DNA of 64,000 nt from Terriglobia bacterium (GCA_020073205.1 JAIQFR010000007.1:4073-68072), one strand, 5' to 3'; positions 1-64,000 are shown, counted from the first letter of the stretch. Notes: generated by a model from the sequence alone, not told the origin. Translations and numbers: made by a program.

Positions 1-104
1 CCGAGGAAGCTCGGGGGATCGGTCCGCTCCGCCTCGGCGTACGCGACCGCGATGGAGTCCTTGTGAACGTCCAGACCGACGAAAAGAGTAGTAGGCTTCT
101 GCAT
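1..104 (-). mobile_element. IS110-family (DEDD) transposase, 5' end only; the gene continues leftwards beyond the window
   Basis: The reverse strand from the ATG at 104..102 translates to MQKPTTLFVGLDVHKDSIAVAYAEAERTDPPSFL. This is the characteristic N-terminus of IS110/IS1111-family transposases (LFVGLDVHKDSIAVA matches the vGiDvsKd..va motif). Confidence 0.75.
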
Positions 105-195
105 GGCTGACCTCCGGTTCGAAATGCTGGTGGCAAGACCAGCAGGCGGCTCTGGCCCGAAATGGGCTAACCCGCGACATTGCCGGAGGTCAGCC
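105..195. repeat. 13-bp perfect inverted repeat (GGCTGACCTCCGG at 105..117 and CCGGAGGTCAGCC at 183..195) around an inner hairpin (GCTGGT-GGCAAG-ACCAGC) and a CGAAATG direct repeat. Lies between the IS110 transposase start and the higA stop
   Basis: Read directly from the sequence. Possibly the IS left-end structure or a remnant of the first attC of the array. Confidence 0.55.
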
Positions 196-221
196 TACTC
201 GGAAGCCGGAAGTCATACTGT

Positions 222-554
222 CTAGGTTGCTGGAAGTCCCTTCGAGAGACTGATGATTCGGGCGAGTTCCCGATTCGACGCACCGAGCGCGAGTAGAGAG
301 CGGATGAGAAGGTCAAGGGTCACCGAAGGATCACCGGCTTCCATCTTCGCGACGCGCGATTGGCTCGAGCGGACTCTCCGCGCGAGTTCCACCTGGGTCA
401 ACCGGCGGCGTCTCCGACGCGCTCGAAGCCCGTCGGCGAGTTTGAGCTTCAGTTCGATGTACGCGGCCTCCTCGGCCGACAGTTCCAGGAACTCCTTGGT
501 GCCGCCGACCTTCCAGCCTTTCGCCTCAAGGCGTTTCCTCTTATCCTCACGCAT
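222..554 (-). CDS. higA: HigA-type antitoxin, XRE-family HTH (start taken at internal Met MREDKRK...)
   Basis: HTH segment LTQVELARRVRSSQSRVAKMEAG. Lies immediately downstream of and overlapping the HigB-like toxin gene, giving toxin-first HigBA order. Confidence 0.8.
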   Translation of the reverse strand: MREDKRKRLEAKGWKVGGTKEFLELSAEEAAYIELKLKLADGLRARRRRRRLTQVELARRVRSSQSRVAKMEAGDPSVTLDLLIRSLLALGASNRELARIISLSKGLPAT

Positions 555-879
555 CGTCGTACTCCCGGAGCCGTCGCCTACAGACCTCGATGACCGCGGC
601 AGGCGTGGCGGTCGTCTTCTTGCTGAAGACGTCAACGATGACGATCGCGTCGGGGTCGATTCGGTAGACGATTCTCCACGTCACGTTGGCGTCGTTGATC
701 CTCAATTCATGGCAGCGGCGTGCAATCGTTGGCATCGGCCTCGAATGCGGCATCCCCAGCGACTCGCCCCGCTGCAACCTCCGAAGCAGAACGCCCGCTT
801 CGATCCTGGCTGGCTGGGAAAGAGGTGGTGTCTTGACTTCTCCGTGCAGCCAGACCAGGGGCTTGTCCGTCGAACTCAT
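547..879 (-). CDS. higB: HigB-like toxin of the RelE/ParE superfamily (gp49-like, COG4679)
   Basis: MSSTDKPLVWLHGEVKTPPLS...CHELRINDANVTWRIVYRIDPDAIVIVDVFSKKT matches the widespread HigB/gp49 family almost along its full length. Confidence 0.8.
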   Translation of the reverse strand: MSSTDKPLVWLHGEVKTPPLSQPARIEAGVLLRRLQRGESLGMPHSRPMPTIARRCHELRINDANVTWRIVYRIDPDAIVIVDVFSKKTTATPAAVIEVCRRRLREYDDA

Positions 880-936
880 TCGGGTGCAGTATATGTCGGC
901 AAGGACATATTGGCAAGTTGGTTCTGGAGGCCGGCA

Positions 937-1035
937 ACCTAACCGCGCGATTCAGCTGCCGGTCTGGGCTGTCACACCGCGTGCTTGCGCACGCGTCGCG
1001 CCGACCCATCCCGCAGCTGATCGCGGGCGTTGCCC
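937..1035 (+). other. attC-like site 1 (99 bp): inverse core ACCTAAC at 937, core GTTGCCC at 1029
   Basis: Imperfect palindrome with L''/L' arms CGCGAT-T-CAGCTGC and GCAGCTGATCGCG (one unpaired T) and central hairpin CGCGTGC-TTGC-GCACGCG. About 90% identical to site 3 over the central 60 bp. Confidence 0.6.
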
Positions 1036-1096
1036 GGCCAGAAGCGGGTGATCGACAACCTAGGCCCAGCGGGTGCTATCCTCGGGAATGATGGCT

Positions 1097-1378
1097 ATGC
1101 GATTCACATGGAGTCTCGAAAAGGCGACGGTCAATCGTAGAAAGCACGGCGTCCCCTTCGAAGAGGCCCTCACCGTGTTCGGGGATCCGCTCGCCCGTAT
1201 CCACGACGATCCCGCGCACTCCAAGACGGAGGGCCGCGAGATCATCGTCGGGCATTCCAGGCGCGGGCGTCTGATCTTGGTTTCCTTTTGCGAGCGGCGT
1301 GGGGCAGTCCGCCTCATCAGCGCTCGTCGAGTGACACGACATGAACGTGAAGACTACGAGAAAGGCACGCGGCGGTAG
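1097..1378 (+). CDS. brnT: BrnT toxin (DUF497 ribonuclease toxin)
   Basis: MRFTWSLEKATVNRRKHGVPFEEALTVFGDP is the BrnT signature. A GTG at 1073 is an alternative start. Confidence 0.8.
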   Translation: MRFTWSLEKATVNRRKHGVPFEEALTVFGDPLARIHDDPAHSKTEGREIIVGHSRRGRLILVSFCERRGAVRLISARRVTRHEREDYEKGTRR

Positions 1379-1598
1379 CAATGGCGTTCGAGCTGTGCGT
1401 GAGATCGAAAGCGAATATCGCTTCGACTATAGCGAGGCTCGGCCAAACCGCTTCGCCAGGAAGATGGCACGCGACGCAGTGGTCGTGGTCCTGGACGCTG
1501 ATGTCGCGAAAGTCTTCCGCGACTCGAAGCGAGTCAACTCGCTTCTTCGCGCGACCATCGCGGCGGTCGAAAAACGGCCATCGCGCCGGGCGGGCTAG
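1341..1598 (+). CDS. brnA: BrnA antitoxin
   Basis: Overlaps the brnT 3' end. The EYRFDYSEARPNRFARKM motif is typical of BrnA. Confidence 0.7.
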   Translation: MNVKTTRKARGGSNGVRAVREIESEYRFDYSEARPNRFARKMARDAVVVVLDADVAKVFRDSKRVNSLLRATIAAVEKRPSRRAG

Positions 1599-1692
1599 CC
1601 GGCTGAAGCTGCCGGTCCCCGCTGTCACGGGTCGTGCTTCCGCACGCCCCGCGCCAGCGTGGCCCGCAGCTTAGCCGGAACGTCTAGCCGGA
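1595..1692 (+). other. attC-like site 2 (degenerate; relative of sites 1 and 3 that lacks a clean AAC/GTT core)
   Basis: AGCTGCCGGTCcccgCTGTCACgggtcGTGCTTcCGCACGC...CCCGCAGCTT aligns with site 1. Outer arms GGCTAG and CTAGCC. Confidence 0.4.
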
Positions 1693-1759
1693 GCCGGGAA
1701 GCCAACCTACCCAAAGCAGCGGTCAGGACGTATCATCTGACGGCAAGGAGCGCCGATAG

Positions 1760-1966
1760 ATGATCTTCATCGTCGAACTTGAGCAGGAAACCGACGGCCG
1801 ATGGATCGCCGAAGTGCCTGACCTGCCAGGGGTTATGGCTTACGGCAGGTCGTCGGCCGATGCGACCGCGAAAGTGCAGGCACTCGCGCTGCGCGTAGTT
1901 GCAGAACGACTCGAGCATGGCGAAGCCGGTCCCGACCTCCTCACGATCACATTCAAGGCGGCATGA
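1760..1966 (+). CDS. hicB: HicB-family antitoxin (UPF0150)
   Basis: MIFIVELEQETDGRWIAEVPDLPGVMAYGRS fold signature. RBS AAGGAG upstream. Stop overlaps the hicA start. Confidence 0.7.
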   Translation: MIFIVELEQETDGRWIAEVPDLPGVMAYGRSSADATAKVQALALRVVAERLEHGEAGPDLLTITFKAA

Positions 1967-2175
1967 GCGAATGGCCGAGCACGCGAGCACGACGGGTGCT
2001 CGCTGCGCTGCTCCGAATCGGCTGGGAACAGAAACGGCAGTCAGGTTCGCACCGGACCTTGCGGCGCGATGGGTGGCCTGACTATGTGTTCGCCTTTCAT
2101 GACGACGAGGAATTGGGGCCACGGATGCTCGCGCGAATCGCGAAACGCACCGGCCTCCGCCCACAAGATCTGTAA
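1963..2175 (+). CDS. hicA: HicA toxin (YcfA-like mRNA interferase)
   Basis: RVLAALLRIGWEQKRQSGSHRTL: the GSH motif and size are typical of HicA. Confidence 0.8.
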   Translation: MSEWPSTRARRVLAALLRIGWEQKRQSGSHRTLRRDGWPDYVFAFHDDEELGPRMLARIAKRTGLRPQDL

Positions 2176-2203
2176 CTGAACGGTCGGGGAGATAGGTAAC
2201 ACT

Positions 2204-2383
2204 TTAGGCCGGGGACATGGGTGACACTGTTTTCCGGACCCACCTTCCCTTGTGATCCTCGATCCTGAGCTTCCGCTCGTCCATCCTCCCGAGCTTGATC
2301 GGCCCGAAGTATACGTCCCAAAGTCCGTCGTCCACTTCCTCGAGACCGACGTACTCGCCGGCGAGCGTGGTCGTCAGGAGATG
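2204..2383 (-). pseudogene. 59-codon C-terminal gene remnant with no start codon; begins right after an in-frame TGA
   Basis: Reverse-strand frame HLLTTTLAGEYVGLEEVDDGLWDVYFGPIKLGRMDERKLRIEDHKGRWVRKTVSPMSPA*. It lies inside the hicBA cassette before attC3. Identity not recognised; possibly a transposase or other gene fragment. Confidence 0.35.
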
Positions 2384-2411
2384 TCATGAAGTGTCATTCG
2401 AAAATGCGGCT

Positions 2412-2510
2412 GTCTAACTGGGCGCTCCAGTTGACGGTCTGGGCCGTCACGCCGCGTGCTTCCGCACGCGTCGCGCCGACCCATCCCGCAACTGAGCGCC
2501 GTCGTTGGGT
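2412..2510 (+). other. attC-like site 3 (99 bp): inverse core GTCTAAC at 2412, core GTTGGGT at 2504
   Basis: Both cores match the RYYYAAC / GTTRRRY consensus exactly. Arms GGCGCTC-C-AGTTG and CAACTGAGCGCC carry one extrahelical C. Outer CTGTC...GACAG. Confidence 0.65.
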
Positions 2511-2554
2511 CGACAGAACTTGACACGGGCGCCGAATATGCATATAGTACATAT

Positions 2555-2833
2555 ATGAGGGTTGTCTGGGATCCCGCGAAAGCGAAGGCGAACCAGCTGA
2601 AGCACGGCATTCGCTTCTCGGACGCGGAGGGTGTCCTCTACGATCCCATGGCACTCACCCGCGAGGACGAACGGAGCGAAGGCGAACCCCGGTTCATTTC
2701 GATCGGCATGGATCATCTGACTCGCGTCGTGGTCGTGGTCTTCATCCCACGTGGCGAATCGGCTCGACTCATCTCGGCGCGCCGCGCGTCGAGGAAGGAA
2801 CGGCACCAATATGCGCAAAGAATACGATTTTAG
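2555..2833 (+). CDS. brnT: BrnT toxin, second divergent copy
   Basis: MRVVWDPAKAKANQLKHGIRFSDAEGVLYDP. The ATG at 2555 lies 45 nt after the attC3 core. Confidence 0.8.
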   Translation: MRVVWDPAKAKANQLKHGIRFSDAEGVLYDPMALTREDERSEGEPRFISIGMDHLTRVVVVVFIPRGESARLISARRASRKERHQYAQRIRF

Positions 2834-3062
2834 CGGAGCCCGCCAGGGCGCCGTCATTAAGCAGCCCGGGAAGACCCGGATCACCATCTACCTCGACGAC
2901 GACGTGCTGCAGGCGTTCCGCGAGCGGGCTGACGAGACCGGACGAGGCTACCAGACGATGATCAACGACGCGCTTCGCGAGCACTTGGGCAAGACTCCGC
3001 AGCCACTCGATGCGCGAACCCTGCGTCGAATTCTCCGAGAGGAATTGCGAAGGACCGGTTGA
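2811..3062 (+). CDS. brnA: BrnA antitoxin, second copy
   Basis: MRKEYDFSGARQGAVIK...ITIYLDDDVLQAFRERADETGRGYQTMINDALREHL. Overlaps the brnT 3' end. Confidence 0.75.
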   Translation: MRKEYDFSGARQGAVIKQPGKTRITIYLDDDVLQAFRERADETGRGYQTMINDALREHLGKTPQPLDARTLRRILREELRRTG

Positions 3063-3075
3063 TTTGAGCCATGCG

Positions 3076-3169
3076 GCCCAACGCGCTGCAACTGCCAAGC
3101 GCGGCCGATACCGTGCGATGGAACAATGGCACGCTGGCCGCGCTTGCAGTTGAGCGCTATCCGTTCGAC
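3076..3169 (+). other. attC-like site 4: inverse core GCCCAAC at 3076, core GTTCGAC at 3163
   Basis: Arms GCGCT-G-CAACTGC-C-AAGCGC and GCGCTTGCAGTTGAGCGC with two unpaired bases. Begins 14 nt after the brnA stop and ends 27 nt before the next ATG. Confidence 0.6.
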
Positions 3170-3196
3170 AGACTCTGAGCGGAAAGAGGTGAAGGA

Positions 3197-3523
3197 ATGA
3201 AACGAAAGCTCCTGATCGCGGTCGTGACTGCCATAAGCGGCGCGGTCCTCGCAATGATGGGCTTCGTGCTTCTCGGCCGCGGCGACACTGCCGCCGCACA
3301 AGGAGTCGTGGTGAATGGCGGCCAGGCGTCCGGCCTAACAGGCGTTGGGCCAGACACGTCATCGCCCAACTGGAAGCTTCTGTCCGAAGACGTCGGTGTG
3401 ATGATCCGCAAAGACGACCGACTCGGTCTGCGTGGTCGGCTCTTCGTCCGTATCAATGACGCCTGGTTGCCGGTTGCCACCGACGGGCTGGCCGATGTGC
3501 TTGGGACCGTACCGGCACGGTGA
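3197..3523 (+). CDS. Small secreted or membrane-anchored hypothetical protein (cassette cargo)
   Basis: RBS GGAAAGAGGTGAAGGA precedes the ATG. N-terminal signal or TM segment MKRKLLIAVVTAISGAVLAMMGFVLL. Confidence 0.5.
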   Translation: MKRKLLIAVVTAISGAVLAMMGFVLLGRGDTAAAQGVVVNGGQASGLTGVGPDTSSPNWKLLSEDVGVMIRKDDRLGLRGRLFVRINDAWLPVATDGLADVLGTVPAR

Positions 3524-3665
3524 AGCGCATGCGAAGTGGCACGGAGGGCCGATCACGAGTCGGTGCGTTACAGCCTGCGCCTACTGCTCGAACAGGGCTG
3601 TGCGCGATGGGTTCAAGGCGCAGTCAACGGGTCGGGAGTTCGCCGTCGAACTACGCGTTCCAGCG

Positions 3666-3740
3666 GACGCATTCGCGCGTCACGCCCCGTGCGAAGCGCG
3701 GGTCGCGCCGCGCGGCCCGCGCCTGACGCGCGGCGTTCGA
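3666..3740 (+). other. attC-like site 5: inverse core GTCGAAC at 3666, core GTTCGAC at 3734
   Basis: The 7-bp cores are perfectly complementary. Inner arms CGCGCGTCACG and CTGACGCGCG. The next ORF starts 54 nt downstream. Confidence 0.45.
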
Positions 3741-3793
3741 CAGGCGGAAGAAACGCGAGTTGCCGAACATACGCCATTGGCGTATAGTAGGCT

Positions 3794-4111
3794 ATGCGCT
3801 TCGTTGAGCCCCCGGTCTTTACCAAGCGGGTGAAGGACCTGCTGCCAGACGAGGACTACAGGACCCTCCAGGTCGCCCTGCTCCTCCGTCCAGAGCAGGG
3901 GCCACTCATCAGGGGCGCTGGTGGACTTCGCAAGGTGCGCTGGGCCCCCAGAGGAGTCGGAAAGCGATGAGGCGTTCGAGTGATCTACGACTGGCGCCCC
4001 GATGAGCAAGTCTTCTACATGCTCTTCGCGTACGCCAAGACCGTCCAGGAGGACCTGACCCCGGATCAGCTTCGAGTCCTGGCTCGAACCGTCCGAGAGG
4101 AGTTCAAGTGA
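3794..4111 (+). pseudogene. higB: HigB-2/RelE-ParE-family toxin gene interrupted by an in-frame TGA at 3968..3970
   Basis: MRFVEPPVFTKRVKDLLPDEDYRTLQVALLLRPEQGPLIRGAGGLRKVRWAPRGVGKR*GVRVIYDWRPDEQVFYMLFAYAKTVQEDLTPDQLRVLARTVREEFK. The stop replaces the conserved Gly of the KRGG(V/A)RVIY motif (GGA to TGA). Confidence 0.65.
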
Positions 4112-4398
4112 AGCAGAGTGACTTCAGCGACCTCATCAAGAGCGTCCGGCAGGCAGGTCGAATCCGACGCAAGAAAATGCGCCCCAGCCGCGCGACGACT
4201 TTCAAGCCTGCGGATGTCAAGGCGATTCGCGGCAGCCTCGGGAAGTCGCAGACCGAATTCGCGATGATGATCGGGGTCAGCGTCGCGACCCTTCGCAACT
4301 GGGAACAGGGTCGGCGAGTCCCTGACGGACCTGCCCAGGCTTTGCTGCGGGTCGCAGCTCAGAATCCGGAAGCGGTCGCGCACGCGCTGGGTGCTTGA
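4108..4398 (+). CDS. higA: HigA-2-like HTH antitoxin (XRE family); GTG start overlaps the toxin stop (GTGA)
   Basis: SQTEFAMMIGVSVATLRNWEQGRRVPDGPAQALLRVAAQNPEAV, characteristic of antitoxins paired with HigB-2. Confidence 0.7.
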   Translation: MKQSDFSDLIKSVRQAGRIRRKKMRPSRATTFKPADVKAIRGSLGKSQTEFAMMIGVSVATLRNWEQGRRVPDGPAQALLRVAAQNPEAVAHALGA

Positions 4399-4424
4399 TT
4401 GGCGAGCGCGCTGTCGACCAGCGT

Positions 4425-4508
4425 GGTCAACCCGACGGTCCTCGCGTCACGGCGCTTGCGGGGCAAGCGCCGCGCCTCTCGGCCTGCGGGCTACCACCGG
4501 CGTTGGGC
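4425..4508 (+). other. attC-like site 6: inverse core GGTCAAC at 4425, core GTTGGGC at 4502
   Basis: Central perfect 9-bp stem GGCGCTTGC-gggg-GCAAGCGCC. Lies between the higA stop (4398) and the mrr ATG (4530). Confidence 0.5.
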
Positions 4509-4529
4509 AGACTAGTCGAAGAGGGAGCC

Positions 4530-5423
4530 ATGCCGAGAAAGCCTGATTCGGCGCCCGAGTTCGTGAGATTCGTCGGTCCGGTACTTGCCGCGCTCGAAGG
4601 ACTCGGCGGCTCCGGTCGCCCGGACGAGGTGCGCAGTGCAATTGCCAGGGCGCTAAGCATCTCTGAAGCCGAACAGGCTCTTCGGTTGCCGAGTGGCGTT
4701 CAGTCTCGTTTCGAGAATCAGGTCCACTGGGCACGGTTCTACCTGGCGAAAGGGGGATACATCGACGCGTCTCGTCATGGGGTATGGACTCTCACCGAGA
4801 AGGCACGCGCACTCGGGAGAGTCTCTCCTGCCCAGGGCCGGGAGATCTATCGCACCGTTGCAACTGAGTTTGGAAAGTCGGGCGTGAAGACATCAGCGCC
4901 AGAAGACGCGCAGGCCGGCGAGGAGCATGTGGCCCCCGCGACCGACGCTGAGCATACATTCATCAACTACAGGGAGTCGGTCGCGGCGAGTCTCCAGGGC
5001 CTTCCTGCGGCGGGGTTCGAACGTTTCTGCCAACGTCTTCTCCGCGAGTCCGGATTCGAGGAGGTCAGTGTGACCGGTCGATCTGGCGACGGTGGTATCG
5101 ACGGCATTGGCGTTTTGCAGGTGAACGCGCTCGTGAGTTTCAAGGTTCTGTTTCAATGCAAGCGCTACACAGGTTCGGTTACTCCAAGTCAGGTTCGTGA
5201 CTTCAGAGGTGCCATGATGGGCAGGGCCGACAAGGGCATCATGATCACCACCGGGTCATTCACGTCCGACGCCCGGAAGGAAGCCGTGCGTGACGGGGTC
5301 CCACCGATCGAGCTCGTCGACGGCGAGAAGCTCGTGAACATGCTCGAGCGGCTTGAGCTAGGCCTGAGACCGCGGCGGACGTTTGAAGTGGACGCGGCGT
5401 TCTTCGAGCAGTTCCGCAAGTGA
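4530..5423 (+). CDS. mrr: Mrr-family restriction endonuclease (N-terminal winged-helix Mrr_N plus C-terminal Mrr_cat nuclease)
   Basis: RBS GAAGAGGGAG. N-terminal EFVRFVGPVLAALEGLGGSGRPDEVRSAIA. C-terminal GIDGIGVLQ...FQCKRYTGSVTPSQVRDFRGAM...GIMITTGSFTSDARKEA restriction-endonuclease core. Confidence 0.8.
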   Translation: MPRKPDSAPEFVRFVGPVLAALEGLGGSGRPDEVRSAIARALSISEAEQALRLPSGVQSRFENQVHWARFYLAKGGYIDASRHGVWTLTEKARALGRVSPAQGREIYRTVATEFGKSGVKTSAPEDAQAGEEHVAPATDAEHTFINYRESVAASLQGLPAAGFERFCQRLLRESGFEEVSVTGRSGDGGIDGIGVLQVNALVSFKVLFQCKRYTGSVTPSQVRDFRGAMMGRADKGIMITTGSFTSDARKEAVRDGVPPIELVDGEKLVNMLERLELGLRPRRTFEVDAAFFEQFRK

Positions 5424-5492
5424 CAACGTCGCCCACGCCGTTACCGGTGACGGACCGCCGTGCGTCCCGCGCCTGACCGGCCGACGTTGCCG
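5422..5492 (+). other. attC-like site 7 (weaker): GACAACGTCG ... CGACGTTGCC arms, core GTTGCCG at 5486
   Basis: Imperfect palindrome starting at the mrr stop codon, with inner CGTTACCGGTGACG. The next ATG is 27 nt downstream. Confidence 0.4.
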
Positions 5493-5518
5493 CGGGCAGG
5501 TAATGCTGAGGAGAGATC

Positions 5519-5983
5519 ATGCCGCTTCAATTCGCGCCCGTTGCCCGCGCTGAAATGCTCATTCGCAGATCGGTGGCTGAGGTCTTCAACGCCTTCGTCG
5601 ATCCCGCCGTGACCCGCCGGTTCTGGTTCACGAGGGGCAGCGGGAGGCTCGAACAAGGCGCGCGTGTGAAGTGGTACTGGGACATGTACGGCGTGTCGGC
5701 CGACGTCGAAGTCAAGGCCATCGAAGTGAATCGTCGGATCTCGATCGACTGGCCGACACCTGTCGAGTGGATCTTCACCCCGCGGCCTGATGGCACCACT
5801 TACGTGAGTATCATCGCGTCGGGATTTGCCGGAAGTGACGACGAGAAAGTCGCCCAAGCCATCGATTCCATGGGGGGCTTCAGCTTGGCTCTCGCGGGTT
5901 GCAAGGCGTTCTTGGAACACGGCGTCGAGCTGAACCTCGTGGCGGATCACCGCCCCGATGCGCATGTCGCAGGCGGCGCCTGA
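5519..5983 (+). CDS. SRPBCC-superfamily protein (AHSA1/START-like)
   Basis: FVDPAVTRRFWFTRG...VKWYWDMYGVSADVEVKAIEVNRRISIDW pattern of activator-of-Hsp90-ATPase-like SRPBCC proteins. RBS GAGGAGAG. Confidence 0.65.
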   Translation: MPLQFAPVARAEMLIRRSVAEVFNAFVDPAVTRRFWFTRGSGRLEQGARVKWYWDMYGVSADVEVKAIEVNRRISIDWPTPVEWIFTPRPDGTTYVSIIASGFAGSDDEKVAQAIDSMGGFSLALAGCKAFLEHGVELNLVADHRPDAHVAGGA

Positions 5984-5984
5984 C

Positions 5985-6074
5985 ACGTAAAGCTGCGGTC
6001 CACGTTGTCACGGGGCGTGCTGGCGCACGACCCGTTCCCTCCTGGGCATTGGAAATTCTCAGGCACCGTTAAGC
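5985..6074 (+). other. attC-like site 8 (truncated relative of sites 1-3) ending in a perfect core GTTAAGC at 6068
   Basis: AGCTGCGGTCcacgttGTCACggggcGTGCTgGCGCACG aligns with sites 1-3. GTTAAGC fits GTTRRRY exactly. Confidence 0.4.
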
Positions 6075-6076
6075 AC

Positions 6077-6178
6077 CGAAGTCGGCAGGACAACCATCGG
6101 ATCGCATACCGGGTCGATGACGGCGAGGAATCGGTCACGATCATCGAGATCGGGGATCGCAAGGAAGTCGACCGATAG
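6077..6178 (+). pseudogene. 3' remnant (about 33 codons) of a RelE/ParE-family toxin gene, with no start codon
   Basis: ...HRIAYRVDDGEESVTIIEIGDRKEVDR* matches the C-terminal beta-strands of RelE/ParE toxins. Upstream in frame there is only attC sequence and a stop. Confidence 0.45.
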
Positions 6179-6229
6179 GCCTGCCGCCTCGCCCGGGGGT
6201 ATGATCGGCCACAAGGAGGCTCCTCCCTC

Positions 6230-8689
6230 GTGAGGCTCGCCGCCATCGCGCTCGGGTTCGCCGTCCTGCTGCCTGCGGAGGCGGCGACGGTCCAGGTGCT
6301 GGTGCGGGAGCGCGGCGGGGGACCGATCGCGAACCAGCGCGTCGTCATGCAGGTCCCCACGACCCCCGGCGATGTCACGCGTTGGAATCGGAGGCGGTTC
6401 CTCGCGGGCGTCACCGGAGAGGACGGCAAGGCCACGTTCGAATCGGTGCCGGTGGGGCGCTACGTGGTCCTCGTGCTGACGCTCGGCACGTCGGGGCTCA
6501 TCGATCCGGCTTCGAATCCGCTCGCCCCGCCCCCGCTGCTCACCGTCGCCTCGGAAGACGAGAAGGTGGCGGTGGAGATCGAGGTCTGGAGGGGAAGTCT
6601 TTTCCGCGGCGAAGAGGTAGTGGACCGCGGAGGCGTTCCTCACGCCAGGGTAATCCTGCGAGGCCTGGACGGGCAGCCCACGATGGAGTTCCCCCTCGAT
6701 GTCCTCGGACGGGCCGAGCGGCTCCTCGTGCCGGGCCGATGGGAGGCGGACCTAGTGGTTCCGCCGGGTTATCTGATCGTGGACGTCGTCTGGAACGGTG
6801 AATCGCTGCCGGGCCACACGGTCCGCTTCGACGTCAGGGAGGACCCGCGCCCGCAGATCGTGAGCTGGTACCTGAGCGCGTCGTGCCTCATCACCGGGCG
6901 CATGAGCGAAGCCAGCGGAAGATGTGTCGTCCCGGTGGTCGCGACGCTCGTTGAGCCCGGTCCCTGGATCGCCGCGGCGCTGGCGCGCGGTGGATCCACC
7001 TTCCAGGTGGTTCCCAACCAGGAATGGCCGGACCCCTGCGTGTACCGGCTCTGGCTGCCCGACGGCGAGTGGACCGTGCGCCCCCAGGGAGAGGACCTGC
7101 TCGTCTCGGAGCCCGAATCGGTCGACGTCGCGATGGTCCCCGGAGAGACCCGGAGCCTCGACTTCCTTCTCACGATGAAAGACCGCGACGAGCGCGACGG
7201 ACGCAAGCCGCTCGTCGTTCGAGTCCTGGCGCCGGACGGCCTGCCGCTCGCGGGGGCCGCCGTCGAGGTCTGGCCGCCGGGAGAGAGGAGCCTCTCGGCG
7301 GTCCCCCTCAGGACGGACGTCACCGGGAAATACGGCGGATCCGTCCGTTTCCGCGGGCTGGCGGCGGGGAGCTACAGGGTCGCCGCCGGTCGAGCCGATT
7401 TCCTCGAGGGGACCGCCGAGGCGCCGGACTACGACCCGAAGGCCGAGCACCCACCGGGCGTCGTGGTGACGCTGCGCGAGGGAGCCACGCTGCACGCCCG
7501 CGCGGTCGACGAGGAGGGCCGTCCGATTCGAGAGGTCGAGCTGAGCTACCTCCGACTGGGAGAGCTTCCCCGGACCGCGCTCGCCAACGAGGGGATCGCA
7601 TCGGCAAAGCGCTCCGGCACGGCCCTGTCGGATGCCACGGGGCACCTCGAGATCCCCGGTCTCTACTCGGGGGATTACCGGGTCGAGGCCCGCATGACCG
7701 GCGAGCAGAGCGCCGTCCGCTTCGTCGTTCTCAGGCAGGGGACCGCGAAGCACTCGAAGTCGATCGAGGTCCACCTCACCGAGCCGGCTCGCTCCGACGT
7801 GGACCTTCTCTTGCTGCCCGCTGCGAGTCTCACGGGGAGCCTCGCCTGCTCGGACCGGGGAACGATGCCGGCGACGGTCTCGTTCCGGATCTTCCCGGCG
7901 GGCTCGCCCATCGCGGACCTCTGGCAGAAGAAGGATCTCGAGGCGGGCGCGGTGAGCGCGCCGGACGACCTGGTTCTCGGCGGTGACGGACTGGACCGTT
8001 ACCGCCTGGGGCCCCTCGCCCACGGCGAGTACCTCCTCGCAGCTCGGCCCTCCGGCCAGGATTACTGGAGCTGGGCGTCGAACGGCCTCGTGCCGGAGGG
8101 GGCGGCAACGTACCCGGTCGAGGAGGCCTCGACGCTGGACACCGGGGTCGTCGAGATCGAATGCGGGCCGCTCCTGGCGGTCGTGCCGGAGATCCTGTCC
8201 AAGGAAGCCGTTCCCGATCTCCGCCTCGGCGCCGTGCGCGGCATCCTGCGTCCCGCCGCCGGGGTGAAGGGAATCAAGGACGTGGAGCCGGACGCCGAGA
8301 CGCATGCCGACCGCGCGTTCCTCCGGAGCCTGCCGGAGGGGAAGTTCCGGGCCGCGGTGACCGTGGAGCATCCCTACCTGGTGCCGTCGTCGGTCTCCGC
8401 CCCGGAGCAGAAGGTCGATCTCGCGCGAGGGAGGCTGGCCGAGATCCGAGTGACCTTCGAACGGCTCGGAGGTCTCGTGGACGTGCGAGGCATGGGGAAG
8501 GCCGCGCGCCTGACCGCAGGGGAGGGGAGCCCTTCGGTCCGGCCGCTCACGGACGGGAAGGCGCTCTTCCCCGGCACGCTGCCGGGGGCCTACCGAGTCG
8601 AGATGTGCGCCGATCCCGCGTGCTCCGCCGTGACCGCGACGTGGGAGCGCGTCGAGGTCATGGCGGGCAGAACCACGTTCGTTCATTGA
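6230..8689 (+). CDS. Large secreted protein built from carboxypeptidase-regulatory-like (prealbumin fold) domain repeats
   Basis: RBS AAGGAGG, GTG start. Signal peptide MRLAAIALGFAVLLPAEAAT. Recurrent G.V.D..G.P.AGA.V motifs of CarboxypepD_reg domains. Confidence 0.55.
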   Translation: MRLAAIALGFAVLLPAEAATVQVLVRERGGGPIANQRVVMQVPTTPGDVTRWNRRRFLAGVTGEDGKATFESVPVGRYVVLVLTLGTSGLIDPASNPLAPPPLLTVASEDEKVAVEIEVWRGSLFRGEEVVDRGGVPHARVILRGLDGQPTMEFPLDVLGRAERLLVPGRWEADLVVPPGYLIVDVVWNGESLPGHTVRFDVREDPRPQIVSWYLSASCLITGRMSEASGRCVVPVVATLVEPGPWIAAALARGGSTFQVVPNQEWPDPCVYRLWLPDGEWTVRPQGEDLLVSEPESVDVAMVPGETRSLDFLLTMKDRDERDGRKPLVVRVLAPDGLPLAGAAVEVWPPGERSLSAVPLRTDVTGKYGGSVRFRGLAAGSYRVAAGRADFLEGTAEAPDYDPKAEHPPGVVVTLREGATLHARAVDEEGRPIREVELSYLRLGELPRTALANEGIASAKRSGTALSDATGHLEIPGLYSGDYRVEARMTGEQSAVRFVVLRQGTAKHSKSIEVHLTEPARSDVDLLLLPAASLTGSLACSDRGTMPATVSFRIFPAGSPIADLWQKKDLEAGAVSAPDDLVLGGDGLDRYRLGPLAHGEYLLAARPSGQDYWSWASNGLVPEGAATYPVEEASTLDTGVVEIECGPLLAVVPEILSKEAVPDLRLGAVRGILRPAAGVKGIKDVEPDAETHADRAFLRSLPEGKFRAAVTVEHPYLVPSSVSAPEQKVDLARGRLAEIRVTFERLGGLVDVRGMGKAARLTAGEGSPSVRPLTDGKALFPGTLPGAYRVEMCADPACSAVTATWERVEVMAGRTTFVH

Positions 8690-8781
8690 GAGTCCGGAAG
8701 CGGGCCCGGCGCCTCACGCGTCGAGTGCGCGGGCGGCACCGGGACCCACGGGCCACGAAGCAATCGGGCCAAGAACGCCGC

Positions 8782-9171
8782 CTACATCCTGGAGCAGTCG
8801 CAGCGCAGCTGGCCCTTCGCGACCCGCCCCGAGTGTATCGGGAGATTCTCGGCGGTCCATTCCGCCCAGCCCGCGTTCATCTCCTTGCAGAAGAAACCCT
8901 TCTCTGCCAACTGCAGAGCCGCTCTCGCGCTGGCCTGTCAGGTGTCGCTCCAGCAGTAGGTGACCAGCTCCTGATCTCTCGGACGCTGGGCGGCCAGCGA
9001 GTCGATCTCGTCCAGGGGCGCGGAAAGCGCGCCACGCGAACCGGACCGTGCCGGACGCGGCGAGCCGGCCGGCACGGCCCACCGGCGTCTGACGATTTCG
9101 TCATCGGCGCGACGCGATCGTAACGGCAAGGTCGTCCGCGGGCACTCGGGGCGGGCCGGGCTCAAGGGCAC
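8782..9171 (-). CDS. Rhodanese-like ORF with an in-frame TGA (8938..8940) in the active-site loop; candidate Sec-rhodanese or a pseudogene. Coordinates approximate (+/-1)
   Basis: Reverse-strand frame ...GSRGALSAPLDEIDSLAAQRPRDQELVTYCWSDT-TGA-QASARAALQLAEKGFFCKEMNAGWAEWTAENLPI... resembles rhodanese GHIPGAxNxP...vvvYC, with the [C/U]xxGxR loop and the GG..aW motif. Confidence 0.3.
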
Positions 9172-9193
9172 GTCTCCTGCACGCGATCACGGC

Positions 9194-9859
9194 ATGGACG
9201 AGGCGTTCTGCCCGGTCTGCTGCACGCAGCATGGCAACCCGGTCGACTGCCCGGGCGAGCTGCGAGCGACGGGGCCGGAGCGGCACGGTTGGGCGATGGC
9301 GGTGGATGCGCCGAGGGGCGTCGACCTCTGCGGGGTGATCGTGGCGCCGAGCGAGACGCGGTGGCGGGCGCGGATCGTGACCTACCCCCTCGCGCCGTGG
9401 CGCACCCCAGGGTGCAGCGGCGTGCTGAAGTTCGTGGGCTCCACGGAGGAAGAGGCCCAGGCGAAGGCCCTTGATTTCATTCGGCGCTGGTGCTCGGAGC
9501 GGAACCGCGCACCGCACGACGGCTTCGGCCGCTGGGAGCGACGGGAGGGCGCGATCGCGGGCCGCCCCCCGCCGCGAAGGCGCCGGTCCCATTCGATCCG
9601 CTATCGCGTGGGAGGGATCTCCACCCTCACCACCACCGCGAACCTCTCGCCGGAGGGGATGTTCCTGACCGCGCCGGAGCCGCCGGCGGTGGATACACCC
9701 CTGGAACTCGAGATCGAGATCTTCGGCTGCATCGCGACGCTTCGTGGCGTCGTCGTCTGGAGACGGGATCGGCTGCAGCCGGGCCGGCCGCGCGGGATGG
9801 GCGTGCGCCTGCTGGATCCGCCCCCCGTGTACAAAATGTTCGTGCAAGGGCTGAAGTAG
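9194..9859 (+). CDS. PilZ-domain protein with an N-terminal Cys cluster
   Basis: C-terminal RRRSHSIR (RxxxR) and NLSPEGMF (D/NxSxxG) c-di-GMP-binding motifs, then the PilZ beta-barrel ...ELEIEIFGCIATLRGVVVWRR. Confidence 0.55.
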   Translation: MDEAFCPVCCTQHGNPVDCPGELRATGPERHGWAMAVDAPRGVDLCGVIVAPSETRWRARIVTYPLAPWRTPGCSGVLKFVGSTEEEAQAKALDFIRRWCSERNRAPHDGFGRWERREGAIAGRPPPRRRRSHSIRYRVGGISTLTTTANLSPEGMFLTAPEPPAVDTPLELEIEIFGCIATLRGVVVWRRDRLQPGRPRGMGVRLLDPPPVYKMFVQGLK

Positions 9860-9969
9860 CTCGCCGACGGCGCCGCTCCCGGTGAGAGCTCTCCCGCCCG
9901 CCCGGGATCTCGATTCCACCGCGGATTCGACAGCGGCGGTGATACGCTGCGCGCGAGGAGGAGGGGACC

Positions 9970-10974
9970 ATGAGGACCTCGAGCGCCATCGCTCTCGGAC
10001 TCTGCCTGCTCGCGGTGCTCGGTTGCGCCCGCGGGGACGGGGCGGCCGCGCCTGCGCCCGCGAGCGGCGTCTATCCGGTCGACGAGGCGTTCGTCGACGC
10101 GGGCGGAGTCCTGATCTACACGGTCTCGATGGGCCGAGGCGCGCCGCTCCTGATCCTCCACGGCGGTCCCGGCGCCTCCCACGACTACTTCCTGCCGTAC
10201 CTGCTGCCCCTGGCCCGCCACAACCGGCTGGTGTTCGTCGACGAGCGGGGCTCGGGAAAGTCCGAGAAGCTGGAGGACGTCAAGCAGTACACGGTCGAGG
10301 CGATGGTCGAGGACGTCGAGGCGGTGCGCAAGGCGCTCGGCCTCGGCCGGATCAACCTGCTCGGGCACTCGTTCGGGGGGGTGCTGGCGCAGGCGTACGC
10401 GCTGAAGTACCAGGACAACCTGTCGCGCCTCGTGCTCTGCAGCACGTTCCACACCACGAAGGGGCTCAACGAGATCTTCCGCCGGATGAAGGCGGGCATG
10501 GCGCCGGGGTTGCGCTCGCGCATCGACAGGCTGGAGGCGGAGGGGCTCTACGGGCACGGCAAGGACTACGAGAAGAACCGCTACACCAGCGAGTACATGA
10601 TCGCCGCCTGGGGCGAAGGGTACTTCCCGTACCTCTACCAGAACCGGCCCGATCCCAACTTCGAGCCGACCCAGACGGGCAACAACGCGTGGGACCTGTA
10701 CCGGGAGATGTGGGGCTCTCACGGCGAATTCGTCATCGACGGGAACCTGGTCTCGGTGGAGTACGCCGACCGGCTGGGATCGATCAAGGTGCCGACGCTG
10801 ATCACGGTCGGCGACCACGACGAGTCCGACCCGTCGCTCTCCCGCGACATGCAGGGGAGGATCCCGGGCTCGCGGCTCGTGATCCTGCCGAAGAGCGGGC
10901 ACATGACCTTCGTCGACCAGCCCGCGATGTTCAATCGCGCGGTGGACGAGTTCCTCAACCCTGCCGCGAGGTGA
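9970..10974 (+). CDS. Alpha/beta-hydrolase lipoprotein of the proline-iminopeptidase family
   Basis: Lipobox LAVLGC. HGGPGASHDY...GHSFGG (nucleophile elbow GxSxG)...VGDHDES. Confidence 0.8.
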   Translation: MRTSSAIALGLCLLAVLGCARGDGAAAPAPASGVYPVDEAFVDAGGVLIYTVSMGRGAPLLILHGGPGASHDYFLPYLLPLARHNRLVFVDERGSGKSEKLEDVKQYTVEAMVEDVEAVRKALGLGRINLLGHSFGGVLAQAYALKYQDNLSRLVLCSTFHTTKGLNEIFRRMKAGMAPGLRSRIDRLEAEGLYGHGKDYEKNRYTSEYMIAAWGEGYFPYLYQNRPDPNFEPTQTGNNAWDLYREMWGSHGEFVIDGNLVSVEYADRLGSIKVPTLITVGDHDESDPSLSRDMQGRIPGSRLVILPKSGHMTFVDQPAMFNRAVDEFLNPAAR

Positions 10975-11095
10975 GACGGCCCCGCCGATAGGCTCGTCCG
11001 CCTACGCCCCGAGAGTGGCAGGGGCCCACCCGCCAGCGTAAGCTTTTCGCGGGTCGGCACGGACGGTACAACCCTTTCGAGGAGGAGGATCTCCC

Positions 11096-14000
11096 ATGCG
11101 ATCGTGCACTCCGCGCGGTCTGTTGACGATATCGACGGCAGCCTGTCTTCTCCTGGCTTCGCTCCCCACGGGCGCGGCGGTTCCGACCGGCCGCAAGGGG
11201 GGCGAGTTGAACAAGCGCGCGACCGGCGAGACCGCGGCCTCGGTCGACGCGAGAGAGCCGGCGAGCGGCGCCAGGAGCTACGTGCTCTTCGACGGCTCCA
11301 CGGCCACCCTCGGGGCCGACGGCTTCGGCTCGCGCAGGGACGTCCGCGGCGGCGTCCGGCCCGTGTTCGTAGAGAGACCCCGCGGGCACTCCGCGATGGG
11401 CGGCGGCTGGGGGCCGGACGATCGCTCGATCATCCGGAGACTCTCGATCCCGGATCGCGGCCGCTACGTGCCGGGCGAGGTGATCGTCGTCCTCGAGAGC
11501 GGCGTCGCGAGGTCCCTCGCGGGCACGGCCGGGACCTCGAAGCAGGCTCTCATGACGGGTGATCCGGCGGTCGATGCGACGCTGCGCGACGCGGGGGCCG
11601 TCGGCGCGCGGCCGCTGGCCCCCTCGCTGCTCTCGGGGCCGGTCGGCGGTGGGCGCGCTCGAGCTCTCGCGAGGGGGGACCTCTCCCACGCGTGGGTCGT
11701 CCGGCTGAAGGGGGTCGACGCCAGGGTCGCGGCGCGCCGCCTCCGGGACGCGCCCGGCGTCCTGTACGCCAGCCCGAACTGGACGGTCTCGTCGATGGCG
11801 GGCGAACCGCGACCGATTCCCTCGTGGCTGCCGAGTAGACGCCACGGCACGACTTTGCAGGTGGGGGAACTGCCCTCAGGGGCCTCCGGCTCGGGCTCCT
11901 CCTCCGCGCCGTCCTCCACGCTGCCGACGAACTACGGACTGGCCCTCTCGCTCCAGAGCCACCTCAACGGCAACGGGGTGAACGCCGTCGGGGCGTTCGA
12001 CATCCTGTCCCGCCGTTTCGGCAAGCTTCCCGGCGAGGGCGTGATCGTGACCAACGTCTCGATCGGGGACCTCACCGACCAGTCCATGGCGGACGCGGGG
12101 GATTCGTACGTGCAGTTCTTCGGCCCGACGACCGTGGAGATCGGCGGCCAGCGCTACCTCGACGTCCCGTCGATGCCGCTCATCCCGGCGTGGGGCGCCG
12201 CCCTCGACGGGACGCTCGATCCGCTGGCCACGGTCGAGCAGGTCGACCCGTACTTGAGCGAGGTCCTGCTCGACTTCGCGGTCATGGCGCCGCTTCCCCA
12301 CGACCGGCAGCGTCCGGGCGCCCAAGGCGACGGCGCGACCGACCTGCTCGGCATCGCGCCGGGGGCGCAGTATCGCCTCGTGGTGCCGGACGATCCGACG
12401 ATCGCGAACATTCTCGCCGCCCTCGTCGCCGCGGCCAACCAGGAGCCTCGGCCGGACGTAATCACGGCGAGCCTCGGATTCGGCTTCGACGTCAACGGAT
12501 TCCCGGGCCGTTACCTCGAGGACGACCCGCTGGTGCGGGCCGCGGTCCGGTCCATCGTTCACGACCTCGGCATCGTGGTCTGCATCGCGGCCAACGACGG
12601 CACGCGCCTCTACACTCCGGCGGCCGTCGGTCCCGACGGAGGCAGCGCCCCCACCGACCTCGCCGCCCCGGGCACGACCCCTACGACCGTGGACCAGGTG
12701 GCGTTCTCCACGGCGCCGTCGCGCCTCGACGACAGCGGCGCGATCGACGTGGGCGGGTCGACGCTCGACGACGTGCTCAGCGCTCCCCCCCAGGTGAGCG
12801 GCCCGCTCGCCGCGGTGGGCTCTTTCCCCGAGACGCGGCTGAACGGCGGGACGTTCTTCTCGTCGGGATTCGGCTCTCGGGTCAACCTCGCCGCTCCGAG
12901 CGACAACATCCCGGCGTTCGTGCACTCCTGCAACGGCTCGACCTGCCCCGCGAACGCGGTGATCCCGGTCTTGAACGGCGGAACCTCGGCCTCGACCCCG
13001 ATGGTCGCCGCGGCGGCCGCGGTCGCCATCGAGAGCCTGCGCCTCGCGGGACGGACCGCCACTCCCCAGAGCGTTCGCGATCTCCTGGTGGGCACCGGCC
13101 GCGCCTTGCCCAACCCGCCGCAGGTTGCGACCCCTCTCGCCGTCGGCCGCCAGATCGACGTGACCGCTGCGGTGGAGTCGGCTCTCGGACGCGAGAGCGC
13201 TCCGTCGATCGTCCGGTTGGGGGTGGCGCACCGGCAGGCATTCAGCGACCTGGGGGCCACCTTCGTCGAGGCGACGGACCCGGCGGCCATCGATCTCGAA
13301 GGTCCGCCGGTCGACTTCGCACCACCTTCAGGACAGAACCTCACCGGACCGATCACGATCGCGCCCGACATCGTCGCGAGGGGCGCCGCCCCGAGCGCCA
13401 CGTACGCGCTCACGATCGGCGCGAAGACCTTCACGCGGAGCGATCCGGTCTTCAGGATGCGACCGGCCCAGATCCTCGCCGCGGCGGGTCTCGGCGTCGT
13501 CTCCGCCTCGCCGCGCACCGTGCCCCTCGTCTACGAGATCCGGAGCGGCAGGCAAGTCCTCGCCTCGACGTCCCTCGCGCTCACCTTCGGTCCGAGCGAC
13601 GGCACGTACTCCGAGGCTCTACCGCCCATCGGCCCCAGCGTCGTCTCCCCGGGAAAGCCGTTCAAGGTGAGCTACGACCTGGCCCACGTGCGCCAGGTCG
13701 TCAAGCCGCAGCTCGTCGTATCGTCCATCGATCACTGGAGCCCCGCCGCCGCGCCGCTGTTCCGCAACGAGCGGGTCATCCCGATCAGCGCGAACGACAC
13801 CCAGGTCACGATCCCGGCGGACGCGTTCACGGGCGGGGCGGGGATCTACGGCCTCGGGATCCAGCAGGATTCGGAAGGCGGCGCCTACGGCTGGTTCACG
13901 ACCGTGCGCGTCGGCGGCGCCGCGGGCGAGACCCGGCCTCCCGCGCCCGTGCTGACCGTCGACGGCGGCGCCCCGGGCTACAGCGAGGGGGTCACCCGGG

Positions 14001-15403
14001 CCGCGCCACGCTTCACCGTGCAGTGGGACGCCGGCGCCTTTCCCGGCGCCACCGGGGCCGCGCTCGAGATCTCCGCCCCCGGCCCGACCCTGTACGGCTC
14101 GATCAACAACTTCACGAACCAGAACGGCGACCGCCGCGACGCCAACGGCGTGGACGCCGGCTCGACGCTCTGGTACCCGCTGCCGGGCGCCGCGGGAAGC
14201 GTGACGCTCGACGCCCTGGCGCTCGGCCTTCCGTCGTCGCTCTTCTATACGGCGCGGGTGCTCGCCCTGAAGGGCGGCAAGGTGGTCGGGGCGGCTTCGC
14301 CCGTGTCCGGCCTGTCGTTCGACGACGGCGTCACCCCGGGTGCCGAGACGGTGAACGACTTCGACATCGTGTCCGCCGGGGGCTCGATGGTCGCCACCAC
14401 GGGGTACGACGCGTTCGGGAACCTGCTGGACGGAGCGCTCCTTCCGTACGCCCCTGCGACCGGGGCCTACGGCGCGCCGTTCGCGAGCGACCCGACGGGC
14501 CAGAGCGCCTACTACATGTTCGGGAGCGATCCCACGCTCCACCGCACCGCGACGATCCGCTACGACTGGTACGGCACGCTGCAGGACGTCGAGTCGTACG
14601 ACTCGCTGACCGGCGCGAAGGTCGCGAGCGTGCCGGTGGACAGCGCCGAGGGGTTCGCCATCATCGGCGGGCGGGTCGATGCCGGGCGGCACCGCGCCGC
14701 GCTCCTCGGCTGGAGCGGCACCGACTTCTCGGACAACGTGCTGCCGTTCGACCTCGCCCAGGGGGCGCTCGGCTCGGCGGTTTTCGCCGACAACGGCACC
14801 GACAACCTGGGTTTCTTCACCACGCTCGACGTCGACGCGTCCTCGGGCAGGGCGGTGCTCGTGAACATGCTCTGGGGGGATCTCTGCATGTTCTTCGACG
14901 GCGCCGTCACCTCGGTGGATCTCGACCGGGGTGTCGCCGCGGACGTGGCCCCGGTCGCCAACTGCGTCACCGGCCTCGCGGCGGACCAGCGGGACCGCGT
15001 GGCGTACCTCACGACGGGCCCCATCTTCGCGTTCCCCCGGCTGTTCCCGATCGCGCAGTACCAGACCGTGAAATCGACGACGCTCCGCGCGTCGAACCTC
15101 GCCGATCTCCACGCCCGCTCGCCGCTCTTCCCCGTCGTGGACCCGGTCAACCGTCTCCTGCTCGTCGGCTTCACCGCCGCCGACACGTATCTCGAGGACA
15201 ACAACGCCATGAGCGCGGTGGGAGTGTTCGATTCGAACTCGGGCCACCAGGTCGCCCTGCTGCCGCAGTTCAACTTCCTCTCGGAGGTCTTCGGGGGGAA
15301 TTCCCTCGTGGGAAACGAGCGAGGGATCCAGGTCGACCCGTCCACTCGCACCGCGTGGACGTACGGACCGGGTGGAGTCCAGGTTCAGCAGTTCCGATAT
15401 TGA
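11096..15403 (+). CDS. Very large secreted subtilisin-like (S8) serine peptidase with a long C-terminal extension
   Basis: RBS GAGGAGGAGGA. Signal peptide. I9-like propeptide region. GIAPGAQYRLVV, CIAANDGT (oxyanion Asn region) and NGGTSASTPMVAAAAAV (catalytic Ser motif). Confidence 0.65.
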   Translation: MRSCTPRGLLTISTAACLLLASLPTGAAVPTGRKGGELNKRATGETAASVDAREPASGARSYVLFDGSTATLGADGFGSRRDVRGGVRPVFVERPRGHSAMGGGWGPDDRSIIRRLSIPDRGRYVPGEVIVVLESGVARSLAGTAGTSKQALMTGDPAVDATLRDAGAVGARPLAPSLLSGPVGGGRARALARGDLSHAWVVRLKGVDARVAARRLRDAPGVLYASPNWTVSSMAGEPRPIPSWLPSRRHGTTLQVGELPSGASGSGSSSAPSSTLPTNYGLALSLQSHLNGNGVNAVGAFDILSRRFGKLPGEGVIVTNVSIGDLTDQSMADAGDSYVQFFGPTTVEIGGQRYLDVPSMPLIPAWGAALDGTLDPLATVEQVDPYLSEVLLDFAVMAPLPHDRQRPGAQGDGATDLLGIAPGAQYRLVVPDDPTIANILAALVAAANQEPRPDVITASLGFGFDVNGFPGRYLEDDPLVRAAVRSIVHDLGIVVCIAANDGTRLYTPAAVGPDGGSAPTDLAAPGTTPTTVDQVAFSTAPSRLDDSGAIDVGGSTLDDVLSAPPQVSGPLAAVGSFPETRLNGGTFFSSGFGSRVNLAAPSDNIPAFVHSCNGSTCPANAVIPVLNGGTSASTPMVAAAAAVAIESLRLAGRTATPQSVRDLLVGTGRALPNPPQVATPLAVGRQIDVTAAVESALGRESAPSIVRLGVAHRQAFSDLGATFVEATDPAAIDLEGPPVDFAPPSGQNLTGPITIAPDIVARGAAPSATYALTIGAKTFTRSDPVFRMRPAQILAAAGLGVVSASPRTVPLVYEIRSGRQVLASTSLALTFGPSDGTYSEALPPIGPSVVSPGKPFKVSYDLAHVRQVVKPQLVVSSIDHWSPAAAPLFRNERVIPISANDTQVTIPADAFTGGAGIYGLGIQQDSEGGAYGWFTTVRVGGAAGETRPPAPVLTVDGGAPGYSEGVTRAAPRFTVQWDAGAFPGATGAALEISAPGPTLYGSINNFTNQNGDRRDANGVDAGSTLWYPLPGAAGSVTLDALALGLPSSLFYTARVLALKGGKVVGAASPVSGLSFDDGVTPGAETVNDFDIVSAGGSMVATTGYDAFGNLLDGALLPYAPATGAYGAPFASDPTGQSAYYMFGSDPTLHRTATIRYDWYGTLQDVESYDSLTGAKVASVPVDSAEGFAIIGGRVDAGRHRAALLGWSGTDFSDNVLPFDLAQGALGSAVFADNGTDNLGFFTTLDVDASSGRAVLVNMLWGDLCMFFDGAVTSVDLDRGVAADVAPVANCVTGLAADQRDRVAYLTTGPIFAFPRLFPIAQYQTVKSTTLRASNLADLHARSPLFPVVDPVNRLLLVGFTAADTYLEDNNAMSAVGVFDSNSGHQVALLPQFNFLSEVFGGNSLVGNERGIQVDPSTRTAWTYGPGGVQVQQFRY

Positions 15404-15413
15404 GGCGTCCCGG

Positions 15414-15445
15414 CCCCGCCCGGCGCTTCCGCCGGGCGGGGTTGG
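15414..15445 (+). terminator. Hairpin CCCCGCCCGGC-gcttcc-GCCGGGCGGGG followed by TTGG, 11 nt after the S8 peptidase stop
   Basis: 11-bp perfect stem read from the sequence. Confidence 0.45.
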
Positions 15446-15632
15446 TGCGGCGTCACCACCGCTCCAGGATCGTTCCCGGTCAAAAACCGATACCTTTCTC
15501 CACCCCGTCGGCGTAGATTCCCCGCCACGAACCCCGAGGATCGCTCGATTCGAAGCACCCCGCGAGCCGGGGAAAGGGATGAGAAGCGTCCAGGGGTCCT
15601 TTCGGTGCGATGGCACTATCGGAGATCGCAAC

Positions 15633-16349
15633 ATGCAAGCCTCGCGTACCCTCCGCGCCCCTACACGTCTGCATCTCCACTTCGCGATCGTCGCCCTGCT
15701 TTCGCTGGCGATGATCGCGGGGTGCGGCGGGAGCAGCTCGTCCTCGTCGAACGGCACGAACCCGATTTCGTTTTCCGGCACGTTGACCGGCGGCAGCGGC
15801 GCGACCAGCGGCACGATCGCTCTGGACATCGCGGGCTCCAGCGCAGCGGCGCATTCGACGATGTCCGTGCTGGAAACCTCGGTGGCGGTCACGGGAACCC
15901 TCCACGTCGTCGGCGGCGCCACGATCACGCTGACCGGCACCTTCGTTCTCCCGACCGGGCCTCTCACCGTCTCGGGCGGCGGCTATACGATCACGGGGAG
16001 CATCGCGAACAGCGCGCTCGGTGGGACTTTCACGGGCCCCGACGGGGACGGGACGTTCATCGCGCTCGTGTCGAGCGGCGGCGGGAACGTCACGGTGTAC
16101 TGCGGCACCTTCGACGGAGCCGACAGCGGGACCTGGAACCTCGTGCAAGGCGGCTCGACGCTCGTCGGAAGCTACTCGGGCGCGGGGGGCGGGGCACTGC
16201 TCACCGGATCGCTCACCGGCAGCGCGGTCAGCCTCACCTACGCCGGCGGAACGGCGACCGGGACGCTGAGCGGCACCGGCATGACCGGGACCTGGCAGGC
16301 CGGGAGCGACAACGGCACCTGGCAGGGGAACTCGAGTTCCTGCAATTGA
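15633..16349 (+). CDS. Gly/Thr/Ser-rich lipoprotein
   Basis: Start chosen at MQASRTLRAPTRLHLHFAIVALLSLAMIAGCGG (lipobox). The upstream part of the tracked ORF is low-complexity. Confidence 0.5.
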   Translation: MQASRTLRAPTRLHLHFAIVALLSLAMIAGCGGSSSSSSNGTNPISFSGTLTGGSGATSGTIALDIAGSSAAAHSTMSVLETSVAVTGTLHVVGGATITLTGTFVLPTGPLTVSGGGYTITGSIANSALGGTFTGPDGDGTFIALVSSGGGNVTVYCGTFDGADSGTWNLVQGGSTLVGSYSGAGGGALLTGSLTGSAVSLTYAGGTATGTLSGTGMTGTWQAGSDNGTWQGNSSSCN

Positions 16350-16504
16350 CCCTGGCCGTTGGGCCGTCCCGAGGGCCGCGCGGTTGTGGATCCCCAACAT
16401 CCAGTCGCCGCCGGTCGATTCACGGGGCGGAACGCGCGCGGTACGTTCGTGGCGTCGCCGGGAGGCTCCGCAACGAGCCTCTCGCACTCGAGAGGAGAGA
16501 CGCC

Positions 16505-16777
16505 ATGAGAAGGAACTCGATTTGGCTCGTGACCGCAGCGCTACTGCTGGCCGCGGCGGCCTCCGTGGTCGCGCTCGCGGGGTTCGGAGACAACGGCGGG
16601 GGGCAGGTGTTCGACGTCATCAGGAATCCCCCCGGCGGGAGCGGCTGCATCTGCCCGGCCAACTGGGACCCCGTCGTCTGCAGGGCCCAGGACGGCTCGG
16701 CCCACTACTTCTCGAACCTGTGCGTTGCGGGGTGCTACGGCTACACCTCCTGCGCCCGGGTGATCATCTCCCAGTAG
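16505..16777 (+). CDS. Small secreted Kazal-type protease-inhibitor-like protein
   Basis: RBS GAGAGGAGAGA. Signal peptide MRRNSIWLVTAALLLAAAASVVALA. CICPANWDPVVCRAQDGSAHYFSNLCVAGCYGYTSC fits the Kazal Cys spacing (PVC..DG..Y.N.C...C). Confidence 0.5.
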   Translation: MRRNSIWLVTAALLLAAAASVVALAGFGDNGGGQVFDVIRNPPGGSGCICPANWDPVVCRAQDGSAHYFSNLCVAGCYGYTSCARVIISQ

Positions 16778-16801
16778 CTGGGCAGCTCGGGAGCGGGGCG
16801 A

Positions 16802-16829
16802 GGGGAGGCGCGTCGCTCGGCGCGCCTCC
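16802..16829. terminator. GC-rich hairpin (GGGAGGCGCG-tcgctcgg-CGCGCCTCCC) between convergent genes
   Basis: 10-bp stem. No U-tract. Confidence 0.3.
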
Positions 16830-16861
16830 CTCCACTCGCCCGGACCGGTGATGCCTCGGGC

Positions 16862-17293
16862 TCAGCCGCCCTGCTTCGGGTCCTTCACGACGACCTGCAT
16901 CACCGGATCCGGCGACTCCACGAATCCCCAGGGGGGGTTCCCGCAGAGGCGCACCGCGACCATGCCCACCGGGCGAAGGTAGGTCGCCTGGACCTCGATC
17001 GACGAGCGGGCCGGAACGTCGAGGCGCGCCCAGAACGTGCGCCGGGTCCCGTCCACGGTCAGTGAAACGTACAGCGAATCCGACGCCGCCCAACCCGAGG
17101 TGTTGGACAGCGTGTACGCGTCCCCGCTCGCGAGCGTCTGGTGGTCCGTGACCCTGCTGATCGGCGGCGCGCAGTCACCGGGGCCAGGACTCGGCAAGAC
17201 CTCCAGGACGGCGACGCTCCCGTCCGAGACTACCGGAAGTGGCGCGAGGACCAGCAGGAGCGCGAGCACCTGCAGTCTTCTGGACCTGCTCAT
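16862..17293 (-). CDS. Secreted hypothetical protein
   Basis: Signal peptide MSRSRRLQVLALLLVLAPLPVVSDGS. Overlaps the 3' end of the upstream regulator ORF by about 118 nt, so one boundary is probably wrong. Confidence 0.4.
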   Translation of the reverse strand: MSRSRRLQVLALLLVLAPLPVVSDGSVAVLEVLPSPGPGDCAPPISRVTDHQTLASGDAYTLSNTSGWAASDSLYVSLTVDGTRRTFWARLDVPARSSIEVQATYLRPVGMVAVRLCGNPPWGFVESPDPVMQVVVKDPKQGG

Positions 17294-18494
17294 GGATTCC
17301 TCCGTCGACGGTGGCGCGCGCGGAACGCGCTCCATCCTGGCCGATCAGACGTTCGAACTCCCGGAGCGCGGGGACGTGCTTCGGTACCCACGGCGCGAGC
17401 CGCTCGAGCCGGCGCCGAGAGGCCCGGGCCCGGGCGGTGTCGCCGGCCTTCCGGGCCTGCCGGAAGATCTCCAGCAGGGCGGTGAAGCCGAGCCGCCGAT
17501 TCTCGGCTCGCGCGGCGACGGCGGCGGCCCGGGTCCAGCGCTGGAGGGCTCGCTCCAGATCGCCCTCCCGCTCGTCGATGCGTCCGAGGAGCAGCTCGCT
17601 GTAGGCCAGGGCCAGGGGAAGATCGTGCTCCCGGCCCATCCGCTTCGCCGCGAGGGCGAGTCGCCGCGCATGCGCGACGTTCCCCAGGTGGATCGAGCAG
17701 TCGGCCAGCATGAGGAGCGTCTGGGCCTGGAACGAAGGGCTCGGGAGGAGCTGTCCCTCCTCCTGCTCGCTCTCGCGGTACGCGGCGAGGGCCCGCCTGA
17801 GGAAATCGGACGCGATCTCCCACCGCTCCTGGTCGAGCGCCGCGTTGGCCCGCGCGTTGTACGCGAACGCGAGCGTGCGGGAGTCCCCGGCGGAAAGCGC
17901 CTCGGCCGCCGCGGAATCGGCGTACTCCTCGGCCCGTTTCATGTCGCCCAGACACCGGTGGCAGTTGGACTTCCGCTCGTGCACCAACGCGAGCTGGGCC
18001 GGGCTCAGGCCGCCCGAGGCCTCGAGCTCCTCGAGCTCGAGCAGCGCCAGCTCGTTCCTTCCCAGGGAGCGAATGGCGGTGGCGAGATTGCTCCAGGCCG
18101 CGACGCGCTTTTCCTCGCCGGCGAGCGGGAGGGCGTCGCGGAAGCACGCGTAGGCCTCCCACTTCCGGTCGCCCGCGACGAGGGCGGCTCCCCCCAGGCG
18201 GTGAAGCTCGTCGTAGCTCTTCCCGCCGGTCTCGAGCCCGAGGCGTTCGACCTCTCGGTCGAGCTCCATCCGCTCGATGAGGGCGCCGGGGCGGACGTCG
18301 TAGATGCGGCTGAGCGGTCCGAGCTTGAACAGCGAAGGCACCTGCTGGCCCCGCTCCAGCCGCGACAGGGTCCCCTTGTCGAGGGTCTCCGGCGAGCCGC
18401 GCGTGAGCTCGGAGACCCGGTTCAGGGACAGGCCCCTCCGCTCGCGCAGCGAGCGGAGGTACCGGCCGAACGCCACCGCCGAGGGTTCCGCCAT
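17175..18494 (-). CDS. XRE-family HTH transcriptional regulator with C-terminal TPR-like repeats
   Basis: Start at MAEPSAVAFGRYLRSLRERRGLSLNRVSELT (HTH_XRE), followed by repeated A/L-rich TPR-like helices. Confidence 0.6.
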   Translation of the reverse strand: MAEPSAVAFGRYLRSLRERRGLSLNRVSELTRGSPETLDKGTLSRLERGQQVPSLFKLGPLSRIYDVRPGALIERMELDREVERLGLETGGKSYDELHRLGGAALVAGDRKWEAYACFRDALPLAGEEKRVAAWSNLATAIRSLGRNELALLELEELEASGGLSPAQLALVHERKSNCHRCLGDMKRAEEYADSAAAEALSAGDSRTLAFAYNARANAALDQERWEIASDFLRRALAAYRESEQEEGQLLPSPSFQAQTLLMLADCSIHLGNVAHARRLALAAKRMGREHDLPLALAYSELLLGRIDEREGDLERALQRWTRAAAVAARAENRRLGFTALLEIFRQARKAGDTARARASRRRLERLAPWVPKHVPALREFERLIGQDGARSARATVDGGIHEQVQKTAGARAPAGPRATSGSLGRERRRPGGLAESWPR

Positions 18495-18796
18495 GAGATC
18501 ACCCGGATCGCGGTAATCGCGCCTCGCCGCCCTCGTCGAACTTATACGCTGCGTTCCTGACCCGGGCAACGGGCGCGCCGAAGGCCGACTCCCGGCGATC
18601 CGGTCGGGGGGGCGCTCGCCGAAGCGATTCCGCGACATGGTGGTTGGCCCTTCCGGCACTTCATCTGGAAGTTACCGTGCGGGCCAGGTCCGGCTGGGAA
18701 CGCCGTCCCACCTCGGGGTTGTGGATCCACAACCCCTCGGCGCGTCGGCTTCGTGGGGCCGAACGACCCCAGGACGCCCGACCGGGACGACGGGAC

Positions 18797-20257
18797 TCAG
18801 TAATCGCGGGTGAGAATCTCCGTGGCCCGCCGGCAGATCTCGCGACCGTAGTCGACCCACACCCCCTGTCCCCAATAGCGGTAGCAGCTGGTCTGCGACG
18901 TCAGGAGGTGGAAGAGGGCGTTGCGGTACCGCGGCTCGTGCGACGGCAGGCCGGGCTTCAGCACCTTCTCGTGGAACAACGAGCTGACCCGCTCCATCGG
19001 CCCCAGCAGAGCGTCGTAGCCGTGTACCCAGGAGATGTTGTTCGTCCAGCTCCCTCCCTCGACGTGAAACCGCGAGTCCTCCTTGCGCAGCTCGTCGATC
19101 ACCCGAGCGAGCCTGTCCGGCCCCTGGCCCGGCTCGAATCGGTCCCGGATCCGTTTCTGGAGGATGGGCTGGAGGACGGGGAGGTCCTCCTCCTTCACGC
19201 CGCTCGCGAACAGGTTCTCGAGGTACTCCGTGACGTTCATCAGCACGATGTCGGAGCCGGTGGACTCGCGCACGACCTCCAGGTACTTGGAGGGGAACTC
19301 GTTCATCATGACGCCGCCGTTCTCGCCGTCGGCGATCTGGGTCACGAGGGGCGGCACCATGGCTCCCGCGACGTCCCAGCGGGCCAGCCCCTTCGCCTCG
19401 TAATAGGGCTGCATCTGGCCGACCAGCTTCGTGTCGCTTCCCTGGGTCTTGACCACCGCGAGGATCGACGCCGTCTCCCCGCCGGAGCTCGTGCACTGGA
19501 GCCGGTGGGGGAGGTGCTTCCGGTCCGGAGCCCTCCCGTCCGGCTGCTCGACCGAATGCTCCTGGACCAGCACCCAGCGATAGCCGCAGTCGCGGAGCGT
19601 CCTGACGAACTCGTAGGCGACATCCGGATGGTTCGGTAACGCCATCTCCGCGGGGGAGAATCCCCGCACCCGGCCCAGAGCCTCGAAGCCGAAGATCGCC
19701 GCGAAGTGATGCTGCCAGGCCTGCACGTGCAGGCGGAAGTCCTGCACCGGCGTCGACGGCGCGACCGGATGGCCCCAGGCGCTCCCGAGCCACTCGACCG
19801 CGTTCCGGTACTCGGGATCGCAGGTCACGTTCCGCAGGCTGTCGAGGACGTCCTCAAGCCCCATCGCCCACAGGCCGTGGAGGAGCGTCCCCGAGTAGTC
19901 GAGCATCACCCGCGGCCCGTGCCCCTCGTGGAGCAGCTGGGGAACGAACTCACCCATCCGCCGGTAGCACCACCGGAACACCGGAGCGTTGTGGTTGTCG
20001 CCGACGTGAGGGTTGTCCATCATGAGCTTCAGGTTGCTGATGATCGCGGCGCTCCCGAGGTCGTCGCCGCCCGCCGGGACGAGGGGCTGGTGCATGTGGA
20101 GCGCGATCGCCGCCGCGCTCCTCACCCGGCCGAAATCGAAGCCGTTCCCGGCCGGGAACACCCGGCGGTCGCGCTCTCGGAGCACGGTCTCCCGGATCCG
20201 AGGCTCGGAGCCGCAGAGGTCGGGCAGGCCGTCGATGGACTCGGGCAGCTTCTCCAT
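18797..20257 (-). CDS. Glycoside hydrolase family 57 protein (probable glucan branching or processing enzyme)
   Basis: LHMHQP motif near the N-terminus. Size and position next to glgA. Confidence 0.6.
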   Translation of the reverse strand: MEKLPESIDGLPDLCGSEPRIRETVLRERDRRVFPAGNGFDFGRVRSAAAIALHMHQPLVPAGGDDLGSAAIISNLKLMMDNPHVGDNHNAPVFRWCYRRMGEFVPQLLHEGHGPRVMLDYSGTLLHGLWAMGLEDVLDSLRNVTCDPEYRNAVEWLGSAWGHPVAPSTPVQDFRLHVQAWQHHFAAIFGFEALGRVRGFSPAEMALPNHPDVAYEFVRTLRDCGYRWVLVQEHSVEQPDGRAPDRKHLPHRLQCTSSGGETASILAVVKTQGSDTKLVGQMQPYYEAKGLARWDVAGAMVPPLVTQIADGENGGVMMNEFPSKYLEVVRESTGSDIVLMNVTEYLENLFASGVKEEDLPVLQPILQKRIRDRFEPGQGPDRLARVIDELRKEDSRFHVEGGSWTNNISWVHGYDALLGPMERVSSLFHEKVLKPGLPSHEPRYRNALFHLLTSQTSCYRYWGQGVWVDYGREICRRATEILTRDY

Positions 20258-20300
20258 CGCTCGACTCCCTTCGAGCTCGCCGGCCCGCGGCCGGAGGCGC

Positions 20301-21782
20301 TCACTTGTGGCGGATGTGCTCGTAGATGTTCAGGTAGTGATCGCCGGGGTGTTTCCACGAGTAATCGGCCCGCATGCCGTTCAACATCAGTTGGCGGAAC
20401 TCCTCGGGGTGCGAGTGCCAGAGTCCGAACGCGCGGTAGAGCGCCGATTCCATCCCCGTCTCGTCCGGGTCGTTGAAGACGTAGCCGTTCTTCTGGTCCT
20501 GCGGGCAGGGAGCGTGGTCGCGGTCCAGGACCGTGTCGGCGAGCCCGCCCACGGCCCGGACGATCGGCACGGCGCCGTACCTCAGCCCGATCATCTGGGT
20601 CAGGCCGCAGGGCTCGTAGTTGCTGGGCATCACCAGCATGTCGGCGCCGGCGTAGACCAGGTGGGACAGGTCGGCGTCGAAGCGGAGCTCGAGGTGGCAG
20701 TCCGGGTTGTCGTTGAGGTACTGCTTGAGGTGCCCGAAGTAGCCGTCGATGGAGGGATCGGGGCTCGACCCGAGCAGCACGAACTGGGCGCCGTGCCACA
20801 ACGAGTAGAAGAGCGCGTGCCGCACGAGATGCACGCCCTTCTGGCGGTCGAGCCGGCCGACGAAGGCCACGACGGGCTTGTAGCCGTCGCGGAGCCAGAA
20901 CCTCTCGCGCAGGGCGCGCTTGTTGTCGTACTTCTGGTCCACGGAATCCGGCGTGTAGCGCCGCGCGATGAACGGATCGATCTCCGGGTTCCACACCCCG
21001 TAGTCGATGCCGTTCAGCACGCCGCCGAACTTGCCGCGGTGAACCCAGAGCGTGTAGCCGAGCCCGAGACCCTGATCCGAGTTCATGGCCTCCCAGGCGT
21101 GATGGGGGGAGACCGTGGTCACGAAGTTCGAGTAGACGATTCCGCCCTTGAGCAGGTTCAGCGAGCCGGGGTGGATGTTGTCCTGCAGGCGGTCGTGGTG
21201 GACGTAGTATTCGGGGCGTCCCAGCCCGGCGGCCCACAGAACTTCCTGCCCGATCAACCCCTGGTGGCCGAAGTTGTGGATCGTGAGGCAGACGCGCTGG
21301 TTCTCCATGCCGTGGTACTTGTAGATCTCGAAGAGCAGCACCGGCAGAAGGGCGGTCTGCCAGTCGTGGCAGTGGATCACGTCGGGACGCTTCCCCGACT
21401 TGAGCAGGTATTCGATCGCCGCCTTGCTGAAGAACGCGTAGCGCATCACGTCGTCGGAATAGCCGTAGGCCAGCGGCCGGTGGAAGAAGTTGTCGCCGGA
21501 GTGCGGCTCGATGAAGAAGCACTTGCGTCCGTCCACGAAGCCGAAGTAGACGGAGCAGTGGATCGCGCCGCTGTACCACGGAACCCACAGGTCGCGGTAA
21601 TCGACGGTCAGCCCCCAGATCCGGTCGTACCGCATCCGGTCGTACTTGGGAAGGATGATTTCGACCGCGTTCCCGCGAATCTCCAGCTCGCGGCTCAAGC
21701 CGGCGATGACGTCGGCCAGGCCCCCCACTTGCACGACGGGGAAGCACTCCGGCGCGACCATGACGACGTACATGATTCCCAC
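20301..21782 (-). CDS. glgA: Glycogen (starch) synthase, GT5
   Basis: MYVVMVAPECFPVVQVGGLADV...HCHDWQTAL...GGLADTV motifs of GlgA. Confidence 0.85.
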   Translation of the reverse strand: MGIMYVVMVAPECFPVVQVGGLADVIAGLSRELEIRGNAVEIILPKYDRMRYDRIWGLTVDYRDLWVPWYSGAIHCSVYFGFVDGRKCFFIEPHSGDNFFHRPLAYGYSDDVMRYAFFSKAAIEYLLKSGKRPDVIHCHDWQTALLPVLLFEIYKYHGMENQRVCLTIHNFGHQGLIGQEVLWAAGLGRPEYYVHHDRLQDNIHPGSLNLLKGGIVYSNFVTTVSPHHAWEAMNSDQGLGLGYTLWVHRGKFGGVLNGIDYGVWNPEIDPFIARRYTPDSVDQKYDNKRALRERFWLRDGYKPVVAFVGRLDRQKGVHLVRHALFYSLWHGAQFVLLGSSPDPSIDGYFGHLKQYLNDNPDCHLELRFDADLSHLVYAGADMLVMPSNYEPCGLTQMIGLRYGAVPIVRAVGGLADTVLDRDHAPCPQDQKNGYVFNDPDETGMESALYRAFGLWHSHPEEFRQLMLNGMRADYSWKHPGDHYLNIYEHIRHK

Positions 21783-22226
21783 CCGCTCCCGCGAGATCCC
21801 CCTCGTGCCGTGCCAACTCTACACTTCCCGCCCGCCCGAGAAAAGTCCGGATTCCGCTCTCCGATCGACCGACGGTGAGAGATGCGCTACGCGGGTCTGC
21901 CGGCCGACAGCGAGATTCTCCGCACCGCGACGAGCGGTCGTGTTGAAGGGCCGCACGCGATCGGGAAACAGACGCAGCGCTCATGTGGCATTGACCTAAC
22001 TTCCTGAATTCGGTATATGTTCGCCAGCAGCGTTGAGAAGGCCGGCATGATCTCGGGGGCGAGCCACCGAGCCTCGTGCGACTCGAGATAGGCGGCGGAG
22101 CCCGGCGGCAAGCCGGAGCACGTGTCGTTGCACGACTCATTGCGACCGTAAAGAGGAGCCACGCGAGGGGGAGGCCCCCGACGAGTTCGCCACCTTGGAT
22201 CGTACGCCAGCGAGGGGGGGATTCCG

Positions 22227-25200
22227 ATGAAGCACCAGCGCACCGCAACGAAGGCCGCAGTGTCGATGTTCCTCGCGGCCATGAGCGTCGTGGCCGCCTC
22301 GCCTGACCGGGCACGCGCCGACATCACCTGGGCGGACACCAACCAGTTCAAGGGCAAGGTCGTCACGGGCTTCAACGACGAGGACTTCATTCGCGACAGA
22401 TGCCAGGGGAATCTGCCCAACGGGTACAAGTACCTGGACTGGGAGCAGCTGCCCCATCCTGGGCTCGGCTTCGCCGTCGCCTATGAGTCGGACTCGGGAT
22501 TCACCGAGTTCGGCGCCCGGTTTCACGTGGCGGGCTCCAATAACCCACAGGCCTTCGACGTGTGGGTGCTGGCGGTCGACCGCACGAGCACGGGCGCGCC
22601 GCCGCCCGACGGACAGCTGGAAGTGCGGATGCGCCAGTACAACGCGGCCATTTTCGGAGACAACGCCCTCGTGGGCATACCCCCCGTGGCGGGCTCCTCG
22701 GTCGCGGTGAGCGTGTCCACCTATCCCGACGCTTGCTGGCGATACGGCCGGATCGTGCTCCAGGCCCCCGTTCCGGAGGCGAATTACTGGTTCACGGCAC
22801 GCTGGGTGCGATCGAATGGGAGCACGGGAATCAACTCCTTCGACATCCTGCTCGAGAGTGACGGCGTCGGGGACGGCCTGTACCTGTCGGGCGACCAGGG
22901 ATTCTGGAGGCGAGGGACGAGCTGGGACTTCATGATCGTGGTCTCCCAGGACCCCACGACGCCGGTTCCGAACGAAAACCCCACCGCCAGGATCGTGGCG
23001 GCGGACTCGGTCCAGGTGAACCAAGCCCTAACGCTGGACGGCTCCAGCTCCGATCCGGGCCACGGACCGCAGACTTGCCCAGCGCAGCCCGGTGGCTTGT
23101 GCGCCGACTGGATCGAAACCGCTCGGAACGTCTGGACCCTGTCCCGCCCGGCTGGCAGCCAGGCGGTCATCCATACGAATCCCAACGACCTGAGCGCGGC
23201 CACGCTCACACCGGACCAGTTGGGCGACTACGACGTGTCGCTGACGGTGAACGATCACTGGGGGGGCGTCAACACTGCGAGCCACACGGTTCACGCCATG
23301 CAGAATCCGCCGACGGTGAGCGCTCCCACGTTCAAGAACGCGGCGGACAACAGTCCGATTGAGGCCGTGCACGAGGCCGACTCCGGGACGTCCATCGCCT
23401 TCTGCGCCACGGTCGGCAACGCCGGTGCCAATCCGGTCTACGCTTGGACGGCGACGGCCCGCTATTCCGACGGCTCCACGCGCTCGACCGTCTTCTCCGC
23501 GGAGGCATCGCCCACCAAGACGATCGCCGAGGTCAGCAACAGCGCCAACCCGCCGCTCGGTGACAACGGCCAGTGGAAGGACACGGCCTACGACATCGCG
23601 CTCACGGTGACGAACGCGGGTGGCTCGACGACCGGCCCGGTCCGTACTTTCTGGATAAGCCAATGGCCCAAGATCGAGTTCACCTACGGCACGCCGGAGT
23701 GGGGCGTCGGGGAGGATTTCAGGTTCCATCTTCCGGTCACCGTCACGCTCTGGGCCCAGCGCGTCGGCCTGGCCGCCGGCGACATACCGTTCGAGCTGAG
23801 AAGGTCCGACGGGACGCACCTCGACCAGGAGTACGCGTCCGTCGACCTGGCCACGGGCCATTCCGCCACGTACCGGAACCTCCTCACGCTGTCGGACAAG
23901 CTCACCTGGGACCCCGACTACTGTGCTACGCCCGTTCCGGTCGGGCCCCAGAAGGTCGGCGAGGAAACGACCGTCAGGGCGCTTTACATGACCGACGCGA
24001 ACGGCTTCACGTTCAACTCGGAGGCCATCCCCAGCCAGCGCGTCGCTTACACGGACGTCACGGTCCCTGGGTACAAGTACGCCCCGTACACCCTCGCCTA
24101 CGTGGACTACGTCGAGGGAGGCGCCCATTCCATCGAGGCCCTGTTCGCGAGCGGGACGTTCTTCGGAGCCCCCGTGGCGGCGGTGCTGTTCGCGGCCGAG
24201 GCGATCGAGCTGGCCCTGTGGGGCTGGGACTGCCACGAGGCCCACCACGATCCGCCCGGCTACGACATGGATTTCACGCACATCGTGCAGGTCACGGTGC
24301 CGCAGGTCAACGCGACCGCGGCCGCGGCCACGACCGACGGGGCACGGCTCGCCATGACGGCCGTCGAGCAAGGCGCCAGGATCGCGAGCGTTCGAACGGC
24401 TTACGGCGGGACGTTCAACAAGCTCTACGGGGCCTACCTGGCCGGCGACACCGACGGCATCCTTCTCCAGAGCACCGAGCTGCTCCGTCACGCCGGGGTG
24501 ATCGATCGAGAGACCGCCACCCAAGCGGCCAAAGTGCTGGCCGCCCAGCAGGCGGTCGGCCTTCCGACCGAGGAGGAGGTCGCCGCCTTCCAGGCGGATG
24601 TGGCCTCCCACGGATTCCCGGCCGCGGAAATCCCCTTCATGCAGCAGCTCGGCCTGACGCAGGGGGACATCGACTCGATCGCGACGCAGTTCGTCGGCGA
24701 GTCCCCTTCCGCCATCGCGGCCGGCGTGCCCGCGAATATCGACGAGACCCTTCGGCCGGTCGGCGACTTCTATCTCAAGCAGGCCCGGAGCAGCGTGCCG
24801 GCCAGATGGGTCGTGGTCGCGGCGACCTCGCCGATGGTCGATCTGCCGGTCCAGGGGACCATCACCGTGGACGCACAGGCGTTGCGCAAAGAGGAGAGCA
24901 CCCCGTACTGCATGTGCGGGCCTGCGGTGATCACGCAGGTCGCGGTGGACGGGCAACAGCTGAGCGCGGTCCCGTATCCGCCCCCGCCGTTTTGCCCGCC
25001 CCCGCCGGTCTCTCCCCCTCAGGCGGTGCCGGTGCAGCTCAACACGGCCGCGCTCCCCGACGGACCGCACACCCTCACGGTGACCGCGCAGGACTCGATG
25101 CAGTGCGCGCCTCAAAACGACCCGCGCGAGCACATCAATTCGGACACGATCCGGTTTTACGTGGACAACACGCCGCCGGTCGTGCAGATGACATCGCCGG

Positions 25201-27671
25201 ACGTGGACCCGGCGACGCCCGGAATCCAGGTCAATCCGGGCGACCCGATCACGTACGTCGCGCAGGACCCCGTGGTCAACGGGTACAGCAGCGGCCTCGT
25301 GGATCCTCACGGCGGCGTCATCGCGACCGGCTCGTCGTCGTCGTACGACGTGATCGTCCGCGTCGCCGACCGTGCCGGCAATTCGGCGCAGACGACCGTA
25401 CGGGTCCTAAGCGACTCCGACGGCGACGGTGTGAGGGACGACCTCGACTGCGCGCCGCTGGACCCGAGTGCCTATGCGCCGCCCGGGGAGGTCGCGAACC
25501 TCGGGTTCTCCGACAGAGTCACGATGACGTGGAGCACCGCGGGAGGCGGATCGGGAACGGCGCACGACGTTCTGCGCGGAGGTCTCGGCGCGCTTCCGGT
25601 CGGCCCGGGCGGCAACGACGAGGTCTGCCTCGCCGATTACCTCGCCGCCACCTCGCTGGCGGATGCCACGACTCCCGTCGTCGGGTCCGGGTTCTGGTAC
25701 CTGATACGTGGAGAAAACACGTGCGGCGAGGGAACCTACGGCTACGAGCGCACGGGCGGCGCTCAAGGCGCCGAGCGAACGAGCACGACCTGCCCGCAGG
25801 GTTGCGGGGGAGTCTACTGCGCGGCGGGTCAGCGGTGCGTGAGCGGGAGCTGCGTCTGCGACGCGACGTCATGCCCGAACAGTTGCTGCTCCGGCGGGAC
25901 GTGCGCGACTCCGAGCGTCTCGGCGTGTGGCGGCGGTGGCGGCGCGTGCGTGACCTGCGACCCGATCACGGAGAACTCGTGCGTGAACGGCGTCTGCCAG
26001 TGCGGGTCGGGGCTCGCGTGCTCCGCTGGGCAGCAATGCGTGAACGGCGCATGCGTGTGTAACACGGCGTCGTGTCCGACCGGCTGCTGCTCCGGCACGA
26101 CGTGCACGACGCCGAGTGTGTCGGCCTGTGGCATCGGTGGCGTCGCTTGCTTGGCCTGCGGCGCGGATGCGGACTCGTGCGTTGACGGCGCATGCCAGTG
26201 CGGGTCGGCGCCCGCCTGCGGCGCAGGGCAGCGGTGCTCGAACGGGACCTGCGTGTGCGACTCGGTCTCGTGCCCGAACGGCTGCTGCTCCGGCTCGGTG
26301 TGCACGACTCCGAGCGTCTCGGCTTGCGGCACCGGTGGCGGCGCGTGCGTGACCTGCGACGCGATCACGGCGAACTCGTGCGTCAACGGCGTCTGCCAGT
26401 GCGGATCGGGACCCGCGTGCTCGGCTGGGCAGCAGTGCGTGAACGGGGCGTGCGTGTGCAACGCGACGTCGTGCGCGAGCGGCTGCTGTTCCGGAACGAC
26501 GTGCACGGCGCCGCCGAACCCGTCGGCCTGCGGGATCGGGGGTGCGGCGTGCTTCGATTGCGGCTTGACGGGGGACGCGTGCTTGGGCGGGGTTTGCCGC
26601 TGCGACGGCGGGTCCGCATGCGGATCGGGGCAGCGGTGCTTCAACGGAACCTGCATCTGCGACCCGATTTCCTGCCCGCTCGGCTGCTGCTCCGGCACGA
26701 CATGCGCCACTCCCAGCGCATCGGCCTGCGGCATCGGTGGCGTGGGGTGCGTGAACTGCGGCATGGTCGCGGACTCTTGCGTGGACGGAGTATGCCGCTG
26801 CGATGGCGGGTCCGCCTGCGGGGCGGGGCAGCAGTGCGTGAACGGGGCGTGCGCGTGCAGCGCGACCTCGTGTCCGGCGGGCTGCTGCTCCGGTACGACG
26901 TGCACGGCGCCGCCGGACCCGTCGGCCTGCGGCATCGGGGGTGCGGCGTGCATCGATTGCGGCTTGACGGGGGACGCGTGCGTGGGCGGGGTGTGTCACT
27001 GCGACGGCGGGTCCGCGTGCGGGTCGGGGCAGCGGTGCTTCAACGGAACCTGCATCTGCGACCCGATTTCCTGCCCGCTCGGCTGCTGCTCGGGTACGAC
27101 GTGCACGACGCCGAGCGCTTCGGCCTGCGGCATCGGGGGCGTGGCGTGCCTGGACTGCGGCATGACGGCGGACTCCTGCGTGAACGGTGTGTGCCGCTGC
27201 GATGGCGCGTCCGCATGCGGACCCGAGCAACGGTGCTCGAACGCAACGTGCGTGTGTGACCCGATCTCGTGTCCGAGCGGCTGCTGTCAGGGCACCGTGT
27301 GCCTGCCGGGAACCGGCAACGACGCGTGCGGCACCGGAGGCATTAACTGTGCCGTCTGCACGGGGGGCAGAACCTGCGTCTCCGGATCGTGCCAGTGTCC
27401 AGGCGGCCTCTACTTCTGTCCGGCGGCCGGCGCCTGCATCCCGAATTGCGCCACCTGCACGGGCACGACCTTCGCCTGCGCGTCGGCCCGCACGTGCGTC
27501 AGCTCGTGCAAGGCTTCCTGCGGCGGGCTGGCCAACTGCACCTCGACGGAAAGCTGCGTCCCCCTCTGCGCGAGCTGTCCGTCCTTCGTTCACACGTGCA
27601 CGACGTCGTCGAACATCCAGTGCGTCAACGTCTGCAGCCCCTCGACCTGCCTTGGAGGGACCTGCAACTGA
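22227..27671 (+). CDS. 1814-aa secreted surface protein: N-terminal domain, PKD-like domain, TSP3-like Ca-binding motif plus a conserved ~110-aa module, then eight ~66-aa Cys-rich repeats
   Basis: Signal peptide MKHQRTATKAAVSMFLAAMSVVAASPDRARA. LTLDGSSSDPGHGP (PKD). DSDGDGVRDDLDCAPLD. Repeated CxNGxCxCxxxSCPxGCCSGTTCTxPSxSACGxGGxAC. Confidence 0.7.
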   Translation: MKHQRTATKAAVSMFLAAMSVVAASPDRARADITWADTNQFKGKVVTGFNDEDFIRDRCQGNLPNGYKYLDWEQLPHPGLGFAVAYESDSGFTEFGARFHVAGSNNPQAFDVWVLAVDRTSTGAPPPDGQLEVRMRQYNAAIFGDNALVGIPPVAGSSVAVSVSTYPDACWRYGRIVLQAPVPEANYWFTARWVRSNGSTGINSFDILLESDGVGDGLYLSGDQGFWRRGTSWDFMIVVSQDPTTPVPNENPTARIVAADSVQVNQALTLDGSSSDPGHGPQTCPAQPGGLCADWIETARNVWTLSRPAGSQAVIHTNPNDLSAATLTPDQLGDYDVSLTVNDHWGGVNTASHTVHAMQNPPTVSAPTFKNAADNSPIEAVHEADSGTSIAFCATVGNAGANPVYAWTATARYSDGSTRSTVFSAEASPTKTIAEVSNSANPPLGDNGQWKDTAYDIALTVTNAGGSTTGPVRTFWISQWPKIEFTYGTPEWGVGEDFRFHLPVTVTLWAQRVGLAAGDIPFELRRSDGTHLDQEYASVDLATGHSATYRNLLTLSDKLTWDPDYCATPVPVGPQKVGEETTVRALYMTDANGFTFNSEAIPSQRVAYTDVTVPGYKYAPYTLAYVDYVEGGAHSIEALFASGTFFGAPVAAVLFAAEAIELALWGWDCHEAHHDPPGYDMDFTHIVQVTVPQVNATAAAATTDGARLAMTAVEQGARIASVRTAYGGTFNKLYGAYLAGDTDGILLQSTELLRHAGVIDRETATQAAKVLAAQQAVGLPTEEEVAAFQADVASHGFPAAEIPFMQQLGLTQGDIDSIATQFVGESPSAIAAGVPANIDETLRPVGDFYLKQARSSVPARWVVVAATSPMVDLPVQGTITVDAQALRKEESTPYCMCGPAVITQVAVDGQQLSAVPYPPPPFCPPPPVSPPQAVPVQLNTAALPDGPHTLTVTAQDSMQCAPQNDPREHINSDTIRFYVDNTPPVVQMTSPDVDPATPGIQVNPGDPITYVAQDPVVNGYSSGLVDPHGGVIATGSSSSYDVIVRVADRAGNSAQTTVRVLSDSDGDGVRDDLDCAPLDPSAYAPPGEVANLGFSDRVTMTWSTAGGGSGTAHDVLRGGLGALPVGPGGNDEVCLADYLAATSLADATTPVVGSGFWYLIRGENTCGEGTYGYERTGGAQGAERTSTTCPQGCGGVYCAAGQRCVSGSCVCDATSCPNSCCSGGTCATPSVSACGGGGGACVTCDPITENSCVNGVCQCGSGLACSAGQQCVNGACVCNTASCPTGCCSGTTCTTPSVSACGIGGVACLACGADADSCVDGACQCGSAPACGAGQRCSNGTCVCDSVSCPNGCCSGSVCTTPSVSACGTGGGACVTCDAITANSCVNGVCQCGSGPACSAGQQCVNGACVCNATSCASGCCSGTTCTAPPNPSACGIGGAACFDCGLTGDACLGGVCRCDGGSACGSGQRCFNGTCICDPISCPLGCCSGTTCATPSASACGIGGVGCVNCGMVADSCVDGVCRCDGGSACGAGQQCVNGACACSATSCPAGCCSGTTCTAPPDPSACGIGGAACIDCGLTGDACVGGVCHCDGGSACGSGQRCFNGTCICDPISCPLGCCSGTTCTTPSASACGIGGVACLDCGMTADSCVNGVCRCDGASACGPEQRCSNATCVCDPISCPSGCCQGTVCLPGTGNDACGTGGINCAVCTGGRTCVSGSCQCPGGLYFCPAAGACIPNCATCTGTTFACASARTCVSSCKASCGGLANCTSTESCVPLCASCPSFVHTCTTSSNIQCVNVCSPSTCLGGTCN
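25790..27310 (+). repeat. Tandem repeat of about 198 bp x 8 encoding the Cys-rich modules. Several units are near-identical at DNA level
   Basis: For example TTCAACGGAACCTGCATCTGCGACCCGATTTCCTGCCCGCTCGGCTGCTGCTC occurs at 26641 and again at 27041. Confidence 0.7.
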
Positions 27672-27726
27672 GGGGATCGGTTCCATCACCGGGGTACTCT
27701 CGAGATGGAGCCGCGGGGAGGCCACC

Positions 27727-27969
27727 ATGAGCCGCGTCGCGATCCGGTACTGCACGTACTGAGTTTCCGCCATACAAGCCGCCAGGGTGGCGGCGCGCGT
27801 GCGGAAGGAGCTCGGCCAGGAAGTGAACAAGGTGCCCGGCCGCTACGGGGAGTTCAGGGTCCTCGTGGACGGCGAGGTCGTGGCGGAAGCCGGGGCTCTC
27901 GGCATGCTGGGCGTGCTCCCGTCGGCGGACAGGGTGATCGAGGCGATCCGGGCCAAGCTGGGAAGGTGA
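27727..27969 (+). CDS. SelW/Rdx-family selenoprotein candidate (CxxU, Sec encoded by TGA 27760..27762)
   Basis: ATG 27727: MSRVAIRYCTY-U-VSAIQAARVAARVRKELGQEVNKVPGRYGEFRVLVDGEVVAEAGALGMLGVLPSADRVIEAIRAKLGR. CTYU is the CxxU redox motif. A GCCGCC-agggt-GGCGGC hairpin sits 16 nt after the UGA. Confidence 0.5.
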
Positions 27970-28000
27970 GCTCGGCCCGGTCGATCGGCGGCTCTGACGG

Positions 28001-28474
28001 TCAGCCGCCCTCGACGACGAGGAGCGCCCTCCTGTAGCGAAGCAGGATGCCCAGCGCCCCGACGTTGAGAAGGAGCAGGACCGCTCCGGTGATCGAGGGC
28101 CTCGTCGCCACGTGGTAGGCATCGACGGGAACGAGGAGGACCAGAAGCGCCACCAGGAGGTGGTAGGCCCAGGGCCGTCCGAGGAGGAGGCCGACGGCGC
28201 CGGCCACCTTGAGACCTCCCAGGGCCAGGAGACCGAGGGCGATCCACTCCTTCCCGGCCAGGAGCGCGGGCAGGTGGCGCTCCACGAACACGAAGACGGA
28301 GCCGTTCGGGTCGTGGCGAAGGCCGGTGTTGAGGAGCCGGCCCACGAGCCGGTCGAACCCCGCCGCCGAGAGCGCGAGGATCGTGATTCCCAGCCCCAGC
28401 TCCGCGCCTCCGGTCGCGAGCTTGAACACGACCACGACGCGGCGCCATGACTCGACGCGGTCCGGCTTCGTCAT
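28001..28474 (-). CDS. DoxX-like 4-TM membrane protein (putative)
   Basis: Start at MTKPDRVESWRRVVVVFKLATGGAELGLG. Four hydrophobic segments. Confidence 0.4.
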   Translation of the reverse strand: MTKPDRVESWRRVVVVFKLATGGAELGLGITILALSAAGFDRLVGRLLNTGLRHDPNGSVFVFVERHLPALLAGKEWIALGLLALGGLKVAGAVGLLLGRPWAYHLLVALLVLLVPVDAYHVATRPSITGAVLLLLNVGALGILLRYRRALLVVEGG

Positions 28475-28616
28475 TCCGAGGCGCCCTCCCAGGAATCCTA
28501 CAACGAGACCGGCAACGGAGCGGGATCGACGGGGCACTGTTCCTTCGGAAGCGTCGGGCGTATGCTTTCCTCGAGGAACGTCTTGGTGAGCAACGTCCCC
28601 CGGGGAGGCGCGCGTC

Positions 28617-29075
28617 GTGAATTGCCCCGCGTGTCGCGAGCCGTTGGTGGTGGCCGAGCGCGAAGGGATCGAGCTCGATTGCTGTCCCTGGTGTCACGGG
28701 CTCTGGTTCGACGCCGGAGAGCTGGCCTTGCTGGCGGAGAAGGCGGGCCGAGCGCTCCCGCCGGGCGAGGGCTCAGCAAAGGAGACGACGGACGCCCGCG
28801 AGGCGCGGCGCTTCTGCCCGCGTTGCGACCGCAAGATGGACAAGACGGCCCTCGGGTCCGCGCCGCGGGTCACCCTCGACCGCTGCGGCGCGGGGCACGG
28901 ACTCTGGTTCGATCGGGGAGAGCTGGGCTCGCTCATGGGCCAGCTGGCGGCCAGGCCGGGCTCGCATCCCGAGGCGCTGCTCCGTTTCATGGGCGAGGTT
29001 TTCGGTCCCGGCCCGGGCGCGCCGGCGAGACCCTCGGAATCGAACGTCGCGAACCGTGAGGAGGTGGAACGATGA
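28617..29075 (+). CDS. zf-TFIIB-type double zinc-ribbon protein
   Basis: Two copies of CPxC...L....g...DxC..CxGLWFDxGEL. Confidence 0.55.
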   Translation: MNCPACREPLVVAEREGIELDCCPWCHGLWFDAGELALLAEKAGRALPPGEGSAKETTDAREARRFCPRCDRKMDKTALGSAPRVTLDRCGAGHGLWFDRGELGSLMGQLAARPGSHPEALLRFMGEVFGPGPGAPARPSESNVANREEVER

Positions 29076-29632
29076 TCTTCGTTCTGGCCGTGTTGGTCGT
29101 CATCGTCGTCGTGGCCCTCTGGGTGATGGGCATGTACAACGGCCTCGTCGGCGCCCGCAACGAGGTGAAGAACTCGTGGAGCCAGATCGACGTCCAGCTG
29201 AAGCGCCGCCATGACCTGATCCCCAACCTGGTGGAAGCGGTCAAGGGGTACATGGGCCACGAGCGGGGCACCCTCGAGGCGGTGACCCGAGCCCGCCAGC
29301 AGGCGATCGATCTGACCGGCGGCGGCGTCGAGGAGCGCGCCAAGGTGGAGAACGCGCTGTCGCAGACGCTGCGCTCCCTCTTCGCCGTGGCGGAGGCCTA
29401 CCCCGACCTGAAGGCCAACCAGAACTTCCTGGCGCTGCAGGAGGAGCTCACCTCGACGGAGAACAAGATCGGCTTCGCCCGGCAGTACTACAACGACACG
29501 GCCCTGCGTCTCAACAACAGGATCCAGATGTTCCCCTCCAACATCATCGCCGGCATGTTCAACTTCAGCGCGGAGCATTTCTTCGAGGTCGAGGCGCCGG
29601 AGGACCGCCAGGTCCCGCAGGTGAAGTTCTAG
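29072..29632 (+). CDS. lemA: LemA-family membrane protein
   Basis: N-terminal TM, then YNGLVGARNEVKNSWSQIDVQLKRRHDLIPNLVE, typical of LemA. Confidence 0.85.
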   Translation: MIFVLAVLVVIVVVALWVMGMYNGLVGARNEVKNSWSQIDVQLKRRHDLIPNLVEAVKGYMGHERGTLEAVTRARQQAIDLTGGGVEERAKVENALSQTLRSLFAVAEAYPDLKANQNFLALQEELTSTENKIGFARQYYNDTALRLNNRIQMFPSNIIAGMFNFSAEHFFEVEAPEDRQVPQVKF

Positions 29633-29646
29633 GCGGGGCCCGGCGC

Positions 29647-30855
29647 GTGTGGGAGCTGGTTCGCGCCAATCAACGCCGCGCCGCCACCCTGGTGGTGCTC
29701 ATGGCGGGCCTGCTCCTCCTCGTGGGCTACGCGGTCGGGGAATCGCTGGCCCGGGGGGCGGGAACGGTCGGGCTGTTCGCGGCCTTTCTCGTCTGGATCG
29801 TCCTCACGCTGGTGAGCTACTACTCCGGCGACTCGATCCTCCTTTCGCTCGCCGGGGCCCGCAAGATCGCCAAGCAGGACAACCCCGTGCTCTTCGACGT
29901 CGTGGAGGAGATGTGCATCGCCGCAGGCATCGCCAAGGTTCCCGACGTCTACGTCATCGACGACGCGGCGCCGAACGCGTTTGCAACCGGGCGCGATCCC
30001 GAGCACGCCGCGGTGGCGGTCACCGCCGGGCTCCTGGAGACGCTCGACCGCAACGAGCTGCAGGGGGTCATCGCTCACGAGCTCGGTCACGTCAGGAACC
30101 GCGACGTCCTGTACATGATGATGGTCGGCATCATGATGGGCACCATCGTGCTGCTCGCCGACCTCGGCACCCGCGTGCTGTTCTTCGGCGGAGGACGGCG
30201 GAGGACGTCGTCGCGTGAGGGCGGCCAGGGGCAGCTCGTGATCGCGCTCGTCGCGATCGTCCTCATGATCCTGGCGCCGATCATCGCCCAGCTGATCTAT
30301 CTCGCGGTGTCGCGCCGCCGCGAGTACCTGGCGGACGCCTCCTCGGCCCTCTACACGCGCTACCCCGAGGGGCTGGCGAGCGCCCTCGAGAAGATCTCCC
30401 GCTCGCCGGCCAAGCTGGCGTCGGCGTCGAGGGCCACGGCCCCGATGTACATCGTCAATCCGATGAGCGTCTCGGCTCGCGGCCTCGCCGATCTCACGGC
30501 CACCCACCCGCCGATCACAGAGCGCGTCCGCATCCTCCGTGCGATGGCGGGCGGCGCGGGCCTCGCGCGCTACGACGAGGCGTTCCGCAAGGTGACGGGG
30601 AGGGCGGTGGGCGTGGTCCCGTACGCATCGCTCGAGGCCGCGGCTCACGCCCCCACGGCTCCGGCCGCCCAAGACACGACCGCGCGCCTCGAGAGGGTGC
30701 GGCGGACCACCGACATGCTGTGGCGCCTCAACCGGTACGCCTTCGTCGCCTGCGCCTGCGGGACCACGCTCAAGATCCCTCCGGCCTACCTCGGCCGGGA
30801 GATCGGCTGCCCGCACTGCGGCGCCCCGCATCGCGTGGAGCCACAGGCGGCCTGA
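29647..30855 (+). CDS. htpX: M48-family zinc metalloprotease HtpX with a C-terminal CxxC zinc-ribbon tail
   Basis: HELGHV zinc-binding motif. TM topology. Lies downstream of lemA. Confidence 0.85.
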   Translation: MWELVRANQRRAATLVVLMAGLLLLVGYAVGESLARGAGTVGLFAAFLVWIVLTLVSYYSGDSILLSLAGARKIAKQDNPVLFDVVEEMCIAAGIAKVPDVYVIDDAAPNAFATGRDPEHAAVAVTAGLLETLDRNELQGVIAHELGHVRNRDVLYMMMVGIMMGTIVLLADLGTRVLFFGGGRRRTSSREGGQGQLVIALVAIVLMILAPIIAQLIYLAVSRRREYLADASSALYTRYPEGLASALEKISRSPAKLASASRATAPMYIVNPMSVSARGLADLTATHPPITERVRILRAMAGGAGLARYDEAFRKVTGRAVGVVPYASLEAAAHAPTAPAAQDTTARLERVRRTTDMLWRLNRYAFVACACGTTLKIPPAYLGREIGCPHCGAPHRVEPQAA

Positions 30856-31006
30856 TCCGGCGCGGGACCGGTGGCGGACGGCTTGTGCGCCGCCCGGGTC
30901 GGGGGGTACGCTGGGAGTCATCCGGAAGGTACGTAAGGCGCTTCGGCGTGGCGCGGGCCGCGCTTGAAGCGGTCGAGTCCATTCGGTTCCCGAGGAGGAG
31001 TCTGCC

Positions 31007-32995
31007 ATGGTGATCTGGGGCGCGATGGCGGCCGCGGGGCTGGCGGCGATGGTCGTCTTCCTGGTGCTCCCTTCCCTTCGCACGATCGGCCCGACGCAGG
31101 TCGGACTGGTGGTCAAGCGCTTCTCCTTCAAGAGGCTCTCGAACGACAGTCCGATCGCCTTCGAGGGGGAAGCGGGCTATCAGGCCGATCTGCTCATGCC
31201 CGGCCTCCGCTTCAAGTTCTGGGTGCTCTACAGGGTCGAGAAGCACTCGTGGGTCCAGGTGCCCGCGGGGGAGATCGGCGTGGTCATCTCGCAGGTCGGC
31301 GGACCGCTGCCGATCGGCGCGAAGTCCGCCGTCTACAAGCCGGCCTTCGCGAACTTCTCGGACCTGCGCCGGTTCGTGGCGGAGGGCGGGCAGAAGGGCG
31401 TCCAGAGGCCGGTCCTGCCGCCGGGATCGCTCGTGCCGATCCACCCGGTGGCCTTCCTGGTGATCACCAAGGCTCGGGTCTACGGCGTATCGGCGTCTCC
31501 CGACCTGCGCCGCCTCTCGGACCGGGAGGGGCGCCTCGCGCCGGCGTCGTTCGGCTTGAAGCCGGAACAGCTCGACCTCGTCCGGATCGTGCCGCGGCCC
31601 GGCGGCTCCGAGGGGCACGTGGGCGATACCGTCGGGATCGTCACCACGTTCGAGGGGGACCCGCTCTCGGCGGGGGACATCGCCAGCCGCCTCGGGGGGT
31701 TCGCGGACCTCGAGGAGCGCGAGAAGGGGGCCGGCAGCGACCCGGAGCTGATCGAGACGATCCTCGGCAGCAAGAACCAGCAGCACAACAACTACCAAGA
31801 CTTCCAGGCGTTCCTCGATCGGGGCGGGAAGATCGGCCTGCAGCACGATCCGCTCCTCTACGGCGCGTACGCGCTCAACCCGTTCCTCGTGTCGGTCGAG
31901 GTCGTGCCGATGCTCGTCGTCAAGCAGGGGGAGGTGGCGGTCATCAAGGCCTACGTCGGCCTCGTGACCGAGGACACGTCCGGAGCGGAGTTCAAGTTCG
32001 GCTCTCTCGTCCGGCCCGGTCACCGCGGGGTGTGGCAGGAGCCGCTGCGCACCGGCAAGTACCCGATCAACCCGCGCTGCTACGAGGCGGAGATCGTCCC
32101 GACGGCGATCCTGACCCTGAACTGGGCGGATGCGGTCTCGCAGGCGCACAACCTCGACGCGCAGCTGCAGCAGATCGTGGCGAAATCGCGGGAAGGGTTC
32201 ATCTTCCGCATCGACCTGCAGGTGCAGATCCACGTCCCGGACACCAAGGCGCCCCGGGTGATCTCGATGGTCGGGACGATGCGCAACCTGGTGAGCGAGG
32301 TCCTCCAGTCGGCGGTGGGCAACCACTTCCGCGACAAGCTGCAGAGCATGCCGGCGATCAAGTTCATCGAGACGCGCCAGCAGGTGCAGGAGGAGGCGTT
32401 CACCCACATCAAGTCGCAGCTCGACCAGTACCAGGTCGAGACGAGAGGGGTCTACATCCAGGACGTCATCCTGCCGGAGGACCTCGTGCGGGTCCTGACG
32501 GAGCGCGAGATCGCCAACCAGGAGATCGAGACGTTCCGCCGCCAGGAGCAGGCCCAGGACCAGCGGGTGGACATGGAGCACGCGAAGGGGACGGCCGACA
32601 TGCAGGCCGAGCTGGCGAAATCGAAGGTCGGCGTGGACATCAAGACCAACAACGCCGAGGCCCGGAAGGCCGAGGCCGAGGGCGAGGCGACGTACATCCG
32701 GGAAACCGGCGCGGCGAAGGGAGCGGAGGTCGAGGCGGTGGGACTGGCCCGGGCGAAGGGGTACGAGGCGCAGGTCGCGGCGCTGGGCGCGGGGTCCACC
32801 GCGGCGGTCAACATCGCGACGGCGATCGCGCAGAGCGGGGTCCGGTTCGTCCCGGAGGTGCTCGTCGCGGGAGGAGGCGGGGGCGGCGTCGAAGGGCTCG
32901 CCGCCGCGCTCATGAGGACCCTGGGCCTTCCCGGCGGGCGCGACGCCGGAGGCGCCGCGGCCGGCGACGGGAAGGGCGCGAACGCTCAGCGGTAG
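31007..32995 (+). CDS. Flotillin-like SPFH/Band-7 protein
   Basis: N-terminal TM, SPFH domain and long EA-rich coiled coil (EARKAEAEGEATYIRETGAAKGAEVEAVGLARAKGYEAQVAALGAG). Confidence 0.8.
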   Translation: MVIWGAMAAAGLAAMVVFLVLPSLRTIGPTQVGLVVKRFSFKRLSNDSPIAFEGEAGYQADLLMPGLRFKFWVLYRVEKHSWVQVPAGEIGVVISQVGGPLPIGAKSAVYKPAFANFSDLRRFVAEGGQKGVQRPVLPPGSLVPIHPVAFLVITKARVYGVSASPDLRRLSDREGRLAPASFGLKPEQLDLVRIVPRPGGSEGHVGDTVGIVTTFEGDPLSAGDIASRLGGFADLEEREKGAGSDPELIETILGSKNQQHNNYQDFQAFLDRGGKIGLQHDPLLYGAYALNPFLVSVEVVPMLVVKQGEVAVIKAYVGLVTEDTSGAEFKFGSLVRPGHRGVWQEPLRTGKYPINPRCYEAEIVPTAILTLNWADAVSQAHNLDAQLQQIVAKSREGFIFRIDLQVQIHVPDTKAPRVISMVGTMRNLVSEVLQSAVGNHFRDKLQSMPAIKFIETRQQVQEEAFTHIKSQLDQYQVETRGVYIQDVILPEDLVRVLTEREIANQEIETFRRQEQAQDQRVDMEHAKGTADMQAELAKSKVGVDIKTNNAEARKAEAEGEATYIRETGAAKGAEVEAVGLARAKGYEAQVAALGAGSTAAVNIATAIAQSGVRFVPEVLVAGGGGGGVEGLAAALMRTLGLPGGRDAGGAAAGDGKGANAQR

Positions 32996-35301
32996 ACGGC
33001 CAGGTTATTCTCCGACGGGTCGACGGTGACCTTCCGCGGCTTCTCGCGCAGCTCGTACCGGAACTCCTTGACGGGCTTGTCCTGGAAGACGACCTTCGCC
33101 TCCCGGGTGCCGCCCGGATAGTCGAGCACGAACGGCACGAAGATCCTCTTGAACGCCGGTCCCTCGGGCTGCTCCAGCCGGCCGCTGAACACGAAGCCAC
33201 CGCCCGCGCCGGGCTCGACCTTCTGCTCGACGTGGATCGTCGGGATCCCCCCTTCGCCGTACCACTCGTCGAAGAACCACCCGAGGTCGACCTTCAGGAC
33301 CTCGCTGGCGACGGCCTTCAGGTCCTCGGTGGTCGCGGGGCCGAAGTTCGCCTTCTCCAGGTACCGGCGGAGGATCGCGAAGAACTTCTCCTCGCCGACC
33401 ATCGTCCGGAGCATGTGCAGGACCAGCGGGCCGCGGTTGTAGAGGAGGCACCAGCGGTCTCGGTCCCCGTCGGGGCCTCCCATGCTGTTGGCGGCTTTGA
33501 GCGGAAGGTCCGGGCAATCGCGGGCCGTGTACATCCGCCACTCCGCGAACATCGTCTTGAAGCCGACCACGCGGCGCTCGTCGGTCTCGCCCGCGCCCAT
33601 CGCGAGGCCGGCGAGGTACTCGGCGAACGACTCCGAGAGCCAGTTCTCCTCGAGGCTGGCGGGGACGAGCTTGTGACCGAACCACTGGTGCGCGATCTCG
33701 TGGGCCACCACCCTGGGGGCTCCGCGCGTGAGGTAGGCCGCGAGCCAATCCTGGCGGGGCTTGTAGGCCTGCGTCGGCAACAGGATCATTCCGGACGGAG
33801 CCATGCCGAACCAGTACTCCGGCACTTCGACGACGTCCAGCTCGTCGAACGGGTACGGGCCCAGGTGGTCGCGGTAGTAGCGGATCAGCTCCCGCGCCAG
33901 GCCGGGGAGCACCTCCACGACGTACTTGTTCGCCATCGCGTAGCTGTGGAGCCGGATGGTGAGGCCGTCGGCCTTCTCCTCGTGGTTCTTGTACTTGCCC
34001 GCGAACACCGCGGGCTGCTCCACGGGCACGGTGCTCGACGACTCCAGCGCGTAATGGTCGCCGTCCTCGCGGAACGCGGTCGTCGTTCCCGAGGCCAGGG
34101 GGTAGTACGGCTTCCGGGTCTTCACCTTGAGCGTGAACGTGTACAGCCCCTGGTCCCAGCCGAACGGGCGCGGGAACCAGGAGGCCCCAAAGAGGTCGAA
34201 GTAGTTGTCGATGGTCTCGCCGCCAAAGCCCGTGAAGATCGCGCCTTCGGTCGAAAAACGGAGCACGATGCGCTCCCCCTTGGCCAGCGGGTGCGGGAGC
34301 TGCACGAGCAGCTCGTCGTAGCGGTGCGAGAACGGGACGTCGGCCCCGGAGGCGTCGACGACCTTGAGGACGCGCAGCCGGTTCTTCTCCGAGGCCCAGT
34401 TGTACGAGTACGGGTCGCGGCCGTTGACGAGCGAGAGGGGGCCGACTCGCAGGTTCCCCCGCACCGCCTCGAAGGTGAGCTCGCTGTCGATGGTCCCCTT
34501 GCGGTTGTCGTCGGTCGCGACGTCCAGATGGGCGTCCTTGAGCGTCCACACGAAGGACCCCTCTCCCTCCCGGGAGATCGCGAGACGACTGAGGGTCCGC
34601 GTGAACCGGACGTCCGTACCCTGGTACTTGGCAAAGGTGGTGAGGGTCTCGTCGAAACCTCTCATCCGGTCCAAGGTGTAGCCCAGGGTCTCCTTCTCCC
34701 CCTCGATCTCCGCGTAGACGTACTGGAGCTTCCCGCCGTTCATCCGGGCCTCGCAGGCCAGGTGGTCGAACTCGAGGTAGCTCCCCTCCGTGACGCGCTT
34801 CCAGATCCTGTCGAACGCGGCGCGGCTGGCGGGCTCGATCGGCTTCGCCGTCCCCGTTCCCGTCTCCCACAGCTCCGGGAGGGTCGGGGCGGCGAAGAAG
34901 ACCACCAGGCGCTCGAACAGATCGCCGACCTCGTGGTTGGCGGGACGCAGGGTGGGAGCGTAGCGGCTCAGGTTGGTCTCGAAGGTCTGCTGGTCGAGCG
35001 GGGCCTCCGGTTTGTAGGCGTAGTGGCCGTGTCCGTCGAAGTAGAAGCCGAGCACGTCGCCCCCCGCCCCCTTGAGTGGGTAGACGGCCCCCTCGTCCAG
35101 ATGAATCTCCATGTGGCCGATCCGTCCCGCCCTGACCCGGACCGCGACCCCCTCCGGCGCCGGCGCGATCGCGCGGTAACCCTGAAGGACCTCGGGCAGA
35201 TTCGCCTCCGCCGCCGGCAGCTCGACTGCCGCGGCGACGCCGGCCGAGAGAACGACCGCTCCCACGAGAAACGTCCCGAAGAAGGCCTTCATCGTGGTCA
35301 T
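32986..35301 (-). CDS. M1-family metallopeptidase (aminopeptidase N-like), secreted
   Basis: Start at MTTMKAFFGTFLVGAVVLSAGVAAA (RBS GGAAGGAG). HEIAHQWFG...ESFAEY zinc-binding motifs. Confidence 0.8.
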   Translation of the reverse strand: MTTMKAFFGTFLVGAVVLSAGVAAAVELPAAEANLPEVLQGYRAIAPAPEGVAVRVRAGRIGHMEIHLDEGAVYPLKGAGGDVLGFYFDGHGHYAYKPEAPLDQQTFETNLSRYAPTLRPANHEVGDLFERLVVFFAAPTLPELWETGTGTAKPIEPASRAAFDRIWKRVTEGSYLEFDHLACEARMNGGKLQYVYAEIEGEKETLGYTLDRMRGFDETLTTFAKYQGTDVRFTRTLSRLAISREGEGSFVWTLKDAHLDVATDDNRKGTIDSELTFEAVRGNLRVGPLSLVNGRDPYSYNWASEKNRLRVLKVVDASGADVPFSHRYDELLVQLPHPLAKGERIVLRFSTEGAIFTGFGGETIDNYFDLFGASWFPRPFGWDQGLYTFTLKVKTRKPYYPLASGTTTAFREDGDHYALESSSTVPVEQPAVFAGKYKNHEEKADGLTIRLHSYAMANKYVVEVLPGLARELIRYYRDHLGPYPFDELDVVEVPEYWFGMAPSGMILLPTQAYKPRQDWLAAYLTRGAPRVVAHEIAHQWFGHKLVPASLEENWLSESFAEYLAGLAMGAGETDERRVVGFKTMFAEWRMYTARDCPDLPLKAANSMGGPDGDRDRWCLLYNRGPLVLHMLRTMVGEEKFFAILRRYLEKANFGPATTEDLKAVASEVLKVDLGWFFDEWYGEGGIPTIHVEQKVEPGAGGGFVFSGRLEQPEGPAFKRIFVPFVLDYPGGTREAKVVFQDKPVKEFRYELREKPRKVTVDPSENNLAVYR

Positions 35302-35399
35302 CTCCTTCCGAACTCGCCCCGCCGCTCTTATACGCCCGCGCGCACGCCGGCGACAAGCGACGGGAACGAGCGTTCGCTCCGCCGTGATGCGACGAGCCG

Positions 35400-37484
35400 C
35401 TAGGGGCGATCTCCGCCGGCTTCCTCCGCGGCCCTGAGATTGGCGCGAGCCTGGTCGAACTCCGGCTGGAGCCGCACCGCCTGCCGGAAGTGCTCGAGCG
35501 CCTCCGCGCTGCGGCTCAGGTGGGCCAGGGCGACGCCGAGGTTGTTGTGGGCCTCGGCGAAATCGGGACGGACCCCGAGCGCCTCCCGGAATCGCTCGAT
35601 CGCCTCGGACAGCCGGTTCGCCGCCGTCAAGGCCAGCCCGAGATTGTTGAGTGCCTCGGCGGAGTCCGGCTTCAAGCGCAGCGCCTCGCCGAACTGCTCG
35701 ATGGCCGCGTCGACCCGGCCCGCGCCCACCAGGGCGTTGCCCAGGCCGAGGTGGGTCCCCGCGGAGCCGGGCCTGAGGCGCACGGCGCGCTCGAGCTGCG
35801 CGATCGCTTCGCTTCGCCGCCCGACCCTGTCCAGCGCGTAGCCCAGGTTCCCGCAAGCATCGGCGAGGTCCGGATTCAGCCGGAGCGCCTGCTCGTACTG
35901 CTCGATCGCCTCGGTGACTCGGCCCTGCCGGACGAGAGCGACTCCCAGGTTGTTGTGGGCCTCGGCGGAGCCCGGCCTCAGTCGAAGCGCCCGGTCGTAC
36001 TGGTCGATCGCCTCCGGGATACGTCCCTGCTGCGCGAACGCGATCCCCAGGTCGTTGTGACCGCCGGCGAACCCCGGATGGATCCGAAGGGATTCCGTGT
36101 AACGGACGATGGCCTCGTCCGTCTTGCCCTGCTCGAAGAGCGCTCGTCCGAGGTACTCCTCAGCCAGCCAGTTGTCCGAAGTCACCGCCAGGGCGTGCCC
36201 GTACAGCGCTTCGCTGCCGGCCCAGTGACCGACCTGGGCGCGGGTGGCGGGGAGAAGCGCGACGAGCGACGCGGCGCAGGCTCCGGCGATCGCGTACCGG
36301 GTCCTTCGGTCCCTCCTCCCGAGCTCCGACAGTCCCCAGGCGATCGCGACGAAGATGCCGATCAGCGGAACGTAGGTGTACCGATCCGCCATCGCTTGCG
36401 AGCCGACCTGGATCAGACCGATCACTGGAACCAGCGTGCCCAGGTACCAGAGCCAGCCGAACGCGAGGAACGGAGCCCTCGACGCCAATCGGAGCGAGAT
36501 CCCCGTGACCGCCGCGAGGACGAGCGCCGCCGCGGCCACGGGCCACGTGGCGGGGCTCGCGTGCGGGTGGGGATAGAAGACCGCCAGCGACGCCGGCCAG
36601 AGGGTCTTGCCGAGGTATGACACGTAGGCCAGCGCCGCGTTCGCGAGGCGCTCGCCGAAGGTGAAGTCCTGCAGGGTCTCGACGGATCCGCCGCTCCGCT
36701 GGGCGGCGAAGGTCACGACGCAGGAGGCCACCGACATCAAGACGAGGGGCGCCTTCTCCAGCAGGAGCCGTGGGAGCGCTTCCCGGGACTCGCCCGGAGG
36801 AGGCGCGAGCCGGCGGAGCGGCCAGAAGTCCAGGAGCAGGAGTGTGAAGGGGAGCGTCACCGGCATGGGCTTGGCCATCAGCGCGGCCGCGTAGAGCGCC
36901 ACCACGAGGGCGTAGCGCACGGCCGTTCTCGACCCGAGGTACCCGAGCCAGGCCGCGAGGGTCAGCAGCCAGAAGAGGGTGCTGAGCACGTCCTTCCTCT
37001 CCGCGATCCAGGCGACCGACTCGACGTGGAGAGGGTGGACCGCGAAGAGGGCGGCGACGAAAGCGCAACGCCAGAGAGCACCGGTCACCCGGACGAGGAG
37101 GAGAAACAGCAACAACGCATTCGCGGCGTGGAGGATCAGGCTCGTCGAGTGGTGCTTCCCGGCGTCGAGCCCGTAGAGCTGTACGTCGAGCATGTGGGAG
37201 AGCCAGGTGAGAGGGTGCCAGTTGGCCTGGTCGGTGGTGGTGAAGGCCCACGCGACGGAGTCTCCGTTGAGCCCCGCCTGGACGTGCGGGTTCTCGGTGA
37301 CGTAGACCTGATCGTCGTAGTTGACGAAGCCGTTCCGGAGGACGCCCGGGTACGCGGCGAGGATCAAGACGAGCAGCGCCGCGGAGATCACCGCGACGCG
37401 GGCCGGGCGGGTGCCGGTGGCCGGCGCGGCCGAGCTCTCCGGCGCGCGCCGGGACGCGGCGACGCGACGACCGGCTCCCGTCAT
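35400..37484 (-). CDS. TMTC-like membrane protein: N-terminal multi-TM DUF1736/PMT-like domain plus C-terminal TPR repeats
   Basis: NYDDQVYVTENPHV...WHPLTWLSHMLD...HPLHVESVAWIAERKDVL, followed by at least 7 TPR units (AEAHNNLGVAL...). Confidence 0.7.
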   Translation of the reverse strand: MTGAGRRVAASRRAPESSAAPATGTRPARVAVISAALLVLILAAYPGVLRNGFVNYDDQVYVTENPHVQAGLNGDSVAWAFTTTDQANWHPLTWLSHMLDVQLYGLDAGKHHSTSLILHAANALLLFLLLVRVTGALWRCAFVAALFAVHPLHVESVAWIAERKDVLSTLFWLLTLAAWLGYLGSRTAVRYALVVALYAAALMAKPMPVTLPFTLLLLDFWPLRRLAPPPGESREALPRLLLEKAPLVLMSVASCVVTFAAQRSGGSVETLQDFTFGERLANAALAYVSYLGKTLWPASLAVFYPHPHASPATWPVAAAALVLAAVTGISLRLASRAPFLAFGWLWYLGTLVPVIGLIQVGSQAMADRYTYVPLIGIFVAIAWGLSELGRRDRRTRYAIAGACAASLVALLPATRAQVGHWAGSEALYGHALAVTSDNWLAEEYLGRALFEQGKTDEAIVRYTESLRIHPGFAGGHNDLGIAFAQQGRIPEAIDQYDRALRLRPGSAEAHNNLGVALVRQGRVTEAIEQYEQALRLNPDLADACGNLGYALDRVGRRSEAIAQLERAVRLRPGSAGTHLGLGNALVGAGRVDAAIEQFGEALRLKPDSAEALNNLGLALTAANRLSEAIERFREALGVRPDFAEAHNNLGVALAHLSRSAEALEHFRQAVRLQPEFDQARANLRAAEEAGGDRP

Positions 37485-37618
37485 CGTGCCCCCGAGCGGC
37501 CCGGTTTCCGGGCCACCGGGACCCGGAGCGGTGCTGGGCCGCGCTCCGGGGATATTCTAGGGTGTGCCGGGGCGAGGAAGCAGGTGCCTCGATGGACCCG
37601 GGGCGAGGGGATGCCGGC

Positions 37619-38377
37619 ATGGTGGATTCCACGCAGCGCTTCTCCGGGCGGGTGGAGAATTACGTCAAGTACCGGCCGCCCTACCCCGAGGCCGTCCTCG
37701 AGGCGCTCACGGCCGATTGCGGCCTCACCGGTGCCTCTGAGATCGCGGACGTCGGCTCGGGAACGGGGATCCTGACCGAGTTGTTCTTGAAGCACGGGAA
37801 CCCGGTCTCCGCCGTGGAGCCGAATCGCGAGATGCGGGAGGCCGCCGAGCACCTGCTCCGCGGATACCCGCGTTGCCGCAGCATCGAAGGAACGGCGGAA
37901 GCGACGACCCTTCCGGCGCGGAGCGTGGATTTCGTTGCGTCGGGCCAGGCGTTCCATTGGTTCGATCGAGCGAAGGCCGGGGAGGAGTTCGTGAGGATCC
38001 TCCGGCCCGGCGGGTGGGTGGTGCTGATCTGGAACGAGCGGCTGACGACGTCGACGCCCTTTCTCCTCAGGTACGAGGAGCTGCTGCTCCGCCACGCGAC
38101 GGACTACGAGCAGGTCGATCATCGGAGAATCGACTCCGCCGCGCTCTCCGCGTTCTACGGGGCTGCCGGCTTCGAAACGCGGCTCTTCGACAACCGGCAG
38201 ACCTTCGACCACGAAGGGTTGAAGGGGAGGCTCCTGTCGTCGTCCTACGTTCCCGTCGAAGGACACCCCCGCCACGAGGCGATGCTCGCCGAGCTCTCCG
38301 AGCTCTTCGAAGCTCACCAATCGGAGAGCCGGGTCGTCTTCGAGTACGTCACGAAGCTCTACTACGGTCGCCTCTGA
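37619..38377 (+). CDS. Class I SAM-dependent methyltransferase
   Basis: VADVGSGTGILTE (motif I), Methyltransf_11-like. A GTG at 37562 is an alternative start. Confidence 0.7.
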   Translation: MVDSTQRFSGRVENYVKYRPPYPEAVLEALTADCGLTGASEIADVGSGTGILTELFLKHGNPVSAVEPNREMREAAEHLLRGYPRCRSIEGTAEATTLPARSVDFVASGQAFHWFDRAKAGEEFVRILRPGGWVVLIWNERLTTSTPFLLRYEELLLRHATDYEQVDHRRIDSAALSAFYGAAGFETRLFDNRQTFDHEGLKGRLLSSSYVPVEGHPRHEAMLAELSELFEAHQSESRVVFEYVTKLYYGRL

Positions 38378-38406
38378 GCGCGGAACCGCTCTGGGTCTCC
38401 GCGCCC

Positions 38407-41400
38407 TCAGGGAAGCCGCAGGACGGTGGTGCCGGCCTCGCTCACGGCGAACGCGCTCGTAAACTCCACCGCCGGGATCGACAGGACGTAGCTCCCCGGG
38501 GCGAGGTTCCGTAGCGTCAGGCTCGGCTGCGAGACGGCGAGCCGCCCCTCCAGGTTGGCCAGGGAAAGGACCGCCGGCTGGCCCGCCGCGTTCGTGATCG
38601 TGCCGGTCGCGGTGCCGGCCGCGAGCGTCCGGGGTCCCGCTTGCACGAGGACCGATCCGCCCGGAGTGAGGAAGATCGCCACGGTCGAGGACGGGACGTT
38701 GACCCCGTCGAGACGGGCCGGCGCGTACCCCGATGCTCCGGCGAGCAACGTGTAGGTTCCCGGCTGCAGGGACGGGATCGCGCCCTGCCCCTCCCCGTCC
38801 AGGGCGATCGCCGACGGACCGAACACGGTCGATCCTCGGGGATCGAGGACGCGCACCATCACGCCGCGCAGGGGCAGAGCGAAGAGGCCGTCCTGCACCC
38901 TGATGCCGATGCCGGACCCGCGGGCGAGCTCGATGACCAGGCCGCCGGTCCCCTGTTCGGAAGCGCTCACGTCGCGCTTGTCGAGCTGGTAGTCGGGCCT
39001 GCTGGTGATCAGCGTGTAAGCCCCTTCGTCGAGATTCGAGAAGGAGAATTGACCGTCGCTATCCGTCGTGGCCGGTCGCTGCCCGATGCCGCCCGTCGCG
39101 CCCGGATCCCGCGCCGCGATCGTCACGGTGGCGTCGGCCAGAGGCGCTTTACCCCCGGCATCCACCACTTGCCCGGCGATCTTCGCGCTGGGAAACGCGA
39201 TGTCGAGGACCTCATCGGAGGTCAGGGTGACGCTCTGGCGCCGGGTGGAGCCGGAGGCCATCGAGAGCGCGCTGACCGTGTACGTCCCCTCCTGGAGCCC
39301 GTCGAGCCGGTACGCCCCGGCGTCGTCGGTGACCACGGAGGCCTGGCGTCCACCGCCTCCCGCGAGGACGGCGAACACGTTGGCGCCCGCCACGGGCTGG
39401 CTCGACCGGGTGATGCGGCCGGACAGCGTGAGTCCCTGGTCGAAGGCGAGCTGGACGGAAAGGACGGGCTGGTCCGTGGAAGCGGTGACCTGCCGGGTCG
39501 CGCTGCGGGTGGAGCCGGCGGGGTCGTCCGCCGTGCCCCGCAGGGTCACGAGTCCGGCCGGGACGTTGTCGATCTCGAAGTGCCCGTCGGCCGCCGGCCG
39601 TGTGGACTGGAAATAAGCCCCGGACGCGCTCGCGGTGACCGTCGTGGATCCGAGGAGGCCGTCCGGCAGCCCGGTCAACGTGCCCTCGATGGTGACGCCG
39701 GACTGGAGCTGCAATGCGAGGCTCTCCTGCGACCGGCCGGCCTCGAGCACGACGTCGAGCGGCGCGCTGGCCCGCGATCCGAGCGAGGCGGTGAGCGTGT
39801 ACCGTCCCGCGCTCAGATGAGCGAAGCGGAACGACCCCGCGCCGTCGGTGATGCTCGAGGGGCCGCCCATGAGAGCGCCGAGACCGAACCCGGCACCGCC
39901 CGCCGGCGAGAGCGACACGTCGGCCCCCGGCGCCGGCTGTCCCGTATCCAGCGCCACGACCCCGGCCAGCACGCCTCCCTGGGACATGCGGATCTCGACG
40001 CTGGCCCCGTCCTCCTTCACGTCGACGGACTGGACGGCGTCGGCGTAGTCCGGATGGGTGGCGTGGAGCATCTGCTCGCCCGCGCCGATCCCGTCGAACT
40101 CGAACCGCCCCTCGGCGTCGGTGCCCACGCCGCCGTCGGCGACGTCCTGCATCACCGCCCCCATCGCCGGTCGCTGACCCGTCGGCGCGAGCGAGACCGC
40201 GGCGTTCGGAGTCGCGGCTCCGGTCTCCGCGTCCAGGACGCGCCCTTTCAGCGCCGCGCCCCTTGCGACCCGCACCTCGACGTGTTCGCGCGTCGACCCC
40301 TCTTCCACCACAACGCCCCCGACGTGGGCCGGCTGGCAGCCCGGTGCGGTGACCACGACGCTCCAGGTCCCGGCAGGGACGTCCTCGAGCGTGAACGCGC
40401 CATCGTCGCCGTGCGCTGCCACCGGCTGGCCCGGCCCGCCCACTCCGAGCGCGCCGCCGCGCGCCGCCGCCCGAAATCCGCCGCCGCGATCCGGCTCGTA
40501 CGAGACCGTGAAGTCGGTGAGCGGCGTCCCGCTGGCCGCCTCGAGCGCGGTTCCGGTGATGCGACCGGCTCCCGCCACCGCGATTCGCACGTCGTAGGAC
40601 GGCGCCGTGACGCCTCGCTTGCCCTCGGCAGGCCCGGCGGGTCCGAAGAGCCTCAAGTCGTAGGTCTGGCCGGCCTTGAGGCCTTCGATGGTGAATCCTC
40701 CGTCGGGCGCGGTGGGCGGATCGGTGGGCGAGCGAAAGGCGGCGCCGAAGGCGCGGCTGCCTCGAGCGTCCGCGGAAACCACGAACCCTTCGGCGCCTTC
40801 CCCGGACCGGCGCACGACGCGCCCCGAGATGGTCGCGCCCGGGTGGAGGGTCACGTCGACCGCCTTCGGAGAACCGCCGGCCGGCACCTTGACGGTGACC
40901 ACCTCCGTCGCATAGGTCACGCGCTTCACGGTGACCTGGTACTCGCCGGGTGCCACGCCGCGGATCGTGAAACGACCCTCGGGTCCCGTGGTATCGCCCT
41001 TCCGCTCCGCGTTACCCGAGGCGGCGAGGCTCCCGATCGCCCGGACGCCGGCCCGCGCGCCCACGCCTGCGAACGACGGCGCCTGGTAGATCTCCACGTC
41101 GGCGCCGGGAACCGGCCGGTCATCGCCGTCCTTGACGGTGCCGGTGACCACCGCTCCCCGGGTGAGCACGACCGAGACGCCGGACTTCGCCGCGCCGGGA
41201 AGTAGCGTCAGTCCGCCGACCCTCGCGCGCTCGAAGTCGGGGTGGGAAACTTCGAGGATCTGGCTCTCCCCCGGGGCGAGTCGGTTCGCCTTGAACGTGC
41301 CGTCGGTCCGGCTGCGGAACGCGGGCGGTTCGGCCCGGAGCCACCTCCGGAGCGTCCGCGCGGGCGGAACGTTGCCGGTCGGGATGAGCGAGCCCCGGGC

Positions 41401-42606
41401 ATCCGCGACGGGCTTCCCGTCCGAATCGATGACGCGGCCCGAGAGCGTCGCGCCGAGCACGAGGGGAACGTCGACCTTCTTCGTCTCGCCCACGGCCAGC
41501 GGGACGCTGCGCCGCGTCCAGACGACGTAGCGGGGCTCGTCGGCGCGCAGCGACCAGGACCGTGGGGGGAGCGCACGCAGCGCGTAGGCTCCGTCGGGCC
41601 CCGATCGGGCGACCCGCTTCCTTCCGGCCGAGCGCACCTCGATCCTCGTGCGCGGCACCGGTCGCCCCGACTTGGCGTCGACCGTGCGGCCGAGCAGGGT
41701 CGCCGGCGGTTCGAGGACGAGCGCGAGCGGCTTTCCGTCGACGAGGGGCAGCTTCACCCCTCCCTGCTCCACATAGCCGGTCTCGCCGTCGTCGGCGATC
41801 ACCGTCACCGCCCCGGTCGGCGCGTCGGTCAAAGTGAACCTGCCGTCGCTCTCCGTTTCCACCCATCTCGTGGCGACCCGTGCTTCGACCCGCACGAGCG
41901 CACCCGCGGCGGGGGAGACACGGTCCGCCTTTCGCACGATCCCCGAAACCGAGACGCCGCGTCCCAGGACGATCGGCCTCGCCAAGGTGCCGGCCTTCAC
42001 CTGCGTGACGCGCCCGGCCTGGAGCCCCACCCTTTCCACGGCGAGCGTGTTGCCCGATGCACTGGCGTCGTCGAAGCGGAAACCGCCGTCGACCGACGTG
42101 AGCGTGCGCCGTGGAGCGGCCTCGATCTCGGGATCACCGAGGCGATCGGGTTGCGCCAGGAGGACGACCTCGGCATTCCCGACCGGCGCTCCCGACGCGT
42201 CGGTCACCTTGCCTGCCAGTTTCTCGCCCTTGAGGACGACGTGCTCGCCCAGGTCCTCGATCTCCGAGGCGTCGAACACACCGGCGAGCGCGACGGCGAC
42301 CGCGCCGCCCCCCTCGGCCCGAACGGTGAAGAGCTTCTCCTCGCCCGGCTGGGCGGTCACGGCCAGAGTGAACGACCCATCGAGTCCCGTCGTGACGGAC
42401 GCCAAGGGCGGCGGCGGCGGTCCTCGTCGCGCGTCGCGGCGGGCCTCCTCGGTGGGGGTCTCGTACGGAATCGCGGACACGGACACCCCCGCCGCCGGGC
42501 GATCGATGAGGATCAGGCGTCCCCGGAGTTGCCCGGCGCGGGACGCGCCGACGGCCGCGAGGATCGATGCCGTCAACCCGATGGAACGCACGAACGAAGG
42601 TCTCAT
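38407..42606 (-). CDS. Very large secreted protein composed of carboxypeptidase-regulatory-like domain repeats
   Basis: Start at MRPSFVRSIGLTASILAAVGA (RBS GGACAGAGGG). Repeated G.V.D..GAPV..A.V motifs. About 1400 aa. Confidence 0.6.
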   Translation of the reverse strand: MRPSFVRSIGLTASILAAVGASRAGQLRGRLILIDRPAAGVSVSAIPYETPTEEARRDARRGPPPPPLASVTTGLDGSFTLAVTAQPGEEKLFTVRAEGGGAVAVALAGVFDASEIEDLGEHVVLKGEKLAGKVTDASGAPVGNAEVVLLAQPDRLGDPEIEAAPRRTLTSVDGGFRFDDASASGNTLAVERVGLQAGRVTQVKAGTLARPIVLGRGVSVSGIVRKADRVSPAAGALVRVEARVATRWVETESDGRFTLTDAPTGAVTVIADDGETGYVEQGGVKLPLVDGKPLALVLEPPATLLGRTVDAKSGRPVPRTRIEVRSAGRKRVARSGPDGAYALRALPPRSWSLRADEPRYVVWTRRSVPLAVGETKKVDVPLVLGATLSGRVIDSDGKPVADARGSLIPTGNVPPARTLRRWLRAEPPAFRSRTDGTFKANRLAPGESQILEVSHPDFERARVGGLTLLPGAAKSGVSVVLTRGAVVTGTVKDGDDRPVPGADVEIYQAPSFAGVGARAGVRAIGSLAASGNAERKGDTTGPEGRFTIRGVAPGEYQVTVKRVTYATEVVTVKVPAGGSPKAVDVTLHPGATISGRVVRRSGEGAEGFVVSADARGSRAFGAAFRSPTDPPTAPDGGFTIEGLKAGQTYDLRLFGPAGPAEGKRGVTAPSYDVRIAVAGAGRITGTALEAASGTPLTDFTVSYEPDRGGGFRAAARGGALGVGGPGQPVAAHGDDGAFTLEDVPAGTWSVVVTAPGCQPAHVGGVVVEEGSTREHVEVRVARGAALKGRVLDAETGAATPNAAVSLAPTGQRPAMGAVMQDVADGGVGTDAEGRFEFDGIGAGEQMLHATHPDYADAVQSVDVKEDGASVEIRMSQGGVLAGVVALDTGQPAPGADVSLSPAGGAGFGLGALMGGPSSITDGAGSFRFAHLSAGRYTLTASLGSRASAPLDVVLEAGRSQESLALQLQSGVTIEGTLTGLPDGLLGSTTVTASASGAYFQSTRPAADGHFEIDNVPAGLVTLRGTADDPAGSTRSATRQVTASTDQPVLSVQLAFDQGLTLSGRITRSSQPVAGANVFAVLAGGGGRQASVVTDDAGAYRLDGLQEGTYTVSALSMASGSTRRQSVTLTSDEVLDIAFPSAKIAGQVVDAGGKAPLADATVTIAARDPGATGGIGQRPATTDSDGQFSFSNLDEGAYTLITSRPDYQLDKRDVSASEQGTGGLVIELARGSGIGIRVQDGLFALPLRGVMVRVLDPRGSTVFGPSAIALDGEGQGAIPSLQPGTYTLLAGASGYAPARLDGVNVPSSTVAIFLTPGGSVLVQAGPRTLAAGTATGTITNAAGQPAVLSLANLEGRLAVSQPSLTLRNLAPGSYVLSIPAVEFTSAFAVSEAGTTVLRLP

Positions 42607-42888
42607 GGGCCGCCCTCTGTCCTCCCGCTCGCGGCTCATGGGTCGCGAGAAGGTGAGCGTCGTGGCACGGGACCGCCGGTACGAGTCAACGAGCAAGGTC
42701 CACCGAGCCCCGGCGATGCATGGTACCCGACGCGGTCGTCCCTACCCGTAAAGTCCCCGCAAAAGAATCGTAACGAGTGTGAAGCCCCCGGAACCCCCTC
42801 GGCCGGGGGACAGGAGTTTGCCTCGATCGGCAGCCTTCGGACGACCCGCTCCGTGGTAGGATCGGCCCTTTCAGAGGAGGGCTCGATC

Positions 42889-43206
42889 GTGCGGAATCGG
42901 CGTCGCAACCCCATCAGGCATCAGGTCCGGACGATCCGTAAGGCGCTCGCGTCGATCGAGCGTACGCTCGCTAGGCTCGTCGCGGTCACGAATGGCGACG
43001 GCCGGGGTGTCGCCTCCTCGACGGGGCAGGCTCGGCGGCGTCTGAAGCTGTCGCCGGCGCGCCGGGCGGCCCTCGAGATCCAGGGACGTTACATGGGTTC
43101 CCTTCGGCCTCTGAAACCGAGGCAGAAGGCGCGGGTCAAAGAGCTGAGGGCAAGAAAGGGACTCCCCGCGGCGATCGCACTGGCGAAACGGCTCGCAAGA
43201 AGATGA
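42889..43206 (+). CDS. Small basic hypothetical protein (105 aa)
   Basis: GTG start 7 nt after AGAGGAGGG. Arg/Lys-rich. Could be spurious. Confidence 0.3.
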   Translation: MRNRRRNPIRHQVRTIRKALASIERTLARLVAVTNGDGRGVASSTGQARRRLKLSPARRAALEIQGRYMGSLRPLKPRQKARVKELRARKGLPAAIALAKRLARR

Positions 43207-43215
43207 TCGAGCGGA

Positions 43216-43500
43216 CTACTCGCCGGCCCCGCGCGGCCGCATCAACATCGCGTCGATCTCGGCCTCGGCCTCGATCCAGTCACGGCTCGGATCGCCGCCT
43301 TGGAAGCCCCGGCGCTCGGCCTTGAGATAAGCGGACTCCGCGATCAGCCTCTGGCGCTCCTCGGGTGGGATGCCCTTCCGGGGCCTTCCGCCCTTGACGG
43401 CCGCCGCTTTTTTCGGGTTCCCAGCCTCCGCGGCGGCCGAAGTCGCCTTCGTTCTCGTCGCGCTGGTCTTCTTCGTCGGGACCTTCCGTTCCGATTCCAT
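43216..43500 (-). CDS. DUF2934-family protein
   Basis: ERQRLIAESAYLKAERRGFQGGDPSRDWIEAEAEI matches the DUF2934 signature. Confidence 0.5.
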   Translation of the reverse strand: MESERKVPTKKTSATRTKATSAAAEAGNPKKAAAVKGGRPRKGIPPEERQRLIAESAYLKAERRGFQGGDPSRDWIEAEAEIDAMLMRPRGAGE

Positions 43501-43642
43501 TGTTTCCGGTGCCTCCTCAGGGTTCCGTCTCGCGTGCATTATGCACAGATCGGTCCCCTTTGTCTGCCCCCAGGGCGCCGCGTGGACAGGGGGCTCGCGC
43601 GGGGCGTATCCTCGGATCGATCACGACTCCCAAGGAGGTCCC

Positions 43643-43981
43643 ATGAGCACTCGAACCATCGCAACGTTGATCTCGGTCGTGCTCCTGGCCGGGATGGCCT
43701 TCGCGGCGGGCGGGACCGCTCCGGTCAAGCCGCCGAAAAGGACGCACGACATGACGGTCCAGGTCGTCTCCTTCGACATGAAGGCCAAGACGATCACGAT
43801 CAAGGACGAACAGGGCCAGACGAAGACCGCGCCGGTCATCGGGATAGGGATCCGGCAGCTACGAAGAGTCCGTGCCGGAGAGATGTTCACCCTGACCTGC
43901 CAAGACAATGCCAAGGGCGAACATCTGGGCATCAGCGCGATCAAGGAAGCCAAGCCCGCTGCCGCCCCCGCGCCGAAGTAG
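43643..43981 (+). CDS. Small secreted hypothetical protein
   Basis: RBS AAGGAGG. Signal peptide MSTRTIATLISVVLLAGMAFAAGG. Confidence 0.5.
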   Translation: MSTRTIATLISVVLLAGMAFAAGGTAPVKPPKRTHDMTVQVVSFDMKAKTITIKDEQGQTKTAPVIGIGIRQLRRVRAGEMFTLTCQDNAKGEHLGISAIKEAKPAAAPAPK

Positions 43982-44056
43982 GCACCCGCCGGCAGGTTCA
44001 CGGGGCGGTGTTCCAGGTCGCGAAGAGGGGCCTACCCTCGCTCGAAGAGGTGTGTC

Positions 44057-44509
44057 ATGCCCGATGATCGCGAGCGCATCGAGATCGATGTGCCGCCCGG
44101 ATCCCTGGTCGTTCGCCACGCCCGCTGCCCCGGCGGCTGCGACCTGATGGACCCTGGGGCCCCCATCCACGGCCGCCCCTCGATCCACCTCCTCTACCGC
44201 GACGCGGACGGAGAGGGCGACATCCGAGTGGACCCGGCCTACGGGAGCTTCGAGAACGTCGCCGACCGGGATCTGCGGGACGGAATGGTGGTGGAGTTCT
44301 TCTGCCCGAAGTGCCGCGTGTCGTTGCGGGCGCCCGGCGAGCGTTGCGGCGTCTGTTCCGCTCCGATGTTCGCGCTGCACCTTCCTCACGGAGGGGTCGT
44401 CGAGGGTTGCCAGCGGAAGGCTTGCTTCCACCACAAGCTGCGGCTGGTCAGCGACGAGGAGGAGATGCAGCGGTTGTTCGACCGGCTGGTGACCGACAAC
44501 TACCTCTAG
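44057..44509 (+). CDS. Cys-rich hypothetical protein (CPGGC, CPKC, CGVC clusters)
   Basis: ORF with paired CxxC motifs. No recognised family. Confidence 0.45.
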   Translation: MPDDRERIEIDVPPGSLVVRHARCPGGCDLMDPGAPIHGRPSIHLLYRDADGEGDIRVDPAYGSFENVADRDLRDGMVVEFFCPKCRVSLRAPGERCGVCSAPMFALHLPHGGVVEGCQRKACFHHKLRLVSDEEEMQRLFDRLVTDNYL

Positions 44510-44655
44510 CCGCGCCGCCCGCACCCGGTGGCCATCCCGGGTCGAGGGACGTAGCATCGATTCGTCAGGCGAGGCGGGTCGAGGGGTCGCGGGTCCGGAC
44601 TCTCCCGGATTCCGGGACCCCGCCCCCGAAAACCGACGTCAGGGAGGTTCGGATC

Positions 44656-44865
44656 ATGGGAAGCAGCAAGGGATGCGACTGCGGATGCTCCTGCCAGTGC
44701 GGAGAGGACTGCGGCTGCTGCTGCGGCTCCGGCGAGCACGGGTTCAGACGCCGGTACCAGACCAAAGCCGAGCAGGTTGCCGAGCTGGAGCGATACCTGA
44801 GAGAACTCAAGGGCGAGGTGCAGGCCGTCGAGGAAAGGCTGGCGGATCTAAAGCGAAAGAAATGA
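44656..44865 (+). CDS. Small protein with a metallothionein-like Cys-rich N-terminus and a coiled-coil C-terminus
   Basis: RBS GGGAGG. MGSSKGCDCGCSCQCGEDCGCCCGSGEHG (11 Cys in 22 aa), then AELERYLRELKGEVQAVEERLADLKRKK. Confidence 0.5.
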   Translation: MGSSKGCDCGCSCQCGEDCGCCCGSGEHGFRRRYQTKAEQVAELERYLRELKGEVQAVEERLADLKRKK

Positions 44866-45022
44866 CACGTAGCCGCACGTCCCCTACGGCGACCCGAATG
44901 CGTCGCTGGAGCGCCGTTGATCCAAGGGGCGAATCGGCGTAACGTTCCGGACGCTCGATTGGGCCTGGGGGCATCCAAGGACTCCATCCCGGAAGGAGTC
45001 GGTTCGGGGTGTTCTCCAGGCG

Positions 45023-47191
45023 ATGCAGCTTGCGTCCTTCTCGCCGGAAGGGAGGCAGGGAAATGAAGTTCGTCGTATCGCCTCAGAACGACCCGAAGCG
45101 CAACAGGGTTTGCGGTCTCGTTCACACGATGTGCGCCCTTTGCTCGGAGGATCCGAGGTTTTGCGATGGCGGTGGTGGGATCGAGATCTGAGGATCCGTT
45201 CCGCCTTCGCTGAGACCGACCCGGCGGCCGCTCACCGGGGGGCGCGTCCGCCGGGTAGGTTGATCCGAATCGGCTCCTCCGCCGTGAGTTCGCCACGGAA
45301 AGACGACGCGTCCGCCGGCGGCCTTCCTCGCGCCATCGCCAACCTCCGCCGCGACCGCCTCGCCGCCACGATCGTGCTCGCCGCGCTGGTCGCCGTCACG
45401 TTCTGGCCCGTGCTGGGGAACGCGTTCACGAACTACGACGACCCGGTGTACGTGACGCGGAATCCTCACGTGCGTCCCGGTCTCGACGCATCGGAGCTTC
45501 GCTGGGCCTTGAGCGCGACTCGCGCCTCCAACTGGCACCCCCTGACCTGGATCTCGCACATGCTCGACTGCGAGCTGTACGGGCTGGCGCCGTGGGGCCA
45601 CCATCTGTCCAGCCTCCTTCTCCACCTCGCGAGCACGCTCCTGCTCTTCTTCACGCTGGCACGCATGACGGGCTCGACCGGTCGAAGCGCGTTCGCCGCG
45701 GCGCTGTTCGGCATCCACCCGCTCCGCGTGGAGTCGGTGGCCTGGATCGCGGAGCGGAAGGACGTCCTGAGCGCGTTTCTCTGGATGCTCACCCTCTCGG
45801 CCTACGTGAGCTGGTCGAGAACTCCGACGACGGGCAGGCGCCTCGCCGTGATCGCCGTCTTCGCGGCGGGGCTGGCTTCGAAGCCGATGCTCGTGACGCT
45901 TCCGTTCACCCTCCTCCTCCTCGACTTCTGGCCCCTCGGGCGCTGGCAGCCGACGGCGGAAGGGAGGCGGCCCCGCCGGATTCCGTGGGGGCTCGTCCGG
46001 GAGAAGACGCCGCTGTTCGCCCTGGCCGCCGCATCCTCCGTCGTCACCTTCCTGGTCCAGCGCAGCGGCAACGCCGTCCGAACGATGGAGCAGTACCCTC
46101 TCGCCTCGAGGATTCCGAACGCTCTCGTTACCTACGTGGCCTACCTGTGGAAGATGGTGAGGCCGATCGGTCTCGCGGCGTTCTACCCCCACCCCCGCAC
46201 CTTACCGCCGTTCTGGGAAGTCGCGGGCACCGCATTGACCTTGCTCCTGATCACGGCTCTGGCGGTCCGGGGACGCCGCGTGCGCCCGTACGCGCTCGTG
46301 GGGTGGCTCTGGTACGTGGGTACGCTCGTGCCGGTGATCGGCCTCGTGCAGGTCGGCGGCCAGGCGATGGCCGACCGGTACACGTACCTGCCGCTCGTCG
46401 GGATCTTCGTCGCGGTCGCCTGGGGAGCTCACGACGCGATCGATGCGCTCGCCCCCCGGATGCGGGGCTCCGTCGGGCTCGGCGCTCGCCTCGGCGGTTC
46501 TTGGGTCGCGATGCCGGCCGGCGCCGTGGTGCTCGCCCTCGCAGCCTGCGCGCATGTCCAGGCCGGGACCTGGAAGGACTCAGTCACCCTGTTCGAGCAC
46601 GCCCTCGCGGTCACCCGGGACAACGACGTCGCGCACAACAATCTCGGCCTCGCCCTGGTCGAGCAGGGTCGCGCGCGGGAGGCCGTCGGCCACTACGAGG
46701 AGGCCCTTCGCGTCAGGCCCCAGGACGCCAGGGTCGAGAACAACCTCGCGGTCGCGCTGGACGCTCTGGGAAGGGGCGCCGAGGCGCGCGAGCACTACGC
46801 GCGGGCCCTGGCGATCGATCCTGGCTGCTCCGAGGCCCACTACAACCGGGGTCTCGCCCTGTCGAAGGAGGGCCGGCTGGGGGAGGCCGTCCGCGAGTAC
46901 GAGTCGGCGCTTAGAGCCGATCCCGAGGACCCCGAGGTCCACAACAACCTCGGGAGCGCGCTGGCCCGGCAAGGAAAGGTGGACGAGGCCATCGAGCATT
47001 TCGCGGTTGCGCTCCGAGGCTGGCCCGACTACGCCCTGGCGCACGGCAATCTCGCCGGCGCCTTGTTCGTACGCGGAAGGCTCGCCGAGGCCTGGGCGGA
47101 GATCCGGAAAGCGCGCCGCTACGGGTTCGAGCCGCCTCCGGAATTGGTCCGGGCGCTGTCCCGCAAGCTACCCGATCCCGGAGGGGGGTAG
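45023..47191 (+). CDS. TMTC-like DUF1736 plus TPR membrane protein, paralog of 35400..37484. The true start is probably further downstream (about 45260)
   Basis: NYDDPVYVTRNPHV...WHPLTWISHMLD...HPLRVESVAWIAERKDVL, plus TPR repeats. The N-terminal 80 aa are Arg-rich low complexity. Confidence 0.65.
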   Translation: MQLASFSPEGRQGNEVRRIASERPEAQQGLRSRSHDVRPLLGGSEVLRWRWWDRDLRIRSAFAETDPAAAHRGARPPGRLIRIGSSAVSSPRKDDASAGGLPRAIANLRRDRLAATIVLAALVAVTFWPVLGNAFTNYDDPVYVTRNPHVRPGLDASELRWALSATRASNWHPLTWISHMLDCELYGLAPWGHHLSSLLLHLASTLLLFFTLARMTGSTGRSAFAAALFGIHPLRVESVAWIAERKDVLSAFLWMLTLSAYVSWSRTPTTGRRLAVIAVFAAGLASKPMLVTLPFTLLLLDFWPLGRWQPTAEGRRPRRIPWGLVREKTPLFALAAASSVVTFLVQRSGNAVRTMEQYPLASRIPNALVTYVAYLWKMVRPIGLAAFYPHPRTLPPFWEVAGTALTLLLITALAVRGRRVRPYALVGWLWYVGTLVPVIGLVQVGGQAMADRYTYLPLVGIFVAVAWGAHDAIDALAPRMRGSVGLGARLGGSWVAMPAGAVVLALAACAHVQAGTWKDSVTLFEHALAVTRDNDVAHNNLGLALVEQGRAREAVGHYEEALRVRPQDARVENNLAVALDALGRGAEAREHYARALAIDPGCSEAHYNRGLALSKEGRLGEAVREYESALRADPEDPEVHNNLGSALARQGKVDEAIEHFAVALRGWPDYALAHGNLAGALFVRGRLAEAWAEIRKARRYGFEPPPELVRALSRKLPDPGGG
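45063..45191 (+). CDS. Possible 42-aa Cys-containing peptide
   Basis: RBS GGGAGG 8 nt upstream. MKFVVSPQNDPKRNRVCGLVHTMCALCSEDPRFCDGGGGIEI. Overlaps the annotated 5' extension of the next gene in another frame. Speculative. Confidence 0.25.
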   Translation: MKFVVSPQNDPKRNRVCGLVHTMCALCSEDPRFCDGGGGIEI

Positions 47192-47306
47192 GGCTCTCGG
47201 GGAGCGGTCCGCGCACTCGCCCGGACCCTTGCCGATCTGCTAACTTGCTGGGAGCGCGATCCTCGAGCGATGGCCTCGCCGCGACGCGCCGGGAGGGGAC
47301 CGAACG

Positions 47307-48218
47307 ATGCCGCGGGAACTGGCGGAACGGGGATGGATGGCCCTCGTCGACGAACTCGAGAACTTCCAGGATATCGCGAAGTTCCTGAAGCCGGCGCCCG
47401 GGTCCGTGCCCGCGCTCGACGGCGTCGACATCCACGGCGAGTCCATGCCCCTGAACGGCATCGTGGGCGGCGACCACATCCTGTACATCGACTACCGTAC
47501 ACGCTACGACCTCGATGCCCGGATCGCGCAGGCGCAGGCGGCGGGGCACGCGAAGATCGTCGAGCAGCTCCGGCTCAACAAGCAGCGCGCCGGCATCCTG
47601 GTGGCCGACGTGGCCGGGCATCGGATCACCGACGCGCTCCTGGTCGCCATGCTGCACCAGGCGTTCCTCCTGGGCTCGTACTACGAGCTGGACCGGTACG
47701 GCACCATCACGCCACGGATCCTGGAGAACATCAACGCGCGATTCCACGAGTCCACGACCGTCAGGAAGTACCTCACGGCGATGTACGGGGAGATCTCGGT
47801 CGAGGGGAAGTTCCGCTTCATCTCCGCCGGCCATCCGGCTCCGGTGGTCTTCTCACGCGAATTCGGGCGGATCATGAGGATCAGCGACGACCGGACGATC
47901 TCCTACCCCCCGATCGGCGTGCTGCGATCGGGAGACGACGTGGACGCGCGTCTTACCGGGGATCTCTTCCGCTACAAGAAGCGATACACGGTCAACGAGA
48001 TCAACCTGCTGGGTGACGGGGACATCCTGATCCTGCTCACCGATGGTCTGACCGAGCACGCCAGGGGCCAGTACTTCCCGGCGGGGCTTGAGAGGTGCCT
48101 GAGCGAGGCGAGGGACCTTCCGTCGTGGGGCATCGCGGAGCGGATCCGTGACAGCCTGCTGGCGTTCGCGCCCCCGGAGGACGACATCAGCTTCGTGGTG
48201 ATCAAGAAGAAGGTCTGA
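47307..48218 (+). CDS. PP2C-type (SpoIIE/RsbU-like) serine phosphatase
   Basis: GILVADVAGH...LLTDGLTE motifs of the SpoIIE/PPM domain. Confidence 0.75.
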   Translation: MPRELAERGWMALVDELENFQDIAKFLKPAPGSVPALDGVDIHGESMPLNGIVGGDHILYIDYRTRYDLDARIAQAQAAGHAKIVEQLRLNKQRAGILVADVAGHRITDALLVAMLHQAFLLGSYYELDRYGTITPRILENINARFHESTTVRKYLTAMYGEISVEGKFRFISAGHPAPVVFSREFGRIMRISDDRTISYPPIGVLRSGDDVDARLTGDLFRYKKRYTVNEINLLGDGDILILLTDGLTEHARGQYFPAGLERCLSEARDLPSWGIAERIRDSLLAFAPPEDDISFVVIKKKV

Positions 48219-48365
48219 AGCTCCGATTCCCGCCTCGCCGCCCGGACCTTGCCCGCCGCTCGTCCGGGACCTATGTTCCACAAGCGTAAAGCACTTGCGG
48301 GTACGGGTGCGCGCTCGAGGATCGGAGGTACGACGCCGCGGCGTCGGAGAGGAGCGGACCGGATC

Positions 48366-50900
48366 ATGCAGCGGATCTTCTCCCCGAACCGGGAGAAACG
48401 GCGCAACACGGTCCTGCTCCGAGGACTCCTGGTCGTGGCCGTGGGGGGGCTCCTCGTCGACGCCGGGAGCGCCCGCACCGGCACCGCCGCCCTCGCGGTC
48501 GTCGTGGCGTTCGCCGTCTCGGATCTGTGCCTCGCCTTCGTTCCGCTCCGACGGGTCGCCACACACACCTTCGAGCTGGTGGTGGGAGCCGCCGACATCG
48601 GGCTCGTGGCCCTGGGCATCCATCTGGCGGGGACCGGGAGGGGGGCCCTGCCCATATCCTGCCTTCTGATGGTCCTGGTCGTCGCGCTCGGCAGCCAGCG
48701 CGCGAGCACCGTGGCCGGCGCCGCTGCGGTCGGCGCGGCGCATTCGTGGCTCTTCCTTCGCGTGGCCTCGGGTGCCGACGCGGGTCGGGAGCTCGCGCTT
48801 CAGATCCTCTTCCTGTGCTCCGTCGGCCTGTACTACGGCTTCCTGACCGACGGCATCCATCGCCACCGGAGGAGGAAGGAAGCGGAGCAGCTCGAGCACC
48901 GGGAGATGAGCACGCTTCTCGAGGTCCTCGAAGCCATCTCGTCCTCACTGGACCTTCGCGACGTCGCCCTGAACATCGTGACCCGGGTGGCCCAGATCGT
49001 CCCGGCGGTCCGTTGCTCTCTCCTGTACGTCGGGGGGCCGGGCACGCCCTGCCACGTTCTGGCGTCGCACGACAATCCCGACATCGAGAAGTTCGAGATC
49101 GACCTCGCCAAGTACCCCGAGGTGCGCCGCGCCCTCGAGACACGCGCTCCCGTGATCATCGGGGACGTCTCCGCCGACCCCCTCATGGCGGACGTCCGCG
49201 ACCGGATCAAGGCCCTGGACTTCCAGTCGATCATGGTCATCCCCCTGACGTTCGGCGAGGACCTCCTGGGGAGCCTGTTCCTGAGGTCGGCCCGGGCGAA
49301 GAGGAGTTTCAGCGAGAGGGAGATCCAGTTCTGCACCGCCGTAGCCCGCGCCTCGGCCAGCGCGTTCAAACGAGCGCTCCTGCACCGGGAGGTCGCGGAC
49401 GCACTGAACGAGCAGCGGAGCACCGGGGAGAAGCTGGCGAGGATCCTCAACCACTCGCCGGACCTCATCCTGACCACCGACAACGCCGGGCGGATCGCGG
49501 AATTCAATCAAGAGGCGGAGAGGACTTCGGGATACGCCCGAGAGGAGATGATCGAGAGGCCCGTCACCGACCTGCTGGCCGACGCCGGGAACGGCGATCT
49601 CCTGAGGCGGCTCCGGACGGGCGGAGCGGTCTCGGATCACGCCTGCCGTCTCAGGAAGAAGGACGGGAGCGAGATCGAGATGGAAGTCCGCGTCGCGGTC
49701 TTGAAGAACGACGGCGGCGAGGCGGCGGGGAGCGTCTGGATCGGACGCGACGTCACGGACACGAGGGCGACCCAGCAGCAGCTGATGCAGGCGGAGAAAC
49801 TCTCCACGATGGGCCAGGTCGTCGCCGGGGTGGCCCACGAGCTCAACAACCCGCTCACCGGCGTGCTGGGATACTCCCAGCTCCTGATGGCCCGGCACCA
49901 CGATCCCGCGCTCTCGGCGCCGCTCGAGAAGATCCGCGAGTCGGCGCAGCGCTGCCAGCGCATCGTGAAGAGCCTGCTCGCCTTCGCGCGCGTGCACAAG
50001 CCCGAGCGGAAGCTCCTCGACGTCAACCGGATCGTCGAGAAAACGCTCGACATGAGGGGTTATCAGCTTCGCGTCAACGACATCGAGGTGGTCCGCGACC
50101 TCGACCCGGAGCTGCCGAGCACGTTGCTCGACTTCCACCAGATCCAGCAGGTCCTCCTGAATCTCATCGCCAACGCCGAGCATGCGATCCTGTCGGCCCG
50201 CCCGAGGCCGGGACGTGTGATGATCCGCACTCGGGACGCGGACGGGATCATCCGCATCGAGGTCGCCGACAACGGCGCGGGGATGCCGCCCTCGACGCTC
50301 GCGCGGGTGTTCGATCCTTTCTTCACCACCAAGCCCGAGGGGGAAGGGACCGGCCTCGGTCTCTCGGTGTCCTACGGCATCGTGAAGGAGCACGGCGGGC
50401 GGATCTGCGCCGAGAGCCGCGAAGGTGAGGGATCCACCTTCATGATCGAGCTCCCCGTCCTCGGTCCGGAGGCCGAGGGAAGTCTCGAGGTCGCCGATCG
50501 ACCGCCGGCCGTCGCTTCTCGTACCGCGGCCAGCGGGAGCGTGCTCGTCGTGGACGACGAGCCCACGATCGTCGAGCTCCTGAACGAGATTCTCGAGGAG
50601 CTGGGACACAGGGTCGACACGGCCGCGAACGGCGAGGAAGCCTGCGACAAGGTGAGCGCCGGGCACTACGACCTGGTCATCACCGACGTGCGCATGCCGA
50701 GAATGGACGGGATGGAGTTCTACCGTCGCGCGCTTTCGATGCGTCCGGAGCTGCGAAACAGGGTGATCTTCATCACCGGCGACCTCATGGACGCGAAGAT
50801 CGGGCAGTTCCTCGCCGACCACCAGGCCCGGATCATCCCCAAGCCGCTGGAGATCTCGGAGGTCGCGGAGATCGTCCAGGAGATCCTGGCTTCCACCTGA
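48366..50900 (+). CDS. Hybrid sensor histidine kinase (membrane region, GAF, PAS, HisKA, HATPase_c and receiver domains)
   Basis: Start at MQRIF. H-box [18 protein letters not shown]2 box [13 protein letters not shown]. Receiver [14 protein letters not shown]...[14 protein letters not shown]. Confidence 0.8.
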
Positions 50901-51013
50901 GGGCCGAGGGGACCCCTCCCGTCTTCCACCTTATTCGAGCCCACCGGCCGTATTTGGCTTGACGTCCGCGCGACCCCCTCGTAAGTAGAGGATCTGGCAT
51001 CGTGGGGGGAACC

Positions 51014-54000
51014 ATGCGAGGGATCCACGCCCTTCGTGCGCTCGCCGTGGCCTTGCCGTGGCTGGCCGCGGCGTCGGCTCAGGGCCGCGACCTCACGTTC
51101 GAGGAGCGCCTCAAGGCCCAGGAGGCGATCGAGCGCGTCTACTACTCGCACCAGATCGACGCGACGCAAGCCGTCGAGGCGGCGGTGCCACGAGAGGTCC
51201 TGGAGAGAAAGGTCAGGACCTATCTGGCGCAGTCCTCAGCGCTCGAGTCCTACTGGCGCGTGCCGGTCTCCGCGACCGCGCTCCGGAACGAAATCGAGCG
51301 CATCGCGCGAAGCACTCGGTTCCCGGACCGGTTGCGGGAGATCTACGCCGCGCTGGGCAACGACACGTTCCTCGTCCAGGAATGCCTGGCGCGTGCGACG
51401 CTCGTCGATCGGTGGTCCCGCTCGCTCTTCGCGTTCGACCGCGGACTCCACGAGGACGCCCGGCGACGGGCCGAGCAATTGCGTGCGGGCCTGGCCAGCG
51501 GTGCCGTCGCGGTCTCGTCTCCAGATCCGCGCCTGCGCGAAGCCGAGGTCATCGAGGTTCCGGCCGGCACCCTCGCGAGCGCCGCCGCCGTCGAGATCCC
51601 GTCGACGGGAGGGGAAGGGCCGGTCCGGCTACGCCTCGCGCCGGAGGCATTCCGGCGATGGCGCGCCCTGTCCCCGGCGCGGGTGGGAGAGATCGGTCCC
51701 GTCGCCGAGGAGGCCGACGGGTTCGTCATCCGAGTGGTCCTCGCGGAGCAGGCGGGCCGCGCGCGCGTCGCGGTCTACACGGTGCCGAAGAGAGCCTGGG
51801 ACAACTGGTGGAAGAACGTGGAGCAGGATCTCGCGGGGCGCGAGGTGAGGGCGGTTGCATCGGCGTCGGACCCCCTGCCGGCTCCCCGCGCGGGAGGCGA
51901 TGCCGGTGGAGAGGCCACCTGTCTCCCAGGCGATTCGTGGGACAACGGGTCCCTCGGCGCGGTCCCCGAAGGCCGGACCCTCGCCACCGCCGTCTGGACC
52001 GGCCGTGTCGTCGTGTTCTGGGGGGGCGTGAGAGAGGGAAGACGCGTCCGGACGGGCGGCCGATACGATCCCGTGACGGACACCTGGTCGGCCACGTCGA
52101 CGATCGGCGCGCCGGACGCCCGTTACGGTCACTCCGCGGTCTGGTCCGGGGATCGAATGATCGTCTGGGGCGGCCTGACGGACTCCGGGTACGTGGCGAC
52201 CGGGGGCCGCTACGACCCCGTGTCGGATAACTGGTCTCCCACATCGGAGTCGAACGCTCCCTCCGTCCGCTGGAACCACACGGCTTCATGGTCCGGCACC
52301 GTCATGGTCGTCTGGGGTGGTGACCATTCGGACATCTATGGCCAACACTTCCTCGATACCGGCGGCCGGTACGATCCCGTCGTGGATGCGTGGATGCCGA
52401 TCTCGAGCGCCGGCGCGGCCCGGGGCAGGTCGTACCATTCCGCGGTCTGGACGGGCCATACGATGGTCGTCTGGGGCGGTTACTGGTCCGACGGCACGAC
52501 GACCTATCTCCTCGACACGGGCGGCCGCTACGATCCGTCGGCCGACACGTGGACGCCGATCTCGACGGCCGGCGCGCCGTCCCCCAGATTCGGTCACGCG
52601 GCGGTCTGGACCGGCGCAGCGATGGTGGTCTGGGGAGGGCACGACTACACGGATCTGTACGGCGCGACCCATTTCCTCGGCACCGGCGGCCGGTACGACC
52701 CGGCGGCGGATGCGTGGACGCCGATGTCCACCACGGGTGCGCCGGCCCCGCGCTCGTATCATTCCGCGGTGTGGACCGGCTGCCGGTTCGTGGTCTGGGG
52801 AGGGCAGGGCGACGGCGGGCTGCTCGACACCGGAGGCCGCTACGATCCCCTGGCGGACGCGTGGACCCCGACCTCGACGTCGACCCCGCCCACGGGCCGC
52901 TCCAGCGCGTCCTCCGTGTGGACCGGCAGCGAGATGGTGATCTGGGGGGGAGGAACGGCCGGCGGCGTCTATCCGGAAACGGGCGGGCGCTACGATCCGG
53001 CGCTGGATCGGTGGACACCGACCTACGCGCCGAACTCGCCGGTTCCGCGTCAATATCCCAGCTCGATCTGGACCGGAAGCCTCATGATCGTGTTCGGTGG
53101 GCTGCGCTCCGAGGAGCCTGTGAGCACCGGAGGCCGCTACGATCCGCTGACCGACAGTTGGAGTCCGACCGCGGACGTCGGTCCGAACCGGAGCCGGGTC
53201 TTCCACACGGCGGTGTGGACGGGGAGCCGCATGATCATCTGGGGAGGCGAGCCCTGCCCCTACTCCGTTTACGACTACGGCATGAGCTACGATCCCGTCT
53301 CGGACGCCTGGACGCCGATTCAGTACCTTTCGGAGCCGACCCCACGCAGGCACCACACGGCGGTGTGGACCGGCGACACGATGATCGTCTGGGGAGGGCT
53401 TGTCTGTGACCCCCCATACGTCGCGACCGCGACGGGTGGTCGCTACGACCCGATGACGGACAGCTGGGGGTCCATCTCCACCACGAAGGCGCCTTCCGCC
53501 CGCCAGTACCACACCGCGGTGTGGACCGGCAGCCGGATGCTCGTTTGGGGGGGCAGCGTCAGCGACGCGAACCCGAACTACTTCAATTCCGGGAGCGCCT
53601 ACGATCCGGTTCACGACTCGTGGTCGGCCATCACCAAGGGCGGCGCTCCGTCGCCCCGCGCGTTCCACACGACGGTCTGGACCGGAGATTCGATGATCGT
53701 CTGGGGAGGGACGGGACCGAGCGACTTCGATACCGGCGGCATCTACGATCCCGGCTCGAACCGCTGGAATGCGACGTCCCTGGCGAGCGCGCCGGCGGCG
53801 CGGATCGGCCACACCGCGGTCTGGACCGGGAAGGAGATGATCGTCTGGGGGGGGGAGACGAGCGCAGCCGGCCTGGACCGGATGGACACGGGTGCTCGAT
53901 ACGATCCGGTGGCCGATCGGTGGTCGGCCACGTCGCTCTACAACGCACCTTCGGGGCGCACCGACCACGCCTCGGTGTGGTCCGGCTCGTTCATGATCGT

Positions 54001-54442
54001 GTGGGGCGGGGTCGGCGACTACCTGCCCAGCTCGGGCGGGCGGTACGTCGCGGACAACCCGGACGACGACGGAGATGGGACCGCCAACATCTGCGATTGC
54101 AGCCCGACGGACTCGACGGTGGCTTCCGTGCCGCGCGAGGTCACGGGGTTGTGGCTCGCGGCGGACAAGGCCACGGTGAGTTGGGACTCCGCGGCTCCCG
54201 GGGCGGGGACCGGCACCGTCCACGACGTCCTCAGAGGCTCGCTCGACGGGTTTCCGGTGGGAGCCGGACAAGACGAGACTTGCCTGGCGGCCGGCATTTC
54301 GGGGGCATCGGCCTCGGACGCCTTCACCCCGCCGGCCGGCGCGGGATTCTGGTACCTCGTCCGCGGCCGGAACACCTGCGGGACCGGGACCTACGGGTTC
54401 CGGAGCGGCGGGGTGGAGCGGACTTCCACGGCGTGCCCCTGA
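51014..54442 (+). CDS. Secreted Kelch-repeat (galactose-oxidase-like beta-propeller) protein with about 17 repeats and a C-terminal TSP3-like module
   Basis: Signal peptide MRGIHALRALAVALPWLAAASAQG. Recurrent GGRYDP..D.W.P.S...AP..R..H.AVWTG..M.VWGG units. C-terminal DDDGDGTANICDCSPTD... Confidence 0.75.
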   Translation: MRGIHALRALAVALPWLAAASAQGRDLTFEERLKAQEAIERVYYSHQIDATQAVEAAVPREVLERKVRTYLAQSSALESYWRVPVSATALRNEIERIARSTRFPDRLREIYAALGNDTFLVQECLARATLVDRWSRSLFAFDRGLHEDARRRAEQLRAGLASGAVAVSSPDPRLREAEVIEVPAGTLASAAAVEIPSTGGEGPVRLRLAPEAFRRWRALSPARVGEIGPVAEEADGFVIRVVLAEQAGRARVAVYTVPKRAWDNWWKNVEQDLAGREVRAVASASDPLPAPRAGGDAGGEATCLPGDSWDNGSLGAVPEGRTLATAVWTGRVVVFWGGVREGRRVRTGGRYDPVTDTWSATSTIGAPDARYGHSAVWSGDRMIVWGGLTDSGYVATGGRYDPVSDNWSPTSESNAPSVRWNHTASWSGTVMVVWGGDHSDIYGQHFLDTGGRYDPVVDAWMPISSAGAARGRSYHSAVWTGHTMVVWGGYWSDGTTTYLLDTGGRYDPSADTWTPISTAGAPSPRFGHAAVWTGAAMVVWGGHDYTDLYGATHFLGTGGRYDPAADAWTPMSTTGAPAPRSYHSAVWTGCRFVVWGGQGDGGLLDTGGRYDPLADAWTPTSTSTPPTGRSSASSVWTGSEMVIWGGGTAGGVYPETGGRYDPALDRWTPTYAPNSPVPRQYPSSIWTGSLMIVFGGLRSEEPVSTGGRYDPLTDSWSPTADVGPNRSRVFHTAVWTGSRMIIWGGEPCPYSVYDYGMSYDPVSDAWTPIQYLSEPTPRRHHTAVWTGDTMIVWGGLVCDPPYVATATGGRYDPMTDSWGSISTTKAPSARQYHTAVWTGSRMLVWGGSVSDANPNYFNSGSAYDPVHDSWSAITKGGAPSPRAFHTTVWTGDSMIVWGGTGPSDFDTGGIYDPGSNRWNATSLASAPAARIGHTAVWTGKEMIVWGGETSAAGLDRMDTGARYDPVADRWSATSLYNAPSGRTDHASVWSGSFMIVWGGVGDYLPSSGGRYVADNPDDDGDGTANICDCSPTDSTVASVPREVTGLWLAADKATVSWDSAAPGAGTGTVHDVLRGSLDGFPVGAGQDETCLAAGISGASASDAFTPPAGAGFWYLVRGRNTCGTGTYGFRSGGVERTSTACP

Positions 54443-54542
54443 CCGCCGCGTCGCCGTCTCCCTCGCCACCGCGGGATTTCGACCTCAGGGCAAATCGGCG
54501 TATCGTGGTGTTCCAATTTTCCTCCGGCCGGACGCCGGAGCC

Positions 54543-55154
54543 GTGGGACCTCGGCAAGGACGGTCGGACAACGTGGCGACACATCGGGCCATCGCGGCTT
54601 TGAGCCGAGCGATTCTGGGGCTGATGAAGGAACGGTACGCCGAGGCGGAGTCCGCGAGCGCGGAGTTCAAGCTCTATCAGGCGAAGGACTTCGGATCGCC
54701 GATGAGCGAGGGATTCTCGCTTTTCCTGTACCACGTGACGCTCAATACGACCCTGCGGAACCCGCCCCTCAGGCGCTCGCCCGACGGCCGGCGGTTCCGT
54801 CCGTCTCTCCCGCTGGACCTGCACTATCTCCTGACCCCGTGGGCGGCCGACGCCGAGAGGCAACAGCGCATGCTGGGGTGGGCGGCGCGTTTCATGGAGG
54901 ACAATACCTCGCTGCCCGCCTTCGTGATCAACCGGTACGCGGACGCCGACGATGTCTTCCCCCCGGGGGACACCATCGAGCTTGCTTGCGAGTCCCTTGC
55001 GCTCTCCGATTTCCTGGGACTCTGGGACAAGCTCGGACCCGGGCTCGAGACGTCGATCGCCTACGTCGCCCGCGCGATCCAGATCGATTCCGAGGTGGAA
55101 TTGTCGGACGCGGATCGCGCTCGAGCCGGCGGTGGCCCGGGCCCGGCGCCCTGA
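54543..55154 (+). CDS. DUF4255 (Pvc16_N-like) protein
   Basis: FSLFLYHVTLNTTLRNPP...LDLHYLLTPWA pattern resembles DUF4255. No other contractile-injection-system genes nearby. Confidence 0.4.
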   Translation: MGPRQGRSDNVATHRAIAALSRAILGLMKERYAEAESASAEFKLYQAKDFGSPMSEGFSLFLYHVTLNTTLRNPPLRRSPDGRRFRPSLPLDLHYLLTPWAADAERQQRMLGWAARFMEDNTSLPAFVINRYADADDVFPPGDTIELACESLALSDFLGLWDKLGPGLETSIAYVARAIQIDSEVELSDADRARAGGGPGPAP

Positions 55155-55170
55155 GCTGGAGGACCCGTCC

Positions 55171-56538
55171 ATGCCCTTTTCACGTTTCCCGCTCCACGCC
55201 GCCCTGCTGAAGGGCGTGAAGGACCTCGGCTTCACGAGACCGACGCCGATTCAGGAGCAGGCGATTCCGCCCGCCGCGGAAGGTCGCGATGTCCTGGCCT
55301 GCGCGATGACCGGGAGCGGGAAGACGGCGGCGTTCCTCCTGCCGATCCTGGAGCGCCTGATGGGCAAGCCCCGAGGCGCGACGCGCGCGCTCATTCTGAC
55401 GCCCACGCGCGAGCTCGCCGCGCAGATCCACACGCACCTGGAGGAACTGGCCGTCCATACGCCGGTCACCGGCGCGAGCGTGTTCGGCGGCGTGGGGATG
55501 GGGCCGCAGGAGCACGCGTTCCGGAGCGGGGTGGACGTGATCGTCGCGACGCCTGGCCGCCTTCTCGACCACTTCCACCACCCGTACGCGCGCCTCGCGG
55601 CTCTCGAAGTCCTTGTCCTGGACGAGGCCGACCGGATGCTCGACATGGGATTCCTGCCGGACATCAAGCGGATCCTCCGTCAGATCCCCCGGAAACGGCA
55701 GACGCTGTTCTTCGCCGCGACCCTTCCGCGGGAGATCGCCAGCCTCGCGCAGGAGATGCTCACGAATCCCGTGACGATCAACCTGGAGCGCCGGTCGGCG
55801 CCCGCCGTCGGCATCACGCAGGCCGTCTACCCGGTCGCGAGGGAGCTGAAGCCGGCGCTGCTCCTGGAGCTTCTCGTCAGGGACGTCATCGCGGACGCGA
55901 TCGTCTTCACGCGGACGAAGCATCGCGCCAACCGCCTCGCCGCGTACCTCGAGCGGAATCGGATCGTGACCGCCCGGATCCACGGGAATCGGAGCCAGAA
56001 GCAGCGGACGGAGGCCCTAGAGGGATTCAAGGACGGGCGGCACCGGATCCTGGTGGCGACCGACATCGTGTCCCGCGGGATCGACGTGGAGGCGCTGGGT
56101 CACGTGGTCAACTTCGACGTTCCGGCGGACCCGGACTCGTACATCCACCGCGTGGGAAGGACGGCCCGCGCGGAGGCGACCGGGGACGCGTTCACCTTCG
56201 TCTCGCCGGACGAGGAGCAGGACCTGGCGGCGATCGAGCGGGTGGTGGGAAAGCGCCTGCCGCGGGTGACCCTTCCCGGCTTCGACTACGCGAAGAAGCC
56301 GGAGGGGCGCCTCGAGATCCCGATCCACGAGCGACTCGCCGCGGCGCGAGCGGCCAGAGGCGGTGGGCGGCCTCGCCGCGGCGCGAGCACAGCGGCGCAG
56401 AAGCCCCGCCCCGCGCCGTCCTCCCGCGGCCGCGGCGACCGCGAGGCGAGGCTCCAGGCGATTCTCGACAAGCACGCCCCCATCGCCGATGCCCCGCGCG
56501 GGATGGTGCCCCGGGGGCGCCGTCGGACCGGCCGGTAG
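55171..56538 (+). CDS. DEAD-box ATP-dependent RNA helicase (RhlE-like) with an Arg-rich C-terminal tail
   Basis: Q-motif FTRPTPIQEQAIP, motif I AMTGSGKTAAF, DEAD box VLDEADRML, SAT, HRVGRTARAE. Confidence 0.85.
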   Translation: MPFSRFPLHAALLKGVKDLGFTRPTPIQEQAIPPAAEGRDVLACAMTGSGKTAAFLLPILERLMGKPRGATRALILTPTRELAAQIHTHLEELAVHTPVTGASVFGGVGMGPQEHAFRSGVDVIVATPGRLLDHFHHPYARLAALEVLVLDEADRMLDMGFLPDIKRILRQIPRKRQTLFFAATLPREIASLAQEMLTNPVTINLERRSAPAVGITQAVYPVARELKPALLLELLVRDVIADAIVFTRTKHRANRLAAYLERNRIVTARIHGNRSQKQRTEALEGFKDGRHRILVATDIVSRGIDVEALGHVVNFDVPADPDSYIHRVGRTARAEATGDAFTFVSPDEEQDLAAIERVVGKRLPRVTLPGFDYAKKPEGRLEIPIHERLAAARAARGGGRPRRGASTAAQKPRPAPSSRGRGDREARLQAILDKHAPIADAPRGMVPRGRRRTGR

Positions 56539-56566
56539 GGGATCGGGTCTCCGCATCCCCTCGGCG

Positions 56567-56595
56567 TCGACAGACCGCCCTGAACGTGCTAGAAT
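56567..56595 (+). promoter_or_regulatory. Sigma70-like promoter: -35 TCGACA (56567), 17-bp spacer, extended -10 TGcTAGAAT (56587..56595). Would give a ~150-nt leader for the RRM gene
   Basis: Motifs read directly. Located between the helicase terminator hairpin and the RRM gene. Confidence 0.4.
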
Positions 56596-56748
56596 CCTTT
56601 GAGGTCCCGGCCACATTCTCTCGTACAGAAACGAAGCGTGCGTGTGCCGAAGCCGTAAGGTGCCGAGGCACGTGGCTCGACCCACGTAGGGTCGAGGACC
56701 AGGACCCGGAAACGGCTCCCCCAGCGGGAGCGACAGGAGTCGGAAAGC

Positions 56749-57042
56749 ATGGCTACGAGACTGTACGTCGGGAATCTCTCCTTCAGCGCCGATGAGAGCC
56801 AGGTGCGCGACCTGTTCTCGCAGAACGGTCGGACGGTGACGGAAGTCAAGCTCATCACGGATCGCGATACCGGGCGGTTGCGCGGCTTCGGGTTCGTGGA
56901 GATGGGCAGCAGCGCGGACGCCGACGCGGCGATCCGCGAGATCAACGGCATGGACTTCGGTGGACGGGCGCTCACCGTGAATCAGGCGAAGGAGCGCACC
57001 GCCGGTGGCGGGGGCGGCGGCGGAGACCGCTGGGGCCGTTAG
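56749..57042 (+). CDS. RRM-type Gly-rich RNA-binding protein
   Basis: RNP2 LYVGNLSF and RNP1 RGFGFVEM motifs. C-terminal GGGGGGG. Confidence 0.8.
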   Translation: MATRLYVGNLSFSADESQVRDLFSQNGRTVTEVKLITDRDTGRLRGFGFVEMGSSADADAAIREINGMDFGGRALTVNQAKERTAGGGGGGGDRWGR

Positions 57043-57050
57043 GCGAGACG

Positions 57051-57086
57051 CCGCCGCGGTCGGAGCATCGAGACCGCGGCGGTTTC
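57051..57086 (+). terminator. Rho-independent terminator: CCGCCGCGGTC-ggagcatcga-GACCGCGGCGG followed by TTTC
   Basis: 11-bp perfect stem 9 nt after the RRM stop. T-tract present. Confidence 0.55.
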
Positions 57087-57178
57087 ACGGACCGAGCGGA
57101 ACGGGGACGCCTCCCGGTGGGCGTCCCCGCTGAGTCTGGGCGGGTTCCGAGCCGGCTCGGAGCCTGCCGCTGGATTGG

Positions 57179-57448
57179 ATGCTGCCGAATGAGAACGGCG
57201 CGCAGCCGTTCCGGGAGGTGGTCGTGGCGAAGGACTCCGTGGCATTCGCCCTGAAGGACCGTGTCACCCATTCCGTCTTCGGCCTGGGAACGATCAGTGG
57301 GGTCAACGACAAGTACACCACGATCGTCTTCGACGAGCGCGGCACCAAGAAATTCGTGACCAGCCTCGTCCAGCTCGGGCACAGCACCACCCCGGCGCCG
57401 GGCAGGTCCTCGCGGGCCAAGAAGGTCGGAGCGGCGGGATCCACTTAG
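57179..57448 (+). CDS. Small hypothetical protein
   Basis: ORF only. Weak resemblance to small DUF proteins (VTHSVFGLGTI...VFDERGTKKFV). Confidence 0.3.
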   Translation: MLPNENGAQPFREVVVAKDSVAFALKDRVTHSVFGLGTISGVNDKYTTIVFDERGTKKFVTSLVQLGHSTTPAPGRSSRAKKVGAAGST

Positions 57449-57506
57449 CTGGGTCGAGGCGAGCGCGCGACCCACAGGACCGCAACGACGCTCGGCGATT
57501 CGACGA

Positions 57507-58277
57507 TCAGAGCGTCAGCTGATACGCGGCGTAGCCTTCGAGTCGAACGTCGCCGGCGAGGCTCCGGCCGGCCGATAGCAGCAGGTGGTGGCGTTCGCCG
57601 AAGTCGAGCACGAGCCCGAGATTGAACCGGGTGTCGCCGCTTCCGCCGATGCGGTCGGGGGTCTGGCGGAACACCTCGCCACCGAGCGTCGCGGCCTTCG
57701 AGAGTCGTCGCTGCGCGAGCCAGCCCGCGAACCACCAGTTCCGGTTGCCGTCCCCCGGATTCCACCCGTAGCCGCCACCGCCGTAAGTGGTCCACGGGCC
57801 GAGGCTCCTCTGGATCCAGAGCGGGACGAAGGCGTGGACATGGCCGGTGCCCAGCCCGTTCCCTGCGTCGCCCGTCGGGAGCACAAGCAGGGGAAAGATC
57901 CCCATCATGGGACGTCCCGGGCCCTCGTCGCGGAATCGAAGCTTGGCGCCGAGCTCGATGTCGCCGAGCCCGCGCTCGGCGGGACCGACGTCCGGCCTCG
58001 CATAGGCCAGCGGCACGACGAGGTGGAGCTGGAGATCGCGCACCACCCCGTAATTGACCTCGAAGTGGGGCGCCGTCCCTGAATCCCCGTCGTGGTCGAG
58101 AAGGCGGTGGGTCGCGACGTAGAACTCCCAGTGCCGGTACTCCACCGGCTCCGGGTCGTCGGTGGCATACGGGGGCCCCGCCGCGACCGGGGTCGAGCAC
58201 AGCAGGAGGGCGCAGGCCACTCGCGAGAACGTTCGCCCTCGCGGGGCGGCACGCACTGCGGCGCGGGGGTGTGGCAT
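57507..58277 (-). CDS. Outer-membrane beta-barrel protein (MetA-pathway-like transporter family)
   Basis: Signal peptide. Alternating beta-strand pattern. C-terminal aromatic residues (...GYAAYQLTL). Confidence 0.5.
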   Translation of the reverse strand: MPHPRAAVRAAPRGRTFSRVACALLLCSTPVAAGPPYATDDPEPVEYRHWEFYVATHRLLDHDGDSGTAPHFEVNYGVVRDLQLHLVVPLAYARPDVGPAERGLGDIELGAKLRFRDEGPGRPMMGIFPLLVLPTGDAGNGLGTGHVHAFVPLWIQRSLGPWTTYGGGGYGWNPGDGNRNWWFAGWLAQRRLSKAATLGGEVFRQTPDRIGGSGDTRFNLGLVLDFGERHHLLLSAGRSLAGDVRLEGYAAYQLTL

Positions 58278-58334
58278 GAGCTGCAGTCTGCGCCGCCGGC
58301 CGGCGGCCCGCAAACGCCGCCGGGTGCCCTTGCC

Positions 58335-58814
58335 CTAGGCGGGCGGCTTGGCGGGCTTCGCTCCGGAGGCCGGGGAAACGTCCATGTCGATGCTGCCCTT
58401 GAACCGGGCGCCGTCGGCCAGGGAGACCCTCGGGGCGCGGATGTTCCCCAGCACGGTTCCCGTGGCCGCGACCTCCACTTTCTGCTCCGCGTTGATGTTC
58501 CCTTTCAGCTCACCGCCGACGATGACGGAGGTCGCCTGGACTTCGGCCATCACCCGCCCGCTCTGTCCGATCGTCACGATGTGGCCGTCCAGGAGGATCT
58601 TCCCATCAACGCGCCCCTCGATCGTGAGGTCTTCGTTACCGCTGAGCTCGCCCTTGATCTGAACCGACTTTCCGATGTTCGCTGCGTGGGCCATTTCCGG
58701 CTTCTCCACTCGCCCGGTTTCGGGGTAAGGTGCGACGTGCTGTGCGACGGGAGCCGCCGTGGGCTGGGGGGGACGAGCGGGCTCCGGCTCCTGCTTCTGT
58801 CCGATCCAGGTCAT
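58335..58814 (-). CDS. Bactofilin-family cytoskeletal protein
   Basis: Start at MTWIGQK. GKSVQIKGELSGNEDLTIEGRVDGKI...VTIGQSGRVMAEVQATSVIVGGELKGNINAEQKVEV beta-helical repeats. Confidence 0.7.
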   Translation of the reverse strand: MTWIGQKQEPEPARPPQPTAAPVAQHVAPYPETGRVEKPEMAHAANIGKSVQIKGELSGNEDLTIEGRVDGKILLDGHIVTIGQSGRVMAEVQATSVIVGGELKGNINAEQKVEVAATGTVLGNIRAPRVSLADGARFKGSIDMDVSPASGAKPAKPPA

Positions 58815-59033
58815 GTCGTTCCGCCTCCTCTGAATCGTCGTCGCCGCCCGCGAGGCGGCTCTTCGGCTACGCGAGAACACACGAATCGGCTCGTGGCCCT
58901 ACCGCGGTGAGCAGCAAGAAGCGTACCGCGGCTTCCCATCCGCCGATGGCCCCACGGAGGCGGTCGCGCGGGGTAAGAACGATACGACCGGGTAAGCCCG
59001 ACACGGAACGGACGCGTCCGCTATCATGAAGGG

Positions 59034-59681
59034 ATGGTCAGGGAACTGCGCGCGAAGGTCGGCGGGAGCGGGCTGGCGATCACGGCCCTCGCCGCAGTGC
59101 TCGTGGCCGCCGGGATCGCGTGGCTGGACGCTCCCGTGGCCTCCGTCTCGTATCGGCTGATCAGCGCCAACGACACCGTGGAGCGATACGCGCATCGGAT
59201 TCCGGACGCGCTGTTCTGGATCGTGGTGCTGGTCACCGCGGCCTGCTGGACCACCTACTCCGCCCTGACCCGGAAGGGATTCCACGACCTGCGTACCCGC
59301 TTCCTTCGGGTCTGCGGGACCGGGGTGCCCGCCAGCTTCGCCGCGAAGAGCCTGCTGCAGTGGGTTTTCGGGCGATCGGATCCTCTGGCCTGGGTCCTCT
59401 ACGACCAGGTGCCGCAGTTCTTCTGGTTCAGCTGGGGGCCACGCGTCGGCAGCTTCCCGTCGGGCCACATGACCGTATTCACCACCCTCGCGACAGCGCT
59501 TTGGCTCCACTACCCGCGCTACAAGCCGGTCTACGTCGGGTTCCTCGCGCTCCTGGGACTGGCGCTCGTCGTGACGACCTACCACTACTTCAGCGACGTG
59601 ATCGCCGGAGCCTACCTGGGAGGCGTCATCGGTATGGCGGCCCGGCGAGGGATGGAGCGAGCCCGCCTGTCGCCCCGCTGA
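59034..59681 (+). CDS. PAP2-family phosphatase (membrane)
   Basis: SFPSGH and HYFSDV motifs of PAP2. Confidence 0.75.
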   Translation: MVRELRAKVGGSGLAITALAAVLVAAGIAWLDAPVASVSYRLISANDTVERYAHRIPDALFWIVVLVTAACWTTYSALTRKGFHDLRTRFLRVCGTGVPASFAAKSLLQWVFGRSDPLAWVLYDQVPQFFWFSWGPRVGSFPSGHMTVFTTLATALWLHYPRYKPVYVGFLALLGLALVVTTYHYFSDVIAGAYLGGVIGMAARRGMERARLSPR

Positions 59682-59785
59682 AACACCCCCGGCGGACGGA
59701 ACAGGGTTGAAGCGCGACCGCGGTTGGAGCAGCATGTCGCGGGCGGAAGGAAGCCGCTCGGCGCTCGAGCGCGAGGAGACTTGCG

Positions 59786-60829
59786 ATGCCGATCCGACGG
59801 GCAACGGACCGCGGCGGCGGGCGGGGCCGGGACGTTCCCGAGGGCTGGACGCGGGACGCGGTTCTCGACTTCGCGCGGAGCTTCCAGCCGGCGTGCGTGC
59901 TGGCGGCGGCCGCGGATCTCGACGTGTTTCGCGCGCTCGCGGAAGGACCGCTGACCGCGGGAGACCTGGCGGTCCGGGTGCAGGGGGACGTTCGCGCGAC
60001 GGCGGTCCTGCTCGACGCATTGGCCGCGCTTCGCGTCTTGAGCAAGGAGAACGGCGTCTATTCGCTGTCGGAGGGGATCGGCGAGACGCTGGGCCGGACG
60101 GGCCGCGGCAGCGTCCTCGCGATGGTGCAGCACCAGGCCAACTGCCTCCGCCGCTGGACGACGCTCGCGGCCACCGTGAGGGGCGGCCGGCCGTGCCCGC
60201 GCACGCCGAGCGTTCGAGGCGAAGCGGCCGATCAGGAGGCGTTCATCCTGGCGATGAACGACCTGGCGTCGACGACCGCGGATGCGCTGATCCGTCGCTT
60301 GGAGCCGATCGCGTTCCGGTGCCTGCTGGACGTGGGGGGGGCATCCGGCACGTGGACGGTCGCGTTCCTGCGGGCGTGCGGGTCGGGACGGGCGGTCCTC
60401 TTCGATCTCCCGCCGGCGATCGTTCTCGCGCGGCGACGGTTCGCGGAGGAGGGGCTCGAAGATCGGGTCACGCTGGTGGCGGGGGACTTCTACAGCGACC
60501 CGCTGCCGGGCGGCGCCGACCTGGCCTGGGTCAGCGCGATCGTCCACCAGAACTCGCGGGAGCAGAACCGCGATCTGTTCCGCAAGGTGGCGGCCGCGCT
60601 GGTCTCGGGGGGGAGGATCGCCATCCGGGACGTGCTGATGGAGCCGTCGCGCACGGAGCCCGTGGCCGGCGCGCTGTTCGCCGTGAACATGCTCGTGGGC
60701 AGCGAGGGCGGCGGCACGTACACCATCGACGAGATGGTCGAGGACCTCGACGCCTCGGGGTTCGGCGAGACGGCGGTCGCGCATCGCGAGCCTTCGATGA
60801 ACTCGATTCTGACCGCTCGGAAACGCTGA
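59786..60829 (+). CDS. Class I SAM-dependent O-methyltransferase (Methyltransf_2-like)
   Basis: LLDVGGASGTWTVAFL (motif I) with an N-terminal dimerisation-like region. Confidence 0.7.
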   Translation: MPIRRATDRGGGRGRDVPEGWTRDAVLDFARSFQPACVLAAAADLDVFRALAEGPLTAGDLAVRVQGDVRATAVLLDALAALRVLSKENGVYSLSEGIGETLGRTGRGSVLAMVQHQANCLRRWTTLAATVRGGRPCPRTPSVRGEAADQEAFILAMNDLASTTADALIRRLEPIAFRCLLDVGGASGTWTVAFLRACGSGRAVLFDLPPAIVLARRRFAEEGLEDRVTLVAGDFYSDPLPGGADLAWVSAIVHQNSREQNRDLFRKVAAALVSGGRIAIRDVLMEPSRTEPVAGALFAVNMLVGSEGGGTYTIDEMVEDLDASGFGETAVAHREPSMNSILTARKR

Positions 60830-60846
60830 CGCCCGACCCGAGCGAT

Positions 60847-61431
60847 CTACTTCCCCCGGGTGGGTACGGCGGGTCGCTTGGAGTCGAAGAGGCGGACGTA
60901 CTCCCCGTACCCCTCGCGCTCGAGGTCCTCCTTCGGGACGAAGCGAAGCGACGCGGAGTTCATGCAGTAGCGGAGGCCGGTGGGTGGAGGCCCGTCGTCG
61001 AAGACGTGACCCAGGTGAGAATCGGCGTGCGCCGACCGCACCTCGGTGGCCCTCACGAAGAATTTCCAATCCGCCTTCGTGCGGATGTTCCCCGGCTCGA
61101 GCGCCTTGCTGAAGCTCGGCCATCCCGTGCCGGAGTCGTACTTGTCGAGCGAGCTGAAGAGAGGCTCTCCCGAGACCACGTCGACGTAGATCCCCTCCCT
61201 ATGGTTGTCCCAGTATTCGTTGTGGAACGACGGCTCCGTCGCGGCGTGCTGGGTGACGTCGTATTGCAGCGGGCCGAGCGTTCGCTTCAGGTCGGCGTCG
61301 GCGGGCTTGCGGAACCCCGTCGGGTCCCACGCCCTGGCGTCCCCCGCCGAGCCGGCGAGCATCGCCGCCACGGCGACGAGGGGAAGCACCCCGGCGACGA
61401 ATGCGCTTCGGGCCATGAGTTCCGGGATCAT
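60847..61431 (-). CDS. msrB: Peptide-methionine (R)-S-oxide reductase, secreted
   Basis: GTGWPSF...HLGHVF...RYCMNSASL (SelR/MsrB motifs). Signal peptide. Confidence 0.85.
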
Positions 61432-62087
61432 CTCGTCTCCTCCGTCTCGCCGACGGCGGCGCCCCACAACGCCTTAAGGCGCTGGTCGCGGCCGCAGTTC
61501 CAGCGATAGAAATGGTAACGGACGGGATTCTTCTTGTAGTACCCCTGGTGGTACTCCTCGGCCGGGTAGAACTCCGTCGCGGGAACGACCTCGGTCACGA
61601 CGGGACCGGGCAGGCGCCCGGACGCCTCGACCCGTCGCTTCGATTCCTCCGCGAGCCGCCGCTGGCTCTCGTCGTGGAAGAAGATCGCGGAGCGGTACTG
61701 GTGGCCGTGATCGCAGAACTCCGCGTCCGGCGTCGTCGGGTCGATGTTGTGCCAGAACACGTCGAGCAGGCGGGCGTAATCGATCTTGAGGGGGTCGTAC
61801 ACGATCCGCACCGACTCGGCGTGACCGGTGCCGCCGCCCGAGACCTCCTCGTAGGTCGGGTTCTTCGTGTGCCCTCCGGTGTACCCCACGGTGACCGAGA
61901 TCACCCCGTCCAGCTTCTCGAAGGGGGGCTCCATGCACCAGAAGCAGCCGCCGGCGAAGGTCGCCATCGCGGTGGGGTGGGGCGCGGGAGTCGCTTCCGC
62001 CCTCGCGTCCGCGGGACGGAGCAGCGAAGGGCCCAGAGCCACGAGGAGCGTCATCGCCCTCGTCAGTCCAAGGTTCGTGAGCGACAT
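61428..62087 (-). CDS. msrA: Peptide-methionine (S)-S-oxide reductase
   Basis: [17 protein letters not shown] active-site motif. Stop overlaps the msrB start (ATGA). Confidence 0.85.
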
Positions 62088-62217
62088 GGCACCCGTCCTT
62101 GCTGTCGGCCGCTGCCGGCCCCGGTTCTTGCGTCTCGCTCGGATTGGATGCGCCGGGGGCCGGGCGGGTTTCGGGCCCTCGTCGCCGCAGGGAGATCGCT
62201 GGCCGGGGGCGTCCCGA

Positions 62218-63507
62218 TCAGGTGCGCCGCTCGGCTCGGGGCGAGGGGGGAGGAGGCTCGCTTCCGGCCACGATGATCCGGGGCCAGGCGGCTTGCCCCC
62301 CGGGCGAGGCGAACGACTCGACGGCCCGGATCTTCTTCTTGAGGAGCAGCAAGCTCAGCGAGAGCGCGAGCATGCGAACCAGCCGGAGGTAGTCCTGGGT
62401 CGCGCCGTGGACGCGGCCGCTCGGACCCCCGTCGCCCAGGAGGAGCGCCACCAGACGGTCGTTGAGATGCACCGGAGCGAGGAAGACTTCGGCAGGGGCC
62501 GGCGCGCCGAGAGCCGCGTAGACGGTCCGAAGACCGGGCCCGCCCGCGAGCGGGCCTCGATAGTGCTCGTTGCCGAGGAGGAGATCGAAGACGCCCGCGC
62601 CCTGGATCGGGAACCGCAGGGAGGACGTCCCGCCCGGCGGCGGCGAGAAACCGGAGGTGGTCCAAACGACCGCGTCCTCGCCCTTGACCGCGAGCAGGAC
62701 CGAGCGTGCCATCGTTGCCGACGCGTAGTCCATGACCGCCCGGCCGATGTCGTCCTTGTCGTTCGCGGCACAGAGCCGCTCCGAGGCTCCCGCCAACGAG
62801 CCCGCGGCTTCCGGCGCGTCGTCACCGGTCCCTTGTGGGTGCACGGCGGCGGGAACGCCGCCGGATTCCGGCGGCTCCGTGCCGCAGATCTCCTCCGCGA
62901 TCTCGACCCACGACCGGCCGTAGCCGAACTCGGAGCCGAGCTGGGAAGGATCCACGTTTTCCGCGGTTCCGGAGCTGTAGGTCTCCCCGAGAGCCATCGA
63001 CGGCGACCCGGCCTCGCGCGAGAGTTCCTTCGACACGGGATCGATGGATCGAGCGATGGCGATGTACCGGAGACTCCGCTGGACGTCGTAGTGCCTCTCC
63101 ATCGCCTCGACGATCCTCACCTCCGGAGCGATCCACGGCGCGATCTTGTGACCCGAGCCGAACGCCAGGGCATCGAGCGCGAGGAGGTCCTTGGGATCGA
63201 CCATCGCGACGTGCAGCGTGTGTTCCTTCAGCTCGATCGGTACCGCCCGGTACTCCACGACGAGGCGTTTCGGCAGAGCCCGGGCCAGGCCCTCGTGGAT
63301 GCTCTCCAGCAACGATGGAGGGGCGTACGGCACTTGAAGCACCTCCGAGAGCGTCCGCCCGAGCTGGTCCTCGACGACGAATCCCAGCTCGAGCAGGCAG
63401 GTGCCCAGATGTCCGCCCAGGATGAGCTGATTCTTGAGCGCCACCTCGAGCTGGGCCGGTGTGATCAGCCCCTTCTCGATGAGAGCCTCGCCGATCCTCT
63501 TGCCCAT
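62218..63507 (-). CDS. Protein with an N-terminal T2SS-E N-terminal-like (GspE_N) domain
   Basis: Start at MGKRIGEALIEKGLITPAQLEVALKNQLILGG. The C-terminal region is unrecognised. Confidence 0.5.
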   Translation of the reverse strand: MGKRIGEALIEKGLITPAQLEVALKNQLILGGHLGTCLLELGFVVEDQLGRTLSEVLQVPYAPPSLLESIHEGLARALPKRLVVEYRAVPIELKEHTLHVAMVDPKDLLALDALAFGSGHKIAPWIAPEVRIVEAMERHYDVQRSLRYIAIARSIDPVSKELSREAGSPSMALGETYSSGTAENVDPSQLGSEFGYGRSWVEIAEEICGTEPPESGGVPAAVHPQGTGDDAPEAAGSLAGASERLCAANDKDDIGRAVMDYASATMARSVLLAVKGEDAVVWTTSGFSPPPGGTSSLRFPIQGAGVFDLLLGNEHYRGPLAGGPGLRTVYAALGAPAPAEVFLAPVHLNDRLVALLLGDGGPSGRVHGATQDYLRLVRMLALSLSLLLLKKKIRAVESFASPGGQAAWPRIIVAGSEPPPPSPRAERRT

Positions 63508-63533
63508 CTTCCACCCCGATGAGGGCGGAGGCT

Positions 63534-63992
63534 TCAGCGCGCGCCGCGGGCCGCTCCGGCTCCCCCGGACGTAGCCGCGGGGATCATCTCGATCTCCCGG
63601 GTCGCCTCGGTGAACACGTACGCTCGCTCGTTGTTGTCGCCCTCGTCGACCGGGACGATGAAGAACCCCTTCCGCGCCGGAGTGTACGAGGTCGTCGTGC
63701 CGTGGAGGACCTCGCCGTCGAGGAACGTCACCCTCAGCCGGTGCCCACCGCCTCGCCCCCAACGGATCGCGGAGCCGCCCTTGCGGCTCTTGTTCCCGGC
63801 GAACGTCTTCACGAAGAAGACCGCCTTGAGGCCCTTTGCGGAGATCGGTTCGATCTTCCTCTCGTCCTCGGCGTCCACCAGGTGGAAGCTCTCCTTGTTG
63901 GGGAGGAAGTCGAAGGTGAATCCCTTCAGGACACGGCCGTCAAGGCAGCGGACCACAACCCTCGTCTTGAACGCCATCGATCGTTCCCCCAT
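63534..63992 (-). CDS. Hypothetical protein with two tandem beta-rich repeats (possible PilZ-like)
   Basis: RVVVRCLDGRVLKGFTFDF and RLRVTFLDGEVLHGTTTSY repeats. Confidence 0.35.
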   Translation of the reverse strand: MGERSMAFKTRVVVRCLDGRVLKGFTFDFLPNKESFHLVDAEDERKIEPISAKGLKAVFFVKTFAGNKSRKGGSAIRWGRGGGHRLRVTFLDGEVLHGTTTSYTPARKGFFIVPVDEGDNNERAYVFTEATREIEMIPAATSGGAGAARGAR

Positions 63993-64000
63993 TCGCCGCG

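Follow-up and report, generated by a model that had tools for sequence, protein, structure and literature searches.

An integron cassette array without a detectable integrase in an uncultured Terriglobia bacterium

Within the stretch of 64,000 nucleotides analysed here (the window), positions 224-6180 are best read, with a probability of roughly 0.85, as the distal two thirds of an integron cassette array of about 10.5 kb that lacks an integrase (a CALIN), the host being an uncultured Acidobacteriia (Terriglobia) bacterium. The repeated palindromes of this region behave as attC sites by every test applied, i.e. in their anatomy, in their position at cassette boundaries, and under covariance models run across genomes both ways. 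The CALIN definition of Cury et al. (2016, PMC4889954), i.e. attC clusters with no integron integrase, is adopted, and as no integron integrase is detectable in a 72.5 kb composite sequence, the array is operationally a CALIN. It is a clear, ordinary instance of an element class that is already known.

Extent of the array and the question of an integrase

Imperfect palindromes of 72-105 bp, seven of them complete (S1-S7) and one truncated (S8), span positions 931-6047 with a single shared polarity, each lying downstream of a one- or two-gene unit. A first-pass annotation of the window had counted eight attC-like sites in one orientation, which stands for the polarity and for seven of the sites, S8 being present only in truncated form. 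Contig walking added 8.5 kb to the left, giving the composite of 72.5 kb and extending the array by the attC sites S0 and S-2, a phd-parE pair and two IS1111-type insertion sequences; no recognisable attC follows parE. As a whole, the array runs from about window position -4290 to 6180 and holds about 10 attC sites (at least nine) on one strand, with neighbours spaced less than 4 kb apart and a cargo consisting mostly of toxin-antitoxin (TA) pairs. Its GC content is 58-65% compared to 66-71% in both flanks, with a step from 0.62-0.63 to 0.68 near position 6000; a ParE remnant forms the distal (right) end, and the gene following it (6230-8689) is a high-GC chromosomal gene. The left end is a truncated IS630 transposase gene beside housekeeping-type genes. 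This boundary was drawn from short metagenome contigs, with one 2.5 kb contig (L095) crossing the IS630 fragment; a further contig (L089) gave an alternative left junction and was judged chimeric.

The first-pass annotation had left the choice between a CALIN and the distal part of a chromosomal integron. The evidence favours the CALIN, because the array ends at the IS630 fragment by the M16 peptidase genes and because no homolog of IntI1 with E <0.7 occurs in the composite (up to 8.5 kb to the left of the window, and 58 kb to the right of the array); intI, attI and a Pc promoter are likewise not in view at the array. Alternatively, a complete sedentary chromosomal integron could be present, with the array as its distal segment; its intI and attI would lie farther off or have been separated from the array by an IS-mediated rearrangement, and its resident integrase would still serve the cassettes. 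Three different IS elements are present, the truncated IS630 gene abuts a possibly truncated 75-codon ORF, consistent with a rearrangement or deletion having occurred here, and in complete genomes some 50% of CALINs share their replicon with an IntI encoded elsewhere on it (PMC4889954). The left junction also derives from short contigs, and the NCBI genome bin holding these proteins appears to break there, with RibD_C only on contigs of at most 13 kb and IS#1 (see below) and phd on a 77 kb contig. We consider this reading possible but doubtful, as neither an IntI homolog nor a pseudogene is found in the 8.5 kb to the left or the 58 kb to the right, and two contigs from two samples show the same genes directly to the left of this IS630 fragment, namely M16 peptidase, RibD_C and one gene of 121 aa. 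The array also shows signs of decay: S2 is devoid of the AAC and GTT triplets, half of S8 is deleted, two toxin genes are dead, and the IS630 fragment cuts the left end. The state of S2, S8 and the two toxin genes suggests little recent integrase activity. The CALIN would probably have arisen either from a sedentary chromosomal integron, as its stranded remains, or from cassettes mobilised in trans, and the many TA cassettes, with promoters of their own, probably stabilise it against loss.

Anatomy of the attC sites

Two covariance models were used: R1 was built from the local sites, and the reciprocal model R2 from training sites taken only from three other genomes (L064, L034 and L011). Both derive from the local sites, since the training sites of R2 were chosen by R1. 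Negative positions lie to the left of the window.

-1365 to -1281, then AGGT at 224..227, plus strand: attC S0; R' GTTAGGT; R1 93 bits, R2 59 bits
224..227, plus strand: AGGT, 3' part of the S0 R' core and start of the higBA cassette
937..1035, plus strand: attC S1 (higBA cassette); R'' ACCTAAC 937-943, R' GTTGCCC 1029-1035; R1 92.5 bits, R2 66.3 bits; fold z -5.3
1592..1688 (about), plus strand: attC-like S2; GCGGGCT / GTCTAGC; R1 93.7 bits, R2 64.4 bits; fold z -7.0
2412..2510, plus strand: attC S3; R'' GTCTAAC, R' GTTGGGT; R1 102 bits, R2 80 bits; fold z -6.5
3076..3169, plus strand: attC S4; R'' GCCCAAC, R' GTTCGAC; R1 63 bits, no R2 match; fold z -5.0
3645..3741, plus strand: attC S5; R'' GTCGAAC, R' GTTCGAC; R1 59-60 bits, R2 28 bits; fold z -2.5
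4425..4508, plus strand: attC S6; R'' GGTCAAC, R' GTTGGGC; R1 83 bits, R2 48 bits; fold z -2.4
5421..5492, plus strand: attC S7, short; R'' TGACAAC, R' GTTGCCG; R1 25-28 bits, E 0.003-0.008, no R2 match; fold z -2.1
5985..6047, plus strand: S8, left half and centre of an S1/S2/S3-type attC; direct-repeat family D9; partial R1 match (model positions 20-69, E 0.1)

Paired AAC and GTT cores, ascribed by the first-pass annotation to each palindrome, are found in S1 and S3-S7, while S2 combines a strong stem with R boxes that are non-canonical as read from the sequence, and has probably lost its recombinogenic ability. Two coordinates needed correction: GTCGAAC of S5 lies at 3645 instead of 3666, and its GTTCGAC at 3735 instead of 3734. 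S8 consists of the left half only, the right half being deleted and the remainder fused to the ParE remnant, and therefore GTTAAGC at 6068 is not a core site as had been proposed. Among the complete sites, S1 has an alternative, overlapping inverse core (CGGCAAC, 932-938), S5 has perfectly complementary R'' and R' boxes and a side hairpin on its '' arm, S6 shares the subtype of S0, and S7 is the weakest, its R'' overlapping the mrr stop codon. The sites are partly one sequence family, with 81% identity between S1 and S3 over 112 nt and 72% between S2 and each of these over 74 nt.

Folding, covariation and covariance models

The bottom strand of an attC site folds as an imperfect hairpin, which IntI recognises and cleaves at the AAC that is conserved in the R' box. 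Since IntI recognises and cleaves the folded site, cleavage of the hairpins described here is predicted to allow a cassette to leave as a circle and to be inserted again at another place. Bottom-strand folding as ssDNA, a check named in the first-pass annotation, gave structures better than 200 of 200 shuffles for S1-S4 (z -5.0 to -7.0), weaker ones for S5-S7 (z -2.1 to -2.5) and none for S8 (z -0.1). When 450 candidate AAC...GTT hairpins were ranked by energy density, S5, S4, S1 and S3 were in the top 9, with S6 in 13th place. The extrahelical bases that had been claimed for the sites are present as a pair of single-base bulges with a spacing of 6-8 nt, both on the bottom strand's '' arm, in S0, S1 (A and C, 7 nt apart), S3 (T and G, 6 nt) and S4 (G and C, 8 nt), and as a single C on this arm in S2; S5-S7 have no clear bulged bases. 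Across eight local sites, 19 of 31 consensus pairs stay paired even though both partners have changed. For 25 related sites in other genomes, the proportion of paired cells is 88%, compared to 30-39% with slid partners, and 23 of the 31 pairs covary.

R2 recovers S3, S1, S2, S6 and S5 on the plus strand and nothing else in the window, as well as S0 just to the left of it. Outside the window, R1 detects same-strand arrays in unrelated genomes, at L011, L017, L031, L034, L042, L064 and L014, of which the L064 array adjoins an intI gene scoring 363 bits on TIGR02249 (cutoff 265) and the L017 array a frameshifted gene that is 46-56% identical to IntI1.

As GC-rich hairpins that follow genes, the palindromes might also be seen as generic REPs or intrinsic terminators of a GC-rich genome with no tie to an integron, the more so as ISPa11, a member of IS1111, targets REP sequences (PMC11187229). 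This very improbable reading is largely refuted. In the other 58 kb of the window R1 yields no match with E <0.1, even with filters off, and the palindrome family is absent from 4 kb of the left flank; the direct-repeat family D9 is likewise confined to the array region. The stems are not followed by a T-run (read from the sequence), AAC and GTT cores sit at the stem base, bulges are restricted to one arm, and plus-strand R1 scores are far above those of the minus strand, e.g. 102 vs 44 bits. The same model finds arrays beside integron-integrase genes in other phyla. Finally, cassette starts are complementary to their own inverse cores: 7/7 for higBA (12/13 when extended; reverse complement of 931-943), 6/7 for the second brnTA pair (GTTGGGT against R'' of S4) and 7/7 for the secreted-protein cassette (against R'' of S5), although such complementarity beyond the invariant GTT is limited to three of the seven testable cassettes.

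Cargo genes

222..557, minus strand: higA-like HTH antitoxin; Pfam HTH_31, HTH_3, HTH_37
547..879, minus strand: HigB/Gp49-family toxin; Pfam Gp49 1.9e-12
1094-1378, plus strand: brnT; Pfam BrnT_toxin 2.2e-21
1341-1598, plus strand: first brnA-like gene; no Pfam match
1760-1966, plus strand: hicB; weak HicB-like match 1e-3, below Pfam cutoff
1963-2175, plus strand: hicA; Pfam HicA_toxin 1.7e-12
2204..2335, minus strand: 43-codon ORF between hicA and S3; no Pfam match
2555-2833, plus strand: second brnT; Pfam BrnT_toxin 1.5e-27
2811-3062, plus strand: second brnA; Pfam BrnA_antitoxin 2.6e-13
3197..3523, plus strand: putative secreted protein, 108 aa; N-terminal hydrophobic segment (read from translation); no Pfam or PADLOC match
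3794-4111, plus strand: RelE/HigB-type toxin pseudogene; in-frame TGA 3968-3970; Pfam RelE 4e-5 on the read-through translation, below cutoff
4108-4398, plus strand: HTH antitoxin (higA2); Pfam HTH_3 1.7e-10
4530..5423, plus strand: Mrr-type restriction endonuclease (type IV, methyl-directed); Pfam Mrr_cat 9.5e-32, Mrr_N 6.2e-22; PADLOC mREase_IV 7.8e-27
5519..5983, plus strand: SRPBCC/AHSA1-family protein; Pfam AHSA1 3.2e-9
6005..6178, plus strand: ParE toxin C-terminal remnant; Pfam ParE_toxin 3.8e-4, profile positions 59-87 only, below cutoff

Pfam and PADLOC agree with the earlier cargo calls with four exceptions: no family matches the first brnA-like gene or the secreted protein, and HicB and the ParE remnant stay below Pfam cutoffs. 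The damaged HigB toxin is a pseudogene as described, with an in-frame TGA and no frameshift, and its RelE-family match is below the Pfam cutoff; its split ORFs are also present in two other contigs (L002, L004). Units had been said to end within 0-15 nt of a palindrome, which is true of four (both brnA genes, mrr and SRPBCC), while the gap to the attC is 26 nt for higA2, 121 nt for the secreted protein and 236 nt for hicA. The 43-codon ORF may be a C-terminal transposase remnant, judging by similar C-termini.

The higBA cassette lies antisense to the array, and about 57 nt separate its start codon from its attC. The genome collection yielded 333 confirmed HigB relatives, of which 80, 65-80% identical, were kept. 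In at least 10 other genomes higBA is found beside R1 matches (on both sides at three loci, on one side at at least seven) with the same antisense layout.

IS1111-type insertions at S0

-1280 to 223 (1..223 within the window), minus strand: IS#1, IS1111-type, 1504 bp; NCBIfam IS110 family RNA-guided transposase, 259 bits

That the window starts inside an IS110 element is confirmed by this gene, of which the window begins 37 codons in; contigs L004 and L090 carry IS#1 in full. The element encodes a DEDD transposase, has a subterminal inverted repeat (ATGACTTCC / GGAAGTCAT) and contains a non-coding region of ~270 nt downstream of tnp, for which no convincing match to the target was found. S0 is flanked by two such RNA-guided insertion sequences: IS#1 splits its R' core between GTT and AGGT, and at the point where IS#2 abuts the site the R'' box is unrecognisable. 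Removal of IS#1 by the 7/3 terminal-extension rule rejoins ACCT and AAC on the bottom strand. Four of five examined relatives of IS#1 (transposases 79-84% identical) abut R1-detected attC sites of other arrays with the same junction, and an attC-like sequence comes after the fifth.

Members of IS1111 that target attC, e.g. ISKpn4, ISPst6 and ISPa25, were reportedly described by Tetu and Holmes in 2008 and by Post and Hall in 2009. The position of IS#1 and of its relatives fits the published targeting of one end of attC sites by some IS1111 members (PMC11187229).

The abundance of TA modules, the three IS families and a GC content below that of the surroundings could also point to a TA and defence island built in another way, e.g. 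by IS-mediated accretion, with the palindromes as remnants of a miniature transposable element. We give this almost no weight: the repeats have neither terminal inverted repeats of their own nor target duplications, there is one of them per cassette with an orientation common to all, they covary as hairpins instead of being conserved in sequence, and it is the repeats that are interrupted by IS elements and not the reverse.

Relation to known systems

Like other CALINs, the array carries two or more attC sites (here no fewer than nine) on one strand with neighbours closer than 4 kb, no nearby intI, a cargo other than antibiotic resistance, and IS elements. It differs in that it was classed with home-built models and not with IntegronFinder, in that its host is an Acidobacteriia metagenome-assembled genome (MAG) and not a finished genome, and in its size of about 10 sites, larger than most, as 83% of CALINs have fewer than six (Cury et al., PMC4889954). 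With the sedentary chromosomal integrons of Vibrio (the superintegron) and Xanthomonas it shares a chromosomal location, attC sites that partly form one sequence family, abundant TA cassettes, some of them antisense, and a cargo of mostly unknown or accessory function; in contrast to these, it is short, has no intI, attI or Pc in view, and several of its sites and genes are decayed.

IS#1 resembles the attC-targeting elements ISKpn4, ISPst6 and ISPa25 (PMC11187229) in its DEDD transposase, subterminal inverted repeats and non-coding region, and in its fixed orientation at one attC end, with relatives sharing the junction in other arrays. The hosts of IS#1-type elements are by contrast environmental and probably Acidobacteriota, and the identity of its transposase to any plasmid-borne IS110-family gene in PLSDB does not exceed about 56%.

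The L017 integron, from an Acidobacteriota MAG (CAZUGP010000056), differs in its adjacent frameshifted IntI homolog, which is transcribed toward the array, and in its remaining cassettes, which are unlike those described here. It nevertheless matches the present array in attC subtype (R1 score 82 bits) and carries a homologous antisense higBA cassette (HigB 74% identical) with the same GTTAGGTTGCT junction beside higA.

Anatomy of the extended array

The window starts within an IS110-family transposase gene, and a run of short genes occupies its first 6.2 kb. It was extended to the left by collecting contigs that encode exactly the window's proteins and then using proteins from those contigs, which gave 8.5 kb of consistent sequence (overlaps between walked contigs 97.7-100% identical) and a composite of 72.5 kb. 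NCBI labels the exactly matching proteins as belonging to a metagenome-assembled genome of Acidobacteriia (Terriglobia). The contig L004 carries the whole insertion sequence IS#1; a 36-mer taken at its left end had no exact match in the JGI metagenomes.

Features of the array and its left flank. Negative coordinates lie left of the window start; R1 is the covariance model built from the local sites.
-8471 to -5577: two M16-type peptidase genes, the left one cut off; Pfam M16 matches only the right one
-5532 to -4975: RibD_C protein
-4987 to -4622: 121-aa ORF
-4287 to -3919, - strand: C-terminal third of an IS630 transposase gene
-3920 to -3693: 75-codon ORF
-3692 to -3596, + strand: attC S-2 (GCTAAC...GTTAGAC; R1 77 bits; fold z -7.45)
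-3521 to -2941: phd-parE
-2721 to -1366: insertion sequence IS#2 (L004 6459-7814), 347-aa transposase
-1365 to -1281, + strand: attC S0, its last four bases at window 224-227
-1280 to 223: IS#1 (L004 4870-6373)
222 onwards: higBA and the rest of the array; the higA stop codon spans the IS#1 junction
222-879, antisense: higA/higB pair
+ strand, following in this order: brnT and a brnA-like gene; hicB/hicA; second brnT/brnA; 108-aa protein with a hydrophobic N-terminus; RelE-type toxin gene and HTH antitoxin; Mrr-type restriction enzyme; SRPBCC/AHSA1 protein; ParE C-terminal remnant
937-1035, + strand: S1
about 1592-1688, + strand: S2, with non-canonical R boxes
2412-2510, + strand: S3
3076-3169, + strand: S4
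3645-3741, + strand: S5
4425-4508, + strand: S6
5421-5492, + strand: S7
5985-6047: half site S8

The names of the array genes are backed by Pfam and PADLOC with four exceptions: the first brnA-like gene and the 108-aa protein have no family match in either, and HicB and the ParE remnant score under the Pfam cutoffs. The RelE-type toxin gene is inactivated by an in-frame TGA (3968-3970); its cognate antitoxin gene is intact, and the resulting split ORFs of 58 and 43 residues are also called in two other contigs (L002 and L004). A 43-codon ORF at 2204-2335, considered as a transposase remnant, is without family support. The stretch after parE was tried as a further attC and rejected: one of its segments folds no better than shuffles (z 0.2), the other only modestly better (z -2.7), and neither covariance model has a match there.

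The array stands out in base composition, with 58-65% GC from -4471 to about 6000 and 66-71% on either side (69% for the window as a whole). On the right it is directly adjoined by a CarboxypepD_reg protein at 6230-8689, and the gene content beyond suggests an ordinary chromosomal region. On the left, the array looks to have been truncated by an IS630-associated event, as read from the one contig (L095) that spans the IS630 fragment. The records of the NCBI genome bin place RibD_C only on contigs of at most 13 kb, and IS#1 and phd on a 77 kb contig. Another contig, L089, departs from the walk 24 nt into the IS#2 transposase gene and continues, from L089 position 2211 onward, with a KdpA fragment, an esterase, an FG-GAP protein, transketolase and PGI at 55-63% GC. 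It is probably a metagenome assembly made chimeric at an insertion sequence, with a real alternative junction less likely, and it was set aside as the left boundary, which is placed here at the IS630 fragment.

The palindromes form a single attC family

The first-pass annotation had taken the palindromes between these genes for attC sites, and folding, covariation and tests across genomes bear this out in its essentials. Its site coordinates hold except at S5, where the inverse core lies at 3645 rather than 3666 and the core at 3735 rather than 3734, and the GTTAAGC at 6068, which it listed as a core, falls outside what is left of the truncated S8. Overall, the sites carry the cores of the attC class, R'' RYYYAAC and R' GTTRRRY with invariant AAC and GTT: both triplets stand at the stem bases of S-2, S1, S3, S4, S5, S6 and S7, and R' of S0 has its core triplet once IS#1 is removed. 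The exceptions are S2 (GCGGGCT / GTCTAGC), the truncated S8 and the R'' side of S0, and the four bases outside the triplets often deviate from RYYY/RRRY. Site lengths of 72-105 bp are inside the attC range of roughly 57-141 bp with a variable centre. As the AAC and GTT triplets are missing, S2 is probably a dead site despite its strong stem. Its right end, AGCCGGAAC-GTCTAGCC, resembles AGCCGGAAGTCATACTGTCTAGG, the IS#1 terminal sequence joined to its flank (window 201-226), a likeness that may be coincidence or the footprint of an old IS insertion.

The sites are imperfect hairpins in which structure rather than sequence is kept. Folded as bottom-strand ssDNA, S1-S4 beat 200 of 200 dinucleotide shuffles (z -5.0 to -7.0), and with S-2 and S0 included the range is -5 to -7.5; S5-S7 fold more weakly (z about -2.1 to -2.5), and S8 shows no fold. 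Folding of all AAC...GTT pairs in the window with a spacing of 45-135 nt (450 candidates) placed S5, S4, S1 and S3 within the top nine by energy density and S6 at rank 13. Three hairpins outside the array (41290-41377, 60136-60247 and 17982-18060) were also among the top 11; the attC models do not match them, and they may be terminators or chance occurrences. S1-S8 align as a single family in which 19 of the 31 consensus stem pairs keep pairing through two-sided changes.

When the bottom strand of an attC folds, its extrahelical bases, typically two, are found on the '' arm. On this arm, a pair of single-base bulges separated by 6-8 nt is predicted for S0 (G and C), S1 (A and C), S3 (T and G) and S4 (G and C); S2 has one predicted bulge, and none is clear in S5-S7. 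The bulge identities, taken from predicted folds only, differ from the canonical T and G.

A classical cassette signature is a start that complements the inverse core of the same cassette, which follows from the crossover at G|TT. It is seen in the higBA cassette (7/7, or 12/13 when extended), the secreted-protein cassette (7/7) and the second brnTA cassette (6/7); these three of seven cassettes show more than the match to the invariant GTT and one base to which the remaining testable ones are limited.

The site family in other genomes

The identity of the sites was tested with two covariance models built for this purpose, in place of the IntegronFinder model, and by cross-validation on arrays linked to intI. 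The local model, R1, matches only the S sites when run over the window with filters off, with the next best hit outside the array at E 0.14, so that within the window the repeats are confined to the array. Scores on the + strand far exceed those on the - strand (102 vs 44 bits for S3), and the sites are therefore polar and all point in one direction.

R1 was then applied to 80 loci with HigB relatives from many phyla (80 kept of 333 confirmed; best match 80% identity). It gave 72 matches, strongly clustered and nearly all on the strand opposite higB, as in the window; 17 of these lie in one locus, L011, and further arrays are present in L034, L042, L017, L064, L031 and L014. The cassette itself is shared as well: higBA in the same antisense layout is bracketed by R1 matches in L011, L017 and L034 and has a match to one side of it in at least seven further loci, and a GTTAGGTTGCT junction next to higA is common to L017 and the window. 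The recurrence of higBA in several unrelated arrays and the complementary starts of three of seven cassettes lend indirect support to recombination of the sites by an integron integrase.

A tblastn search of the loci with the IntI1 sequence located integrase genes beside HigB homologs in L074, L035, L017 and L064 (E of 1e-71 to 1e-90 in control loci) and a short C-terminal match in L008. The NCBIfam integron integrase model (cutoff 265 bits) confirms three of them, the intact genes of L074 (444 bits) and L035 (459 bits) and that of L064 (363 bits). Two of these genes adjoin arrays of the attC family, and both are damaged. L064 is a gammaproteobacterial chromosome, and next to its array (5525-14339, - strand) is an intI (16455-17279) that is transcribed divergently and has an internal deletion of about 55 residues, corresponding roughly to IntI1 residues 209-263, where the IntI-specific insertion lies. 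L017 is from Acidobacteriota; its IntI homolog (11603-12549) is frameshifted, sits just above the array (7223-10742, - strand) and is transcribed toward it and not away from it.

The reciprocal model, R2, was trained only on 25 sites from L064, L034 and L011, in which 88% of cells are paired, against 30-39% with the partners slid, and 23 of 31 pairs covary. On the + strand of the window region it recovers S3 (80 bits), S1 (66), S2 (64), S0 (59), S6 (48) and S5 (28), and nothing else in the window. As the training sites of R2 were picked by R1, the forward and reciprocal tests are not fully independent. A search of the JGI metagenomes for the attC-core pattern returned four short contigs with small same-strand arrays and no intI.

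Lack of a nearby integrase gene and classification as a CALIN

By definition (PMC4889954), a CALIN has two or more attC sites on one strand, each less than 4 kb from the next, and lacks an intI close by. S-2, S0 and S1-S7 are all on the + strand, and the largest gaps, from S-2 to S0 and from S0 to S1, are each about 2.2 kb. With the same IntI1 query, tblastn of the 72.5 kb composite gave nothing below E 0.7, so that by this search no intI adjoins the array within the composite, including the 8.5 kb to the left. The expected attI position upstream of the first cassette is occupied by the IS630 fragment; attI is not conserved across integron classes. Given the same-strand sites, their spacing and the lack of a nearby intI, the array, its left side reconstructed from metagenome contigs, is a CALIN by the IntegronFinder definition, and as between the distal part of a chromosomal integron and a CALIN the evidence favours the latter.

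Insertion sequences at attC S0

S0 is flanked by two insertion sequences, whose products match the NCBIfam IS110 family RNA-guided transposase with 259 (IS#1) and 199 bits (IS#2). Elements of the IS1111 type combine a DEDD IS110-type transposase with subterminal inverted repeats and a longer non-coding region downstream of tnp (PMC11187229), and both elements have this layout. IS#1 has the inverted repeats ATGACTTCC / GGAAGTCAT with 119 nt upstream and 272 nt downstream of tnp, and IS#2 has CTCATCAA / TTGATGAG with 83 nt and 229 nt, its subterminal repeat being only 8 bp vs the usual 11-13.

The insertion point of IS#1 was read from copies in unrelated contigs with transposases 79-84% identical to its own. 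An R1 attC match on the opposite strand starts exactly at the right end of the element in L004, L103/L104, L105-107 and L102; L101 has no R1 match, yet the sequence past its copy is attC-like. Independent copies thus sit at the same position and in the same orientation relative to attC, as expected of attC-targeting IS1111 elements. The junction reads GGAAGTCAT-ATC|AACG in L004, L103 and L105, and the published 7/3 terminal-extension rule restores the targets GCCT|AAC (L105) and ACCT|AAC (S0), which on the top strand corresponds to an R' core interrupted as GTT|AGGT. The copies in L103 and L105 overturn an earlier placement of IS#1 2 nt outside a GTTGCTG core in favour of GTT|AGGT. Copies of the IS#1 lineage split a GTT|AGGY R' core in at least four other cassette arrays, and such insertions are independent evidence that the palindromes form a recognised functional class. 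IS#2, a different element of the IS1111 type, adjoins the stem base of S0 on the R'' side, where no canonical R'' is readable. A comparison of the IS non-coding regions with the target for guide-RNA-like matches gave only one 7-nt match per element, unconvincing at 69% GC, and the single 8-nt match falls inside the terminal repeat of IS#1 itself.

In a protein search, 7,999 IS110-family proteins matched at E <= 1e-30, with at least 119 clusters among the matches listed at 75-89% identity to the IS#1 transposase; no plasmid-borne relative in PLSDB exceeds about 56% identity. With more than 100 such clusters, the lineage appears to be abundant in environmental metagenomes, and its apparent specific target is the GTT|AGGY crossover core in the attC sites of non-proteobacterial arrays. 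IS#1 may represent a previously unnamed lineage of RNA-guided IS1111-type elements with these properties, a reading to which we give slightly less than an even chance (about 0.45). If it is correct, insertions of this kind could commonly deprive chromosomal integrons of their sites and leave them as stranded CALINs, and the attC subtype common to Acidobacteriota and Gammaproteobacteria would mark a cassette pool exchanged across phyla.

Proposed working, decay and significance

Beyond the observed array anatomy, the confinement of the repeats to the array, the link of the site family to integrase-adjacent arrays and the IS insertion points, established integron biology indicates how the array would work. 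The bottom strands of the sites would fold and be bound by IntI and cleaved at AAC, and cassettes would then be excised as circles and put back elsewhere. With no integrase nearby, the array is either a relic or serviced in trans. The toxin-antitoxin cassettes plausibly stabilise it; one of them is antisense and is therefore necessarily self-promoted. Signs of decay are the defects of S2 and S8, the splitting of S0 by an insertion sequence, the inactivated relE-type gene and what remains of parE, and they argue for little recent recombination.

Integrons in the soil phylum Acidobacteriota are known mainly through automated surveys, and IntegronFinder-based surveys have already reported arrays of a similar sort in many phyla. 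The array leaves the current understanding of integrons unchanged; it adds a well-resolved case from Acidobacteriia, comprising about ten attC sites, about eleven cassettes and the two ends of the array. The higBA cassette and one attC subtype, both also present in arrays of Gammaproteobacteria and other phyla, bear on the range over which cassettes travel. The most interesting by-product is the IS1111 lineage that targets the attC core, as its crossover-core insertions show concretely that insertion sequences which target attC occur beyond clinical Proteobacteria and illustrate how, in nature, RNA-guided transposases can be directed to a structured recombination site.

Other features of the window

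Two large CarboxypepD_reg (transthyretin-like) repeat proteins are encoded at 6230-8689 and 38410-42696, in a region that also encodes TPR proteins, a possible subtilase and a DEAD-box helicase. A 1814-aa ORF at 22227-27668 has no Pfam match; direct repeats recur within it about every 200 nt at 25.8-27.3 kb. At 51002-54439 lies the gene for a 1146-aa Kelch-repeat (beta-propeller) protein, the DNA of which shows 12-13 tandem units of about 150 nt at 52.0-54.0 kb.
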